Assembly (NCBI GenBank): GCA_051294375.1
Contig: CM119265.1
Location: 4,223,025-4,287,024 of the forward strand
Source of the DNA: Paraspadella gotoi
Lineage: Eukaryota > Animalia > Chaetognatha
Length of the DNA: 64,000 bases
Reading direction: 5' to 3'
Shown: in pieces, positions 1-64,000 of the stretch
Numbering within the stretch: the first letter of the stretch is position 1
Layout of the letters: each line of letters starts with the position of its first letter
Program-made: the position numbers and the translations under genes
Notes under the pieces: generated by a model
Told to the model about the DNA's origin: nothing
Databases searched by the model: none
The model's input: only the letters and a program-made list of their open reading frames with translations

Positions 1-769
1 TTCAAAACAGCTTTCCTTTTGGGTATCAGCTGTTTTGAAGTTTCCATGGTAAAAAAACCAAAAAAAAACAAATAACAAAAATGGATAAAAAAATTTTTTC
101 CGCAAAAAAAAGGAAATTGTAAGACAAAATTTCGATCCTTTTTNNNNNNNNNNNNNNNNNNNNNNNNNNNNNNNNNNNNNNNNNNNNNNNNNNNNNNNNN
201 NNNNNNNNNNNNNNNNNNNNNNNNNNNNNNNNNNNNNNNNNNNNNNNNNNNNNNNNNNNNNNNNNNNNNNNNNNNNNNNNNNNNNNNNNNNNNNNNNNNN
301 NNNNNNNNNNNNNNNNNNNNNNNNNNNNNNNNNNNNNNTAAAAACCTCGTCATGGGACGACAGAAAAGCGAGATAGTAGAGGGTTCAAAGTTTAAACTTT
401 TTTTGAGCAGATCTGTAGTTNNNNNNNNNNNNNNNNNNNNNNNNNNNNNNNNNNNNNNNNNNNNNNNNNNNNNNNNNNNNNNNNNNNNNNNNNNNNNNNN
501 NNNNNNNNNNNNNNNNNNNNNNNNNNNNNNNNNNNNNNNNNNNNNNNNNNNNNNNNNNNNNNNNNNNNNNNNNNNNNNNNNNNNNNNNNNNNNNNNNNNN
601 NNNNNNNNNNNNNNNNNNNNNNNNNNNNNNNNNNNNNNNNNNNNNNNNNNNNNNNNNNNNNNNNNNNNCGTCACGCTTTTTTCTTTCTTTTTTTCTCTTT
701 TTCTTTCTGTCTCTCTCTCTTTAACTCTCTCTTTTACTCATACACGTATTTGATTGTTTTATTTACGTT

Positions 770-1000
770 GAATGAATCATCGCATCAATGAATGATTATC
801 ATCACATCAATGAATGACGATCATCGTATCAATCATTAGGTTATCATGACATCTATCATTTGGTTATCATCGCATCCATTATTGGTTATTGGTTATCATC
901 GCATCAATTTTTTGTCTTTACTATTACTATTACATCAATCATTTACTATTACATCAATCAAATACTATTACATCAATAATTTGTTATCGCATCAATCATT
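770..1000. repeat. ~21-23 nt minisatellite (TATCATCGCATCAAT...) in a dispersed repeat
   Basis: Tandem units are visible. The reverse complement of the same block and its CT-rich flank recurs at ~31680-32070. Confidence 0.75.
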
Positions 1001-1254
1001 CGTTTTTTCCCAGATTTTTCCATTAATTTTCTTTGATAGTCCCGGCTAGCGAGATCCATACTGTATACTTTCTTTCAAGATTTTTTTCTTTATGATTCAT
1101 AAAAATAGAATATATTTCTTCTGTTAATTATAAGTGCATGCATTTAGTTTTCCTTGTATTTTGATTTATTTTTGGCGTGCGGGGACGGGCGGGATAATAT
1201 CTTGTACTTAGGCAAATATGTTAACATTTCCTTTTAAAACTCCTACCAACCCAA

Positions 1255-1522
1255 TTCTCTCCCTCTCTCTCTCTTTCTCTCTCTCCTTCCCTCTCTCTCT
1301 CTCTTTCTCTCTCTCTCCCTCTCGTCTCTCCTTCCGCTCTCCTCCTGCCCTCACTCTATCTCTCTCGCCCTCCCTCTCTCTCTCTCTCCTCCCTCTCTCT
1401 CCCTCTCTCTCCTCTCCTTCTCCATCCCTCTCTCTCTCTCCCTTCCTCTCTCTCTCCCTCCCTCTCTCTCTCTCTCCCTCTCTGTCTCTCTCTATCGCTC
1501 TCTCTCTCCCTCTCATCTCTCC
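1255..1522. repeat. (CT)n-rich microsatellite forming the polypyrimidine tract of a PDE exon
   Basis: Continuous degenerate CT repeat ending at the AG at 1525-1526. Confidence 0.95.
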
Positions 1523-1526
1523 TTAG

Positions 1527-3322
1527 CTACTTTAGTCTGGGGCGGGATCGCCATGTACTACGACGAGATGTTACGTCGGCCTCAGAAAAGTCGAAACCTC
1601 AATGAGTTTCTTCTCGACGTCATCAAGTCACTCTTCAAGGACATCTCCACTGACAAGGTTGGCTTCGACGTCGTCGTCGTCGTCGTTGTTGTTGTCGTTG
1701 TTCGCATCGTCTCATTCCCAATTTTCTTTCTTGGGGACAGCGATACCTATATCATTGTTGTCGTCGTCGTCGTCGTCGTCATCGTCGTAACAAAAATATT
1801 TAGACGAGGGTATAACAAGGTATTTCTGTCGTTTTATCGTCGTCGTCGTCGTCGTCGTCGTCGTCCTCATTATCGAAAAAGTTTTTTTTGGGTGAAACTC
1901 TTAATGTCGTTTTTATCTTTCGCTTGTCATTGTAATAATCTCTAAATGAATAACCTTAAATTTCAAATCGCTGATTTAACCATTTGATCTTCTCGGCGCT
2001 TATTAGACCTACCTATCAAACCCCTCCTCCACATATGGAGCCCTAAACCAGCAAAGCTTGTCCAAAGTCAGGGGTAAGATAGCTTATTTAATATTTATTA
2101 AAAGAATATGGTTGTTCGAATTTCATAAAGGTCGTGTCCAGAATCATGGCCTACGCCAAACGCCTCGTCGACGCGGACAGAGCGTCGCTCTTTATGGTGG
2201 ACGCCAAGCAGGAGGAACTCTACGCCCACGTTTTCGATCAGGGTGATTGATTGATTGATTGATGGTTTGATTGGCTGATTGATTGATTGAATTTAATTAT
2301 TACTCGAATAATTGATTGATGAAACAAATGATTGACGTGATTTATTAATATAAAGAACGAATTATTACTTGATTGATTACTTTAATAAATGATTGTTTAA
2401 AATCGTTATTTATTGATTTTTTTTGATTGAATAATTGATTGATTAATTGGCTTCAGGGGACATCTATGTAGACGGAGATTTCGTTCCGAACACAAAACCC
2501 GAGGAGATACGATTTCCCAAAGACAAAGGAATCGCAGGTAAAGAACAATCAAAAGAACAAATTATTATAATAATAATAATAATAATAATAAAAGTATTAA
2601 TCAACCGTGGCTCTATTCTTCCAAGGTCACGTGGCCACTACCGGCGAAACTCTCAACATCCCCGACGTCTACGCGGATCCTCGTTTCAACCGCGACGTGG
2701 ACGCCATGACGGGATATCGCACGCGGACGATCCTCTGCATGCCGATTCGCACGCGCGACGCCGTCATCGGGGTCGTTCAACTCGTCAACAAAAGAGGCGG
2801 CGCCTTCACCAAGAAGGACGAGGCCGCCTTTCAAGTCTTCGCCGTCTACTGCGGTTTGGCGCTGCACAACGCCGGCCTTTACGACCGATTGTGGAAGAGC
2901 GAGCAGGTAGCGCCTCCTTTCGGCTCTATTTTCCTAGAACGCCCCATTTTATCTTAAATTCGTAATTAAGTTATTCTTTAAGTAAAAAAAAATTAGGCGA
3001 AAGGTTTAGGGATTAGGTTAAGAATTGAAGTTGGAGATTAGGGTTTTGAATTAGTGATTAGTATTTATAGTTAAGGTTAAATAATAGTTTAGGGTTGAAT
3101 CCTAATACGCGGAACCGACCATTGGAGAGTTACACTCTCATCAATTATCCTTTTGTAAAACAAGCCTCGCAAGGCTACGCTTAGAAGTTGCCATATAACC
3201 TTACCCCGTAAGAAAGCTCTGTAGGGTGAATATCGGACAATTGCCGATGGCCTGATTATTCTAATCAGAAAAAACCCTCCCAATCCAACCCCCCTCCCTC
3301 TCTCTCGCTCTCTTCACCCCCC

Positions 3323-3375
<53 letters not shown>

Positions 3376-5371
3376 GCTACAAAGTGGCCAACGAAATCAT
3401 GTCTTATCATTACAAATGCACCGACGAAGAAGTTGACAGAATTCGTCGACTTCCTCCTCATCCGATTCATTTCGTTAAAGGATTCAATCGATTCGACTTT
3501 TTTGGTTGGCACATCCACTCTGACGTCAAGGTGAGCGGGAAGAGTTTGATTGGTTGTTAAAGGTGAGCGGGAAGAGTTTGATTGGTTGTTAAAGGTGAGT
3601 GGAAAGATTTTGATTGGTTGTTAAAGGTGAGCGGGAAAAGTTTGATTGGTTGTTAAAAGGTGAGTGGGGAGAGTTTGATTGGTTGATAAAGGTGAGCGGG
3701 AGGAGTTTTGATTGGTTGTTAAAGGTGAGTGGGAAAGAGTTTGAATGGATTGTTAAAGGTGAGCGGGAGAGTTGACTGGTTGTTAAAGGTGAGCGGGACG
3801 AGTTTTGATTGGTTGTTAAAGGTGAGTGGGAAGAGTTTAATTGGTTGTTAAAGGTGAGCGGAAGAGTTTGATTGGTTGTTAAAGGTGAGCGGGAAGAGTT
3901 TTATTGTTGTTAAAGGTGAGCGGGGAAGAGTTTGAATGGTTGATAAAGGTGAGTGGGAAGAGTTTGATTGGTTGTTAAAGGTGAGGGGAAAGTTTGATTG
4001 GTTGTTAAAGGTGAGGGGAATAGTTGTTTGGTTGGTTAAAGGTGAGTGGGAAGAGTTTGATTGGTTGTTAAAGGTGAGCGGGAAGGTTTGAATGGTTGTT
4101 AAAGGTAGGTGGAAGAGTTTGATTGGTTGTTAAAGGTAAGCGGGAAGAGTTTGATATGGTTGTTAAAGGTGAAGCGGGAAGAGTTTTATTGGTTGTAAAG
4201 GTAAGCGGGAAGAGTTTTGAATGGTTTGTTAAAGGTGAGCGGGAAGAGTTTGAATGGTTGTTAAAAGTGTGAGTGGGAAGAGTTTGATTGGTTGTTAAAG
4301 GTGAGCGGAAGAGTTTGAATGTTGTTAAAGGTTGAGCGGGAAGAGTTTGATTGGTTGTTAAAGGTGAGCGAAAAGAGTTTTTGATTGATTGTGTAAAAGG
4401 ATACGGATGCGAAAGTCTATTTGTTCGATCGTAGTCGAAAACGTTGTGTTCTGGCGACACCAAATCTTTTGTGACATTGCTTCTTAAATTTGACTACTGA
4501 GTCGATACTTTATGATTTATCTTTAGTTTAATATTTGTTTGTCGCTTTCTTTAATTGTATCTTGGATCTTGAATTGTATTTAAAGTTATGTAAAAAATTG
4601 AATAGTTTAAAAAATCGCATAAAAATTTCCAATTTAATGGTATTCTTCTAAATATTTTGCCACTGAATTCAAACTCTCCATCAATTACTTCCGTTCTGAA
4701 TATTCTTCGCATCCCGAACCACCCTCCTTCCTCCCAACGACTCTCAAACCACCTTCCCGACTAAAAACCACCCTTCCACTTTCCCAAACCAATCTCCCAA
4801 CCCTGACCTCCAGGTCCAACACGTGGTGGAGATGTTCTACGAACTCTTCGATCGAGCGACGTCTTCGGCGTCGGCGTCGCGCGCTTCGACGCCATCGTCG
4901 GTCGACGCCGCCGGCGCCACGACGCCGGCCACGCCCGCGACGACGCCCCTCGGCGTAGTCCTCAAGAGCAGCGAGCGATGGTCGTCGACGAGCCACTCGG
5001 GCGGAACCGCGAGGCTCTACATCGATAAGGAGCAGATCCTCAACTTCTTGCTCACGGTTTGCGGTTGGGGTTTGGTTGGGCTGGTGATTTGGTGTGTCGA
5101 TGGGTTTGTTAATTTGATTGTAATTTCTTTGGTTTGTTTGGTTCAGCTGCAAGTTACTTAGTTAATTGGGAAGAATGATATTTGTTGGATGAAAAGTGTA
5201 AAAGGTCGGCCTATTGATATGTTGATTGCTCGATGTATAATTTCGATGTATATTTACAATATATTCTTATATCTTGATTCCTCTGCGATGGCATAGACGC
5301 TGTAACGTCTAAAATAATGTGTAAAAGAGCCTCTTTTTATCGAGCCTGGCCATGGCTATATAATGATTTAG

Positions 5372-5415
<44 letters not shown>

Positions 5416-8196
5416 TGAGTTCTCCAATACTTTTACAATAAACTCTATTGGTTTATTTCTTGTCCTCAAAATACCGAGACACATTATACCAGTGAATCCA
5501 GACTAAAACACTTAATCATTTGAAACTACCTTTCCTTCACAAAACAAGTTCAAACGTAAAAAAAACCAAAAAAAAACACGAATGTTAATACTGTTTTTGA
5601 TATTAATTAAAAAAAAAACTTCAACAGGGTTATGACTTAAATCTTTTCCGCTCATAGGAAAGTACCTTTTATTAAGTAACTAGTTATTTTACTTTACATT
5701 TAGCTTATGTGTATGGATGAATGAAAAGAAAATTAAAATAAAAATCCGATAATGATAGTCTTCACAATCCTGGTCCCACTTCCCAACCACCCCTTAGGTC
5801 CGCAAGAACTATCGCCAGATCCCCTACCACAATTGGAACCACGCCTTCGAAGTGGCCCGCGCCATGTTCTGCCTCCTCAAGTCGCAACACAGATTCTCGA
5901 TGTTGGAAGGAGTTGGGCTCTTCATCGGTTGCCTCTGTCACGACGTAGACCACAGGGGGAAGACAAATTCGTTCATGGCGAGTTTTAGATTTAGCTATTG
6001 ATTTGATTATATAATTGATTTGATAGTCTGACCAAATAAATTATTAGATAGATTTATAAATGAATTGATACACCGTTCTATGGATAGTAGATGGTCTCGA
6101 GTTCATCTGATTAATTGATTGAATGATTGATCGATTAATTAGTTGGTTATATCCTCGATGTCAGGTTAAAAGCTCCTCACCATTGTCTCTCCTCCACACA
6201 ACTTCGACCCTTGAGCATCACCACTTCAAACACACCGTCTCCATCTTACAGCAGGTTAATATAACAATAATTAATAGGCAAAAAAAAAGAACAATTTACA
6301 TATAAGTGCCCCTTTTACGCTAACAGTGAAAATAAAGTAAGTTTTAAGTTTAACAAGTTTGAGCAAACAATGTCGGATCTGCCCACGATCATTATCGGTA
6401 ATTAATTAATTAATTAATAATTAATTCAAGTTAATTATTTAATTAATTAATAATTAATTTATTCAAGTTAATTATTTAATTAATTAGGCAATTAATTAAT
6501 TAATTTGATCCAAAATATTTGTTTTGATTGATTAATTGACTGATAAATTATTGATTAATTAATTGACTAATTAATTAATTAACTGATTAATTTTTTAATT
6601 AATTAATACATCTTGCATTTACATTAAAAATAAAAAGAAAAAGAAGCATAATCAATTAGTGAAATAGGTTCTTTGTTTTTTCCATTTAAACTCATTTCCA
6701 CTCAAACGATTCCATCAAAACTTGATTTCCAGTTTAATCACACACTTTCTACCCAAATACAAAATTTCAAGTCATCCACTCATGAGTAATTGATGTTCAA
6801 ATAATGAAATATATTTTTTTTGTTTTTTCCATTTAAATTCATTTCCACTCGGACGATTCCATCGAAACTTCATATACAGCTCAATCACACACTTCCTTAC
6901 CCACACACAAAATTCCATTCCAATCCATCCATCCATTCACGAGTAATTTGTGTTTTTTGCTAAGTTTAAATTTATCATAATTCGATGTTCTGACATGATA
7001 TAAGTGAGTGCCCGACAATATTGAGGGGGCGGACCGACGGACCGACAAAGTGAATTATAGAGTCGGGATCTGCTGAAAGCAGATCCGACTAAAAATTAGT
7101 GTGGAAGTCCGCGACAAAGAGACTGCTCGCGGTTAGGTTAGTTATTTGGTTAGAGATTTGGTTAAAAATTAGGGTTATGGTTTAGGGTTACTGGATAAGG
7201 CTACGGATTTGAGTTAGGGATAGGTTTAGGGATTAGTTTAGGTATAAGGGCAGGTTATTAAACTATTAGATGATGGTTAAATATTTGAGTTTCAAATTAA
7301 ATTAAGGGATTGCGAACGGAAAAGGGGCAATTTCGGAAAATAGTGCTTTAAGAATAGCAAATTAAATGTTAGAAGTATTTTTAAATATATTAACAAGGAC
7401 CGACACAACATCTTCGAACGATTCAAACCTGACGAGTACAAGGACGTCCTCCGCGTGATCAAGCATTGTATTCTGGCGACGGATTTGGTGCAATTCTTCA
7501 AGAACAAACCTTTGCTGGAGAATCTCGCGGAAACGCAGGGTGAGAGAGGAAAGAGATTTAGGGAGAGGAAAGAGACTTAGGGAGAGGAAAGAGATTTAGG
7601 GAGAGAATGAAGATAGGAAAGAGAGAAGATAATGGAATGAAGAAAAAAAGGAAAGATGGGAGGAATGTATTGTGAGCAGACTAAGTTCGAAAGGATGATA
7701 GGATGAAAAAAAGAAGAAAAAATAGATAAGTCCAAGGAATTTTGAATATTTTGATTTAGAAAATTAAGAAAGGAAAGGAAGAACTTTGTTTTTCCGGAAA
7801 ACGTATATCACAGGTGAAAAGAAAAATCGACGGTTAAAAACTAAATACATTCGAAAAAACAAACAAAACAACAACATCAATGTTATATATACCAAATCCA
7901 CATCTCCACTCCTGCCATCTTTAGGCGGATTCGACTGGGATTCCCCCACGCATCGCGATCTTCTCATGGCCGTCGGCATGACCGCCTGCGACCTCTCCTC
8001 GGGCTACACCGAGTGGGAGGGGAGTAGACATCTCGCCTCCAAGCTCATGGAAGAGTTCTGGCAGCAAGGAGACGAGGAGAGATTGCAGGGTCTAACCCCG
8101 ATCGAGCAGATCGAGCCAATTCTGGACAGGAGGCAGGAGAACAATCTGCCAGTGTTGGAGGTAAGTAAAACATGAATAATAATAATAATAATAATA

Positions 8197-8293
<97 letters not shown>

Positions 8294-11200
8294 TGTTTGA
8301 GCTGCCTCGGTTTAATATCAAAATTGTTTAATTTGGCTGACTTTCTCGTAGACGACGATCGAGAATTCAACGATGTTTTAAATGTTTATTTCTTTCGAGA
8401 TAAACGGAGACGATGAATAAAAATGTTTCAATTGTTTCACAATAAACAACACGTTAAAATCCACTTAATAACAGTTTAATAAACGACATGAAAACGTTCG
8501 ACGTCGGGGAACGCAATAATCTTCACGGGAAAAAAGTTAAAATAAAAATTTATTGTCTTCAAGTATTTGCAAAGAAAACGTAACGATGGGATTAAAAAAG
8601 TTAAGGGTGTTGGGCGCGAACCCGCGACCTTTTCGTTAATAGCACCACGCTCTAACCAGCTGAGCTAACCGGCCACGGTTGTGTTAATCGCCTTTTTTTA
8701 TATATAAAATTCAAACTTAATCTAAACTTTATATTCTATATTAAGGCGTAGTAAAATTTCTAAATTTAACTTTAATTAAAATTCTAAAAGTGAGGAACGA
8801 ACAACATTATACTAATGAACATTTATGTAATAAAAAAATTTAGAATAACTTTTACAATTTATGCAGTAGGCCATATTTATACTAATACTAAACCAATAAA
8901 TGTTCAATTTTCAAAACAGTTTTTTTAAAGATTTTTTTGCAGATTTGGATTCGTCATAAAAAGTTGATAAAAAGAAATATAACTCTTTTTGAAAAATTGT
9001 TTTATTAAGTGGGTCAAAAATTATAAAAAGCTATATTTTAAGCTGAAAATTAACTTTTTATATATTAAATATATTTTTTTAAATTTTTAACCCACTTAAT
9101 GAAACAATTTTTTATAATGATTTATATTTTCTTTTATCAACTTTTGACGAGGAATTCAAATCTGCAATTAAAATTAAGAAAAGCCTATTTCGAAAATTTT
9201 CAATAATATAAGGATAGTACTATATATAAATTTAGCCTACTGCGAAAATTAAAAAACATAAAATTAATTTTTTTTACAAATTAATATTCACTGATGGTAT
9301 GTTGTTCATAATTGACTTTTAGAATTTTTGTATGTAACTTTCACTACGCCTTATTCTATATAGTGATTTACGAAAACTTAAGTAAGTTATTCTCTCACGT
9401 AGCCTCTTCTAAGGAAACATCTTTTTTAAATAATGTCTTAGTTGATCGTCTTCTCATGCCTAACACGCAGAAGGTCCCAGGGTCGAAACTGGGCAGTACC
9501 TGTTTTTTCAATTTTTGAAAATAAACTTTCGAACATCGATTGTGGTCGACAAGTATATACCATGATGGAAAAAAAGTGTCGCGGTTACTTTCCAGCTATT
9601 TTTTGACATTTTAATGTAAGAATCGAAAAATAAAATTTAAATATTAAGAAACTTCGGCCTTTTGTGATTCATATAAGCTGTGTCTCATTTATGTATGACA
9701 AAAACTACAAGAGTTCCATGTAAAAGAAAATACGTTGTCCAAAAAAGGCTTCCTTCATTTTTATCTTTTTTATATCTATACTTTTTATTTATACTCATTT
9801 CCAGTTCTTTTTTATTACTTTTTGAGTTTAACCAATACTATTTAAAATCCCTGCCTTTTCTCAGTCTCATGTCAAATGGTTATTGCATTATCTCTATTAG
9901 GATAGATTCATATGTCAAAAAAAGAACAATATTAAAAATACATTGATGCTGTAGATGTTACAGAATATTTTTTTTAAATTGTAAAGTATCAATAAAAGTT
10001 ATAAGGTTCCGGGTAACCTTTCTGTAAAAAAAGTTATAATTTTTATTTACCTTTGGATGTATAATCAGAATCAAGTATCAAACAAGTCGAAAAATAAAAA
10101 AAATTATTTTTATTAAAGTGAAAGACAATAAATTATCACATTATGAAGCAACAACTCAAGCCTGGTTTACTTTATAGAGGATCAATCTTGCATATACATT
10201 TAATATAAAAGGAAAAAAAATCATAATCAATTAGTGAAACAGGTTTTTTTTCCATTTAAACTCATTTCCACTCAAACGATTCCATCGAAACTTGGTTTCC
10301 TGTTCAATCACACACTTTCCTACTCACATACAAAATTTCATGTCAATCGCCCCATCCACTCATGAGCAAATAGTTCAAATAGTGAATTATATTTTTTTGT
10401 TTTTTCCATTTAAACTCATTTCCACTCGGACGATTCCATCGAAACTTTATATCCAGCTCAATCACACACTTCCCTACCCACACACAAAATTTCATTCAAA
10501 TCGATCCATCCAATCACGAGTAATTGGTGTTTTTTGCTAAGGTGGGATGGACGGACGGACATCATTTTTTTTGCATAATTTATCATAATTCGATGTTCTG
10601 ACATGATATAAGTTAGTGCCCGACAACATTGAGGGGGCGGAACGACAGACCGACAAAGTGAATTATAGAGTCAAGATCTGCTGATAAGCAGATCCGATTA
10701 AAAAGAATTCGAAATTCTTCAAAAATTACCATATGATTCTTTTCTTTGATCGATTTTCCGATTTTAATTTGCTTAGCGCACTTTTAAAAGGATTAAATTA
10801 AAGATTTTATATTTAACAAACATACACCTATTACTTATAATATAAATATAAAAAAATATTAAATTAGGTCAATTTCTTTTTAATATCAAAATTATAAATC
10901 AAAAGTCGTTCAACTACCATAAATAATTTCTTTAAGAACCAAATTTGTTGGTTAATGAATTTTTTCTCCATATTTTTAGTCGGATCTGCTGAAAAGCAGA
11001 TCCCGACTCTATAATTCACTTTGTTTGTCTGTCGGTCCGCCCCCTCAATCTTGTCGGGCATTCACTTATATCATGTCAGAACATCGAATTATGATAAATT
11101 ATGCAAGAAAAACGATGTCCGTCCGTCCGTCCGTCTGTCCGTCCATCCCACCTTAACAAAAAATACCAATTACTCGTGATTGCCTGGATGGATTGGAATG

Positions 11201-12482
11201 AAATTTTGTGTGTGCGTAGGGAAGTGTGTGATTGAGCTAGATATGAAGTTTCGATGGAATCGTCCGAGTGGAAATGAGTTTAAATGGAAAAAACAAAAAA
11301 ATATATTTCATATTTGAATGCCAATTACTCCTAAGTGGATGGGGCGATTGGTATGAAATTTTGTATTTACGTAGAAAAGTGTGTGATTAAACTTGAAATC
11401 AAGTTTCGATGGAATCGTTTGAGTGGAAATGAGTTTAAATGGAAAAAACAAAGAACCTGTTTCACTAATTGATTATGCTTCTTTTTCTTTTTATTTTAAA
11501 TGTAAATGCAAGATGTATTAATTAATCAAATAATTAATCAGTTAATTAATAAATTAGTCAATTAATTAATCAATAATTAATTAATCAGTCAATTATTCAA
11601 TCAAAACAAACATTTCGGATCAAATTAATTAATTAATTGCCAAATTAATTAAATATTTAACTTGAATTAATTTGATATTAATCAATTAATTAATTAATTA
11701 CCGATAATGATCGTGGGCAGATCCGATATTGTTTGCTCAAACTTGTTTCAAATCAATTTTAAACATTTGAAACTTTTCCAACAACCTCAGAGGGCTTCTA
11801 TGATAATAAGCATACAAGAAAAAGTTGTTTTTGCCAAAAAAGAGAGGTTTATCCGGAAATTTAGTCCATTTGGATCAAAATTTCACCAAAATGGACTAAT
11901 TCACTTTACCATGATCGTATCATATTAAAATAACCAAATAAAATGTAAAGAAAAATTTGAGAGCCCTTCAGACTATCGGATTCCTGAATTCGAAGTTTTT
12001 TTTAAAATCACAAAATGTGTTTAATGCTTTTGCAACGGCCGGGAAACGAACCCGGGCCGCCAGCGTGGCAGGCGAGCATTCGACCGCTGAACCACCGATG
12101 CTGTTGTATAGCCTGAAATTCTAATTACAATAACATTTTAGAAGATAATTTAAACAAGAAAAATAAAGGAAGCAAGTGTAACAAAGACATTGCAAAAGTC
12201 TTAGCATTTACTTTTTTTTCTTACCCCTTTCCCTCCACCCCTCATCACTTCCAGGTTCAGTTCATCACCAACGTCTGTCTCCCCTGCTACCGCGTGTTGA
12301 GCCGCGTCGTTCCCGAGGCTGAAGAGATGGTCGCCGGCGCCGAGACCAACCTCGCGCACTGGCGTGCCCTCGCGGCCGATCTCGACAAATGGCGTGACAT
12401 GGCGCCACGGGCGAGTGACGCTCCTTGCGGCAGCGGGGGAAGGGGCGTGAAGGATGAGGAGGCGGCCGACGAGACGGGGTGA
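1527..12482 (+). CDS. PDE10A: GAF-domain class I cyclic nucleotide phosphodiesterase, PDE10A-like (5'-partial, multi-exon)
   Basis: Exons read by hand: ~1527/1536-1657, 2131-2242, 2457-2537, 2626-2906, 3375-3530, 4814-5056, 5798-5977, 6165-6254, 7398-7539, 7925-8160, 12255-12482(TGA). GAF-B motifs: [55 protein letters not shown]...F...DE. Catalytic motifs: [52 protein letters not shown]10 assignment is from recalled similarity to human PDE10A. Confidence 0.9.
3528..4400 (+). repeat. 32-nt minisatellite, ~27 copies, each containing AAG|GTGAG(C/T)
   Basis: Unit GTGAGCGGGAAGAGTTTGATTGGTTGTTAAAG starts exactly at the donor of PDE exon 3375-3530. Confidence 0.95.
5334..5416 (+). mobile_element. 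Helentron-like family B terminal fragment plus (GAC)n tract
   Basis: TTTTTATCGAGCC...GGCTATA followed by (GAC)n. Related ends occur in reverse orientation at ~27270-27367, ~29445-29552 and ~33570-33700. Confidence 0.5.
6353..7095 (-). mobile_element. Non-autonomous Helentron (DINE-1/HINE-like) family A, near-complete copy
   Basis: One end is the hairpin AGTCGGGATCTGC-TGAAA-GCAGATCCGACT next to an A run. The other end has the subTIR TGTCGGATCTGC and the short stem-loop GTTTGAGCAAAC. Internal ~120-150 nt tandem units (CCATTTAAACTCATTTCCAC...). This architecture matches DINE-1/HINE elements. Confidence 0.8.
8175..8292. repeat. (AAT)n microsatellite
   Basis: About 39 units just after the PDE donor at 8160. 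Confidence 0.97.
8601..8674 (-). pseudogene. tRNA-Ile(AAT)-derived pseudogene
   Basis: Reverse complement GGCCGGTTAGCTCAGCTGGTTAGAGCGTGGTGCTATTAACGAAAAGGTCGCGGGTTCGCGCCC matches animal tRNA-Ile over the 5' two-thirds. The anticodon reads ATT, and the anticodon stem and 3' acceptor strand are degraded. Confidence 0.8.
8735..9360. mobile_element. Imperfect palindromic (fold-back/MITE-like) element
   Basis: Nested inverted blocks centred near 9045: AAGGCGTAGT/ACTACGCCTT, GAACAACAT/ATGTTGTTC, GCAGTAGGC/GCCTACTGC, GCAGATTTG/CAAATCTGC, TTAAGTGGGT/ACCCACTTAA. A second partial copy lies at 56127-56483. Confidence 0.8.
9458..9500 (+). pseudogene. tRNA-Val(AAC)-derived 3' fragment
   Basis: GCCTAACACGCAGAAGGTCCCAGGGTCGAAACTGGGC matches the anticodon and T arms of tRNA-Val(AAC). 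The 5' half is degenerate. Confidence 0.65.
10186..10703 (-). mobile_element. Helentron family A, partial copy
   Basis: Same internal units, GGAC microsatellite and terminal hairpin as 6353-7095. Confidence 0.8.
10972..11749 (+). mobile_element. Helentron family A, near-complete copy
   Basis: TTTTTAGTCGGATCTGC...GCAGATCCCGACT, then (GTCC)n, then internal units, ending GCAGATCCGATATTGTTTGCTCAAACTTGTT. Confidence 0.85.
12031..12101 (-). tRNA. tRNA-Gly(GCC), full length but probably a pseudogene
   Basis: Reverse complement GCATCGGTGGTTCAGCGGTCGAATGCTCGCCTGCCACGCTGGCGGCCCGGGTTCGTTTCCCGGCCGTTGCA. About 5 differences from the recalled invertebrate tRNA-Gly(GCC), including A58 and stem mismatches. 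Confidence 0.85.
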
Positions 12483-13589
12483 ACCTCGTTATCGCATCCG
12501 CTTTGACTGTTTTTCCAAAATTACAAAATGCTACAGTAAACTGCTACAAAAATAACTTTTATTGCTTCAAACTTTTTTCTAAACGAATGGCAGAAGTTTT
12601 AAGAGCAGCCAACTTCAAGAGAATTTATAGGTTCGCCAACCAACTTGAAAAAAAAATTTTTACATCGGTCAAAGTTTCTATAAATAACTGTGGACCCACG
12701 ACTACATCAACGATGAAGACGAAAACTATGCAACCTTTATAGATATGTCGCTCCACGCTTAGAAAAAAATCCGAAAGAACGAAGCGGTTTCTGATAATTT
12801 TGGTTCCTAGCAATTTTTGCACCAGTAGCGCAGTAAATATTACAAAACCATGGATGATTTCTGAAACTGCAGTGTTTGGGCTATCCAACGCAGCCGGAAC
12901 AAAGAAAATCCATAAAGGTATTGACTAAAAAATGCTGAAAATAAACATGCCGCTGAGTCTGAATCCTTTTTAATTTTTTTTTATTTTGTGGTATTTACTG
13001 TAGTCAAATAAATATACAGCGGTCATGCACTGATTCCGATTCTGTTGGGTTTAGCCTAACTTTCAAGCACATAACTAAAAAAATAAATTGACATCATAGT
13101 AAGAAATAATAGCAATTAATCAAAATTTTTTTCTCAAAATTTGTTGTCATTTTTGTTTCTTACTGTTTTTTCCCAAACATGCCCTTTAAAATTATAAAAA
13201 TAAAGATTAGCTAATGAAAATACAATGTCTTAGGTACATTTCGTTGCCCGAACAAAGAAAATTCATTGATATCATAGTATCAATAAGAGCCTTGAAATAA
13301 CTCATTTTCTTTGCAATTTACCCCTTTATTGATAAAAGCCTTGTATTATAATAAAAAATAAAAACAACAATTTTACCATACAGCTACATGCATTAACGTG
13401 TTATTAAAAGATTGTAGTGCTTTTTTTAATAAAAAATTGTTATATTAATATAGCTAATGGGCATTATGCAAATTTGCATCTGAAGATGACAAAAATTTAA
13501 AAATCTGATGATAGTCTTTTAGCCCTATGTCAGTAGTTTTTAAATCAGCCGGTACAAAGTTTGAACTCCTAAATTTTTATATTTAAATC

Positions 13590-13760
13590 AGTAGAAGAAG
13601 TTTGAATTTGTTTACAAACAATTTTTCTATGGCGCTGAAGAAGGCTTGTAATTTAAAGCCGAAACATGTACGTCCCTGTGTACCAATAAAATCGTTGTTG
13701 TAAACAAATTCAAACTTCTTCTACTAATTCAAACACAACAAAACGAAAGGAAATTCGCGA
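13590..13760 (+). mobile_element. Penelope-like pseudo-LTR fragment with a minimal hammerhead ribozyme motif
   Basis: CTGAAGA-A-GGCTT(loop)AAGCC-GAAAC-ATGTAC-GTC at 13635-13674, followed by AATAAA. Flanked by the inverted repeat AGTAGAAGAAGTTTGAATTTGTTTACAA / TTGTAAACAAATTCAAACTTCTTCTACT. Confidence 0.7.
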
Positions 13761-14627
13761 TGCATATTTAAATCATATGTTTTTTAAGGTTCCTACATGA
13801 ATCTTTAAAAATTTTTTGTTTTCAACAAAATGATAATTGATTATCCTTAGTAATTATATAAACATTTGAAGTATAGAAAATTTTTGTTTATATCAGAATC
13901 ATAATTCAATCTTTCCTCTTTCAGAATCTATATTTATTTATTTTTTTAAATACGGCCAAGTGTGTTTAATTTAATTTCAAAAGTTGTTATACTTTGGACT
14001 AAGATTCCGATCCAGAATTTAAAAAAATCCTTTGAAACATTTGAGAAAAATTATATTGAAAAGATTCCCCATAATTATGGCTTTAATATGATACCAGTCT
14101 CATTGTTTTATCATTTTTGCTTCAAAAGATATCTAAGAAAATCAATTTTTTTATTACCAATTAAGTCACTCGGCCGAAGCTAAAAATTTAAGTGGAACCA
14201 AAAAGAAAATTTAACCAACGCAGATTTGTTTAAAAATCGGGCGTGGAAAATGACAATTTTTTGTAGATTATTTTTCAACGCGAGGGTCGAATGATTTTAA
14301 ATGTTACATCCACAATATTGACATCATTTCCTATCAGTAAATGTAAAAATATTTAAAATAAAATGATAAGCGACCAGGTAACTTGCCTATCTAACCTTTA
14401 TAAGCAACGAAACAATACAACATGAATGACATTAATTTACTGCGTGAAGGTAACAATTTTATTGCTGTAAAATTCGTACAAATATGAAACTGCTATTTTG
14501 TTTCTTGGCTTATCTGGCTTCGTCGAGCGACATCTTTCGAAAACAAAAAACCCGGAATCATCTGAGTTCTGACGTCGAGATTACACTGTTAAACTCAAAT
14601 TTTGCTTCTCTTTCTTTTCTCTCTCTT

Positions 14628-14661
<34 letters not shown>

Positions 14662-15278
14662 CTTCTTTCTACTGTCTAGTCAAAAGAGTAAAAATATTTA
14701 AAAAAATCAAAACTAAACTTGTTTCGAGACATTGACTTTTTCCTCATGTTTTGGATGTCATCATTTATCGTGTTTACAAATTATAGTTATTTTCGTTTTA
14801 AAACTTTTTTAATGTTACATTTGTGTAGACATAACAACAATTTATGATGATTACATACAGTTACGTTTGCGATTTCCATCAAAAATATTGTTAACAAGAT
14901 AGGATAAGTTCTTACGTACATAAAAAAAATAGAAAAAATGAGCAAAAAACTACATATGGCGAACGGCCACCACGCGCGTCTGCGCCTCACTAGTTCGTTC
15001 AAAGGATAAAAATGTTTTCCAAGAACAAAATCTTAATAAATAGATATTCCATAGAATTCAATAGAGTATCTATATGCATTAACAAGTAAAAGCAGTAACA
15101 GATAATACTAACATCAATAAGGAATAACACAAATCAATAAACATTAAAAATTAGAATAGTCAAGTATTAAACTGTAGTTGTAACAGTAAATGTGTAGAAC
15201 AAATCATTTACAAGAAGAACTCTATGGAAAGATAAGAATGAGAACCATTGAAATACTACTAGTGGACTCTAGTAAAAT

Positions 15279-15460
15279 ATTATGGTGGACTAAAATCCAC
15301 TAACCGTTCATCAGCGGCCATTGGTGCCGGAGGCGAGTCATTCGCCTCCCAACCCAAAGGTCTAGGGTTCTAACCCGGTGGTCGTCCTAGCAGTTAAGAG
15401 GGACGGGGCGCTTAACCCGCCTGTAACACGGTGTTACAGCCTGATCCGAAGCTCAGGAAC
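15279..15460 (+). mobile_element. tRNA-derived SINE-like repeat
   Basis: tRNA-like head GCGGCCATTGGTGCCGG...CTCCCAA...GGTTCTAACCCGGTGGTCGT. A near-identical copy lies at 46152-46310 and a partial reverse-complement copy at 19665-19745. Confidence 0.7.
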
Positions 15461-15571
15461 TGCTTATATTAAACGGTTCTATCACTAACACATGACAATA
15501 ATTACTGTCTCTTCAATATCTAGTCGGGCATTCCCTATGTTCACCACGCCTATAAGCATGACACCTTCAGT

Positions 15572-15725
15572 CGTGTCGCGGTGGCTTATTGAGTAAAGCC
15601 ATCAGCTCATGACCACCAGGTACCGGGTTCAATCCCAACCCGGTACCTACCCTGCGGGAAGCGTGAGGGCGTTGAAAACCCTCAAGCCTGGTTCCTAACA
15701 CAGGTCCCGCTCCATGGCCACAGAT
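15572..15725 (+). mobile_element. Second tRNA-derived SINE-like element
   Basis: A-box-like GGTGGCTTATTGAG, CTCATGA loop and B-box GGTTCAATCCC. Confidence 0.5.
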
Positions 15726-16355
15726 ATATGGTTGTGATGTTCTTTTCTTTTAACATAATCAGAATAATATAATTGAAATAATTATTGTTAATTTGTATAT
15801 TAGTTTAAAGGTAAGTTTATTTATAATATCAATTGGCGATTTGACCAACTCCCTCGGCTTCGAAGGCGTAGAATCAAATCATACATACATATGTAATGAC
15901 TAACTAAGACATTACCCTACTGGCACTGTTATAAACCAATAAAAAAAATTTTAACTATAAAAAAAATAAAAACCATTATTGAAATAGTTTATTTTGTTTT
16001 AAATCCATTTAAATCCATTTCCACTCGGACGATGCCATCGAATCTTTATTTCCAGCTCAATCACAGACTTTCCTACCCTCATACAAATTTCAAGTCAATC
16101 GTCCCATATACTCAGGAGTAAATGGCGTTCAATGCGAAGGGACGGATTGAAGAACATCGTTTTTTTTGAATAATTTATCATAATATCATAATTTATCATA
16201 ATTTATCATAATTAATCATAATTAATCATACTTCAAGTAAATATGACTTTCCATTTAAACTCATTTCCACACGCACGATTCCATTTGTTTTTACAACAAA
16301 TTACATTGACAGTTTTTAGCAGACATTTTTCGACTTTAGAGTCTTCATTAACAAG

Positions 16356-17040
16356 TTTTTAGTCGGATCTGCTTTCAGCAGATCCCGACTCAATAATTCA
16401 CTTTGTCGGTCCGTCAGTCCGCCCCCTCAATCTGGTCGGGCATTCACTTACATCATGTCAGAACATCGAATTATGATAACTTACACTGTCTGTCCGTCCG
16501 TCCCACCTTAGCAAAAAGCTCTAATAACTCTTGATTGGGTGGTTGGATTGGAAAGAAATTTTGTGTGTGGGTAGGAAAGTGTTTGACGAAGCTTGATATA
16601 AAGTTTCGGCGGAAAAATACGAGTGGAAATGAGTTTATATGAAAAAAATATGAGTCACATTTACTTGAATCTTTTTACTTATTTTAACCCATAATAGATT
16701 GAGATGAAATTTTGTGTGCGGGTAGGAAAGTGTATGAAGAAGCAAGATATAAAGTTTCGACGGAATTGTGGGAAATGGGAAAAACATAGGTCACATTTAC
16801 TTTAATCTTTATTATTTATGATTACTAATAAATATTTTAATTAATAAATTAATTAATGTGAAAAAATTATGCAATTTAATAAAAATGATGCAAGTTAAAA
16901 AAAAGATGCAAGTTAAAAAAAATGATGCAAGTTGAAAAAATGATGCGAATTGTAAAAATTATGTGAGTTAAAAAAATGATGCGAGTTAAAAAAAATATTA
17001 AAAAAATTTGATTTATCATCTGATTAGCTGATTACCGGAC
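16356..17040 (+). mobile_element. Helentron family A copy with internal ~20-nt minisatellite
   Basis: 5' hairpin AGTCGGATCTGC-TTTCA-GCAGATCCCGACT, GTCC repeats and ATGATGCAAGTT repeats. Confidence 0.75.
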
Positions 17041-17992
17041 AGGGAAGGAGTGAGTTTGGTGAAATGTAAAATTGAGAGAGAATGGGAGAGAGAAAGAGAG
17101 AAATCTTTACGTTTGATAATGTACAACAGTGATAAAGGAAAAGAAAATAAATTAGAAAACTTAAAAATTAAACTAATAATAACAACCTAACATCAGGAGC
17201 CTTCTATTGGGCGGCCTGTGCCGGCGTGGGCAACCAACCCTGCACAGCAGCATACATGGGCAATAGGGCGTTTAAAAATAACAAAATATAACAAATCGAA
17301 TAAGGTACATAGTAGAGTTACCAACCTCATCAAACTCTATACAAAGTTCTCACTCGGTTCGGTTTCCCATTATTTGTTGACTTTAACTCATTTTGAAACC
17401 CTGAATAAGGAAAAAAATGTTTTGGTTAATGAACCCAATTGAGCGTCAAAGTCAATGAGTAGTGATGCAAAAAAAAATGTTTAAAAATGAACGAATTTCA
17501 TCTAATGAAGTGTTCTTACATGCTTTAATATAAAAGTTTTACACTATTAACTGCTAGAAAACTTAGCTGGCTGATTTTCCTAAGCTTGTCATATTAGATT
17601 AAAAGAATATCTCATGATTATGGGGCGTGGCCTTAACCGGAAGTGAGGTTTTACGTCAAATTGTGTTCAAATTTCGACGAAATTAAATTTAAATACAACA
17701 ATTACAAAATTTCTAGTGCTTTTTAGGAATAAGATGGCATGTAATGGGATGATATTGAACTGGAAGAAGAGTGTTACAAAAATGTGTTCCCAAAATCTAA
17801 TGAATTCTCCATAATAAACAACGCGATTAGTCATCCTATCTATGTCTTAACAACTATTAATTTTAAAGCTTTTTTACGGTGAGTTAGTGATATTGGTGAG
17901 GGTTTTTGTGGATTAAATGGGATCATCATGTTGGAAACTCTCCCCCTCTCTCTCTCTCCCTCTTTCTCTCTCCCTCTTTTTCTCTCTCTCTT

Positions 17993-18057
<65 letters not shown>

Positions 18058-18091
18058 CTTAATGTTAAAGAGAAAAAGCTTGTTAATTGTC

Positions 18092-18180
18092 AAACACTGA
18101 TGAAGACTCTAAGGTGCAGAGTCGAAACATTTCTGATAAAAAACTGTCAATATAATTCGTTGTAAAAACAAATCAAATTG
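18092..18180 (+). ncRNA. Minimal hammerhead ribozyme-like motif (Penelope-associated)
   Basis: CTGATGA-A-GACTCT(AAGGTGC)AGAGTC-GAAACATTTC-TG. Related copies at ~16285-16350 (-), ~24200-24275 (-) and 46313-46350 (+). Confidence 0.65.
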
Positions 18181-18448
18181 TTTTTCTCTTAATTCCCAAA
18201 AAACAACAAAATCGAAATTCAATACACAATGCATAATTTATCATAATGATAGAGTCGGGATCTGCTGATAAATTTATTTGTTTATTTGTCTGTACCAAAG
18301 TAACAGTTCACTTTAATCCCTTGCAAGCGATTTACATGTATTGGCGCAGACACTGGTTTGTTATGGTACGATCTGTTATGATCAGTGAGCATCACAAATT
18401 TAAAGAATTATCATGCTTTATCATCCGATAAGGCTGATTACCGCTTAA

Positions 18449-21400
18449 TTATTGTTTGCAGATCCGACATTGTTTGCTAAAACTTGTTTTCTTATTTCCT
18501 TCCATTAAAATAGCGATAACGATGAGAAGCAAAAGAGCAATAGCCTAAAAAAATAGTAATACAAATAAAAGTAACATTTTTTTATTAACCATTTTAACTA
18601 TGATAAAAACATCTCACCTGAGACAGAGCTATTCCGCTCCAAAGAATACTGTAGTCATTTGAAGAAAGTTTTTCTGGGGAACCGGAATCTGCCGTAGCTT
18701 CCATGACGCGAGAGAGAAAGTTCGGGATCACTAGACCAGAGACGCCGCATGTGAATCGAGCCCAAGCGATGGCTGGGCCGATTTCCGATCCGTAGATATC
18801 AGCAATCACCGTCCAAAATATCACAAGCCTGGTATTGGTAAAATTGAATCAGTTACCAGTTCATTAACTAATTAACCGCCTCAAAATCGAAGTTTAAGGG
18901 GACCCATTGATAAAAATGATATCATAAGCTAAAGGAATTTGAATGATGATAATCTTTTTTTTTTTCCAAGGAAACTGGTTTCTTTTATTCTAGTGGAAAC
19001 AAAAATTTAATAATTATGAAAAAAAATTAATATTTATATGATCCATTGTTTTTTTTTGTAATAGAAAATATTTTTATTTTTTTAACTATTAACTAATATT
19101 CAACCCTTAAAAATATTAATAAACTATATTAATTCCTAATTATAACAATTCAGAATTTAACAAAAGTACATATATATATTATAATATATATTATATTTAT
19201 ATTACTTCAAAGGGTTTTATTTTTATCAAATTAACAGAATCACTTGAAAAAAAAGTTTAAATAAAATTAGTCCATACCTTATATTTTGATTCATTCCTAA
19301 TTTTTTTTATTATAATATTTTTTAATAAAACCTGAAACCTTTTTACAGTATGAGTGTTAAACTAAGTCAAAATTATAATAAATTTTAAAACTAATAAAAC
19401 CCTATAAAAATAAAATAAAATTAAATTCTTTTTAATGATTCTTAAAGAAAAATGGCTAAATTGTACTCTAATAAAACTTTTAAAGTTTTTTGAAAATATA
19501 ATTATTTTTCACTTAAATATTTGCTTGTCCAATTTTATAAGAATGCTTACAAAATTGAGGGATGTTTACTGAAAGGAGCTGGAACTTCTTCACTTTAATG
19601 TTATTTTTCAATAATAAAATAGGTGAATTTTTTAATTATTTAACTCTCACATGCTTCACATGCTTTTGGGTTGGGAGGCGAATGACTTGCCTCCGGCACC
19701 AATGGCCGCTGATGAACGATTGGTGGATTTTTGTCTACCATAATATAAATATAAAATATAAATAACACCTTGATATCTTTTTTTTTCAAAAGTTATTTAA
19801 GAAAATAACTTTTTTTACCATTAAAGAACTAAGGATTTGAACTTCGCAGTACAAATCTTTGTTAAATAAAAATTTTGGCAAAGCGGGAGTATCACACTTA
19901 ATCTTATTGGTACAATACTTTAATTTTGATATAAAACTTGAAGAAAAATTTTACGTCATTTAGAGATATCACTTTTAGTTGTACCCATAGTATAATTCAT
20001 TTATGGTAAATGCTTGAAGAAAAAAGAAAAACGTTTTCTCTCTTTTTTTAAATCTTTAAAGAAACTCAAAAATTATATTCTGATAAATTTTGCCTTTCAA
20101 GGCTGAAGTTTATGACCATATCTCGGAAACTATTGTAGGAATTTTAAAACGGTTTTTTGTAAGTGAATATTGACATCATCCTCCAGGGACTGGCATAAAA
20201 ATGTATAAAAAAGTTAATTAAAATTAGCTCTCCTATGAGGTATCTACTTTAAGGGTTCGGGATTTAAGAGTATCAGAGTTAGGTATTAGGATTATGGAAT
20301 AATAATTAATTAAGTTTTAAATGAAATATTAAGACAAAAGATTAAAGTTAAATATTTAAGTTAAAATTAAGTTCAGCAATTAGGAATACAAATGGGGCGT
20401 TTTCGGAAAATAGTTCCGATTACCATCCGCCGAAATTAAAGCTGGATGAAGTGAAAGCGACAAGGAGACCGACGTAGGATGAGACGTGGGGGACGAGAGA
20501 GTTGGACACAACCGGAAGAACTGAATTGAAGATCAGGAAATAAAAACGATTCTCTTCGACGAGACGATGGGGAATGTTCAGCACCAAACTGATAGGAAGA
20601 AATGACCGCATTGGCTTCGTTTTTGAGGCCATCTGGTTGGAATTTGCGACTGCGATTCTCATTGCTTTCATTGCAAACCTGAAGAAGACGATTCCGGCGA
20701 AATCGCCTCCTCCCATGAAAGACAAAATTTCTGCTGATTTGGATGAATTTCCAAGTTGGTGAATTTCCGTGGCGGGGGAGGGTCCTGGCAATGAGAGATT
20801 CTGGGGGAGGGGGGGGAGAGATCATCCCAGATGGAATTGGAACCAAGAATAGAATCGGATCCGCGACTCGGATGAAATCCCTGCTGATTCACACAAGAAA
20901 GCGCGATGGGGCGTCTAACGATCCGAAGCTCGGGACCTTGTGTGCAACGGACGGTGAACTGCTCGCGACATCGTCTTCCACACCGGCATAAAATTCGATT
21001 AAGTTATATATAATTCAAATTCTTATGAATTCATATAACAGTCGTAATTATTTTATTTAGGCGCGCATTCCTTTGTATTTAATCATTCGAAATATACAGG
21101 GAGGTGTGTTGGAACTAACTTCAGGAGCTTATAGCGCCAAAACGGTTTATGGTATAAGAAACACTAAGAAATATGTCATATGCTTTTCGCGCCGGTTCTT
21201 TAAAAAAACTTTAGAAAATTTTGGCAAAGCTCAAGAAGAAAAGTGACCGCGCAGTTTCCCTGACTGCAATCCCCCTGAATAAAGAAAATGTAGAATAGAG
21301 ATGCAGATGCAAAATGTCCCACGCATCCCTTCAGAACTTCTGACAGCGGGCATAGTACCAGGAATAGCAGTATTCCCAATGGACGTGGTCACAAAAGCAT

Positions 21401-24400
21401 ATGTCGCCTTTTCTGAAGGTCATGGTTGCCAAAAATAATTTTTTTAATGGATTGTAAAATCTTACAATTTTATACATGTGTACCAATGTACATATCATTC
21501 TTTTATTTACCCATCCAAACAAATTTTTAAACTTAGTCCCAAAAAAGCTGGACCTCCCTAAATTGGCTTCATCAAAAATCAAATAAAGTTCAAATTTTTC
21601 TTACTAAAAATTGTCTCTTACCTGGCCAGTTTCCTCCAGGTTTTTTTCTACATAAGGCGCAACAAAAATGAAAGGAGATACGAAAGCTCCGTAATGGAAA
21701 AAAACGGATAAGATGAAAAGAATATAAATTTTGTGGCGGAAGACCGCGAGGTTCAAAGCGCCAACGAGAAAATTATATATTTTTTCGGATGTTTCCGCAG
21801 CCTCGGAGACGGCCATGGCGGGGGAGCCGGTGGCGTCGGCTGCCGATTCAAAAGGAACTACCTGTTAAGTAAACAATAAATTAAGAATTAATATACAATT
21901 TATAAACAATTCTCACCTTATTTTGGTTGGACTCGACCGGACGCATGAGAATGGCGATGAGAGGCAGAAGAGAGAACATTCCGCCGAAGACGAGCATTCC
22001 CGTTCGCCAACCGATCGGGCTTCCACCGCCGGCGTCGCGAGCAGCCGAGAGGACAACGGGCAGAATCATAGCTGATTGGTGAGATTTAAATTCTAATTTT
22101 AATTTTAATTCGATGATTGACTTAGAAATACTTTCAATGATCCAGAATTGAATTGAGTGATTGAGTGATTGAGTGATAGAAAAAATGAAATGCTATACCA
22201 TGATTGTTGAAATCTACGTCGGCTGCAGAAATACAGGGATGAGGCGACTTACCACCGGTCTCTCTCTCTAAACCCTTCCTCTCTCCTCTTTCTCCGAGCC
22301 GGTCAATCCACATGGTCACTTTGCCCTAGGTTTGGCAATGACCTTAGATTGACCGGACACAGTAATAGGGCCGAGGCGACCGTAAGGTCAAGTTGGTCCG
22401 GGCGATGATAAAAGTGGATCAGGAGAGAGCTCGTCTCACTTCTTTTCTACTTCTCTTACATCGTCACAAATCTTCACCTTCTCCTTACTTTTATTATTAC
22501 TATTTTCGTCTTCTACAGGGACTTCAATTTGGAGAGATACGAAAAAACGAAAAAATATAATCGAAACGAAGAGCAATCAGGTTATAAATTTTTATTGTAT
22601 GAATAGTAAAATACTTGACTTTTTTTTCACCAATTTGTAACATTCTACTAGGATAGTTGCTATGTTATAAACCTTTTCCTCAGAGGGTAAATTTCTGCAT
22701 AATTTTTACTTTAAAAGTGGTTCTTACTATCAATTCTTCAATTCCCATTAAAACAATTGCATTTTTTTTCATGCTTCATTGTTTTGATTAATAAAAGTAA
22801 AAATTTCAGCTTGGGGGAAAAAATTTTAAAAGACGACTTTGTTGATAAATAGTAGTAAATAAGTTAGGTTTTACATGATAATTTTCTTTATAATAACAAA
22901 TCACCTAACTGACTTCACAATCAGCATTAAAAATTGTTAAATTGTTAAAAACTGTTAAAATTTGGACGAAAAAAAAAAGAAATGAGAGCCTCTGTGATTG
23001 AACATTTTTTTAGGTCAACATAATCGTCAAGTAGTTTTCTAACTAATAAATGTCATAAAATTAATATACAGTGAAAAAAATTACCAGTTTAATCAAGTCT
23101 TTCCGTATCGGTCCAGATGAAGTCCCTCTATCAATTTGATTTGTTAACACGATCAAGAACTTTTAAATGACATTGAAATAACGAAATTCTGTTTCGTTTC
23201 GATGGCGACACGTTAGGCGAATTACTGAGGCCTCTTCTATTACCATCCCCCTTCTCTTTCTCGTGGATCAGGACCATAACTATGAGTAAGTAAAGGCCTA
23301 GGTGAGTCGCCATACTGGAACGTGAAAAAATGAGCACCTGACACAGTCATCCCGAGAGTAGAGAATCCAGTTGCGATGGGTCTGAACCTAAATTAAGTTT
23401 GAGGGTCATATGATTCTTGGAGGATTAATGTCTAATAATAGCTTTGAATTGATTCGGCCTCATGGCTACCAAATAAAAATTATGTAAACTTATATATAAC
23501 TAATATAATATATATTTATTGTGAAATAACACTATTTCCCATCGTCTTATACATTTATGGATTATGCTGGAAGAAATCAGCAAAACGTTTTCTGTTTTTT
23601 TTAAATAGTTTGTACTAGCGCGTCAGAAATCTAAGAAGAAACTCGAAAATTTTATTCTGACAAATTTTGCCTTTCATTGTAGTGTCTTTTTTTGTTTAAA
23701 AATCTTTTCTAACAATCTTTTTTTGTTTAAAAATAATAAGTAAAATTTTAATTAAACTTGTTTTCACTTTTTAGAATCTTTTACTATGAAATTGGTACAA
23801 CCAATATAAAAATTATCCATTCATTTAATAAATAAGCTATCTTGCCCCTGACTTTGGACAGGCTTTGGTGGTTTAAGGCCTCCATCACTCTTACAAGATA
23901 ATTACATAGCAGGTCCCTGCAAGCTTTCAATCAAGACTCTCTCACAGTCCCGTTTATTCACTCCCAGAGTACCTGGCTTCCCTATCAATGAAGTGGAAAA
24001 TATTTCAAAGAATGTTTCAATTGTATGAAAGACCACTCCTTTAAGTATTAGATCGGGGAATACTTATTGTACTCCGCACTAGCATCAAAATACAAGGAGC
24101 TGAATTTTATGAAATTGGTACAATTGGTAATATTAGATTTTTTAAAAACTATTTGTGTGTAAATCCTTTCTTTTTGTTGTGTTTTGGTTTAAGGAGACAA
24201 ATTGTTTGATTGCAACAACAACAATTTTTATTGTTAGACGTATATGTTTCGGCTTACAATTTGAGCCTTCATCAAAAACTTTGATGCTAAGTATGGTCCG
24301 GAAACATCCCATGAGGAATCTGTTTAGGGATCATCTGCTAACGGATGGTTTGCTAAGGGATCATCTGCTTACGGATCGTTTGGTAAGGGATCATCTGGTA

Positions 24401-27400
24401 AGGGATCGACGTATGGGGAGCGTCCGCTCACGGCCTTCGGGTAAGGGACGTCGAATAAGGGACGCTCGGACGACGCCAAGTCTCCGAGTGTAACTGCCCA
24501 TGGCGTTTAAAAACTCAACGGGGGCGCAGAGACGAGAACAGTGGGATGTCTTTTATTCAAGAAATTAAACGTTTGGATGCCGCGTAGGGGGGGGAGAGAG
24601 AAAGGATGGGGGAGAATAAAAGCGAAAGGGTCGAAGGGGTGCCNNNNNNNNNNNNNNNNNNNNNNNNNAGGGGAAAACGTTAAATTTCTATCGGAGGAAA
24701 AAAAAATGACCGATTAAAAAAAGCATAACACTAAAAGTTTATTTCGTCTATAATATCGAGAATTACTTCTTTTTTTTTCTTCTTTTTTATTTTTTTCGTC
24801 TTTAATGTTTATCTTTGCAAACTTGGAACGCGAATCAATGATGATCGCTTATTAAAGGAAAAGAAAGGATGGGAGAAATGTACTTACTCATTTTTAAGGA
24901 TATTTATAAATATTTGTAAATTAAAGATATGTTTATAAATTATTAAATACAAAAAGTTTAAACAAAACTAAAGAAGATAAAAATTTGAATTAATAAATAA
25001 ATAAAACGCTACATCACAAGACGGACGCTACATTACAAGCACTGGAAGCTACACTACATGACTAGTTACATGCTAGGTACTGGATATTCTTCCCAATTTT
25101 AAGTTACTACACTACATTAATAAGTTACTACACTACATTTACAAGTAGGATCTTTTTTCCTTATATACACTATGCTTCTACTACGGGACGAAATTTGGGT
25201 TTCGTAGAAAAAATATTTTTAAGAAGTAAACTCAATAAAAGTAAATTATATAAACGCAAAATAACTATATAAACATATTAATGAGTTTTTTATGTTTTAT
25301 GTCTTTCTAGAAAATATATTTTAAAGTTTGAACAAATAATTATTTTTTTCGTAGCGAAGTTTTAAAACAAGATACTAAAATATGCAAATGAGATTCTCGC
25401 AGAGGACTCACGACTCCAGAATCGAAATCGGATCAACGACTCGGGAAAAATCCGCCGGAACCAGAATGGAACAATTCTCATTGGTCGAGAAACAAATGGC
25501 ACCGGCCAATATATCAGATGGGCTTAGAAGGAAATTTAGAGATATCTATGTATGTTATAAATAATTTGTCCTTCATAAAAATTATTATTTTAAAAGAAAG
25601 TATTATCCAACAACAAAACTAATTTCAATCTGAAGCAAGGCCTGAAAAGTAAAATAATGAGATAGAGAGCAATAGAGTTAGCAAGGAGAGAGAGAGAGTG
25701 ACCCTTAATCTGAGTCACCTTGTCCTTTAAAGCCAAGAGCTCTGGCCAGAGTCTGGCCGTCCAATTGAAATAAGACTGAGGTTGAAAAACCTTATTTTTT
25801 TTGCATATTATTGAAAATGACTGAGATTGATATTGAATTGTATGAAAAGAAAACTCGTTGAAATAAAGCTAAACTATTTTCAATAAGAACGGTCAAAAAT
25901 TATAATCTCTATTAACAAAATATATAGTTGATAATAACAGTTACGACTATGATATTTTTGACTTCCAAATATTTTTTTTACTTATTCAAATAAATTTTAT
26001 TTCTCATCTTAAAAAAATTTTAATCTTGAATGAAATTTTAGATTGTTATATTTTTTATATTATATTGTGGCAGCAAGACTTAAAGCTGCCTCACTGCTGT
26101 CCGTCCTCAGCCTCGTCTCAATGGCTGAGCAGGCTAAATCATCTCATTCCATCCGTGCGTCCGGGTTCAATCCCTGGGTATCCGGTTTCTGGCTTAAATG
26201 TGACGGTGCCGTATAAACATGCCAGTGACAGAGGCGGTCACTGAGGGTCGAAGCCCCTACGCCAGTTGGTGAGATACCCCTGCGCCCCGGGTATCACAGG
26301 CTATCCTCCCGTTGCCATAATATATTATTTATATTAATCTGCGCGATTGCCAGATATATAGCAGGTATCGCCTACCTGTCACACAAGTTGAGGTAACATG
26401 TGACATTGCCTGCATTAAAAGTATTCTTCCCTTTTTCTAAAATGAATCCACGAAAATCTCGGATGTAAATTTAGGATTTTGTATTGAGAAAAAAAATAAA
26501 TCGCGATAATAAAAAAAGGAAAAAATAATAAGAATTTTTTCAAAAAAACGAACGATCGTACAGAGAGAGAGAGACAGAAAGACAGAGATAGAGAGAGAGA
26601 AAGAGACAGAAAGAGAAAAAGAGAGACAGAAAGAAAGAGAAAGCTGGAAGGCAGCTGAACAGTCACTGCAGAACCTGAACTCGTTTTTTAAGGGTTCAGA
26701 AAAAGCAGCAAACTGACAAAAATAGGGAAAAAAAATCTATATATAATTTAAAGAAATAAAAGAAAGGCAAAAATATGTTACAATTGTTTACAATTGGAAT
26801 TTTTTCCAATTTTTTTCCAATCGCAGCTTGTAAAAGATTTTATTTTTATTTGTATTAAAATTAAGATATAGTTTCTCATTAAAAAGTTATTTGAGTTCCA
26901 ATTTTTATTATAGATTTTTAAAAAAAATTTGAATTTCATCTTCAATATTATATACTGCAATATGTAAATTAGATTAAAGCATTTCTATATACTAATTTGG
27001 ATATTATAATGAGTACTATAATCTCATTTGCATATTGCAGTAAATCATAATGAAGTGGAAATTCAAACAAAAAATACTTAAATCCAAATGTAATGCGAAA
27101 ATATCAAAGCTATTTCAAGATGAGAAGCATATCTAAATTTTTAAACTTACTATGATCGCACACTTTTGTAAAACTTTATTCATAATTCATAATAATTTTT
27201 ATTTAAAAAAAAAAAGGTAAGTCCCAACCAAACCTATAAAGGCATAGTAGTTTTTATATAAAAATAGCGTGACGCCGACGACGACGACGACGACGACGTC
27301 ACAAAGAAGCAAATCTAAAACATTATAGAGCCTGAACCGGCTTCGCCGGTCATGGCTCGATAAAAAAGTAGGGATTGCACTCAAAATCGGGAGCGGGAAG

Positions 27401-30400
27401 GGTCTCGGGAGCGGGGGATTGGCAGCGGTGAAAAATCGATCGATTCCACATCTCTGCTTCTGACATTTGACCACGCAGTTTTTACAATCCCACTGATTAA
27501 TGAAAATGTAGGATGTAGATGCAAAATGTCCCACGCATCCCCTCCAGAACTCGTCTCTTCTGACAGCAGGAATAGTGGCAGGTAATGGCAGTATTTCCTA
27601 ATGGACGCGGTTAGAAAAGCATATTCCGCCTTTTCTAAACACTGAGAAGGTCATGGTTATCATTATTATTTGTAATGGATTGTGTAATCTTTACAATTTA
27701 TACATGTGTACCAATTTTAAATATCATAATTCTTTACCCATCCCAAAAGAGCGGGAAAATGAATTAAGTTAACCTACTTATGATAAATTTTAAATTTAAA
27801 TTTAATCATTTTTTCATTAGGAACTCCAAGGCCTGATCAATTCTCATCTATGATTAGGGTGATAACCTCTTTATTGAGGAAGCGACGGCTACGCAAGAGA
27901 TTTGAAAGAGAAAAGAGGCGCCGACGTAAGCGACGGCGATGGAGGCAATTAATGCGCCGATGGATTGGACTGTTGAGGCAGTGAAGAAACAGGCCGCTAG
28001 AGGAGGGGAGATGGTTTTAAGAATCAAGAATAGTATTGGCATTATATTAAGTACTGTGTTACGAGGCTAGGGATCTCGCCCCTGCTCAGCAACTTAAGGA
28101 TAGGAAGGAAGAGAGAGGTACCTGAGCTAGTCTTCTCGCCCCTGCTCAGCAACCTAAGGATAGGAAGGAAGAGAGAGGTTCCTCAGCTTGTCTCCTCGCC
28201 CCTGCTCTGCAACCTAAGGTTAGGAAGGAAGAGAGAGGTACCTGAGCTAGTCTGCTCGCCCCTGCTCACCTACCTGAGGTAGGAAGGAAGCGATAGGTAC
28301 CTGAGCAAGTTTTCTCGTCACTCCTCTGCTATGTCAGCTATCTCAGCATAGATCATCTAATGAGAAGTTGGCGGGAAAAACAGAAGAACCAATGACAAGC
28401 TTGCACACCTCAGCAAGAGAGAGAGGAGGAAAGAGAGATCTCAGATACCACAGCCCTCAGCCAATAGGAGAGAGAGGGTATCACAGGCTATCCTCCCGTT
28501 GCCATAATATATTATTTATATTAATCTGCGCGATTGCCAGATATATAGCAGGTATCGCCTACCTGTCACACAAGTTGAGGTACATGTGACATTGCCTGCA
28601 TTAAAAGTTATTCTTCCCTTTTTCTAAAATGAATCCACGAAAATCTCGGATGTAAATTTAGGATTTTGTATTGAGAAAAAAAATAAATCGCGATAATAAA
28701 AAAAAGGAAAAAAATAATAAGAATTTTTCAAAAAACGCCAACGATCGTACAGAGAGAGAGAGACAGAAAGACAGAGATAGAGAGAGAGAAAGAGACGAAG
28801 AGAAAAAGAGAGACAGAAAGAAAGAGAAAGCTGGAAGGCAGCTGAACAGTCACTGCAGAACCTGAACTCGTTTTTTAAGGGTTCAGAAAAAGCAGCAACT
28901 GACAAAAATAGGGAAAAAAATCTTATATATATTTAAAGAAATAAAAGAAAGGCAAAAATATGTTACAATTGTTTACAATTGGAATTTTTTCCAATTTTTT
29001 CAATCGCAGCTTGTAAAAGATTTTATTTTTATTTGTATTAAAATTAAGATATAGTTTCTCATTAAAAAGTTATTTTGAGTTCCAATTTTTATTATAGATT
29101 TTTAAAAAAAATTTGAATTTCATCTTCAATATTATATACTGCAATATGTAAATTAGTTAAAGCATTTCTATATACTAATTTGGATATTATAATGAGTACT
29201 ATAATCTCATTTGCATATTGCAGTAAAAAGAAGTGGAAATTCAAACAAAAAATACTTAAATCCAAATGTAATGCGAAAATATCAAAGCTATTTCAAGATG
29301 AGAAGCCATATCTAAATTTTTAACTTACTATGATCGCACACTTTTGTAAAACTTTATCATAATTCATAATAATTTTTATTTAAAAAAAAAGGTAAGTCCC
29401 AACCAAACCTATAAAGGCATAGTAGTTTTTATATAAAAATAGCGTGACGCCGGACGACGACGACGACGACGACTTCACAAAGAAGCAATCAAAAACTAAA
29501 ACATTTATAAAAACGGCCTGAGACCGGCTTCGCCGGTCATGGCTCGATAAAAAAGTAGGGATTGCACTCAAAATCGGGAGCGGGAAGGGTCTCGGGAGCG
29601 GGGGATTGGCAGCGGTGCAAAATCGATCGATTCCACATCTCTGCTTCTGACATTTGACCACGCAGTTTTTACAATCCCACTGATTAATGAAAATGTAGGA
29701 TGTAGATGCAAAATGTCCCACGCATCCCCTCCAGAACTCGTCTTTCTGACAGCAGGAATAGTGGCAGGAATGGCAGTATTCCTAATGGACGCGGTTAGAA
29801 AAGCATATTCCGCCTTTTCTAAACACTGAGAAGGTCATGGTTATCATTATTATTTGTAATGGATTGTGTAATCTTTACAATTTTATACATGTGTACCAAT
29901 TTTAAATATCATAATTCTTTTACCCATCCCAAAAGAGCGGGAAAAATGAATTAAGTTAACCTACTTATGATAAATTTTAAATTTAAATTTAATCATTTTT
30001 TCATTAGGAACTCCAAGGCCTGATCAATTCTCATCTATGATTAGGGTGATAACCTCTTTATTGAGGAAGCGACGGCTACGCAAGAGATTTGAAAGAGAAA
30101 AGAGGCGCCGACGTAAGCGACGGCGATGGAGGCAATTAATGCGCCGATGGATTGGACTGTTGAGGCAGTGAAGAAACAGGCCGCTAGAGGAGGGGAGATG
30201 GTTTTAAGAATCAAAGAATAGTATTGGCATTATATTAAGTACTGTAATGATTATTATAGTCTGAAAATTGCAAGATTACTTGTTTCACTATCTTTAGTTT
30301 TTTTTAATTTAAAATATTTAAAATATTTAGAATATTTAGAATTGTCACCATATATAGTTTGAATACTATTCAATTTTTCATACGGGCACCCAGTCGGTCA

Positions 30401-32032
30401 TTAATTTTTTTGTTGTGAAACGAAAAAGCTTGCTTGACTTCTTTTTTTCTTTTTCTTGTACCATCGCAGGAAATGGACCAAGTGGATCTGGTAGACCAAA
30501 TGGTTTGCCTCTCTTGGCTTTTCCGTCTTTTTTTCTGATTGACCAATCAGAGAGGAGGCTTTCCTCAGGAAACCGACGGCAGGGAAAGAGGAGAGGGAAC
30601 TGGATCACTCTTCAACTTACCTTCAAGAACTCAACATATTTATATAATTTGTTTATTGTCTGTTTATTCTTCATAATCTCCATCAATAATCGTTATTTCC
30701 TCGTGTGTTTAATGTTAATAATTTCGCTAGTTTCTCCTAAATAAACCACGCCTACTTCCTTCGTTGGTACCATCAATTATTTTAATTATGATTATGATTA
30801 TTACCCGATCTTTCGACGATGCACTTAATCTTTACCCGAAATGATGCCCCACCCGGCAAAGAGGAGGCGCTGATCCACCCAGGTGACCACGATGGGCGTG
30901 AATGGACCCAGCAAAGGTTGGATGGCGTAAGCGGATGACGAGACCCAGCCGGCGGTGGCTGTCGGTGGAAAAGAAATGTTTGGAGCCACGGAAATGTAAG
31001 GAGTACGCTTGTTCGTTGCTTGTTGCTTGTATGTATCATCAAATCATTCACCCAGTTTCATTGCGTAATATTCATTGGTTAAGCAATCATTGGCGGCCAC
31101 ACATTAATTAGTAATAGCAAGAACTAAAGAGTGTTGAACTTGAACTTGAAGACCGCGGGAACCTTGTCAGAGGATATGGGGGGACACTTCAAATATTTGT
31201 CATAATCTATTTGCTTTTGGGTCTGAAATATTTCAACAATAAAAAGAAAATCTAGGGACGATTCACTTATTTTTAGTTTCAAACTAAAATAAATATTTTA
31301 GTTCATATTTTAAGAGAAAGAAAATGCCCACAACTTAGAAAAAAATCTTAAAAGTATAAGGATCTACGACCAAGAAACCCTTACTATCACAAAAAAATTA
31401 ATGAAAAAGTACTATAATCTAATTTGGATATTGCAGTAAATCATAATGAAGTGGAAATTAAAACAAAAATACTTGAATCGATATGAAACAAAGAAATTAA
31501 ATACACATTTCACTGCCTCACTAATGGAACTTGATAACTAGAAACATTGTTTGGTAGTTAAACCATAAACCGGCAAAAAAAGATAGAAATTGTTTTTTAT
31601 TTGAGAGAAGATTATTATTGACTACGAGTTTAGGACATTGGCTTCACCTCGACTATGTTACGATGATAATTATACACTGATATGATGATAAGCATTCATT
31701 GACGTTATGTAATCATCCTTGATGTGATGATAACCCAAGTAATTGATTGATTTATGTAATAGTAATTGATTGATTGAATAGTAATTTATTGATGCAATGA
31801 TAACCAAAATTGATGCGATGATAACCAAAAATTGATGCGATGATAACCAATAATTGATGCGATGATAACCAAAAATTGATGCGATGATAACCAATAATTG
31901 ATGCGAAGATAACCAAATGATTGATGCGATGATAGTCATTCACTGATGCGATGATAGTCATTCATGACGCGCGATGAGTCATTCATCGTAAATAAAACAA
32001 CAAACGCGTTGTATGAGTGAGAGAGAGTGAGA

Positions 32033-32068
<36 letters not shown>

Positions 32069-33253
32069 TACGAACTTTGTTTCAACATAAAAACAATTCT
32101 GACTAAATCTCAGAGCCGTAAAATAAATCCACGAAAAACTAGGATGTAAATTTGGGATTTTGTATGAAGAAAAAAGCGTGGAATAAATGCGATAATAAAA
32201 GTTTTAGAAGGAGAAAAATAATTCAGAATTTTTCGAAAAACGCACGATCACGCAAGAGATGTAGAGAAGAGACAGAGAGCAGAGAGAGAAGAACACACAG
32301 GAGAGAGAGAGACAAGCCTGGACAGGAGCTGGACAGACCGCTTCAGAGCTGAACTCGTTTTTAGACGAATCTGAATAGGGTCCTTTCTATAAATAAATAT
32401 TAAAAAATAGATATTTGGGTATAGAGCCATATAAGAATTTTTTTGTACATTGAAAGTATAATTAAAAATGTATAAATTTTCGTTTGATCAGGTTCTCATT
32501 CTAAATTTTTGACTCAACCCTTGGAGATGGGCTACCCCTATTCAGAAGAAAAAATAATCAGAGAGAGAGAGAGAAAGAGAGAGAAAGAGAGAGAAAGAGA
32601 GAGAGTGAGAGATAGAGAGAAGCTGGACAGCCGCTGGACCGCCGCTGCAGAGCTGAACTCGTTTTTCAACGAATCTAATCATGGGCCAAACTTTTTTCCT
32701 TTTTATAAATAAATATTAAAAAATCAATATTTGGGTATAGAGCCATATAAGAAATTTTTTGTACATTGAAAGTATACTTAAAAATGCATAAATTTTCGTT
32801 TGAGTATGTTCCCATACTAAATTTTTGATTCACCCCATTGAGAGGGGCTTCCCCTATTCAGAAGAAAAAAAGAGAGAAAGAGAGAGCGACATATAATTAA
32901 AAGAGAGATAGAGAGAAAACTAACAGCCGCTGGAATCAGAAGCAGCAGCGACGGAGAAAAAGAAAGAGAGAGAGCGACATATTATTAAGAGAGAGAAAAG
33001 CTCAACAGCCCTTTTACTCAAACTTAGTAAGTAAGTACATATGGCGCCCGAGGTAGCGCGAACTCCTCCCAATCTGAAGGACTCGGGTTCGCGCCCTTGT
33101 GATTCATACAAGAAAAACGAAAAAAAAAGAAAAAAAGAAAAGAAAAGGGAGAATGGATGGTAAACTGCTGACGGCAACGTCTTCAATATTAGTGAGCCCA
33201 CAATATATATATATATATATATATAAATATAAATTTTTTTGTTAAAAAAAAAG

Positions 33254-33291
<38 letters not shown>

Positions 33292-33916
33292 AGCTGGACG
33301 ACGCTGCAGAGCCAGAACTCATTTTTAGACAAATCAGAAGAAGCAGTGACTGAGAAAAAAAGAGAGAGAGAGAGAGCGACATATAATTAAAAGAAAGAGA
33401 GAGGGAAAGAGACATATAATTAAAAGATTTTTGTTTTGTAAATAAAACATAAACAAATAGGATTATTGATATGAAACATGACAATTTTAAAGATCTTGAT
33501 GATTAGAAGCCATATATAAATTTTCAACTCCCTATGATATCACACTTTTAGAAGCCATGATTGCAAAAAAGCGTGACGCAGACGACGAATGCCTTTCAAG
33601 TCAAGTCAAGAAGACGACGACGACCACTACGGCACAAAGAAGCGAAAGCGAATTATTATAGAGACAGGACCGGCTTCGCCCGGTCTGTCTCGATAAAAAA
33701 TGTGTGTCGCCAACGAAGTTATAGGATTTCGTCAATGTAACACCAATGTGGCCAACGCCTCACCGATTGTCGTGTGCAAGTCTTGCACCCAATCATTGAT
33801 GAAGAATTGCAGATTCCTGGCCACGCCCAAAGTGACGAAGAAGACGAAGAAGTGACCGAGGGCGAAGAGACCCGTGGCGGGGGAGTCGACGCCGATCGGA
33901 GAAAAGATGCTCATTT
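18449..33916 (-). CDS. MFS transporter, SLC16/monocarboxylate transporter-like (multi-exon)
   Basis: Phase-compatible exons: 33916-33764, 30958-30836, 30183-30054 (duplicated at 27996-27867), 23387-23338, 22071-21917, 21861-21622, 20800-20424, 18828-18618, 18544-18449. A possible further 5' exon lies at ~34375-34170. Motifs resemble SLC16: DSP...GHFFVFFVTLG, TAGWVSS...LLGP, KRFRPIATG, GWR...LMRP, LSFMGGGDFAG, IADIYG. Confidence 0.8.
24290..24410. repeat. ~30-nt tandem repeat (AAGGGATCATCTGCTAACGGATGGTTTGCT)
   Basis: Three to four degenerate copies. Confidence 0.8.
26095..26320 (+). mobile_element. tRNA-derived SINE-like element
   Basis: A-box-like TGGCTGAGCAGG and B-box GGTTCAATCCC, followed by a GC-rich body. 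Confidence 0.55.
26289..30245. repeat. ~1.77-kb direct duplication (26289-28056 and 28476-30245) containing an MCT exon
   Basis: Near-identical from GGGTATCACAGGC to ATTAAGTACTGT, differing mainly by 1-nt indels. Confidence 0.93.
28057..28485. mobile_element. LTR-like fragment with a 60-nt tandem repeat between the duplicated blocks
   Basis: Begins TGTTACG and ends TATCACA. About 4 copies of CTCGCCCCTGCTCAGCAACCTAAGGATAGGAAGGAAGAGAGAGGTACCTGAGCTAGTC. Confidence 0.45.
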
Positions 33917-34066
33917 CTTGAAGAGGCGTTGGAAAGGACAACAACAACAAAAAAGATCAAAGAAGTCGCTGAAAAAAAGCTAGAAAAAGATTATTGCAAA
34001 TAAATAATGTAAAAATGGGAAAAAACGAATTCGAAGACCGGAAACTTTGTTTTGTTTTTTTAATCC

Positions 34067-34128
<62 letters not shown>

Positions 34129-35523
34129 CTTTCTGTTTTGCGTGCTCAAAAAGCTCGAAAAAGAGGCGTTACTTGGAATCCGTGACGTCGGAACCCGGCG
34201 TCGAAAGTCGCGAAGACAACGAGGAAGTTGGAAATGATGAAGAGTCGAGTTTTTTGTCGTCGTCGTCGTCAACTTCGTGTTTACAGGGAGTTAAGACGAT
34301 AGGACGATGAGCAAGATCACATTTAATTTCGTTGTCATCTTACTTTTGCCCATTTTTACTTTACTCGTTGCCATATTTGATTCTTTCTCTCTCCGCTCTA
34401 ATTGTCATATGGTACCAGCAGACCTAAGGTACTGTCTCCATTAGACTTTGCCATATTTTGAAATCTTTTTAACCGAGTTTAGCACTATAGTTAGGGATTA
34501 GCAGTATTCGACGAAATTTTTATTTCTCTATCGGCCAAAAAATAATAGGGAATTTGATACCAAAAAACAAGGCTTTTTGAAATATTTACTGTATGAAAAA
34601 TACTAAAAATAAAAATTTTATTTTTTAAATCTAGGTACTGTAAGGGTAAGTCTAACTAAAACCGAAAAAAAATCTTTTAAATACGAAAAATACTGGAATA
34701 GTACAGAAAGCAATATTTCTTTTTATTGTAGCGCGAAAACTAGACTTTCCGCGCAAAACCTCTGGTTACAGGAGTACAAATGTATTTTCTCTCAACAAAT
34801 TGATTTCAACTTGCATAATTTTTTCAACTTGCATAATTTTTTCAACTTGCATAATTTTTTCAACTTGCATAATTTCTTCAACTTGCATAATTTCTTCAAC
34901 TTGCATAATTTTTTTAAATTATATCATTTTTTCAAATTAATTAATTAATTAATTAAAACATTTATTTGTAATCATAAATAAAAAAGATTCAAGTAAATGT
35001 GACTTGTTTTTTCCATTTAAACTCATTTCCACTGGCACAATTCCGTCAAAACTTTATATCTAGCTTCTTCACACACTTTCCTTTTCAATCTATTAATTCA
35101 ATTATGATTAATTCGAGTAATTATGGGTTAAAATAAGTATTAAATATAAAAAGTGTAGTAAAGATTTTTTTGGTGTCACTCGCGAACGGACAAGGGTTAG
35201 AATAACGTTTGTCAACCGGATACGAAAAGGTAATTGACCTTAATTTGTATCGTTAATTTTAAACGTAAAAGTATTTGAAAAAAAATCGAGGCCATCGAGA
35301 TACAGGAAAAAAATGTATTGATAATACCATTAACAAAAGTATATACAGAAACGAAATGATTAACAATAATAGTGATAATGACAAAAATGACTAAGTTTTA
35401 ACAAAAACAAAATTAAGCAATAAAAATGACAAAAAGAATAGGAATATTCGAATACGATAACGACGCTGACAAAGACGAAGTCGAAGAAGCCGACGACAAT
35501 GACGACGACCAATAGGAGAATCG

Positions 35524-38500
35524 TCAATTCGTGGAATTGGCTTCTTTGACTAGAGAACTGAAAGCTGACTTGACGTCGTTCAAAAGTTTCCTCGTTTCGT
35601 CAAACTCGACGATTTTCCCGTCATCCAATACCAGGATTTTGTCGTAGTCTAAAATGGTGTTGATTCTATGGGCGATGGTGATTATGGTGCAGCCAGCGAA
35701 CTCTTTACGAATCGTTTCCTAAATTGGTAAAGGGAATGATATTTAAAAATTATTGGTTGCATTATAATCATTATTATTTGTTTTATTATCATAATAACAT
35801 CTATAAAACCTGAGAGTTATCAAAAGGATAGTGGTTATTCTGGATAAAACTCGGGGGAAAATGAGAACAAATATTTAAAACTAGATTCCAAAACGAATGT
35901 TCAATGTTTTTTTTAAAATAATGTTGTTCACTCTTAGAATAAAATAGAATAGATAAAAATTTTCTTAAACTAATTACGTGATATTGCTAAGGGTAGCCCA
36001 ACTCAATGGGGTGGGTCAAGAATATAGAGCGAGTACATGCTCAAACGAATATTTATACATTTTTAAGAAGCGAATGAACGGATGCCTTTTGTTTGCAGAT
36101 CTTAGTCGAGGCATAATAGCTCATTTGCATAACGCGAGCATTAAAGTTTGAATGGGTAACAAACTCTTATTTCTTGTGAATATATCACTATTACAATAAA
36201 GTTACCCTTAATTGTCTTGAAAATAAATCTTAAAAAATCTTATTGATATTTTTAACAAATAATTCGAGTTTATTGTTTTCAAACGGAGGATTGGTTATCA
36301 AAATTTACACAAGTATTTAGGACACAACCTAAGCTTAGAAATATTGTTAAATTGGCAGTGCACTGATAATTAAGATATCTATCACTAAGAGTAGCCTAAC
36401 TCAGTATTAGGGGTAGCCGCACTCAAAAATTTAGAGTACATGCTCAAACGAAAATGTATACATTTATAAGTATACTTTCAAGGTACAAACAATTTCTTAT
36501 ACGGCTAGTAATACCCTAGTAATTATTTTTTTAATATTTATTTATAGATAAGAAAGTCCAAAATTCTGATACGGTCCGCAGAGCGGGCCCAGAATATTAA
36601 ACTGATTTTTGAGCATCGGAGGAGCGCTCAGTGCTTGCACGGCCTCCACCACGGGTCGTCCCGGTATTGCAGTACCTCCGGGATTGGCCCACCACCCATT
36701 GTGGAATTTAAAATATATATTTATAAATATTATTAATTAACATTGCATTATTTTATAATTTATTTCTTCCGGTGTTCGTAGTTAAACTCCCAAAGAACTT
36801 GCATAAATATACTTATTGGCTTTTCTTTCTTTGCGTTAATAATTAAATTTTTTTTAAATAAATTGTAGTTTACAACAAATACAAAAAACACACACCTCAC
36901 AGAAATATGAATCTCACGGAATCTCACCTGAATCAGGTCGTCAGTCTCCTGATCCACCGCCGCCGTCGCCTCGTCCAAGACGAGAATCTTCGCCCGCCGC
37001 AGCAACGCCCTCGCCAAACAGAGCAGCTGCTTCTGCCCGACGGACAAGTTGGTCCCGAATTCCGTGCAGCGGAACTCGATCCCTTCCGGTCGCGAGTCGA
37101 CGAAGGGCTGGAGATGCGCCAACTGGAGGACGCGGCGCACCTCGTCGTCCGATTTCTCCTCGAAAGGGTCCACGTTGAAACGAAGACTTCCCGAGAAGAC
37201 GACGGGATCTTGAGGAATGACCGAGATGCTCGACCGAAGGCGCCGCAAATCGACGCCGCCGATGACTCGCCCGTCGACGACGACGTCTCCCGGCGTCTCG
37301 GCCTCGACGACGCGAAAGAGCGCCAAGGCGAGAGTGGATTTTCCGGCGCCGGTTCGACCCACGACGCCGACACGTTGTCCGCCGGAAATAGAGAGTGTGA
37401 GTTTCTTGAGGACGAGATCGAGTCCAGATCGATAACGGACGCTGAGGTCATTGAAGACGATGTCGCCGCGATGAGGCCAAGTGGCGGGCGGATTAGAGTT
37501 GTCGGGCAGAGTGTCTTTGTCGGACAGAGTCTCGTCGTCGTCGTCGGCCACAGTCTTCGAAGGCTCGACGTCGAGGCGACTAAACTCGGCGATCCTCTCG
37601 ATGGCGACAAAGTGAGACTCGAACAAAGCGAGTTCAATCATGAGCCATTGAATGTGACCGTTCATGAGGAATGAGTAGGAGAGGCTGATTCCGAGGAGGC
37701 CTGACGGGAAGGGAAATGTGGGTGAGGTTTGGGTAAGTTGGGATTTTATTTTTACTTTTATTTTTTTATGTCTGTCTAAAATTATATTTTTAAAAAGACG
37801 TGTTAGTAAATTATTTTATTATATTAATAAGTGGTGCACTACATATTATTTTAGATTATATTTTATTTCATCTCTTACCCGGAGTTAAAGATGAATTCAA
37901 CAAAGTCAAGACGGCAGTAAAGTATTGCATAAAGGCGGCAATGCATTGGATACCCAACAGAATCCACGAATTGCAAGTCAAATCCGACAACCAGATGGAC
38001 GCGTTGGCGTCGATCAATTGGTGGCAATCGTTAGCGAGTTGCCTCTGAGCCTCGAAGGCGCGAATCGTGACCATCCCTTTGAGCGTCTCGTCGAATTTGG
38101 AGTAGACGGGGGATTTGGTGACTGCCTCTAACCGCTTCAATTGACGGGATGTTCGAAGGAAGAGTCTTTGCAGAGTGAAGAGAATGATGAGGGTGATGAA
38201 AAAGACGACGAGCATGTAGGGACTGATGATGCAGATGGTGACCATGATGGAAACTATGAGCAGAATACGATTGATAATATCTCGAGTCGTTTGGGGAAGT
38301 TGATCGTCCGCGATGTCCATGTCTTTGGAGAACCTGTTCAAAATTTATACAGAATGTGTAAATAGATACTTCAGAGGCGTTAGTATCTTAGTTAAGTACC
38401 TGTTTGTAATTCTCCCGACAGGAACCGTGTCAAAAAAGTGCATCGGCGCGCGAATGACTCTTTCAATCATAAGTTTATGAATCGTTTTACTGGATTGAAC

Positions 38501-41500
38501 GCTTCCAGCAAAGATAAAAAACGTACCGATCATAATCAAAAGGCCGCTAGATATACCCAAGATGCTGTAGATAAGTATGAAATGCTGAAAGTTGTTTTGG
38601 TTTGGATTTTTGGTCCAATCGGCGAGCCAGAACGAAGAGGAAACTTCTGCTGCCACGCCCACCCCGAAGATGAATGGGCCGAGGAAAAAAAAAGTCCGCG
38701 AGGCGTTTTTGACCCAAAAGAGAAATACGGACAAATCCGTGACGCCGTATTGAACGGCCTCTTTCTCCAAAAGTTTACCTGAACCGTTGATCGCGATCTT
38801 TTCATTTTGATCAGCTGGTTTAGGGTTTTTCATTTGCATTTCGTGATCATCACAATTTTCTCTCCATTTCGTCAGAGTGAACAAGAGACTTTCTGGATTC
38901 TTCATCAATTCATCGAATTTCCCAACTTCCATCAGACTTCCGTCTTTCAAGCACAAAATGAGATCAGCAGCTTGTAAGCAATTGATGTTATGAGTGACAA
39001 GGACTCTGGTTCTCTTTTTTAACAATCCATTCGGCCCGAGTAGATTTTGAAAGATGTGTTTTGCGACGTGGGCATCCACGGCGCTGAGTGGATCATCCAG
39101 TAAATAAAGTTGTTTATCCGCATAAGCCGCTCTCGCTAGAGCGACTCGAGCCTTTTGTCCGCCAGAAATGTTGACGCCATTTTCGCCGATCTCTGTGGAG
39201 TCACCGGCTGCCAGGATTTGTAGATCTGTCGAAAGCGCACAAGAAAATACGACAAGGTCGTATTGATCTTCAATGTAGCCTTTTCCAAACAACACGTTAT
39301 CTCGCAGCGATGCGTTAAAAATCCAGGGTTGCTGCGCCACGTATGCGATACTCCTATGGTCGACTTGGATTTCGCCTTCTTGCTTTTTCATTTCCCCCAG
39401 AATCGAAGCCAAAAGCGAAGACTTGCCAGATCCGACTGACCCAACGATACAAACCAGCGCACCGTGGGGAATTCGGAAATCAAGACTCTTGAGGGTTGGC
39501 GCCGTTAAATTCCATGAGCAATCGGCCTTTGCCAACTGAATTGCTATTTGTGGCTCAGATGGAAACGAGCGCTCTTGAGAAACTTCTTGTTCAATCAAGA
39601 AGTTTTCGATTCTCTCACCGGAAATCAATAATTGAAGAAACATTTTTATCAATCTCGGCATCAGGTAGAGAGGCTTTCTCATAATATTAATGAGGCTAAG
39701 AGTTACGAAAGCAACTTCGGCAGAAAGTAAATTATTTTCTGAGATAACGACGTACAGTGAGAATGAAAGTATGGCCATTATCATTGGCACAGTATTGAAC
39801 ATAAAATTGACTGATGCCGTTGCCATGTGAGCGTACAATAAGAACTTTGTTTCCGTTGCTCTTAATTGTGAAATTTTTTTCTGAAAAATAAATTGTACAT
39901 GATTACGGGCCTTACGGCTTTCTACTTGGACCATGAACAACAACAGCTTTTGGTTAAAATTGGCCTTCAATCTTAAAACAAGTTTGAGCAAACAATGTCG
40001 GATCTGCATTAATTAATTATTTATTTAATAATTAATTTATTCAAGTTTATTATTTAATTAATTTGGCAATTAATTAACTAATTTGATCCGAAATGTTTGT
40101 TTTGATTGATTGATTGATTAATTAATTAATTATTGATTAATCAATCGAATAATTAATTAATTGATTAATTATTTGATTAAATAATACATCTTGCATTTAT
40201 ATTTAAAATTAAAAAAAAGAAGCATAATCAATTAGTGAAATAGGTTCTTTGTTTTTTCCATTTAAACTCATTTCCACTCAAACGATTCCATCGAAACTTG
40301 ATTTCCAGTTTAATTACACACTTTTCTACCCAACTACAAAATTTCAAGTCAATCGCCCCATCCACTCATGGTAATTGGTGTTCAAATAGTGAAATATATT
40401 TTTTTGTTTTTTTTTTTATTAAACTCATTTATACTCGGACGATTCCATCGAAACTTCATATCCAGCTCAATCACACACTTCCTACCCACACATAAAATTT
40501 CATTCCAATCCATCAATCACATCACGAGTAATTGGTGTTTTTTGCTTAGGTGGGACGGACGGACATCTTTTTTTTTTTTGCATAATTTTCATAATTCGAT
40601 GTTCTGACATGATATAAGTGAATGCTCGACAAGATTGGGGGGGCGGACCGACGGACGCGACAAAAGTGAATTATAGAGTCGGGATCTGCTGAAAGATAAA
40701 AAAAAGTGCCAAATAATTCAACAAAAGGAGCATTAGGTTTATTTTTCAAAAACTAACCTGAAACGATTCTTCCCATGCATAAAGTTTTATAATTTTGATG
40801 CCATGAAAAATTTCATTTATATACTTCACTCGTTCATCTTTCAAGATAAGATTTTTTTTCTGATATTTGACTTGAAGTTTTCCAAAAAAGAAATTCAATG
40901 GGATAATAAGGATCAAACATGAAATGGCTCCCAATGTGGCAAGTCCGATTTGACGCCATATTAGATAACAACAAAATATAATCTAAAAATAAATTCGAAA
41001 ATCTTGACAAGAAAATGAAAATAGCCTTATGATGTAAGAATAGAAAACTTACCTCTAAAGGTCCATAAATTAATATGAATAAAAATTTTGTGAATAACAA
41101 ATATTTCATCGCATCGACACTCATCAAATTGAGTATTTTGCCGGAGGTAGTTTTGTTAAAAGAAGAATTTAAACGAAGGCTCTTGTGGTATATTGCCTAA
41201 AGAGTTTATTAAATATTAATTTTGCCTATTTTTCTCTTTAAAAATAGATAAAAATATTTCGTCAATACCTGTATTATAGTATTCTTTATTGCCAAACCCG
41301 TCGTTTCCGCAATAAGCATGAAATGCGAATAGCTAAATGATTTCATTAATTCTGTTATAAGAATCAAACTAGAAAAGAAAATTCCTTTCCAAATCCATTC
41401 CTCGTAAGACATTTGAAACTTAATTGCAGAATGGTCGCCTGGCAACGAGTCATTAGCCTTCACTTCCGAAAGATCATTGTGCGGTTTTTTGGCCACGTGA

Positions 41501-43211
41501 ACCAACATCAATCGAAATATTATTGGCTGCAATATAACTTGTATCGACGGCAAGGATCTAATGATAAACATAAGAAGTAGACGAGGCCAAAAACATTTTA
41601 ATAAGATCCAATGGAAACTTCTAGAAGGTTTTGGGCATTGTTCTTCAATTTGTTCGTGGCTTTGAATTAGTAAGTGAGAATGTTATGAATATTAAAATAA
41701 TTTTTTTTTATCCAAATTTGCAAATATATTTAGACACCCTTCTTAATACAATTTATTAGTTTGAATAATCAACAATTTGAAAATCGCTTTATACCAGCTT
41801 TATGCATGAAAATTTCAAAATTTCTCTAGTTTCAACCTTTAAAAAAATCTTTATGAGCTTAATTAAAACATTACACTTCAAGTTCAACGCATTCGATAAC
41901 ACTCTGACGTACCAATCAATCTTAATTGCTTGTTTCGCGAGATTGTGATGTTTATCGAATAAACTCTTGAGTACATTGATTTTACAGAACGATGGAAGTT
42001 TTCCAACGTCACCAACTTGAATGGCAGCCTTTCTCGCTTTCATGATCAACGGAACTATGAACCAAAAAAGCAGCTTGGAGAGAATGCTTGCTTCCTGCAT
42101 AAGATCCTCACAATTGCTTGGCTGATTTTCCCGATCTGAGAAGCACGACAGAATGAAACTTATTACGCCGAGACCAAATATTGCGTAAAATATAATAAGT
42201 TTCCCTTTTTCTGGTTCGATTAGTTGATCCTGTGATAATAATTATGAATACAATTCCGTACTTGTGATTTCGAATAGTTTTGTTTTTCCAAAATCGCTCA
42301 CCTTCTGATAAAGTTCTCGAATAAGAACGCCGCCCTGACCACCGCCGCCGCCACCGCCACCCGCCGATCTGATCAAATGCTGCAGCATCAGTGCAGCAAC
42401 GATCGTCAATGCCGCAAAGAAAACGAAATTCGCTTCGGAATTCTTGACGAAGCGACGTCGCTCCTCCAGGGTAAGTATGAGCGAGAAGAGGATCGCGAGG
42501 AGCAAGAGTAACGGAGTTAGGAATTCTACTGGAGCGAGGAGAGAGAATGGGGAAGTGGGGCAGAGTGGTGATGAGGAGTCGAAGGGAGAGACGGACTGAC
42601 GGATGGATTCCGCTTCGGTCCGGTCAATGACGATGACGAGTATGAGGTCTGTCAACAAAAAATTCATAAGTTTGTGAATTTGGTTTTATTAGGTGTATTG
42701 TTTGTTTGTCGTTAAATATTTTTTTAGTAAATTGAAATATTAACAAACATGGTTTCTTTGCCATAATCTAAAGAATAAAGTTTTAACGAATGCGTAAAGA
42801 AAAAAATACATATAATACTGTACGATACTAACAAATGGAATATGAAATAAACATCATGAAATAATTACATCTTTCATTCAACTTCAACAAACCTGCTGCT
42901 ATCAGCATCAACAAAACGACGCCGATCAACAATTTTCCCGCGAAAAGTTTCGACGAATTTCCCGGCGCCAAAAGTTGAGTCCAGCGCCGCTTTTTGACTC
43001 GCGGCGTCGCAAAGGACAAAGGGGCGAAGAACATCAGCGCCGCTAACGGAACAGCGCCCAAGAGAAGCTTCAGAAGGCACGGCGTCAAATCGGGCGCCGG
43101 CGTAAACCACGAAACGGCGTCGTCCCAAAGCGGCGTCCTCGCACAAAGCGGCGTGGCGAAGACGGCGTTGGAATTCGACGCCGGAAAGTTTGAGTCGGAG
43201 GAGCAATTCAT
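35524..43211 (-). CDS. ABCC/MRP1-like ABC exporter (long form with TMD0)
   Basis: Exons ~43211-42893, 42648-42302, 42229-41913, 41659-41269, 41196-41053, 40982-40758, 39880-38400, 38333-37879, 37700-36928, 35718-35524(TGA). N-terminal WD...[10 protein letters not shown]; NBD1 GSVGSGKSS / [14 protein letters not shown] / [11 protein letters not shown]; NBD2 GRTGAGKS / LSVGQKQL / LDEATAAVD / [13 protein letters not shown]. Confidence 0.93.
36565..36693 (+). ncRNA. U2 snRNA 3' fragment (5'-truncated pseudogene), antisense in the last ABCC intron
   Basis: TCTGATACG, stem IIb GGTCCGC-AGA-GCGGGCC, Sm site ATTTTTG, stem III, and stem-loop IV CCCGGTATTGCAGTACCTCCGGG. The first ~60 nt, including the branch-point recognition sequence, are absent. 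Confidence 0.85.
39978..40697 (-). mobile_element. Helentron family A copy in an ABCC intron
   Basis: Same termini and internal units as 6353-7095. Confidence 0.85.
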
Positions 43212-44081
43212 TGTTGGAGCTGGATAGGTGAAGCTTTGATGCTGGACTAAAGATGATGCTGTATTGAAGCTGGAGTAAAGACAATGCTGGAGTAAAGACA
43301 ATGCTGGAGTGTTGAAGACGGAGTTTTATCAAAGTTTTATTTGATGAAGTAGCGCGCGGTTCGTTTATGTCCGTGTGGTCGACATCAGGATTCGATTTTG
43401 AGCGTGTTTGAGAAAAAGCGAAATCAATGAATCTACTTTCAAAAGTTTGGAATCTTGATGAATAAAAAAATTGACAATATATTTTGGGTTATGGTTGAAT
43501 TGAAAACGAGGCTGAGAGAGAGAAAGATCTCGTTCGGTCATATCATGTTATAACTTTTGTTTTAAAGTTAATTCGTGTTTTTAGACAGAGTTCGCCCCTG
43601 AATAAGCATAAGCAGTCAACCAATTTTCGCTACAGGATTGTGAATTAATGAATGCCAAAAATTATTATCACTGATTGTGAACAATGGCAGAATAGAATCG
43701 TTTAAAAACTTAGTTGTTCGTGTTTGTTGAAAACGGCGGGCAGCGTGAAAAGGCGAAGATGTAAAGAAAAGTGAACTTTGTTCGACCTGGGAAGATCACT
43801 GCTTAAAGCGCTTTTTTAAAGTTCGTTTAAAGATAAACAGCGAGAGATAGAAAGAGAAAAAGAGAGAGAGAAAAAATAATAGAGAGGACGATGCCCCTTT
43901 AGATTAAAAATACCTGATTGATAACTTTTGTGTTATCAGTTTATATGTTATTTTATTCTTACCCAGCTCCAAAAGCTCGAATTAAAATTTTTTAACCTTT
44001 CAAGTTCTGTTAAGCCTTTCTTTTTTGTTGCTCAAACTTGTTTTTTTATCGATAAAGTTTCGCAAAATTGGGACAGAAGAA

Positions 44082-45836
44082 AACAAGTTTGAGGAAACAA
44101 TGTCGGATCTGCCTACAATAATTAAGCGGTAATCTGCTAATCAGATGATAAATCACAATATTTTTTAAAATTTTTTTTAACTCGCATCATCTTTTTAACT
44201 CGCATCATTTTTGAACTCGCATAATTTTTTCCATGCACCTAATTTTTCAACTCATCATTTTTTCAATTTACATCATTTTTACAATTCCCATCATTTTTTT
44301 AACTCGCATCATTTTTTTCAACTCACATCATTTTTTCCACGCACATAATTTTTTCAACTCATCATTTTTTCAATTTACATCATTTTTACAATTCGCATCT
44401 TTTTTTTCAACTTGCATCATTTTTTCAACTTGCATTTTTTTTAACTTGCATAATTTTTTAACTTGCATAATTTCTTTCAACTTGCATAATTTTTTCAACT
44501 TGCATAATTTTTTCAACTTGCATAATTTTTTCAACTTGCATAATTTTTTAATTTGCATATTTTTTCAACTTGCATAATTTTTTTTAAAATTGCATAATTT
44601 TTTAAAAATTGTATCATTTTTTTCAAATTAATTAATTAATTAATTAAAACATTTATTAGTAATCATAAATAAAAAAGATTAAGAAAATGTGAATTATGTT
44701 TTTTCCATTTAAACTCATTTCCACAGGCACAATTCCATCAAAACTTTATATCTAGCTTCTTCACACACTTTCCTTTTCAATCTATTAATTAAATTTTGGT
44801 TAATTCGAGTAATTATGGGTTAAAATAAGTAACATTGCAGGACTAACAAGATCGTGAAAACAAAAAGATTCAAGTAAATGTGATTCATATTTTTTTTATT
44901 TATACTCATTTCTACTCGTACGTTTCCACCGAAACTTTGTATCAAGCTTCATCACACACTTTCCTACCCACACAAAATTTCAACTAAATCTATTCATCCA
45001 ATTAAGATTAAATAGAGTATTTATTGGTTAAAATAAGTAAAAATATTTTAGTAAATGCAACTTATGTTTTTTTTCCATTTAAACTCATTTCCACTTGCAC
45101 GATTCCATCGAAACTTTATATCCAGCTTCATCTCACACTGTCCTACCCACACACAAAATTTCATTCCAATCCAACCTGCCAATCACGATTATTGGAGCTT
45201 TTTGCTAAGATGGGACAGATGGACGGATTGATTGACTAATTAATTAATTACCGGATTAATTAATTGACTAATTGATTAATTAACTGATTAATTTTTTTGA
45301 TTTATTAATACATCCTTCATTTACATTTATTATAAAGGAAAAAGAGCATAATCAATTAGTGAAAACAGGTTTTTTTTTTTTTCATTTAAACTCATTTCCA
45401 CTCAACGATTCCATCAAAACTTGATTTCCAGCTCAATCACACACTTTTCCTACGCAAATACAACATTTCAAGTCAATCGCCCCATCCACTCTTGAGGTAA
45501 TTGGTGTTCAAATAGTGAAATTTTATTTTTTTATTTTTCCATTTAAACTCATTTCCACCTCGGACGATTCCATCGAAACTTCATATACAGCTAAATCACA
45601 CACTTCCCTACCTACAAAATTTCATTCCAATCCATCCATCCAATCACGAGTAAATTGGTGTTTTTTGCTAAGGTGGGACGGACGAATGGACGGGACGGAC
45701 ATCATTTTTTTTGCATAATTTATCATAATTTCGATGTTCTGACATGATATAAGTTTAGTGCCGACAATATTGAGGGGGGGACCGACAAAGTGAATTATAG
45801 AGTCGGGATCTGCTGATAAGCAGAACCGACTAAAAA
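44082..45836 (-). mobile_element. Long Helentron family A copy with expanded internal repeats
   Basis: Runs from ACAAGTTTGAGGAAACAATGTCGGATCTGC to GCAGAACCGACTAAAAA. Contains an (AACTTGCATAATTTTTTC)n array at 44170-44620. Confidence 0.85.
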
Positions 45837-46151
45837 CCAGTTTTTTTCGTTTAAAACCGGAAACTCGAAAATTCGTTCCACGATTCCAATCCTGGGAGAC
45901 GAAATGAGTAAGGAACCGATTAAGTAGGTCAATTAAAAAAATCTAATTGAAATGTAGAGATTTAACCAAGCGATTGTACGAGTAAATGGAGAAAAATTTT
46001 AACATTCTTTCTTGAGTCCTGACATTTTAGATTTTTCCCCCCAAGACATATCTGAAAATTATCTCTGGATTTCAAATTTCTATGTAAATTACATAGAAAC
46101 CAAAAACTTTCAAACTTTTATTCTCGAATGTTTAAATATTTATAGTAACCT

Positions 46152-46390
46152 ATTATGGTGAACAAAAATCCACCAACCGTTCATCAGCGGCCATTGGTGC
46201 CGGAGGCAAGTCATTTGCCTCCCAACCCAAACGTCCAGGATTTTAGCCCGGTGGTCGCCGAGCTGTTAAGAGGGACGGGGCGCTTAACCCGCCTGTAACA
46301 CGGTGTTACACCCTGATGAAGACTCGAACCAGCAGAGTCGAAACATGTACTATTGATAATAAAAAATCGTTGTATTGGCACTCAATAAAC
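46152..46390 (+). mobile_element. tRNA-SINE copy joined to a hammerhead-bearing Penelope-like fragment
   Basis: SINE matching 15279 up to GTTACA, then CCCTGATGAAGACTC(GAACCAGCA)GAGTCGAAACATGTA and AATAAA. Confidence 0.65.
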
Positions 46391-46629
46391 ATTTCCTAAC
46401 ACCTAGTGTTTAAATTGGTCTCTTTGTCTTTTTAATTCTGCTTTCTGTATGTCGTATCGTTTTGTTTATCCATTCACGAGTATGCCTCTTCCATCGGGGG
46501 GAGGAGGGGAGATGGGAGGGACTGACCGACAGAAAAAAATGATCAAGAGTCAATTCAAAATATACACAATTATTACAAGAATGTATGAATATAAGAAAAC
46601 ATCATAGTCATCAATTTTCACATATATAT

Positions 46630-46829
46630 TCATCCGTTGAGCAGAAAAAACTTTGCCCTACTATTAAATTCACACGCGAATCTGAGATGAATGTTGTGAG
46701 CGCCTCTGGTGACCCGGATGAGCTTAGAGTTTTTAATGTTTTCGTGAATGAAACCCGGATGTGATCCACCATGGAGTCGGATTCACTGTGGAGAATGAGG
46801 GTCGGGCAGACGATGTCCTTCAAAGAATC
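46630..46829 (-). pseudogene. Last exon of a BPHL/valacyclovir hydrolase-like alpha/beta hydrolase, frameshifted
   Basis: Acceptor TTCCCAG|GAT. LKDIVCPTLILHSESDSMV, then in another frame AHNIHLRFACEFN...FLLNG*, resembling BPHL PEGKHNLHLRFADEFN. Could be a pseudogene or an assembly indel error. Confidence 0.7.
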
Positions 46830-46937
46830 CTGGGAAGAGAGAAAGGAAGTAGGGGATTTATATTGGGAGAAAGACCGACGTGAGTGGACGACTAGAGTCG
46901 TTGTCCTGGAAATGATAACGATAATCCCTCAATTGGA

Positions 46938-47965
46938 TGTTATTCTTACTAACTACTAGCCTAATTGCCGTTAACTAGCCTTGAAAATTTTATCAATCGT
47001 ACTTTGTAAGTATTTCCCTAACTTACCTTGAAAATCTCTTACACCGTATGTCAAGCTTACGACAACTTACCTTGCAAATGTTGCCGTTGTTCCAAAAGCG
47101 AAATGAATGATAGTATGGTGGNNNNNNNNNNTAACGTTGTCCATTTTTCCGCGAGTGAACGTTCTGCTTTCATCGTCTCCATGGCAACGAGCTCCCCCCG
47201 TTAACGTTGCCGATTCTCCCGCGAGTGGACGTTGACGCTCCGCGGCGTCCCGCTTCCGGTTCTGGCATCACCTCTCTGACGACGATCTAGACTGCTCTCT
47301 GCTTCGTTTCCACGACGACGCTCCGCTTCGTCTTGTTGATAACTTTTGACGAGACTCGTTCACGAAATCTTTGACCGGATTCTTTGACGGGAATCTGTGG
47401 CATGCTTGTGTCGACACACCTTAACAACCCGCGGCTCCGTCATTGACGACGGACTGGAACTTGACGAAGCACTGCAACTCTCGGCTGGCTTCTTGATGAT
47501 GATTTGCAGCAATCTTTGATGGCTCTTCGATGGATTATAACAGAAACTTGTTCGGCTCTATGACGTTGAGTCGAAACGATCTTTGGGCCGGCTCTTTGAC
47601 GAGGCGTTGCGACATCGTAAACTTTTTTGAGGATCGCGTTCGCTGGTTCCGGTTTCACTTTCTCGTCAGCGTCTAGACTTGTCTTTATCTTTATCTTTGT
47701 CTTTATCTTTCCACGCCACGGCGCCCGGCGTCGTCTCCTCGACGACGCGCTGGGACTGACGCCGCGAATGATGCTCTGCTCGATGACGCGTTGTTCTGTT
47801 CGATGACGTTCTGCTCTGCTTGACGCTTCGCTTCGCTTGACGCTTTACCGTACCGTCTTTCATTTTTTCTCCGTCTTTGTCTTGTCCGGAACGATGTCTT
47901 GGGTGCATGTACGTGTACGTGCGTGTGCGGGCATGTGCGTGCGTGCATTCGAGACCGGCTTAAAT
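46938..47965 (-). repeat. Putative 3' LTR of the BEL/Pao element
   Basis: Follows the PPT and ends ...GAATAACA. Contains two AAG|GTAAGT donors (47021-47029, 47065-47073). It starts TA rather than TG, includes a small N gap, and there is no 5' LTR to compare. Confidence 0.5.
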
Positions 47966-48475
47966 ATTTCTCTCCCCCTTTCTTGCACTCAAGAAAAATT
48001 TGTTTATTGAATTGTTCCTTTTCTGCTAAACTGCTCAAAGAAAATAAAACGAATTTTTTAATTACGAATTCTTTAAGAGCAAAAAATTTCTTATTTAAAT
48101 ACAGTGAATTAAATAATACGTAATCCGATCTAGCTAGTTATGCTTTCCTATTTTCTCTAATTGGTTACTCGTTACAGGTTACTTAGTTTAACTATCTTCT
48201 CGTCGTTTGTTTACCTCCGTATTCGTTCTTAAATCTTTTGTTTACTCTAAATTTTCCTAATTACCGTGCGTAAATTTTTTAAAGGTAAGTTATTTTTCTT
48301 ATTTTGTTAAGATTAATTTGTTAATGTAATTATCGACCTCGTCACAATTGACGTGGCCCTTCCCTAGCCTATTTTTATTTTAGGATTTATTTTTATAGGT
48401 TCCTGATCGGAATTACTTCGCGCACGACCGTAAAAACAAACAAATTAACAACAATGATGAAATTTTCAAGAATCT

Positions 48476-49747
48476 TTAACTTTTGCGTTTACGCGTTGAC
48501 TCTTTCGCCCACGACGGATAATTATCACGTCGTGGCGGTTCCTGCGGTGGTGGAGGTGGCGGTGGTGACGGAGGCGGCAACGGAGGCGGCGTCGGCGATG
48601 GCATCGGTTGCAGTCTCGGCAAGCGCTGTTTCTTGAAAGGTGGAGCTTTCGGTCTGGGCGGCGATTTCACCAAATTTTCTTTTCCTGGTGGTGGGCGAAA
48701 CTTCGAAAGTCCGTGATTTCCAGACGAAGAGCGTGTTCCATCTGTGGAAGGTGACCTTGGATGTGGGCACGATAATCGATCAACTTTGTCTTGGAGTTTA
48801 CTAAAAGCTTGCGCCCAATGACGTTCCGTGGTGGCACGTCGCTGCTCTGCCTCTTTTCGTTCCAGATCTAGCTTTAATTCTGCCGCTATCCTCCCTTTTC
48901 TCTCCTTCTTCAATTCTTCCTCCAATTTTTCTATCCTCCTCTTCATCTCCCCCTTCTCCACCCTCGCCTCTAATAGTTCTCTCTCCTTCCTCTTCAACAT
49001 CACGTTCTTGTCGGTGACGACGCGTTCAGCTAACGGCGTTGGAGTCGTCGAAATGGCGGTGGGATTTGCCATCACCTCCGTCGCCTTTTTGGAAACTGGC
49101 GTCGGCGGTGTCGTTTTCGGCTCGTCGATGATGACGATTGTGGACGACTTTTCTTTCGTCGCTTCATGCGCAGGTGTCGTTTTTGTCTTCACTACCGATG
49201 CCATCTCCTTCAGCACCTTTTCATCGGTCCCTTTACGTATGGCAGTGATCAACGCGTCAAAGTCCTCGTCAGTCCATCCGCGACTCCTTGCCACTTTTCG
49301 CCACGCCCTTCTGATCCTGTATATCATATTCTTCTTACCCGGGGGAATTTGGAATCCAAGCATGAAAAGTCTTTCATCTCCCGATCCGACGATTATTGGG
49401 ATTGTCGAATCCGTCATTGCACGACGATGTGGAGGAAGTTCTCCCCGTTTGAGAAAGCGTTCGACTGGATCTTCCGTTTCGGCACAGGATTCTTGGATTT
49501 GTTGCGGCGCCACTTCCGCTTCCGCTTCCGTTTCCGTCGCGTCAGTAAATGACGCTGGCTCCGCTGATGTACTGACTTCTATTGTGGTTGCAGAACTTGT
49601 CGTCAAATCGATGTCCAAGATCTCCGTCTCGAACAAGTCAGCTGCTGCGTCCACTGCTCCGTATACCGTATCTCTTTCTTGAAGCGACGGCGTCCACCAC
49701 ATGAGTCCTTCAAGGACTCCCGCATCGCTTTCGTCAAACAAGTTCAT
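48476..49747 (-). CDS. BEL accessory ORF6, ~423 aa, unknown; coiled coil with Pro-rich basic tail
   Basis: Uninterrupted ORF from ATG 49747 (MNLFDES). Heptad-like K/E-rich segment, PPPLPPPSPPPPPPP and basic ends (KKQR, RKRK). No signal peptide or TM segment is evident. Confidence 0.75.
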   Translation of the reverse strand: MNLFDESDAGVLEGLMWWTPSLQERDTVYGAVDAAADLFETEILDIDLTTSSATTIEVSTSAEPASFTDATETEAEAEVAPQQIQESCAETEDPVERFLKRGELPPHRRAMTDSTIPIIVGSGDERLFMLGFQIPPGKKNMIYRIRRAWRKVARSRGWTDEDFDALITAIRKGTDEKVLKEMASVVKTKTTPAHEATKEKSSTIVIIDEPKTTPPTPVSKKATEVMANPTAISTTPTPLAERVVTDKNVMLKRKERELLEARVEKGEMKRRIEKLEEELKKERKGRIAAELKLDLERKEAEQRRATTERHWAQAFSKLQDKVDRLSCPHPRSPSTDGTRSSSGNHGLSKFRPPPGKENLVKSPPRPKAPPFKKQRLPRLQPMPSPTPPPLPPPSPPPPPPPQEPPRRDNYPSWAKESTRKRKS

Positions 49748-49909
49748 TTTTATAATTGTTTTTCTCGACTCAAGCACAATATAATGTTTTCACCTAATTA
49801 ATAAAAATTCATGTGAATTAATACGAAATCATTAAATAACGTGTATTTTGAATTTAATTTTCAATTGTATCACTCCAAGAAATAATGTCTAATTTTTTGA
49901 TCATTGAGT

Positions 49910-50254
49910 TTATTCGTCTTGGAATAAGATTCTCAAACTTTCGAGAGTTTCCTTTTCTTCCTTTTGTTCTTTTCTTTCTCGAGCTTCCTCTTCCAGTTGT
50001 CTGAATATGTTTTCCCAATTATAATGTTGTAATCTTTGGATTCTTGCTTCGATTGCTGGATTACGTTCGTCTTCGTCGACATAAAAACTGAAACTCTCAC
50101 CGTTTCCGTCTGTTTCTGAATCTGTCCTTTGTATGACTATGGTCGGTCTTTCGATCTCATATGTTCTTTCGACTATGGTGTCCTCGGTGTCTTCAATTTC
50201 TTTTTCGTCTTCGTCGTTGGAATTCTTTTTCTCTGGATCTTGTTGGACGCCCAT
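49910..50254 (-). CDS. BEL accessory ORF5, ~114 aa acidic protein, unknown
   Basis: Runs from ATG 50254 (MGVQQD) to a TAA within AATAAA. Purine-rich coding bias flanked by AT-rich spacers. Confidence 0.65.
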   Translation of the reverse strand: MGVQQDPEKKNSNDEDEKEIEDTEDTIVERTYEIERPTIVIQRTDSETDGNGESFSFYVDEDERNPAIEARIQRLQHYNWENIFRQLEEEARERKEQKEEKETLESLRILFQDE

Positions 50255-50353
50255 GATTGTTGTCAATAAATGAGTTTTTTGTACTTTTTGCTAATTAAAA
50301 CAATTTAACCAATGAACAAAAATTCAATACGAAACCTTCCATCTCTTTTCGAA

Positions 50354-50740
50354 TTATTCCAATATGTTGTAATTGTATTCTATCGTTTCCGTAAACATGA
50401 TGTGATATCCTGGCGGCGTTGGTTCGTGATTCGCCTCTTCCTCTCCTTCGTTCCTCGGATCGTTGTTTTCCTCGTTGGCGGCTTCGTCCTCGATTTCTTC
50501 TTCTTCATCTTCGTTTTCGTTTTCGACTTCTTCCTCTCCTTCGTCACTTTCTCTGGAAGCCGTCAAAAATTCTTGAATTTGTTCTATGAACATCTCTCCC
50601 ACTTCTTGCATTCTATCGACGAAATGTTCTGCCGTTAAAATGTCTCCCGGATTTGCCCTTCTTTCTCCTGCATCCACGGACCCCGGTCTTGCTCTGATGA
50701 TTCTTTGTATTCTCGTGATTTCGATTGTCTCTTCCGACAT
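50354..50740 (-). CDS. BEL accessory ORF4, 128 aa, highly acidic, unknown
   Basis: AAAATG start preceded by the acceptor TTGTTTTCAG. Poly-E/D tract. Confidence 0.65.
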   Translation of the reverse strand: MSEETIEITRIQRIIRARPGSVDAGERRANPGDILTAEHFVDRMQEVGEMFIEQIQEFLTASRESDEGEEEVENENEDEEEEIEDEAANEENNDPRNEGEEEANHEPTPPGYHIMFTETIEYNYNILE

Positions 50741-50925
50741 TTTAGACTGTGACTGAAAACAAATTAAAGCATTAATACGTTAAAGTTTTGATCGTAAATT
50801 TTGGATGACTTTTGTTTTTTCTACAATGTTTCTCGTTAATCCGCATTTCTTTGAAATGCTCCTCCTCCTTTTTGCCGTTTAAATTTTGAATTTTCTTATT
50901 TTTCTTTTTTCAGTTTAAATCGAAT

Positions 50926-51264
50926 TTAATACATTTCAATGTCTTTATTCCGGTCTTTGGTCTCCTTCGAGAAGATTTTTTCGTCGTCTTCGATGACTTT
51001 GCTCCATCTTTTCAGGTAATCGACTCTCCACTTTGTTTCGTCATATTCTTTGTAAAGAGGCACACCTAATGCTATATAATCAAAGTATATCCCGTCTAAC
51101 CATTTCTCGTTCCATTCCAGTTTCATCAAGGTGTGTTCGAGATTGTCCGGGATGTCCAGCTTGGCTCGATCTCGCATCTGTTCTCGAAGCGTCTTGGCTT
51201 TTAATGGATTCGTCATCTCGGTCTCGGTGAGTTTAAGTTTATTTTCCATTTGCTCATGAGCCAT
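50926..51264 (-). CDS. BEL accessory ORF3, 112 aa, unknown
   Basis: ATG to TAA (within ATTAAA). Aromatic-rich core WNEKWLDGIYFDYIALG suggests a folded domain. Confidence 0.65.
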   Translation of the reverse strand: MAHEQMENKLKLTETEMTNPLKAKTLREQMRDRAKLDIPDNLEHTLMKLEWNEKWLDGIYFDYIALGVPLYKEYDETKWRVDYLKRWSKVIEDDEKIFSKETKDRNKDIEMY

Positions 51265-51351
51265 ATTACTTGGTATTGCTAAACTAAATTAACAAACACT
51301 TCATAAATTGATAATTATTGAAATGAAATTATTTGGAAATAGATTTTTCAT

Positions 51352-51732
51352 TTAATTTTTCTTTCCTTTCTGGTATTCTCCAATCTTTTTTATCGTCTTG
51401 GTGGTTTCGATGATTCTTACTTTGTTACGTTCTTCGATCATCTCGTAATACCTTTTTCTTTCGGGAAACGATTGCTTCGCCCTTTCAAACATGATTTTGA
51501 GTCGTTCCATGTTTTCGACCTTTTTGCTTAGGTCATTGATTGCTTTGTCTGGACATTCTTTGGCCTCTATTTCTGCTTTTGCTTTTTCTTCTTCAATCTT
51601 TGTCTCCTTCTCCAGCAACACCAGATCCAACACTTTGTACTCTCTGCCTTCTCCTGGTTCCTCTTTTTCAATTTGTTCCCATTTTTTTTCGATATCGTCC
51701 CACTTTTTAGCGATGACTTTAAATTTTTCCAT
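51352..51732 (-). CDS. BEL accessory ORF2, ~126 aa, K/E-rich helical protein, unknown
   Basis: Runs from ATG 51732 (MEKFK) to a TAA within ATTAAA. Confidence 0.65.
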   Translation of the reverse strand: MEKFKVIAKKWDDIEKKWEQIEKEEPGEGREYKVLDLVLLEKETKIEEEKAKAEIEAKECPDKAINDLSKKVENMERLKIMFERAKQSFPERKRYYEMIEERNKVRIIETTKTIKKIGEYQKGKKN

Positions 51733-51824
51733 TTCTCTAATGTCTAATGAATTAAACAAACAATTAACAATAAGTTCGAATTCAAAAAGAAAAAAAACAA
51801 CTAATGTTTGTAACTTCGGCTTTT

Positions 51825-52235
51825 TTATTCTTCCTTTTCGAATGCTGATTCTTTTTTCTTTTCGCTTTTTTCGTCATCGTCCGAACTTTGTCCATTCTCG
51901 ACGATAACGTCATATTTGCTGTCGTCGTCCACCATTTTCTTGAAATTGGTTTCTTCTTCTGGTACTTTAAAGCACTCCTCGTATATCTGGTTGAGATCTT
52001 CTTTTTTCTCAATTACACTCGGCTGTAAGTAGATCGTCTTGTATTCCTTTATTATTTTCTTCATATCCTCTCGTCTTCGATTTGTCGCTTTCAGAATCAA
52101 ACTCATTTCTTGTTCTGGCTCGTATTCCCAAGATTTTACGTTCTCAATCTCTTCTTTTAAATCTTCCATCCAAATGTTTAGGGATTTATCGAAATTTTCG
52201 TGGAATCGGTATTTCACTTTGTCGCGGAGGTCCAT
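51825..52235 (-). CDS. BEL accessory ORF1, 136 aa, K/E-rich, unknown
   Basis: ATG lies 160 nt after the pol stop. TAA within AATAAA is followed by a T-rich tract. Confidence 0.65.
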   Translation of the reverse strand: MDLRDKVKYRFHENFDKSLNIWMEDLKEEIENVKSWEYEPEQEMSLILKATNRRREDMKKIIKEYKTIYLQPSVIEKKEDLNQIYEECFKVPEEETNFKKMVDDDSKYDVIVENGQSSDDDEKSEKKKESAFEKEE

Positions 52236-52394
52236 CTTTCCTTTATTTAGCGTAATTCTAAATTTTATTAATTTACTGAGTTTTCGTCACACTTTGAATT
52301 CTTATTCGCTTAAAATTTTTTATTGTACAGTTTTTTCTATTTATAACGTTGTACTTATTTTTTAGTTTCTACGGCGCGACTTCAATGTGAGTTC

Positions 52395-55300
52395 CTATTC
52401 GAGTTCGAGCGCCACCAACGCGTTGTGATGACGTCGAAAAGTTTTTCCATCCGGGAGTCGTACGACGGCTTCTCTCTTCCGCGGCCCGTCTCCTTTTACT
52501 TCGATGACTCGTGCCGTTCTCCATTTGTCGCGCGGCGCGTTCGGTTCCACGAGCAAGACCATTTGCCCTTCTTGCAGATTCTCCGACGATGTCCTCCACT
52601 TCGTGCGTTCCTGCAATTGGACCAGGTACTCCGTTAACCATTTTTGCCAAAATTTATCTGCCGTCTCTCTCACTTGTCTCCATGTCGCTCTCATACAATC
52701 TCCTTCTGACGTTGCGTACGGTAAAATAGTTAGAGACGTTGACGTATATAAGTATGGATACAATAGGTTCATGGGCGACAATGCAATATCGCTAAGCGGC
52801 ATCAGATGACTCATGTGTGATCGGGCGTCTATTCAGAATACCTGCGACTTCATCAATATCGTTGCGAACGTGTCGATGTCCGGTTCGGAGGCAACGCGCG
52901 CCGTCAAGTGCTTCTTGGTTTCTTTGACGAGCCTTTCCCACACTCCGCCCCAATGCGGTGCGGTTAGGTGGACCGAAAATCCATGAAATCCCTTTTTCGG
53001 CTATTCTTTCGTTCACCTTTTCGTCCTCTTGAATTCTTTTCAATTGTTTTTCGATCTCGTTGTTGGCGCCCGCCAGATTTGTTCCGTTGTCCGACACGAG
53101 CGTACGTAATCCTGGGTATACATTCTTAAAACGTATTAGTGCATTTAACATTGATTGTGCGGACATGTCTTTCAGAATTTCAAAAGTAATGGCTCTTGTC
53201 GTCATGCATGTAAATAAAACTACATTTTTCTGTTCAGGCCTCTCCCTGCGTGTCTCACCTGGATTGGGCCGAAGCAATCTAGTCCGGTCGTCTCGAACGG
53301 GATCGCTTGATTTACCCTGAATTCTGGCAATTCTCCCATCTTTTGCGGCGTTGGCGTTTTGAAATTTCGCTGACAAGTGACGCATCGGCGAATGACTTTT
53401 CGACGGCGGATCTACCTCCTAGCAAGGTGAACTTTTGACGTAGCGTATGGAAAGTCGCACATGCACCTGCGTGATAAAGTTTCTCATGTTCGTATCTTAT
53501 ATGCAATCGACGTATTCGTCATCTTTTGGTAAAATGATTGGGTATTTTGCGTCATACGTCAAGCTCTTACTATTTCCTAATCTCCGCCCGTTCTCATCAT
53601 CCCTTCTTCATCAATAAACGGACTCAGTGAAATTATTTTCGAGTTTCTATTTCTCACTCTCTATGTGCATCGGGCGTCGTCACTCCCATTTTTATCAACT
53701 CGAAAATCTCTTTTTCGAATTTCTTTCTTTGGATCGATTTCACGATTTTTTTCTCAGCCCTTTCAAACTCTTGTCTCGTTAATCTTATTTTTTCTTTCTC
53801 CGTCTCTTCTCCTTTTTTCTTCTTTCTTTCGAACTCGATTATCTTTCACTATTGCCTTTGTGAAATACGCCACCCGTCTCACCTTTTTTACCCATTCGCT
53901 CACCTTTTCTGTCACTCTCATCACCCAATCTGCGTTCTCTTTTTCGTTCCCTTTCTCTGGATACTCTCTTGTTGCTGCGAAAATGAGTTCATATGCACTA
54001 AATTCGCTATCTTCGTTCACGGCGCAATGTTACCTGTATTTCTTTTTTCTTTTTTATGCTTCCAGATCGTTGGTGATGGGCCAATTTTCCCTCCTTTGGT
54101 TCAACCAGTTGGGCCCGTTGTGGAATGTCGCCCATGCTTCCGTGGTTGGCACAATTCCTCTGCTTGTAAGATCCGCTGGGTTCTCGTTGCTTGGTACGTA
54201 AAACCATTCGCTTGGCCTGGATAAAAGTCTAATCGTTTTTAAACGAAAATTCTCATACGTTTTGAATCTTTTTGTCCAGTCTCGGATCCATCTGATTACC
54301 GTCACCGAATCCGTCAACATGTAAATCTCATCGAATTCCTCACCTGATTCTCGGATCATCAAGTCTCTTAACTGCGCAGCCAGTCGTGCGGCGTTCAATT
54401 CCAAACGTGGCATCGAATCCAGGTGGTCAGTTGATTCGATAGAATGATTTTTTCTTGCATCTTGATAGGCAACACATGAGCTTTAGCGAATAGCAAAGTT
54501 GTATGTCCTCTCTCTCCATTCTTGTTCTCCTTTTTTAAATAAATTGCGGCGCCGTAACCATCGAGACACGCATCACAGAAAACGATTAACTTCGTCGTTA
54601 CGCACTCCAAACCAGGATCGACGTCCATCTCGAGATTCGCAATCTTTTTTTATGTGAACAAGCTTCTTTCTCCATTCTTCGAACGCCTCGTGGAGATCCT
54701 CCGGCAACTTCTCGTCCCAATCAAGTCCTGCACTAACGACTTTTTGTAAAATTATTCTTCCCTTCAGCACGACCGGCGCAACGAACCCGAGCGGATCAAA
54801 AACGGACGCGACCAACTTCAACATCTCTCGCCTTGTTTTCACTTCGTTTTCTGCCTTTTTCGTTACACGCGCAAAAAATACATCTCGTTTCGAATTATAT
54901 CCAACTCCCAGTACCTTCGAATCGTATTCGTCGATCGACGGATCCTCCGGCAGCGCGTTTTCGGCCATCTTCCCGAGATCATCTTCCAGTTCTTCGTCCG
55001 CGACTGTTTCGATCACTTTGTCCTCACCATCGTCGTCAGCGTTGTCCGACAAAATTCTCTCGTCCGACGCTTGCCATTTCTCCAATTCGAAACCTCCCTT
55101 TCTCATCGCCTCTGTCATATCCTTTCTCATTTTTCTCGCCTCCTTGATTCCGTCTAATGAATCCAAGAAATCGTCGACGTACACTTTTAAGAAAAACGCG
55201 GCTATCACTTCCGGCGAAAATTCTTTGTTTTGACTCAGTCTCTTACCATGATATTGCAGCACGAAAGTTGTTATACCTGGGCTTCCGGCGCCACCGAACA

Positions 55301-56026
55301 CGTGGACGAGCGGCTCGTGCACCTCCAACTCCTTCATCGACTTATCCTTGTACCAATGGTACCTGAAAGCGGCCACGTCTTTTGGATGGAGCTCAACTTG
55401 GTGAAAAAATCCTTTAATATCTCCGGAAATAGTATACCTTTTTCGGCGAAATTTTAACAACATGCCTACTAAAGGTGTTAGGTTATCGGGACCAGCGATC
55501 AAAAAATCATTTAAACACTTTCCTCTTACTTTCGACGACGCATCCTGGCAAATCCGAAATTTGCCGGGCTTGTCCGCTCTGGTGACGACAAGTAACGGCG
55601 CGAAAAACACAGGCAAATCGGCGGACGGATTCTCGACTTTAGCTTTTCTCGCATGACCTAATTTTATGGTTTCTTCCATCGTCTGGAACACCCCTTCAAG
55701 CACCACCGGATCTTTTCTCATCTTATTCGCTAGCTTCCTCGCTCGGTTCTCCGCGCTCTTTGTAACTTCTTCTTTCATCTTAGCGAACATCTCCGCGGTT
55801 TTCTCCCTTCCGTGTTTCCAAGGCGACGGCGCAACATAATGTCCCGTCGACTCATTGAAGTAAATTTCTCTCTCAAGCTGTTCAATCGCGAACCCATCTT
55901 GCACGGATGGATGTTGGACCTCGGACGGATACAGTTCGGACCCTTTCAACAAGAAATCATGACGAAACATATTCGCGATCAAATACTCCAGTTTCTCGTT
56001 CTCTGGCAACGTCGAACAACAACTCA
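52395..56026 (-). CDS. pol: BEL/Pao pol (RT, Pao RNase H, integrase, C-terminal DUF5641-like region) with multiple frameshifts
   Basis: RT: GKFRICQDAS, GDIKGFFHQV, FGGAGSP, YVDD. Pao RNase H: VFDPLG, FCDAC..YGAAIY, PRLELNAA, TDS, NPADLTSRG. Integrase: HEKLYHAG, LFTCMTTRAI, SDNGTN, ILNRRP, FWQKWLTEYL. Split over about 7 ORFs by short indels. Confidence 0.93.
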
Positions 56027-56126
56027 NNNNNNNNNNNNNNNNNNNNNNNNNNNNNNNNNNNNNNNNNNNNNNNNNNNNNNNNNNNNNNNNNNNNNNNNNN
56101 NNNNNNNNNNNNNNNNNNNNNNNNNN

Positions 56127-56483
56127 TAAGTGGGTTAAAAATTAAAAAAACTATATTTAATATTTAAAAAATTAATTTTCAGTTTAAAATATAGCTTTTT
56201 TTAATTTTTGACCTACTTAATGAATAAATTTTTCAAAAAGAGTTATATTTCTTTTCATCAACTTTTTATGAAAAATCCAAATCTGCCAAAAAATCTTAGA
56301 AAAAATGTTTTGAAATTTTAACATTTATTTGTTTAGTACTAGTACAAATATGGCCTACTGCGTAAATTGTAAAATTTATTATAAATTTTGTTATGCATAA
56401 ATGTTTATAAGTATAATGTTGTTCGTTCCTCACTTTTAGAATTTTAATTAAAGTTAAACTTAGGAATTTTACGACGCCTTAAT
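56127..56483. mobile_element. Partial copy of the 8735-9360 palindromic element
   Basis: Reverse complement of ~8740-9100. Confidence 0.8.
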
Positions 56484-57558
56484 AATCAATTAGTGAAACA
56501 GGTTCTTTGTTTTTTCCATTTAAACTCATTTCCATTCAAACGATTCCATCGAAACTTGATTTCCAGGTTAATCAAATACTTTTCTACCCAAATAAAAAAT
56601 GTCAAGTTAATCACCCCTTCCACTCATGAGTAATTGGTGTTTAAAAGTGAAATTTTTTTTATCGTCGCAATCGCTAAGCGTTTGCGACGATATTGTAACG
56701 CTTTTGCGCATAAGTGTCGTCCTCGTTGTCGTCGTTGTCGTCGGCGTTCCAAATTATAGATTGCCTTTTTTATGATTAATTTTGGGTGTATGAAGCTGAA
56801 AATTTATATACAGCTTCTCATCATTGATGTGCTTAAAATTGATTTTTTTCTCTCTCTCTCTCTCTCTCTCTCTGATTATTTTTTTCCTTCTAAAAATTTT
56901 TATTATCGCCATGTATTCCCAAATTTACATCCGGGATTTTCGTGGTTTTTTTTTCTAAATATTTTAAATATCAATCAGAATAATTTTTTTGGCATTCCTG
57001 GAGATCAATGCCCTCTGGAGGCCTATGGGAAAACGAAGAGCAAGGTTTTTCTTAAAGAATTAACGGAAAAAAGAAAAGGAACGAAATGGAATGGAAGAGG
57101 ATAACGTTTCGGGAAAAAAAATAAAGGAATTCAGATATCATAATTTTTTTTAAATATTTTTTATTTTTGTTATATGAAAATGGTACAACCAATATTTATT
57201 TGGGTAAAAATTAAGGTTACAATAAATTATGATTAAGAATAAATTAAGAATAAGTGTAAGTTAACTATAAAATAATTTATGGTTAAAAATAAGTTAGGGG
57301 TAAGTTAGGGGTAAATCGACGAGCATTTCGTTATTCTGCTCGAAAGACAAGTCTCTCGCGCCTAAGAGGATAAAATAAATATTTATCAATATTACAAATA
57401 TTATTAATTAGCTTTATTCATGTTTTATTTACAAAAATATTCAATCATATCGCTGTAAGTAAATGTACTACAAACGATTGTAATAAATTTTTGTTACAAA
57501 TAACCAATGTTAACCATCATAGACAATTGTCAAATTTAAATCTGATTTTTTGCTAAAC

Positions 57559-58792
57559 CTTTAAGCATCAGCGGTAAGTGAAGCCCGGAGACTTTGCTTA
57601 TGTTCCTCAAAAGAGGTAAGGAATGTAGAAGAGTATGGCTTGAAGGCAAAGCACCATGGAACCCATTGATAGTAAGAGACGAACATCATCGTGCCCTTAG
57701 TGTCTCCATTGCGAGAACCTGAATTGGCAAATTGTTTATTTGCGCTTATAACATTGAGAGTTATTTATGGAACACAGCTACACCATCGAGTCCGGAACCT
57801 CACCTATCATGGCTCCGTTATCCCCGGTCCTGCTGGTAGTGCCAAAATGGATTGTAAGGGTTTTCGGCATCGGGAAGGACTTGGTAAGTTGACGCCGCCC
57901 AACAGTAGACTTGGCGTAGTCGCTCGGCGCGCCTGAAGGAGAAAAAAGGGTGAGGGTAAGGTAAGGGTAAGGTCAATCGAACTGTCAAATAGAAAAAAGA
58001 CAAATGGAACGAGGGTTTTTTTTTTTTTTTTTTTTTGACAGGCGCGCGCGGGAAAAGAAACAGGCGGCGGCGAATGACAACTTGACAAATGGAGAAAAAA
58101 CAACATGACAACTACATAAAAATAAAAAAAATACGAGGAAACAAATGGACAAAATAAACAAGCCGAGTTTATTTGTTCCGATGTTCGTTCCGTTGGTCAT
58201 GGTTGACATTTGGCGACGGTAAAACAAGTTCGGAGAGGAGTGGACAATCTGTCGTGACTCAGTGAGGGGGGGTTTCAATCATATGGGGTTTAAGTTTATT
58301 TTCGATATGAATATTTATTTACTTATTATTTTAAAAGACAGAGAGAGAAATCAAAAAGATTGCAGAATTAAGAGGTTATTAATGTAATTAAAAGATTGAG
58401 AGGGAGGGAGAGGACAGAGAGAGAGAGACAGACTGACATTAATACAGACAGACTGAACTTTTTTTTCTCCGCCGCCCTTTATTCCCAACGAAAACAAGGC
58501 AGTGATGCCCAAAGGACGGCGCGAGCGGAAACGAGGCAAAACTCTCCGCCAACACAACAAACAAAACGACACTCTTAGGACTCGCCTTTATCCGCGTTAG
58601 CACTCGATTGATTTTTCCCACGTACTGCTTGGTTCCGATGATGAGGCAACACACCGCCAAGAAGAGCACCGTGAACTTCCTGCGGGATTAAAAAGGGGGG
58701 GGTTGACAGGGGGGAGAGAATGAGGCGGAGGAAAAGCGAGTCAAATGTCAACATAAGTCTCGATAAAGTGGATCGGGTAAAACATGAGACAT
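57559..58792 (-). pseudogene. Innexin (gap-junction protein), 5' exons with frameshifts
   Basis: Pieces: ~58792-58735 (IETYVD), 58679-~58575 (KFTVLFLAVCCLIIGTKQYVG), 57932-57804 (YCWAASTY), 57718-57559 (YYQWVP then LQAILFYIPYLF...SG). YYQWVP is the innexin signature. Could be a pseudogene or assembly error. Downstream exons were not found before the gap. Confidence 0.8.
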
Positions 58793-59627
58793 TGGGACTC
58801 TGCTCTTCCGCTTACTGAGAATGTCCTGTCAAAACAGTGGAGAGGAAAGAGAGAGAGAGAGAAAGAGAGAGAGATGCAGTGTTTCGTAAAAGAGGTGTCT
58901 CTTTTACCACTTTGTCCCTTGACAAAAGCAAATAAACAAATATTTTTTTCAAAACAAAAAGAGAAAAAATGTTCTAATACATATAGTTTCTTTGACTTTG
59001 ATAGATTGTCAGGTATGGCCCAGGGGAAAAAATGATAACTTATAAAATTTTTAAAATTTGAGTAAAATCCAAAAAAAAAAATATCATTGACATTGGTTTG
59101 TAGGCAAATTATAAACCTTTTGATAGAAATAAAAATGATTAATATTCTATTAATTTTAAAAATGAACCTGTGCGCTCTGTCGAAGACATCGTCAATCTTC
59201 GAGTTTTCGTTGAACAATTTCGCTAGATCGGTAGAATTTATAAATGTATTTTGTACATGTTATATATGTATAATTGTTTAATGCTCACTCTCTATTTTTC
59301 AACCAGTATAACGCCTTAGTTTTCGTGGCATTCCTGGAGTTTAATACGCTCCAGAGGTCTATGGGAAAACAAAACGCAAAATTTTTTTAATGAATTAGTT
59401 TAAAAAAAAAACAAAACAGAATAGAGAAGGACAATTTTTGAGAAGAAAAAAAAATTAAGATATCATAAGTTTTAAATATTTGTTATTGTCTTTGTTATAA
59501 TATTAAATTAAAAATTAAGGTTATGAATAAATTAAAATTATGTATAAGTTAAGAAAAAGGGTGAATTAGAGTTAAAAATAAGTTAGGGCTAAGCTAAGGT
59601 TAAGAATGAGTTCAGGGTAAATTAAGT

Positions 59628-60400
59628 TTATATCATGTCAGAACCTCGAATTATGATAAATTATGCAAAAAAAAAACTATGTCCGTCCGTCCATCTGTCT
59701 GTCCGTCCGTCCGTCCGTCCGTCCGTCCGTCCCACCTTAGCAAAAAAACACCAATTACTCGTGATTGGATGGATGATTTAAATGAAATTTTGTGTGTGGG
59801 TAGGGAAGTGTGTGATTGAGCTGTATATGAAGTTTCGATGGAATCGTCCGAGTGGAAATGAGTTTAAATAGAAAAAACAAAAAAATATAATTCACTATTT
59901 GAACACCAATTGCTCATGAGTGGATGGGGCGATTGACCTGGAATTTTGTATGTGAGTAGGAAAGTGTGTGATTGAACAGGAAACCAAGTTTCGATGGAAT
60001 CGTTTGAGTGGCAATGAGTTTAAAAGGAAAAAACAAAAAACCTGTTTCACTAATTGATTATGATTTTTTTCCTTTTATATTAAATGTATATGCAGGATGT
60101 ATTAATAAATCAAATAATTAATTAGTTAATTAATCAATTAGTCAATTAATTAATCAGTAATGAATTAATCAGTCAATCAATCCGTCCATCCGTCCCACCT
60201 TAGCAAAAAGCTCCAATAACTCGTGATTGGCTGGTTGGATCGGAATGAAATTTTGTGTATGGGTAGGAACATGTATGATGAAGCTGGATATAAAGTTTCG
60301 ACGGAATCGTGTGAGTGGATTTGAGTTTAAATGGAAAAAAACATAAGTTGCATTACTAAAATCTTTTTACTTTTTTTTAACCAATAAATACAATACAGTC
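59628..60400 (+). mobile_element. Helentron family A, partial copy
   Basis: (GTCC)n and internal units in the same orientation as 10972-11749. Confidence 0.8.
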
Positions 60401-60469
60401 CGAGTGAAAATGAGATTAAATAATAATAAATAAATAATAATAATAAATAAATCGAAAAATAAATAACTT

Positions 60470-62095
60470 ATATTTCGAGTTTAATTTTTAGCAAGTGCAA
60501 AGTCTGGAAGGTACTTTTGTTTTACTTTTAGCCCGCATAAGCGAGCAGTTTGATCAAATGCGACCTCTCTAAACACTGTCAGCATTCCCAGACAAAAGAC
60601 AAAGTGAAACTGGAATCAGACTGACGAAGTGAAGTAAAGACTAAAGTGAAGTAAAATGAAGTAATGTAAAATAAAATAATAAAGTAAATATATATTGAAA
60701 AAAATGGCGATCCCGGAGTTGAATTCCCTCTGGAGGTTTATGGGAAAACGAAGAGAAAGAAGAGGAGAAAATAAAGTTTGTGTTTCTTTACGGAAAAGAA
60801 AATTTAAGACCATAACATTAACAACAATGATATTAAAAACGTTTTTAAGCTTCACGAGCTAAGGATTTCTTTGATCTCCAGGAATGCCATATATATTATA
60901 TTGGCATTTTTTAAAAAATTTTGTCAGCCTGGGAAAACGAAAGGTTAAAAGCAGCAGCAGCAACAGGCCGGCGATTTATGATTTTACAAGATAGTTTTAC
61001 AAATCCAAGATGCTTCTGATGGTCTGCTTAAGATATTTTTTAAAAGTTCATATGTATTATGCAGCGAGCATTTTTACAAACAAAATAACGTGAGAATTAC
61101 ATTTCGAAAAGATTTACAGCAATCAAAGTCAGGAAAAATATTTGGCGATCCCGGAGTTGAATTCGCAAACAACAATGATATGAAAAAACGTTTTTAAACT
61201 TCACGAGCTAAGAATTTCTTTTTAATTCTTTAAAAAATTTAATTATAATATTTTTTTTCATTGCCTTTAATAGATATTGTTTTTTGAACCTTCATCAACC
61301 AGTTTTAATAGTTTTAATAAATATTTGGATACGAACTTTGAGAGATAGAGAGAGAGGCAATTTTAACCTTGATATCCCTCACTCTCTCCGAATTATTAAA
61401 TGATCATTGTAATCATAAATAAAAACTATGTTACTTTGTAAATATTATTATTATATTTTTTATAAATTTATTAATATTAAATATTATTTTTTGAAATGTT
61501 AAATTATTGTATACTTAAGCCAAAAACTTAATTTTAATTTAACTCTAATTTACCCTTAACTTACCCCTAACCCAAACTTACCCCTAACCCAAATTTACCC
61601 TAACCTAAACTTACCTCTACCCCTAACTTACCCCTAACCCTAGCTTACCCCTAACTTACCCCTAACCATAACTTACCCCTAACCCTAACTTNNNNNNNNN
61701 NNNNNNNNNNNNNNNNTAATAAACTTAATTTTCGAGTTTAATTTTTAGCAAGTGCAAAGTCTGGAAGGTACTTTTGTTTTACTTTTAGCCCGCATAAGCG
61801 AGCAGTTTGATCAAATGCGACCTCTCTAAACACTGTCAGCATTCCCAGACAAAAGACAAAGTGAAACTGGAATCAGACTGACGAAGTGAAGTAAAGACTA
61901 AAGTGAAGTAAAATGAAGTAATGTAAAATAAAATAATAAAGTAAATATATATTGAAAAAAAATGGCGATCCCGGAGTTGAATTCCCTCTGGAGGTTGTTA
62001 TGAAACGAAAGAGAAAGAAGAGGAGAAAATAAAGTTTGTTTCTTTACGGAAAAGAAAATTTAAGACCATAACATTAACAACAATGATATTAAAAT
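60470..62095. repeat. ~370-nt direct repeat (60470-60840 and 61730-62095) spanning an N gap
   Basis: Near-identical text from TTTCGAGTTTAATTTTTAGC to CAATGATATTAAAA. Confidence 0.85.
61540..61691. repeat. Degenerate (CCCTAA/CTTACC)n tract
   Basis: Telomere-like units mixed with CTTAC, running into an N gap. Confidence 0.8.
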
Positions 62096-62211
62096 CTCTC
62101 TCTTAATAAGTTATTTTACTGTTTTATAATTTATTCTTTTTTTTAGTATCAAAATATGTCGTTAATCCAGATTTTTCTTATGCGATTGCGACGATCCTTG
62201 TGCTTTTAAGA

Positions 62212-62524
62212 TTTTTTTCCATTTAATCTCATTTTCACTCGGACGATTCCATCAAAACTTCAGATCCAGCTCAATCATACATTTCCCTACCCACACACAA
62301 AATTTCATTCCAATCCATCAATCCAATCACGAGTAATTGGTGTTTTTTGCTAAGGTGGGACAGACGGACGGCCGTACAGACGTCGTTTTTTTTGCATAAT
62401 TTATCATAATACGATATTCTGAAATGATATAAGTGAATGCCCGACAAGATTGAGGGGGCAGACCGACGGACCGACAGAGTGAATTATAGAGTCGGAATCT
62501 GCTGAAAGCAGATCCGACTAAAAA
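62212..62524 (-). mobile_element. Helentron family A, partial copy
   Basis: Ends GAGTCGGAATCTGCTGAAAGCAGATCCGACTAAAAA. Confidence 0.8.
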
Positions 62525-63549
62525 CTGAATAAAAAATTTGGCAAATAAATGACTTAAAATTGAGTAATAAAATGAGACGAAGTAGTTAAAATTAAGAGAG
62601 AGAGACAAAGCTTCCAAAAAAGATTTAGAACAGGACACTGGTTAGATGGTAAGCACATAAGTTTAAGGAGAGTGAATAAGAAATGAAAAATAGTCAATTC
62701 CAGTGAAAGCATTTATATTACATTTAACAATGTAATAAGTGTAAGTGAAATTAATTTAATTTAACATTAAATTTATATCAAATTAAAATGAAAATCTAGT
62801 AAAGATTTAAATATTTACAGTAAGAGAAATAAAGTGAAATTATTAGAATAATTTTGTGTTTTAAGCTCTTTCTTATTTTTTTTATAATTTCACTTTCTCT
62901 TAATTTTATTTGATTACAATTTAATTTTAAAATTAAATTTATTTCACTTAAAAAACTTAATAACTGTTGCTTTCAAAGTTTAAAATTTAATATTTAATAA
63001 TTTAAAAAGTTAATATCATTATCTGTCCTCACCACATAAGAAGTGTCCTTTTCTAAATCTTTGTTGGAAGCTTTATGTGTCTCTCTATCTCCATCTCTCT
63101 AAATTAAACCTTTAATTTTTTGGGGGGAGGGACACATTTTAGAATATATTAAAATAATTAAAATTGGATAAAGAAAGCTTTTAGAAAATGACTTGCTATA
63201 CGAAAATCCACTAATAAGTTCGTATTTATCAACAAATTTTGTTAGTTTTTTTTCTACTTAGATTAAAATATTTTTTTAAAAATTTAATGCTTGATAAACG
63301 TTCCATGTTTTACTCAGAACAATAAGCATCTGCTCTGATCATGATCAGATCAGGCACAGTCACAAAGAATTCTTTACTCTAAATTATTTAAATTTAAAAT
63401 CCTGAACATTCAGCTGCATTTACTTATTTATTTCATCAAAAAAGGTAGCCTAAATAAAGTTGCAGTTACAAAGTGGAATTTATTTGGCATTAAAAATCAG
63501 AAATATAAACAGTTAAACATTAATTATGAATGATTTGATTACAAAATTA

Positions 63550-64000
63550 ATAAGTTTGAGCAAACAATGTCGGATCTGTCTACGAAAATTATATTAATTA
63601 ATTAATCGATTAAAATTAATTTACATTAATATAAATAATTTTAATGTAATGTGATAAGGTTGCAATATATACAGCTTATATCAGTCGATGGTCGTCTTAA
63701 ATACAAGTAAATGATGACTTATATTGTTTCAATTTAAACTCAGATTTCCACTCAACAATTCCGTCAAACTTTATATTAGGCTTCTTCACAAACTTTCCTT
63801 CACCGTCACATAAATTTCATCTCAATCTTATTAAGGGTTTAAAATACAGTGAAGAAAGAGTCAAGTTAAATGTGACTCATATTTTTTTCATTTAAACTCA
63901 TTTTCACTGTACGAAGTTATATTATCAATGCGTCGTACATACATTTCTTAACCTCACACCAACAATTTGCACACATCAATCGTATCTGCATCAAATTATT
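63550..64000 (-). mobile_element. Helentron family A copy running off the window end
   Basis: AAGTTTGAGCAAACAATGTCGGATCTG terminus plus degenerate internal units. Confidence 0.7.

What the first reader, a model, noticed from the sequence alone, without database searches (positions are those of the whole stretch)
48476..52395. BEL/Pao LTR retrotransposon carrying a cassette of six non-env accessory genes
Seen: between the integrase stop (52395) and the PPT (~47970) are six co-oriented, intronless ATG-to-TAA ORFs of 136, ~126, 112, 128, ~114 and ~423 aa. They are separated by AT-rich spacers of only ~90-190 nt, and all six are open while pol has several frameshifts. None shows a signal peptide or TM helix; they are charged, acidic or coiled-coil, and ORF6 has a polyproline and basic tail. 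Known: BEL/Pao elements normally encode only gag-pol, and a minority add a single env-like ORF (roo, Cer7/Cer13, Tas). Inference: this is a complex BEL element with a multi-gene accessory module, possibly acting in host interaction, anti-silencing or particle trafficking, by analogy with lentiviral accessory genes or plant VANC proteins. I do not recognise any of the six proteins.
Basis: partly seen in the sequence, partly recalled or inferred. Interest (0 to 1): 0.88.

Follow-up and report, generated by a model that had tools for sequence, protein, structure and literature searches.

The report
Retrotransposon with six-gene operon-like cassette
A jumping gene of the BEL/Pao family in an animal genome carries six extra, unrecognised protein genes in a row, kept in the same order in related copies, and likely cuts one long RNA into six separate messages, whereas this family normally has only one to three genes.

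Summary
Observation confirmed. Six co-oriented ATG-TAA ORFs (136, 126, 112, 128, 114, 423 aa) lie between a BEL/Pao integrase and the purine tract; shuffles give at most one. Contigs from four runs (three studies) hold the cassette almost letter for letter, and also diverged sister cassettes in the same order. In these, spacers are replaced, all 11 listed indel sites fall in spacers, and 18 of 33 changed codons are silent (26% expected); ORF2 is the exception (4 of 16). New: every ATG follows a TTAAT..AG acceptor-like motif, and four of six stops sit in A(A/T)TAAA. This operon-like anatomy suggests spliced-leader trans-splicing (about 45%) or common-leader cis-splicing (about 30%); no RNA evidence was obtained. 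No homolog or fold was found; no ORF has a membrane helix. The contrast with the broken pol is not evidence, since the family's other pol contigs lack those breaks. The RT lies in a long-branch clade with separate gag and pol. The 5' LTR, gag and target-site duplication are lost in an assembly gap; the host phylum is unknown. The scan noted a similar acceptor-per-ORF layout in a Gypsy-like element of another genome, not in a BEL element.

The parts
52395..56026 (-). BEL/Pao pol remnant (RT, RNase H, integrase), broken by several single-base indels in this copy; its 5' part, gag, primer site and 5' LTR are lost at the N gap 56027-56126
   Evidence: Pfam RVT_1, Peptidase_A17, DUF5641; YVDD motif; gap; family contigs differ from this copy by indels
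52258..52271 (-). TTAAT..AG acceptor-like motif 22 nt before ORF1
51825..52235 (-). ORF1, 136 aa, charged; stop inside AATAAA
   Evidence: 8 of 11 listed codon changes silent
51733..51768 (-). 36 nt before ORF2 with U-rich tract and acceptor-like motif, still alignable in a diverged sister copy
   Evidence: record 12; (family D2)
51352..51732 (-). ORF2, 126 aa, highly charged; fastest-changing ORF; stop inside ATTAAA
   Evidence: 12 of 16 listed codon changes alter the residue, with no stop and no listed indel
51265..51301 (-). stretch before ORF3 with U-rich tract and acceptor-like motif, alignable in three diverged contigs
   Evidence: joints at 51298 and 51301
50926..51264 (-). ORF3, 112 aa; stop inside ATTAAA
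   Evidence: 3 of 3 listed changes silent; highest summed contig depth of the cassette
50741..50925 (-). ORF3-ORF4 spacer, 185 nt, shared by several contig variants with many indels; purine-rich core; acceptor-like motif at 50753-50767
50354..50740 (-). ORF4, 128 aa, acidic (31% D+E)
   Evidence: two pieces align in the sister contig
49910..50254 (-). ORF5, 114 aa, acidic (31% D+E); stop inside AATAAA; acceptor-like motif at 50291-50298
   Evidence: two pieces align in the sister contig
48476..49747 (-). ORF6, 423 aa: acidic N-terminus, small hairpin-plus-three-helix domain (about aa 115-190, low confidence), long helix aa 238-325 (likely a coiled coil), proline-rich tail, basic end; acceptor-like motif at 49794-49801
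   Evidence: in-ORF length changes in sister contigs are multiples of three
47985..48475 (-). 3' untranslated stretch; begins with the same U-rich motif as the spacers (48443-48454); partly shared by other family contigs
47967..47984 (-). polypurine tract
   Evidence: sequence; the same GAGAGAAATAT junction begins locus L001
46692..47966 (-). inferred 3' LTR, about 1.27 kb, with a 10-N gap at 47122-47131; AG/GTAAGT donor-like sites at 47070 and 47026, TATAAA at 46862, ATTAAA at 46737, ends ..CACAACA
   Evidence: summed depth rises over 47132-48022; both ends inferred, not shown

Best explanation
This is the 3' half of a BEL/Pao LTR retrotransposon that carries six conserved, non-envelope accessory genes between integrase and the purine tract, and it likely expresses them like an animal operon: one long RNA would be cut and polyadenylated at the end of each gene and given a spliced leader at the acceptor before the next start codon. 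Shown: the ORFs, their order in sister copies, purifying selection taken together, and the spacer motifs. Inferred: that the motifs are working splice and poly(A) sites, and that the leader comes in trans. An element with six internal acceptors and poly(A) sites must still export unprocessed genomic RNA. The most likely role for ORF6 (long helix, basic tail) is therefore a nuclear Rev/CERV-like factor that protects or exports it (inference, about 25%). The small charged ORFs would be intracellular regulators, with fast-changing ORF2 the best candidate for conflict with host silencing. Confidence is about 0.9 for an element-borne protein-coding cassette, about 0.75 for splicing-based resolution, and 0.45 for the trans-splicing version.
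For: ORFs beyond chance. Exact or near-exact cassette contigs in X1, X3, X4 and X7. One diverged 1988-nt contig of X4 links pieces of ORF6, ORF5 and ORF4 in order: 7 pieces, 551 of 561 aligned nt inside ORFs. Other contigs link ORF3, ORF2 and ORF1 with the spacer replaced. 18 of 33 changed codons are silent against 0.26 expected (p 4e-4, rough omega 0.29); 20 of 34 changes are at third positions; 11 of 11 listed indel sites are in spacers although ORFs make up 80% of the stretch. The three replaced segments inside ORF6 with known length change by -24, -24 and +18 nt; the ORF2-ORF3 spacer changes by +10. TTAAT-N1-8-AG lies within 55 nt of 6 of 6 ATGs: 0 of 3000 shuffles reach six, and 42 of 640 AT-rich host 55-mers have it. 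The repeat finder independently picked a 12-nt U-rich family, 5 of 5 copies in spacers or just after ORF6. 4 of 6 stops sit in A(A/T)TAAA (p about 0.002). The 34-37 nt before ORF2 and ORF3 stay alignable in sister copies. Spacers of 87-185 nt fall under the 250-bp operon criterion used for a trans-splicing animal (PMC12460157, passages).
Against: No processed RNA was seen: the only possibly-RNA run (X7, a guess) has contigs that run unspliced across three spacers. The host phylum and its ability to trans-splice are unknown; a host ABCC exon has no close named relative. The motifs were defined after looking. 0 of 8 host intron acceptors have the strict TTAAT motif and 2 of 8 a looser one, so the motif may not be a splice signal. 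Two perfect donors in the LTR fit cis-splicing equally well. Only 40 of 302 difference rows were shown, none in ORF4 or ORF5, and only stretches at least 80% alike align. ORF2 alone looks neutral (4 of 16 silent). No listed contig bridges pol and ORF1 by 31 nt on both sides; four end 24 nt inside pol. No homolog supports any protein function.
Confidence: 0.45

Rival explanations
1. Same element-borne cassette, but each gene would be expressed by cis-splicing of one common leader from the 5' LTR onto the six acceptors, with alternative poly(A) sites, as in complex retroviruses.
For: Two AG/GTAAGT sites in the inferred LTR and one near the start of clade locus L001. Spliced ORF3/env messages are the usual route in LTR elements (PMC5408684, section read; Tor3a in PMC4402516, passages). 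Needs no special host machinery.
Against: The two donors lie upstream of the only TATAAA in the LTR, so they may not be transcribed. Poly(A)-like hexamers at the stops and short uniform spacers are better explained if downstream genes are rescued after cleavage (inference).
Confidence: 0.3
2. Each gene, or a block of genes, would have its own internal promoter; the spacer motif would be a promoter or 3'-end element and not an acceptor.
For: TCA(G/T)T within 60 nt of 4 of 6 ATGs, reached by 33 of 1500 shuffles. The U-rich motif also follows ORF6, where no gene follows. Tor3b/4b env uses an internal promoter (PMC4402516, passages). Host acceptors lack the strict motif.
Against: TATA-like boxes in only 2 of 6 spacers, at chance level. 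The spacers are very short. The AG after TTAAT is present in 6 of 6.
Confidence: 0.13
3. The cassette is foreign DNA (a nested element, a viral fragment or host exons) lying in this one copy, or a domesticated remnant.
For: No full-length copy, 5' LTR or target-site duplication could be examined. This copy's pol is broken. The exact cassette is in all four runs laid, as a fixed locus would be.
Against: Several diverged cassettes in one run. The same A-rich sense-strand bias as pol. No terminal inverted repeat pair at the cassette ends. Starts and stops are kept in sisters. Summed depth over ORF2 in X4 (488-639) is of the order of pol (357-951; different identity floors, and depth is not copy number).
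Confidence: 0.08
4. The ORFs are an envelope-like or FAST-like cell-to-cell transmission module.
For: Position after pol is where env lies. Small fusogenic ORFs occur downstream of pol in some insect elements (bioRxiv 10.1101/2025.03.14.642691, passages).
Against: No hydrophobic helix in any ORF. No env or fusogen family hit.
Confidence: 0.04

Closest known systems
Belpaoviridae / BEL-Pao elements (ICTV profile PMC8742986, whole text; de la Chaux and Wagner PMC3118150, passages)
   Same: pol domain order RT, RNase H, integrase; Pao-specific Pfam domains; purine tract before the LTR
   Different: [quoted passage not shown]
C. elegans Cer19 with ORF2, and env-bearing nematode belpaoviruses Cer7, Cer13, Tas, Atlas (PMC7084138, PMC9094657, PMC554778; passages)
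   Same: extra gene inside an LTR element of an invertebrate
   Different: one extra gene (knuckle protein or envelope), not an array of six small non-membrane genes
Cer1 CERV (PMC10309623; start of abstract and passages)
   Same: element-encoded protein with coiled coils that serves export of unspliced genomic RNA; the model for the role proposed for ORF6
   Different: Gypsy element; CERV is spliced from within the polyprotein; no sequence or fold likeness to ORF6 was found or directly tested
Bdelloid Vesta/Juno ORF3s and Terminons (PMC5408684, one section); planarian Burro and fish foamy-like ERVs (PMC6431247, passages); DrFV-1 (PMC2774666, passage)
   Same: retroelements with non-env accessory ORFs, some coiled-coil, usually from spliced messages
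   Different: Gypsy, Penelope-like or retroviral lineages; mostly one ORF3, enzymes or polyprotein domains; none of the passages read describes an operon-like array in BEL/Pao
Trans-spliced animal operons (chaetognath genome PMC12460157, passages; C. elegans operons recalled)
   Same: co-oriented genes under 250 nt apart, with 3'-end and acceptor-like signals in the gap
   Different: host housekeeping genes with demonstrated leaders; here the genes sit in a retroelement and no leader has been observed
Oikopleura Tor elements (PMC4402516, passages)
   Same: downstream gene expressed either by splicing from the LTR or from an internal promoter
   Different: one env gene; not BEL/Pao

Membership tests
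BEL/Pao (Belpaoviridae) | RT, RNase H and integrase of Pao type in Gypsy-like order | tested here: met
   all 120 listed relatives carry PF05380
BEL/Pao (Belpaoviridae) | RT groups with BEL/Pao sequences | tested here: met
   25-tip clade, support 1.0, among 111 Pao-type tips; no named reference elements or outgroup were included, so no subfamily is assigned
BEL/Pao (Belpaoviridae) | gag with zinc knuckles and protease | not testable with these tools
   lost at the N gap 56027-56126; no genome held; clade locus L001 has a 766-aa gag-like ORF
BEL/Pao (Belpaoviridae) | two LTRs, primer-binding site, target-site duplication | not testable with these tools
   only one inferred LTR is in the window
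BEL/Pao (Belpaoviridae) | polypurine tract before the 3' LTR | tested here: met
   47967-47984; contig depth rises beyond it
BEL/Pao (Belpaoviridae) | one to three genes (descriptive trait in the ICTV profile) | tested here: not met
   six further ORFs; this is the respect in which it is a new variant
env-bearing belpaovirus | signal peptide, membrane anchor, fusogen homology | tested here: not met
   hydropathy; Pfam
SL trans-spliced operon | co-oriented genes under about 250 nt apart | tested here: met
   87-185 nt
SL trans-spliced operon | acceptor and 3'-end signal in each gap | tested here: inconclusive
   motifs enriched but defined after inspection; function not shown
SL trans-spliced operon | spliced leader on downstream mRNAs; host has SL RNA | not testable with these tools
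   no run on record as RNA; contigs only
Rev/CERV-like export factor (ORF6) | binds element RNA and promotes export of unspliced RNA | not testable with these tools
   architecture only
nested DNA transposon | terminal inverted repeats, transposase | tested here: not met

The most novel reading that the evidence does not exclude
A retrotransposon has built its own eukaryotic operon: six lineage-specific genes behind pol that are resolved into separate mRNAs by the host's spliced-leader trans-splicing, with a variable gene set among sister families and a self-encoded factor that rescues the full-length genome from that processing. It would be a 'complex' belpaovirus with a mode of gene expression not found for LTR elements in the searches made.
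Probability: 0.4. Interest if true: 0.9.

Novelty: new variant of a known kind. Interest (0 to 1): 0.74.

Why it matters
BEL/Pao elements are the least studied LTR group and are described as carrying one to three genes. A family with six conserved accessory genes shows that lentivirus-like complexity arose in this lineage too, and supplies six new proteins likely aimed at host RNA processing or silencing. If a spliced leader resolves the array, it is a direct, testable case of a mobile element exploiting trans-splicing and of an operon arising from scratch. One RACE or long-read RNA experiment separates the three expression models. The RT also marks a little-sampled clade with separate gag and pol, likely joined by stop-codon readthrough.

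Tried and rejected
No whole genome is held, so copies, target-site duplication and LTR pair were not examined. No RNA holder listed. Homologs: ORF6 gave 0 of 7992 candidates, 0 among 1.84 billion representatives, no Atlas hit for aa 90-200 and no PDB sequence hit below E 0.5. ORF3's best Atlas score was 0.81, chance level. None of the six ORFs reaches a Pfam cut-off (best E 0.008) or hits PHROGs. ORF1, 2, 4 and 5 were not searched in the large protein collections. The six ORFs hit none of 80 BEL loci (best E 0.56) and are not paralogs of one another (15 pairs, best 16 of 500 shuffles). Folds: single-sequence models have pLDDT 55 and 59; Foldseek found nothing at E 0.001 or below; the wider structural search did not complete. 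By eye, a Myb/SANT-like look of the ORF6 domain got no Pfam support, and a likeness to the L003 terminal ORF was no better than shuffles (2911 of 5000); both were dropped. No relatives in viral contigs. Rfam: one chance match. An automated purine-tract survey worked for only 5 of 35 loci and is uninformative. A tblastn meant to count the pol breaks gave one merged hit. The host phylum was not resolved.
Full report
Observation. The six ORFs exist as described, on the minus strand between the integrase stop at 52395 and a purine tract at about 47967-47984. Lengths are 136, 126, 112, 128, 114 and 423 aa, all ATG to TAA; spacers are 159, 92, 87, 185, 99 and 162 nt with GC 0.20-0.28. None of 1500 shuffles gave more than one ORF of 110 aa or more. 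No ORF has a membrane-length hydrophobic window; ORF4 and ORF5 are 31% acidic. The upstream ORF pieces match RVT_1, Peptidase_A17 and DUF5641. The element's contig lies between N gaps at 47122-47131 and 56027-56126. Gag, protease, primer site and 5' LTR are therefore missing, and no genome was held to recover them.

Is the cassette part of the family? Nine runs of one organism, from three studies, hold the stretch; none is on record as RNA. I laid four of them and two again on the cassette at an 80% floor. Window-type cassette contigs with 0-3 substitutions occur in all four; one of these runs may be the window's source. Diverged sisters also occur. One 1988-nt contig of X4 aligns in seven pieces across ORF6, ORF5 and ORF4 in window order, 551 of 561 nt inside ORFs, and in a short eighth piece in the ORF3-ORF4 spacer. 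Contigs in X1 and X4 join ORF3 to ORF2 with the spacer replaced, and ORF2 to ORF1. One contig has about 870 extra nt there, so the module varies. Summed depth over ORF2 in X4 is 488-639 against 357-951 over pol; in X1 it is 42-46 against 94-155. This fits many pol copies carrying some cassette, but depth is not copy number. Against: four contigs end 24 nt inside pol, and none listed bridges pol and ORF1 by 31 nt on each side. The link rests on the window assembly and that overlap. No terminal inverted repeats bound the cassette, and its strand bias continues that of pol.

Selection. One search showed 40 of 302 difference rows, the best supported: 34 in ORFs (33 codons) and 6 in spacers. 18 of 33 codon changes are silent against 0.26 expected (p 4e-4; rough omega 0.29), and none makes a stop. 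By ORF: ORF1 8 of 11, ORF3 3 of 3, ORF6 3 of 3, ORF2 only 4 of 16; ORF4 and ORF5 had no rows. All 11 listed indel sites are in spacers, though ORFs cover 80% of the stretch. The three replaced segments inside ORF6 with known length change by -24, -24 (probably one event) and +18 nt; the ORF2-ORF3 spacer changes by +10. The genes are thus kept as proteins, with ORF2 open but fast-changing. These breaks are decay or assembly error in this copy alone.

Expression signals. Each ATG is preceded, 11-46 nt upstream, by TTAAT-N1-8-AG. None of 3000 shuffles reaches six of six under either scheme, and 42 of 640 AT-rich host 55-mers have the motif. A looser branch-point-plus-AG pattern is also 6 of 6, with 0 of 1500 shuffles reaching it. 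I chose these motifs after reading the spacers. The repeat finder, however, independently returned a 12-nt U-rich family whose five copies are in four spacers and just after ORF6. Four of six stops lie within AATAAA or ATTAAA (p about 0.002). The 34-37 nt before ORF2 and ORF3 stay alignable in sister copies that have lost the rest of the spacer, although one sister aligns only 3 nt beyond the ORF3 start. Against a plain splice reading, 0 of 8 host intron acceptors have the strict motif and 2 of 8 the loose one. An initiator-like TCA(G/T)T is present in 4 of 6 spacers (33 of 1500 shuffles); TATA-like boxes and TTGTT alone are at chance level. Two AG/GTAAGT donors lie in the inferred LTR, upstream of its TATAAA. 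X7, only guessed to be RNA, has contigs crossing three spacers unspliced. I favour operon-like resolution by spliced-leader trans-splicing (0.45) over common-leader cis-splicing (0.30) and internal promoters (0.13). The reason is that paired 3'-end and acceptor signals in gaps of about 100 nt are what a cleaved polycistron needs. This is inference, and the host's phylum is unknown.

Proteins. No homolog was found for ORF6 or ORF3, nor for any of the six in Pfam, PHROGs or 80 BEL loci. ORF6 models with one confident helix (aa 238-325), a low-confidence hairpin-plus-three-helix domain and disordered ends; no fold match. An element with internal acceptors and poly(A) sites needs a way to export unprocessed RNA, as CERV does for Cer1 (PMC10309623, start of abstract and passages). 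That is my best guess for ORF6 (about 25%). The small charged ORFs would be intracellular regulators.

Lineage. The RT is at most 44% identical to anything found. In a FastTree of 111 RT regions (60 of 171 left out: P0061-P0120; no named references) it falls in a 25-tip clade with support 1.0 and a long stem: P0001-P0021, L001, L002, L033. These are unnamed metagenome sequences with pol-only ORFs of 1140-1458 aa. Of 80 BEL loci fetched, 14 had 2000 nt or more after pol, and none showed a similar array. Only L001/L003 among those belong to the clade, and they carry a different, apparently spliced 3' module. L002 shows no ORF in its 486 nt. The six-gene array is therefore so far confined to this host's family.

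Literature. The ICTV profile gives one to three genes for Belpaoviridae (PMC8742986, whole text), and few carry env (PMC3118150, passages). Extra non-env ORFs are known in Cer19 (PMC7084138, passages), bdelloid Gypsy elements and Terminons (PMC5408684, one section), Burro and foamy-like ERVs (PMC6431247, passages), DrFV-1 (PMC2774666, passages) and MDG1 elements (bioRxiv 10.1101/2025.03.14.642691, passages). Tor elements use spliced or internal-promoter env messages (PMC4402516, passages). Operons resolved by trans-splicing are common in some animals (PMC12460157, passages). PMC554778, PMC9094657 and PMC13524379 were seen as passages. Ten searches listed no title or abstract start describing a BEL/Pao element with a multi-gene 3' array or an LTR element with a trans-spliced operon. 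The library lacks most subscription papers and Repbase reports, the original Cer papers were not seen, and no supplements were read. The scan's own notes had nothing for this genome or sequence. They had one unchecked report of an acceptor-per-ORF cassette in a Gypsy-like element elsewhere and one of small accessory genes in Gypsy families.

Verdict. Real, under selection, and unusual: a new variant of BEL/Pao with a six-gene accessory array and operon-like signals. Expression route and protein functions are unproven. Interest 0.74.

Noticed in passing
L001:3775, L002:168, L033:321: In the three clade loci examined, an open upstream frame ends in TGA followed by CT(A/C), with pol continuing in the same frame for 300 aa or more; P0001-P0021 are pol-only ORFs without a gag knuckle. 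Likely gag-pol stop-codon readthrough (UGA-CUA context recalled), unlike the single ORF of most BEL loci fetched.
   Followed up: partly
L003:3027-6175 and L001:1-100: Another clade member has a different 3' module: a 155-aa ORF, an intron-like GT..AG stretch (4294-4687) and a 465-codon open frame with a charged helix-like run and RS repeats, ending just before an (AG)n run. L001 begins with (AG)n-AAATAT, the same junction as the window's purine tract. No significant homology to ORF6.
   Followed up: yes
window 51298-51440: One X4 contig has 1011 nt where the window has 141, so a sister family carries about 870 extra nt between ORF2 and ORF3, possibly further genes; its sequence was not visible.
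   Followed up: no
window 47201, L001:769 and about 8027, L002 about 4603: A motif ACGGGGGG(G)AG recurs in the non-coding parts of three clade elements.
   Followed up: no
window 47443-47959 (-): GC-rich start of the inferred LTR with open frames of 97-144 codons, including an 81-aa ATG ORF with no Pfam hit; a possible seventh gene in U3.
   Followed up: partly
window about 36900-43210 (-): Host ABCC1/MRP1-like gene with GT-AG introns; no close named relative, 29-52% identity among the 120 listed hits.
   Followed up: partly
window about 2450-12480 (+): Exons that look like a GAF-domain phosphodiesterase gene (family label recalled).
   Followed up: no
window 6644-63799, many places: Dispersed repeat family of about 150 nt in both orientations, an 18-nt tandem array at 34745 and 44398, and an exact 275-nt duplication at 27753 and 29940.
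   Followed up: no
L056: Three BEL gag-pol ORFs head to tail (1798, 1798 and over 1036 aa).
   Followed up: no
L012, L021, L054, L072: BEL loci with one long ORF (488-1156 aa) after pol; env or a second element, not examined.
   Followed up: no

Follow-up and report, generated by a model that had tools for sequence, protein, structure and literature searches.

A retroelement has a single promoter and is believed to gain genes through splicing from a donor of its own, and for these reasons carries few extra genes. Complex retroviruses and the adenovirus major late unit use several acceptors, each placed before a start codon, and adenovirus additionally uses several poly(A) sites; both depend on their own cis donor, and the LTR poly(A) site is common to retroviral mRNAs, whose accessory ORFs often overlap. 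One retrotransposon mRNA is already described as trans-spliced: in C. elegans, a 2.4-kb mRNA of Cer1 takes the spliced leader SL1 and the 8-kb RNA does not (PMC3315495). Cer1, a Ty3/gypsy LTR retrotransposon in a trans-splicing host, is reported to make an accessory mRNA that receives SL1 and ends at a poly(A) site of its own, and a long RNA that must skip such sites (PMC3315495, PMC10309623). Spliced-leader operons are described from chaetognaths, nematodes (SL2 type) and flatworms as same-strand genes less than 250 bp apart, with a poly(A) signal, a short spacer and an unpaired acceptor (PMC12460157, PMC2481426, PMC12582326). Nearly half of chaetognath genes are reported to be trans-spliced, with operons called at spacings below 250 bp (PMC12460157), and in a Spadella operon just 3 nt lie between poly(A) site and acceptor (PMC2481426), closer than at the locus described here. 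Among LTR elements, the planarian giant gypsy Burro/GYPSM1 carries several accessory ORFs (PMC6431247), and conserved extra ORFs are reported for bdelloid Vesta and Juno (ORF3; PMC5408684), plant elements (aORFs; PMC7264820), Tor (env; PMC4402516) and MDG1 (sORF1/2, with an internal poly(A) site used past sORF1; 10.1101/2025.03.14.642691).

Here, we describe an element in a 64,000-nt window of the genome of the chaetognath Paraspadella gotoi, with its sense strand (8.9 kb) on the minus strand of the window and six extra ORFs downstream of pol (Table 1). It resembles the spliced-leader operons in layout, but those known consist of host genes, whereas the candidate array here, read from DNA sequence, lies inside a retroelement that also needs an uncut genome. 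Unlike Burro/GYPSM1, which is Ty3/gypsy and about 29 kb long, the element belongs to a different superfamily, Bel/Pao, so that a shared layout would probably be convergent. Unlike complex retroviruses, it shows no env, as none of its six ORFs has a hydrophobic segment (top 19-residue hydropathy at most 0.98 in all six; no Pfam match at cut-off). The LTR elements with extra ORFs have, in the accounts cited above, one or two of them, often of known origin or membrane-bound, whereas here six soluble orphans lie between processing-like signals. A literature survey, mainly of open-access main texts, found no LTR element, Bel/Pao or otherwise, in which acceptors and poly(A) signals form a multi-gene array; within that scope Cer1 is a precedent for one trans-spliced mRNA and not for an array of this kind.

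The element is a Bel/Pao LTR retrotransposon (Belpaoviridae). Its pol has the Bel/Pao order of Pfam domains, with RT, a Pao-type RNase H region (PF05380, present in nearly all pol homologues), integrase and a C-terminal DUF5641, and in a tree it groups with metagenome pols in a six-row clade (support 100/100). Membership in Burro/GYPSM1, which needs a Ty3/gypsy-type pol, is ruled out. The assembly fragments pol, and the 5' part of pol, gag and the 5' LTR are missing in a gap at 56027-56126; at the 3' end, PPT-like purine tracts lie at 47972-47980 and 47192-47201. Searches for related loci gave none in viral contigs or in a first metagenome scan and three in a second, and these three have no protein match to ORF1-6 and no TTAATT..AG motif downstream of pol. 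Two of them, L002 and L003, share a PPT-like motif with the element in a tract 250-440 nt past the pol stop, and the gag of L002 has C-terminal Cys/His motifs.

Table 1. Features of the element and its surroundings (positions in the 64,000-nt window)
Feature	Position	Strand	Remarks	Evidence
Two perfect donor-like sites, AG/GTAAGT	47021..47072	-	GT at 47070 and 47026; beyond gap; LTR membership unproven	
Multi-copy 3' end of element	47132..47980	-	LTR or conserved 3' UTR, LTR limits not fixed; cut by gap 47122-47131	depth
U-rich tract and two AATAAA past ORF6	48374..48475	-	AATAAA at 48391 and 48379; no TTAATT..AG motif	
ORF6	48476..49747	-	423 aa; acidic N-terminus, small helical region, K/E/R-rich stretch, proline-rich basic tail	
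Candidate acceptor of ORF6	49794..49801	-	TTAATTAG; in-frame stop in leader	
ORF5	49910..50254	-	114 aa, acidic; stop within AATAAA	
Candidate acceptor of ORF5	50291..50298	-	TTAATTAG	
ORF4	50354..50740	-	128 aa, very acidic; no canonical hexamer at end	
Candidate acceptor of ORF4	50753..50767	-	TTAATTTGTTTTCAG; best by hand-built score	p 0.005
ORF3	50926..51264	-	112 aa; stop within ATTAAA	
Candidate acceptor of ORF3	51279..51292	-	AG 51284, alternative 51279	
ORF2	51352..51732	-	126 aa, charged; stop within ATTAAA	
Candidate acceptor of ORF2	51744..51755	-	TTAATTCATTAG; U-rich tract upstream	
ORF1	51825..52235	-	136 aa, acidic; stop within AATAAA	
Weak candidate acceptor of ORF1	52258..52265	-	AAATTTAG	shuffle p 0.15
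AATAAA past pol stop	52319..52324	-	66 nt before ORF1 AG; second at 52269; candidate gag-pol poly(A) signal	
pol of Bel/Pao LTR retrotransposon	52395..56026	-	RT, Pao RNase H/peptidase A17 region, integrase, DUF5641	Pfam PF00078, PF05380, PF18701; homologues; tree

The six ORFs are not paralogues of one another by BLASTP, and exact look-ups returned nothing for any of them. A deep homologue search, which covered ORF3 and ORF6, found no homologue of ORF3 among 1.84 billion representatives and none of ORF6 residues 80-330 among proteins of near length; the best scores in ESM Atlas look-ups were 0.82 and 0.81. Single-sequence structure models were poor (pLDDT 55), and a piece of ORF6, itself poorly modeled, gave no Foldseek match and a best Z of 4.3, leaving an early guess of a SANT/Myb-like motif in this protein unsupported. 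Diverged copies in the family retain coding features. ORF2 aligns in one of them over 356 nt with 50 substitutions and no gaps, the order ORF3-4-5-6 is kept in a diverged copy, and ORF3 is, by depth, present in more family copies than any other of the six. Synonymous changes make up 23 of the 36 changes among those listed in diverged copies, and 14 of 19 among those listed for ORF3; judged by sequence, ORF3, ORF4 and ORF5 are shown to be under purifying selection. The spacers of diverged copies are mostly unalignable at 80%, and this limit on reading motif conservation there we counted against an operon.

The initial annotation had assigned each ORF a splice acceptor of its own, and the six AGs do lie where it had placed them (52258, 51744, 51284, 50753, 50291 and 49794, minus strand), 22, 11, 19, 12, 36 and 46 nt before the ATGs of ORF1 to ORF6 with no ATG in between. 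Its description of these sites as T-rich with a TAAT core fails for ORF1, where the 25 nt before the AG have a T fraction of 0.32 and an A fraction of 0.56 and no TAAT directly precedes the AG. The spacers (GC 20-28%) had been put at about 100 nt, which does not hold for all of them; they measure 87-185 nt between same-strand genes, within the 250-bp spacing of chaetognath operons, and we counted this in favor of an operon. TTAATT(N0-7)AG, a motif defined post hoc, has five sense matches in the 8.9 kb, each 11-46 nt upstream of the ATG of ORF2-6, and no antisense match; it occurs in 10 of 674 AT-rich host 60-mers, and across the window as a whole a near-identical pattern shows no enrichment (27 observed, 24.7 expected). 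An AG-free zone of 43-77 nt precedes the motif AG in four of the five cases, composition switches from T-rich to A-rich at the AG, and of 163 bins of 25 nt, the nine that have 12 or more T are all directly 3' of ORF stops. The shuffled-spacer check proposed with the original annotation came out in its favor under a hand-built tract/branch/YAG score, itself designed post hoc: 0 of 3000 joint dinucleotide shuffles reached the observed sum (single spacers, p 0.005-0.15). A position weight matrix (PWM) trained on 16 host cis acceptors gave a modest joint signal (p 0.018 against shuffles, 0.023 against 795 AT-rich host windows), with individual element sites ranking 7-129 among the 337 AGs of the cassette. 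That the host-trained p is about 0.02 and the stronger tests are post hoc we counted against an operon. The element sites are also unlike host cis acceptors, with scores of -0.3 to -5.0 versus -0.6 to 11.8 for the training sites, only 1 of 16 of which ends in the TTAATT..AG motif, and this we counted in its favor.

Poly(A)-like hexamers overlap the four stops for which they had been claimed (Table 1), versus 0.67 expected given TAA (p 0.0017), while the stops of ORF4 (AATAAT) and ORF6 (GTTAAA) lie outside canonical hexamers. ORF4 may therefore share its 3' end with ORF5, to judge from this missing signal. In counts of sequence motifs, five of six spacers have a hexamer, five of six the shared acceptor motif and none a donor above 5/8; the statement that the spacers lack matching donors was borne out, since GTs at least 20 nt before the AG match at most five of eight donor positions. 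The order stop/hexamer, U-rich tract, TTAATT..AG, short leader and ATG recurs in five spacers, and in the pol-ORF1 spacer a hexamer is followed by a weaker AG; from hexamer to AG the distances are 66, 85, 72, 177 and 120/64 nt. Further hexamers lie within ORF1, ORF3 (three times) and ORF6, and these, with the weak ORF1 acceptor and the missing ORF4 hexamer, we counted against an operon. In one diverged copy the ORF3 stop hexamer is lost and an ATTAAA lies about 47 nt further down instead (a single case, with the same depths in runs X7 and X9); we counted this replacement for an operon.

Given a chaetognath host with trans-splicing, our preferred though tentative reading is that the element may form an operon of seven cistrons, which poly(A) cleavage and trans-splicing of the host spliced leader would resolve. 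With a poly(A) site between genes, the RNA downstream would have neither cap nor donor, and trans-splicing resolves just this condition. The earlier proposal of six monocistronic mRNAs is partly supported, in that the anatomy fits separate processing and the ORFs are conserved as proteins, and weakened by the ORF1 acceptor, the end of ORF4 and the loss of the ORF3 stop hexamer in one diverged copy. We infer that the AGs and hexamers are used, and that the spliced leader is the donor. A single short element leader, whose donor would sit in the 5' LTR or upstream of gag, could instead be cis-spliced to each acceptor, the ORFs being alternative last exons with their own poly(A) sites in the manner of complex retroviruses or the adenovirus late unit, and this somewhat unlikely alternative comes close to the preferred reading. 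The two donor-like sites past the 3' end would precede every acceptor if they belonged to the LTR, but they sit beyond an assembly gap, with eight other AGGTAAGT sites in the window and similar GGTAAGT motifs in host DNA. The same sequence occurs at position 300 of L002, upstream of gag, whereas the copy in L003 lies directly past pol and not before gag. Spliced mRNAs are the usual reported route for env and ORF3 (PMC4402516, PMC5408684), and the mixed acceptor-to-ATG phases (1, 2, 1, 0, 0, 1) are compatible with a non-coding leader; yet five poly(A) signals would have to be skipped to reach ORF6, and the acceptors differ from those of host introns. Folding of the donor-bearing segment is no better than that of shuffles (z -0.31). 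The perfect donor-like sites at the far 3' side and upstream of gag in L002 count against an operon, and a cis donor is reported to out-compete a spliced leader (PMC4558846). Also counted against it were the 3-nt distance in the Spadella operon and the ABCC protein of the host, which has at most 52% identity to any of the 120 hits listed and did not place the phylum.

The remaining readings are less probable. Separate genes with internal promoters or start-site elements in the spacers, the TTAATT..AG being a transcription-start or 3'-end element and not an acceptor, have a precedent in the internal promoters described for env in Oikopleura Tor3b/4b (PMC4402516), and TTAATT with a U-rich tract also occurs past ORF6 with no acceptor AG directly after it. 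The modest signal of the acceptor PWM also fits this reading. We consider it improbable, as a 3' UTR, a 3'-end signal and a promoter would all need to fit into 87-99 nt of spacer, and five motifs end in AG, with the AG-free zones and compositional switch given above. Still less probable are motifs that are by-products, either of the AT richness of the spacers or of captured host mRNAs whose leader and poly(A) ends they would preserve, with proteins made by reinitiation or leaky scanning on full-length RNA. The low spacer GC, the lack of window-wide enrichment and the ease with which hexamers arise in A-rich DNA fit such an origin, but the position and strand specificity of the motif (all five sense matches before starts, none antisense), the hexamer excess (p 0.002) and the lack of any host homologue found for the ORFs do not. 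Matching the 3' ends of two published chaetognath leaders gave no excess and no match in the spacers, which also counts against by-products. A single spliced protein with the six ORFs as its exons, the outcome that the initial annotation had set against its own inference, is very improbable and largely refuted on sequence grounds. In five of the six leaders the frame stays open between AG and ATG, but each ORF starts with an ATG and ends with a TAA of its own, donors of at least 6/8 are absent from ORF1 and ORF4, and the alignment of a diverged copy stops exactly at the ORF6 ATG; because the phases are mixed, the ORF6 leader holds an in-frame stop and the one donor-like GT inside each of ORF2, ORF3 and ORF5 would join out of frame, the ORFs are almost certainly not exons of one protein.

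If a trans-spliced operon is the right reading, cleavage and polyadenylation of the LTR transcript would take place at the hexamer past each gene, and each downstream message would receive its cap through trans-splicing of the host spliced leader to the TTAATT..AG site that comes next. A share of transcripts would have to escape all sites to serve as genomic RNA, as the Cer1 8-kb RNA does, and one accessory protein might, speculatively, favor this escape in the manner of Rev or CERV. In a broader and more doubtful version, a Bel/Pao element would have become a seven-cistron operon of gag-pol and up to six accessory mRNAs through the host spliced-leader and poly(A) machinery, gaining or swapping self-contained cassettes of U-tract, acceptor, ORF and poly(A) signal, with the flatworm gypsy element convergent. 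Should trans-splicing resolve the array, spliced-leader hosts would lift the limit on gene number and elements could carry virus-like gene sets; a testable rule follows, in that large accessory arrays should cluster in trans-splicing phyla. The locus further raises the problem of how genomic RNA would avoid being cut at six sites, and it is a source of six orphan proteins, of which three are shown to be under selection.

An Rfam scan of the window found no spliced-leader family, its sole matches being one U2-like RNA and one tRNA. In contigs from sequencing runs X1, X3, X7, X8 and X9, none of the joints and loose ends listed falls at the six AGs; such contigs drop rare forms, none of the 11 runs is on record as RNA, and we counted this neither for nor against use of the sites. 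X7 and X8 have near-identical depth tables and are likely one data set. Loose ends near acceptors, at 50763 and 50327, are longer than a leader, do not lie at an AG and are by eye unlike published leaders. An X1/X9 contig aligns over the ORF5 acceptor tract and leader and differs in sequence beyond 50327, and an X1 contig covering 48671-50833 is colinear across three acceptors, which would represent read-through RNA only if X1 is RNA.

The accessory gene array in this Bel/Pao element is real and well built. Its six genes (ORF1-6) are preceded by spacers of, in order, 159, 92, 87, 185, 99 and 162 nt with a GC content of 20-28%. Near-exact contig matches from sequencing runs (for example, 2163 nt with 0 differences, and 1251 nt extending into the last pol codons) indicate that the cassette of ORFs and spacers exists and is joined to pol. 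Depth in run X3 is ~440-510 across most of the cassette versus ~1200-3600 across pol, so this version is likely present in only part of the element family; the cassette is absent from L002 and L003, two related Bel/Pao loci.

Features of the element and of the surrounding window
Feature	Coordinates	Strand	Length	Stop
Bel/Pao pol	56026-52395	minus
ORF1		same as pol	136 aa	TAA
ORF2		same as pol	126 aa	TAA
ORF3		same as pol	112 aa	TAA
ORF4		same as pol	128 aa	TAA
ORF5		same as pol	114 aa	TAA
ORF6		same as pol	423 aa	TAA
Complementary stretch	48280-48290	minus	11 nt
Repeat at element 3' end	47135-47230	minus
Host ABCC/MRP transporter gene	35530-43211	minus
U2 snRNA-like match	36492-36697	plus
Host PDE-like gene	2400-12480	plus
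Tandem duplication	26400-28100 / 28600-30230		~2.2 kb

The pol gene of this LTR retrotransposon encodes RT, PF05380 and DUF5641 (Pfam), and its closest homologues, 39-42% identical, come from metagenome assemblies. In a 20-row tree (L002, the pol segment from the window and 18 other pol proteins, with shorter homologue matches left out), it groups with metagenome homologues and L002 in a long-branched 6-row clade with support 100/100. One assembly gap swallows gag and the element's 5' end, and another truncates the 3' end. The pol is fragmented in the window assembly; at most of 12 listed indels, contigs from 4/4 runs (X1, X3, X7, X8) disagree with the window, a sign of either misassembly or decay specific to this copy. 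Contigs of X7/X8 also contain a joint, 48426-54904, that skips 6477 nt from pol to just past ORF6, possibly an internally deleted copy. At the 3' end, a ~50-70 nt tandem repeat, collapsed at the 10-N gap, includes a polypurine-like tract whose core is common to L002 and L003. Downstream of its own pol, L002 carries an open frame of >300 codons (9332-10254, plus strand) that contains RS repeats and a charged segment and is preceded by a long T tract and CCAG.

Our comparison with diverged copies covers only parts at least 80% alike and lists 40 of 68 differences. Among those listed, 36 fall in ORF3-5, with 24/36 at third positions and 23/36 synonymous (p ~1e-6, the changes not being independent), and 6/6 indels lie between ORF3 and ORF4, in their spacer. 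Over ORF2, one diverged contig shows 50 substitutions and 0 gaps in 356 nt, after which 102 unalignable letters replace the 92 spanning the spacer. One diverged copy (a 2336-nt contig in X7 and shorter ones in X1) retains the order ORF3-4-5-6; its alignment breaks precisely at the ORF6 ATG, and two further breaks within ORF4 and ORF5 mark the proteins as fast-evolving. Spacers are mostly unalignable in diverged copies, and motif conservation can be followed in three partial cases, one of them a variant at the ORF3 stop that is given below with the hexamers. An X1 and X9 contig aligns across the ORF5 U-tract, AG and leader, with unlike sequence upstream of 50327 that hints at module swapping, and an X9 contig alignment extends across the ORF4 AG to 50763. 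No membrane segment was found in any of ORF1-6, and no homologues were detected, with deep searches covering ORF3 and ORF6.

All six candidate acceptor AGs lie where the initial annotation had placed them. Its description of a T-rich acceptor with a TAAT core before each ORF stands for ORF2-6, which share a TTAATT motif, but not fully for ORF1, whose site lacks TTAATT(N0-7)AG and is not significant (p 0.15). That pattern, chosen post hoc, is the clearest of the acceptor signals: the 8.9-kb sense strand has 5 matches, all 11-46 nt upstream of ORF2-6, and the antisense strand 0, while 10/674 AT-rich host windows and 1/16 host acceptors carry it. A near-identical version showed no enrichment across the whole window. 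In the proposed comparison with shuffled spacers, 0/3000 shuffles reached the joint acceptor score, but that hand-built score had been designed on these very sites. A PWM derived independently, from 16 introns of the host's PDE-like gene (9 acceptors) and ABCC gene, with boundaries set by eye and, for ABCC, with TBLASTN, gave joint p values of 0.018 and 0.023, scoring the ORF3 spacer at another best AG than 51284. As claimed, the spacers contain no matching donors (best donor-like match 5/8).

The reported overlap of four ORF stops with poly(A)-like hexamers (AATAAA/ATTAAA) was likewise confirmed (4/6 versus 0.67 expected, p 0.0017). An extra AATAAA lies 66 nt upstream of the ORF1 AG, two more lie downstream of ORF6, and further hexamers fall within ORF1, ORF3 and ORF6. 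One variant copy has lost the ATTAAA at the ORF3 stop, which counts against the finding, but has an ATTAAA ~47 nt downstream, which counts for it. Of 163 bins, 9 are T-rich, and 9/9 lie behind stops, the ORF6 stop included, after which no acceptor motif occurs; the U-tract may therefore have a role in forming 3' ends besides one in splicing.

Adenovirus offers a comparison system for the array. Since each gene resembles a terminal exon, its leader must come from elsewhere. We tentatively favor host spliced-leader trans-splicing at the candidate AGs, a reading drawn from sequence: in a seven-cistron transcript, cleavage after gene n would leave an uncapped downstream RNA, which a spliced leader joined at the next AG would rescue. 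In Paraspadella, 10,197/21,072 genes are trans-spliced, and our 87-185 nt spacers fit the <250 bp operon criterion applied there (PMC12460157), and Spadella has known leaders and a 3-nt intercistronic gap (PMC2481426). Cis splicing, with one LTR donor serving all acceptors, is to us a close but somewhat less likely rival, and could draw on two perfect donor-like sites (47070 and 47026) on the far side of the 3' gap; L002 carries a donor-like site upstream of gag, and cis donors out-compete leaders (PMC4558846). Trans- and cis-splicing may coexist. Internal promoters, as described for Tor (PMC4402516), we consider improbable. Splicing of the ORFs together as exons of one protein, the outcome the initial annotation had set against its own reading, was rejected on mixed phases, a closed ORF6 leader and 3 internal donor-like sites that join out of frame. 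Downstream of ORF6, a short stretch is complementary over 11 nt to the donor-like site at 47021-47031 and over 10 nt to that at 47063-47072. It resembles the U1 5' end and could mask a donor, but this genome has many motifs of that kind.

Several parts of the design have precedents: additional ORFs, subgenomic RNAs made by splicing, poly(A) sites within elements, and individual element RNAs that are trans-spliced (PMC6431247, PMC7264820, PMC5408684, PMC12582326). In the LTR element Cer1, one mRNA takes a host leader and the long RNA avoids it (PMC3315495); CERV has an export role (PMC10309623), and MDG1 has internal poly(A) sites (10.1101/2025.03.14.642691). We found no published LTR element with a comparable array in the main texts of the literature searched.

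The host is an animal with introns in its genes, and its ABCC protein shares no more than 52% identity with any of the 120 matches listed. A dispersed host repeat fills two introns of this gene, and its last intron holds, on the opposite strand, a degenerate-looking U2 snRNA-like match (67 bits). The PDE-like gene comprises GAF and phosphodiesterase-like exons and is PDE10/11-like by eye. Within the tandem duplication, the translated frames at 27202/29383 are nearly identical, as are those at 27787/29974.
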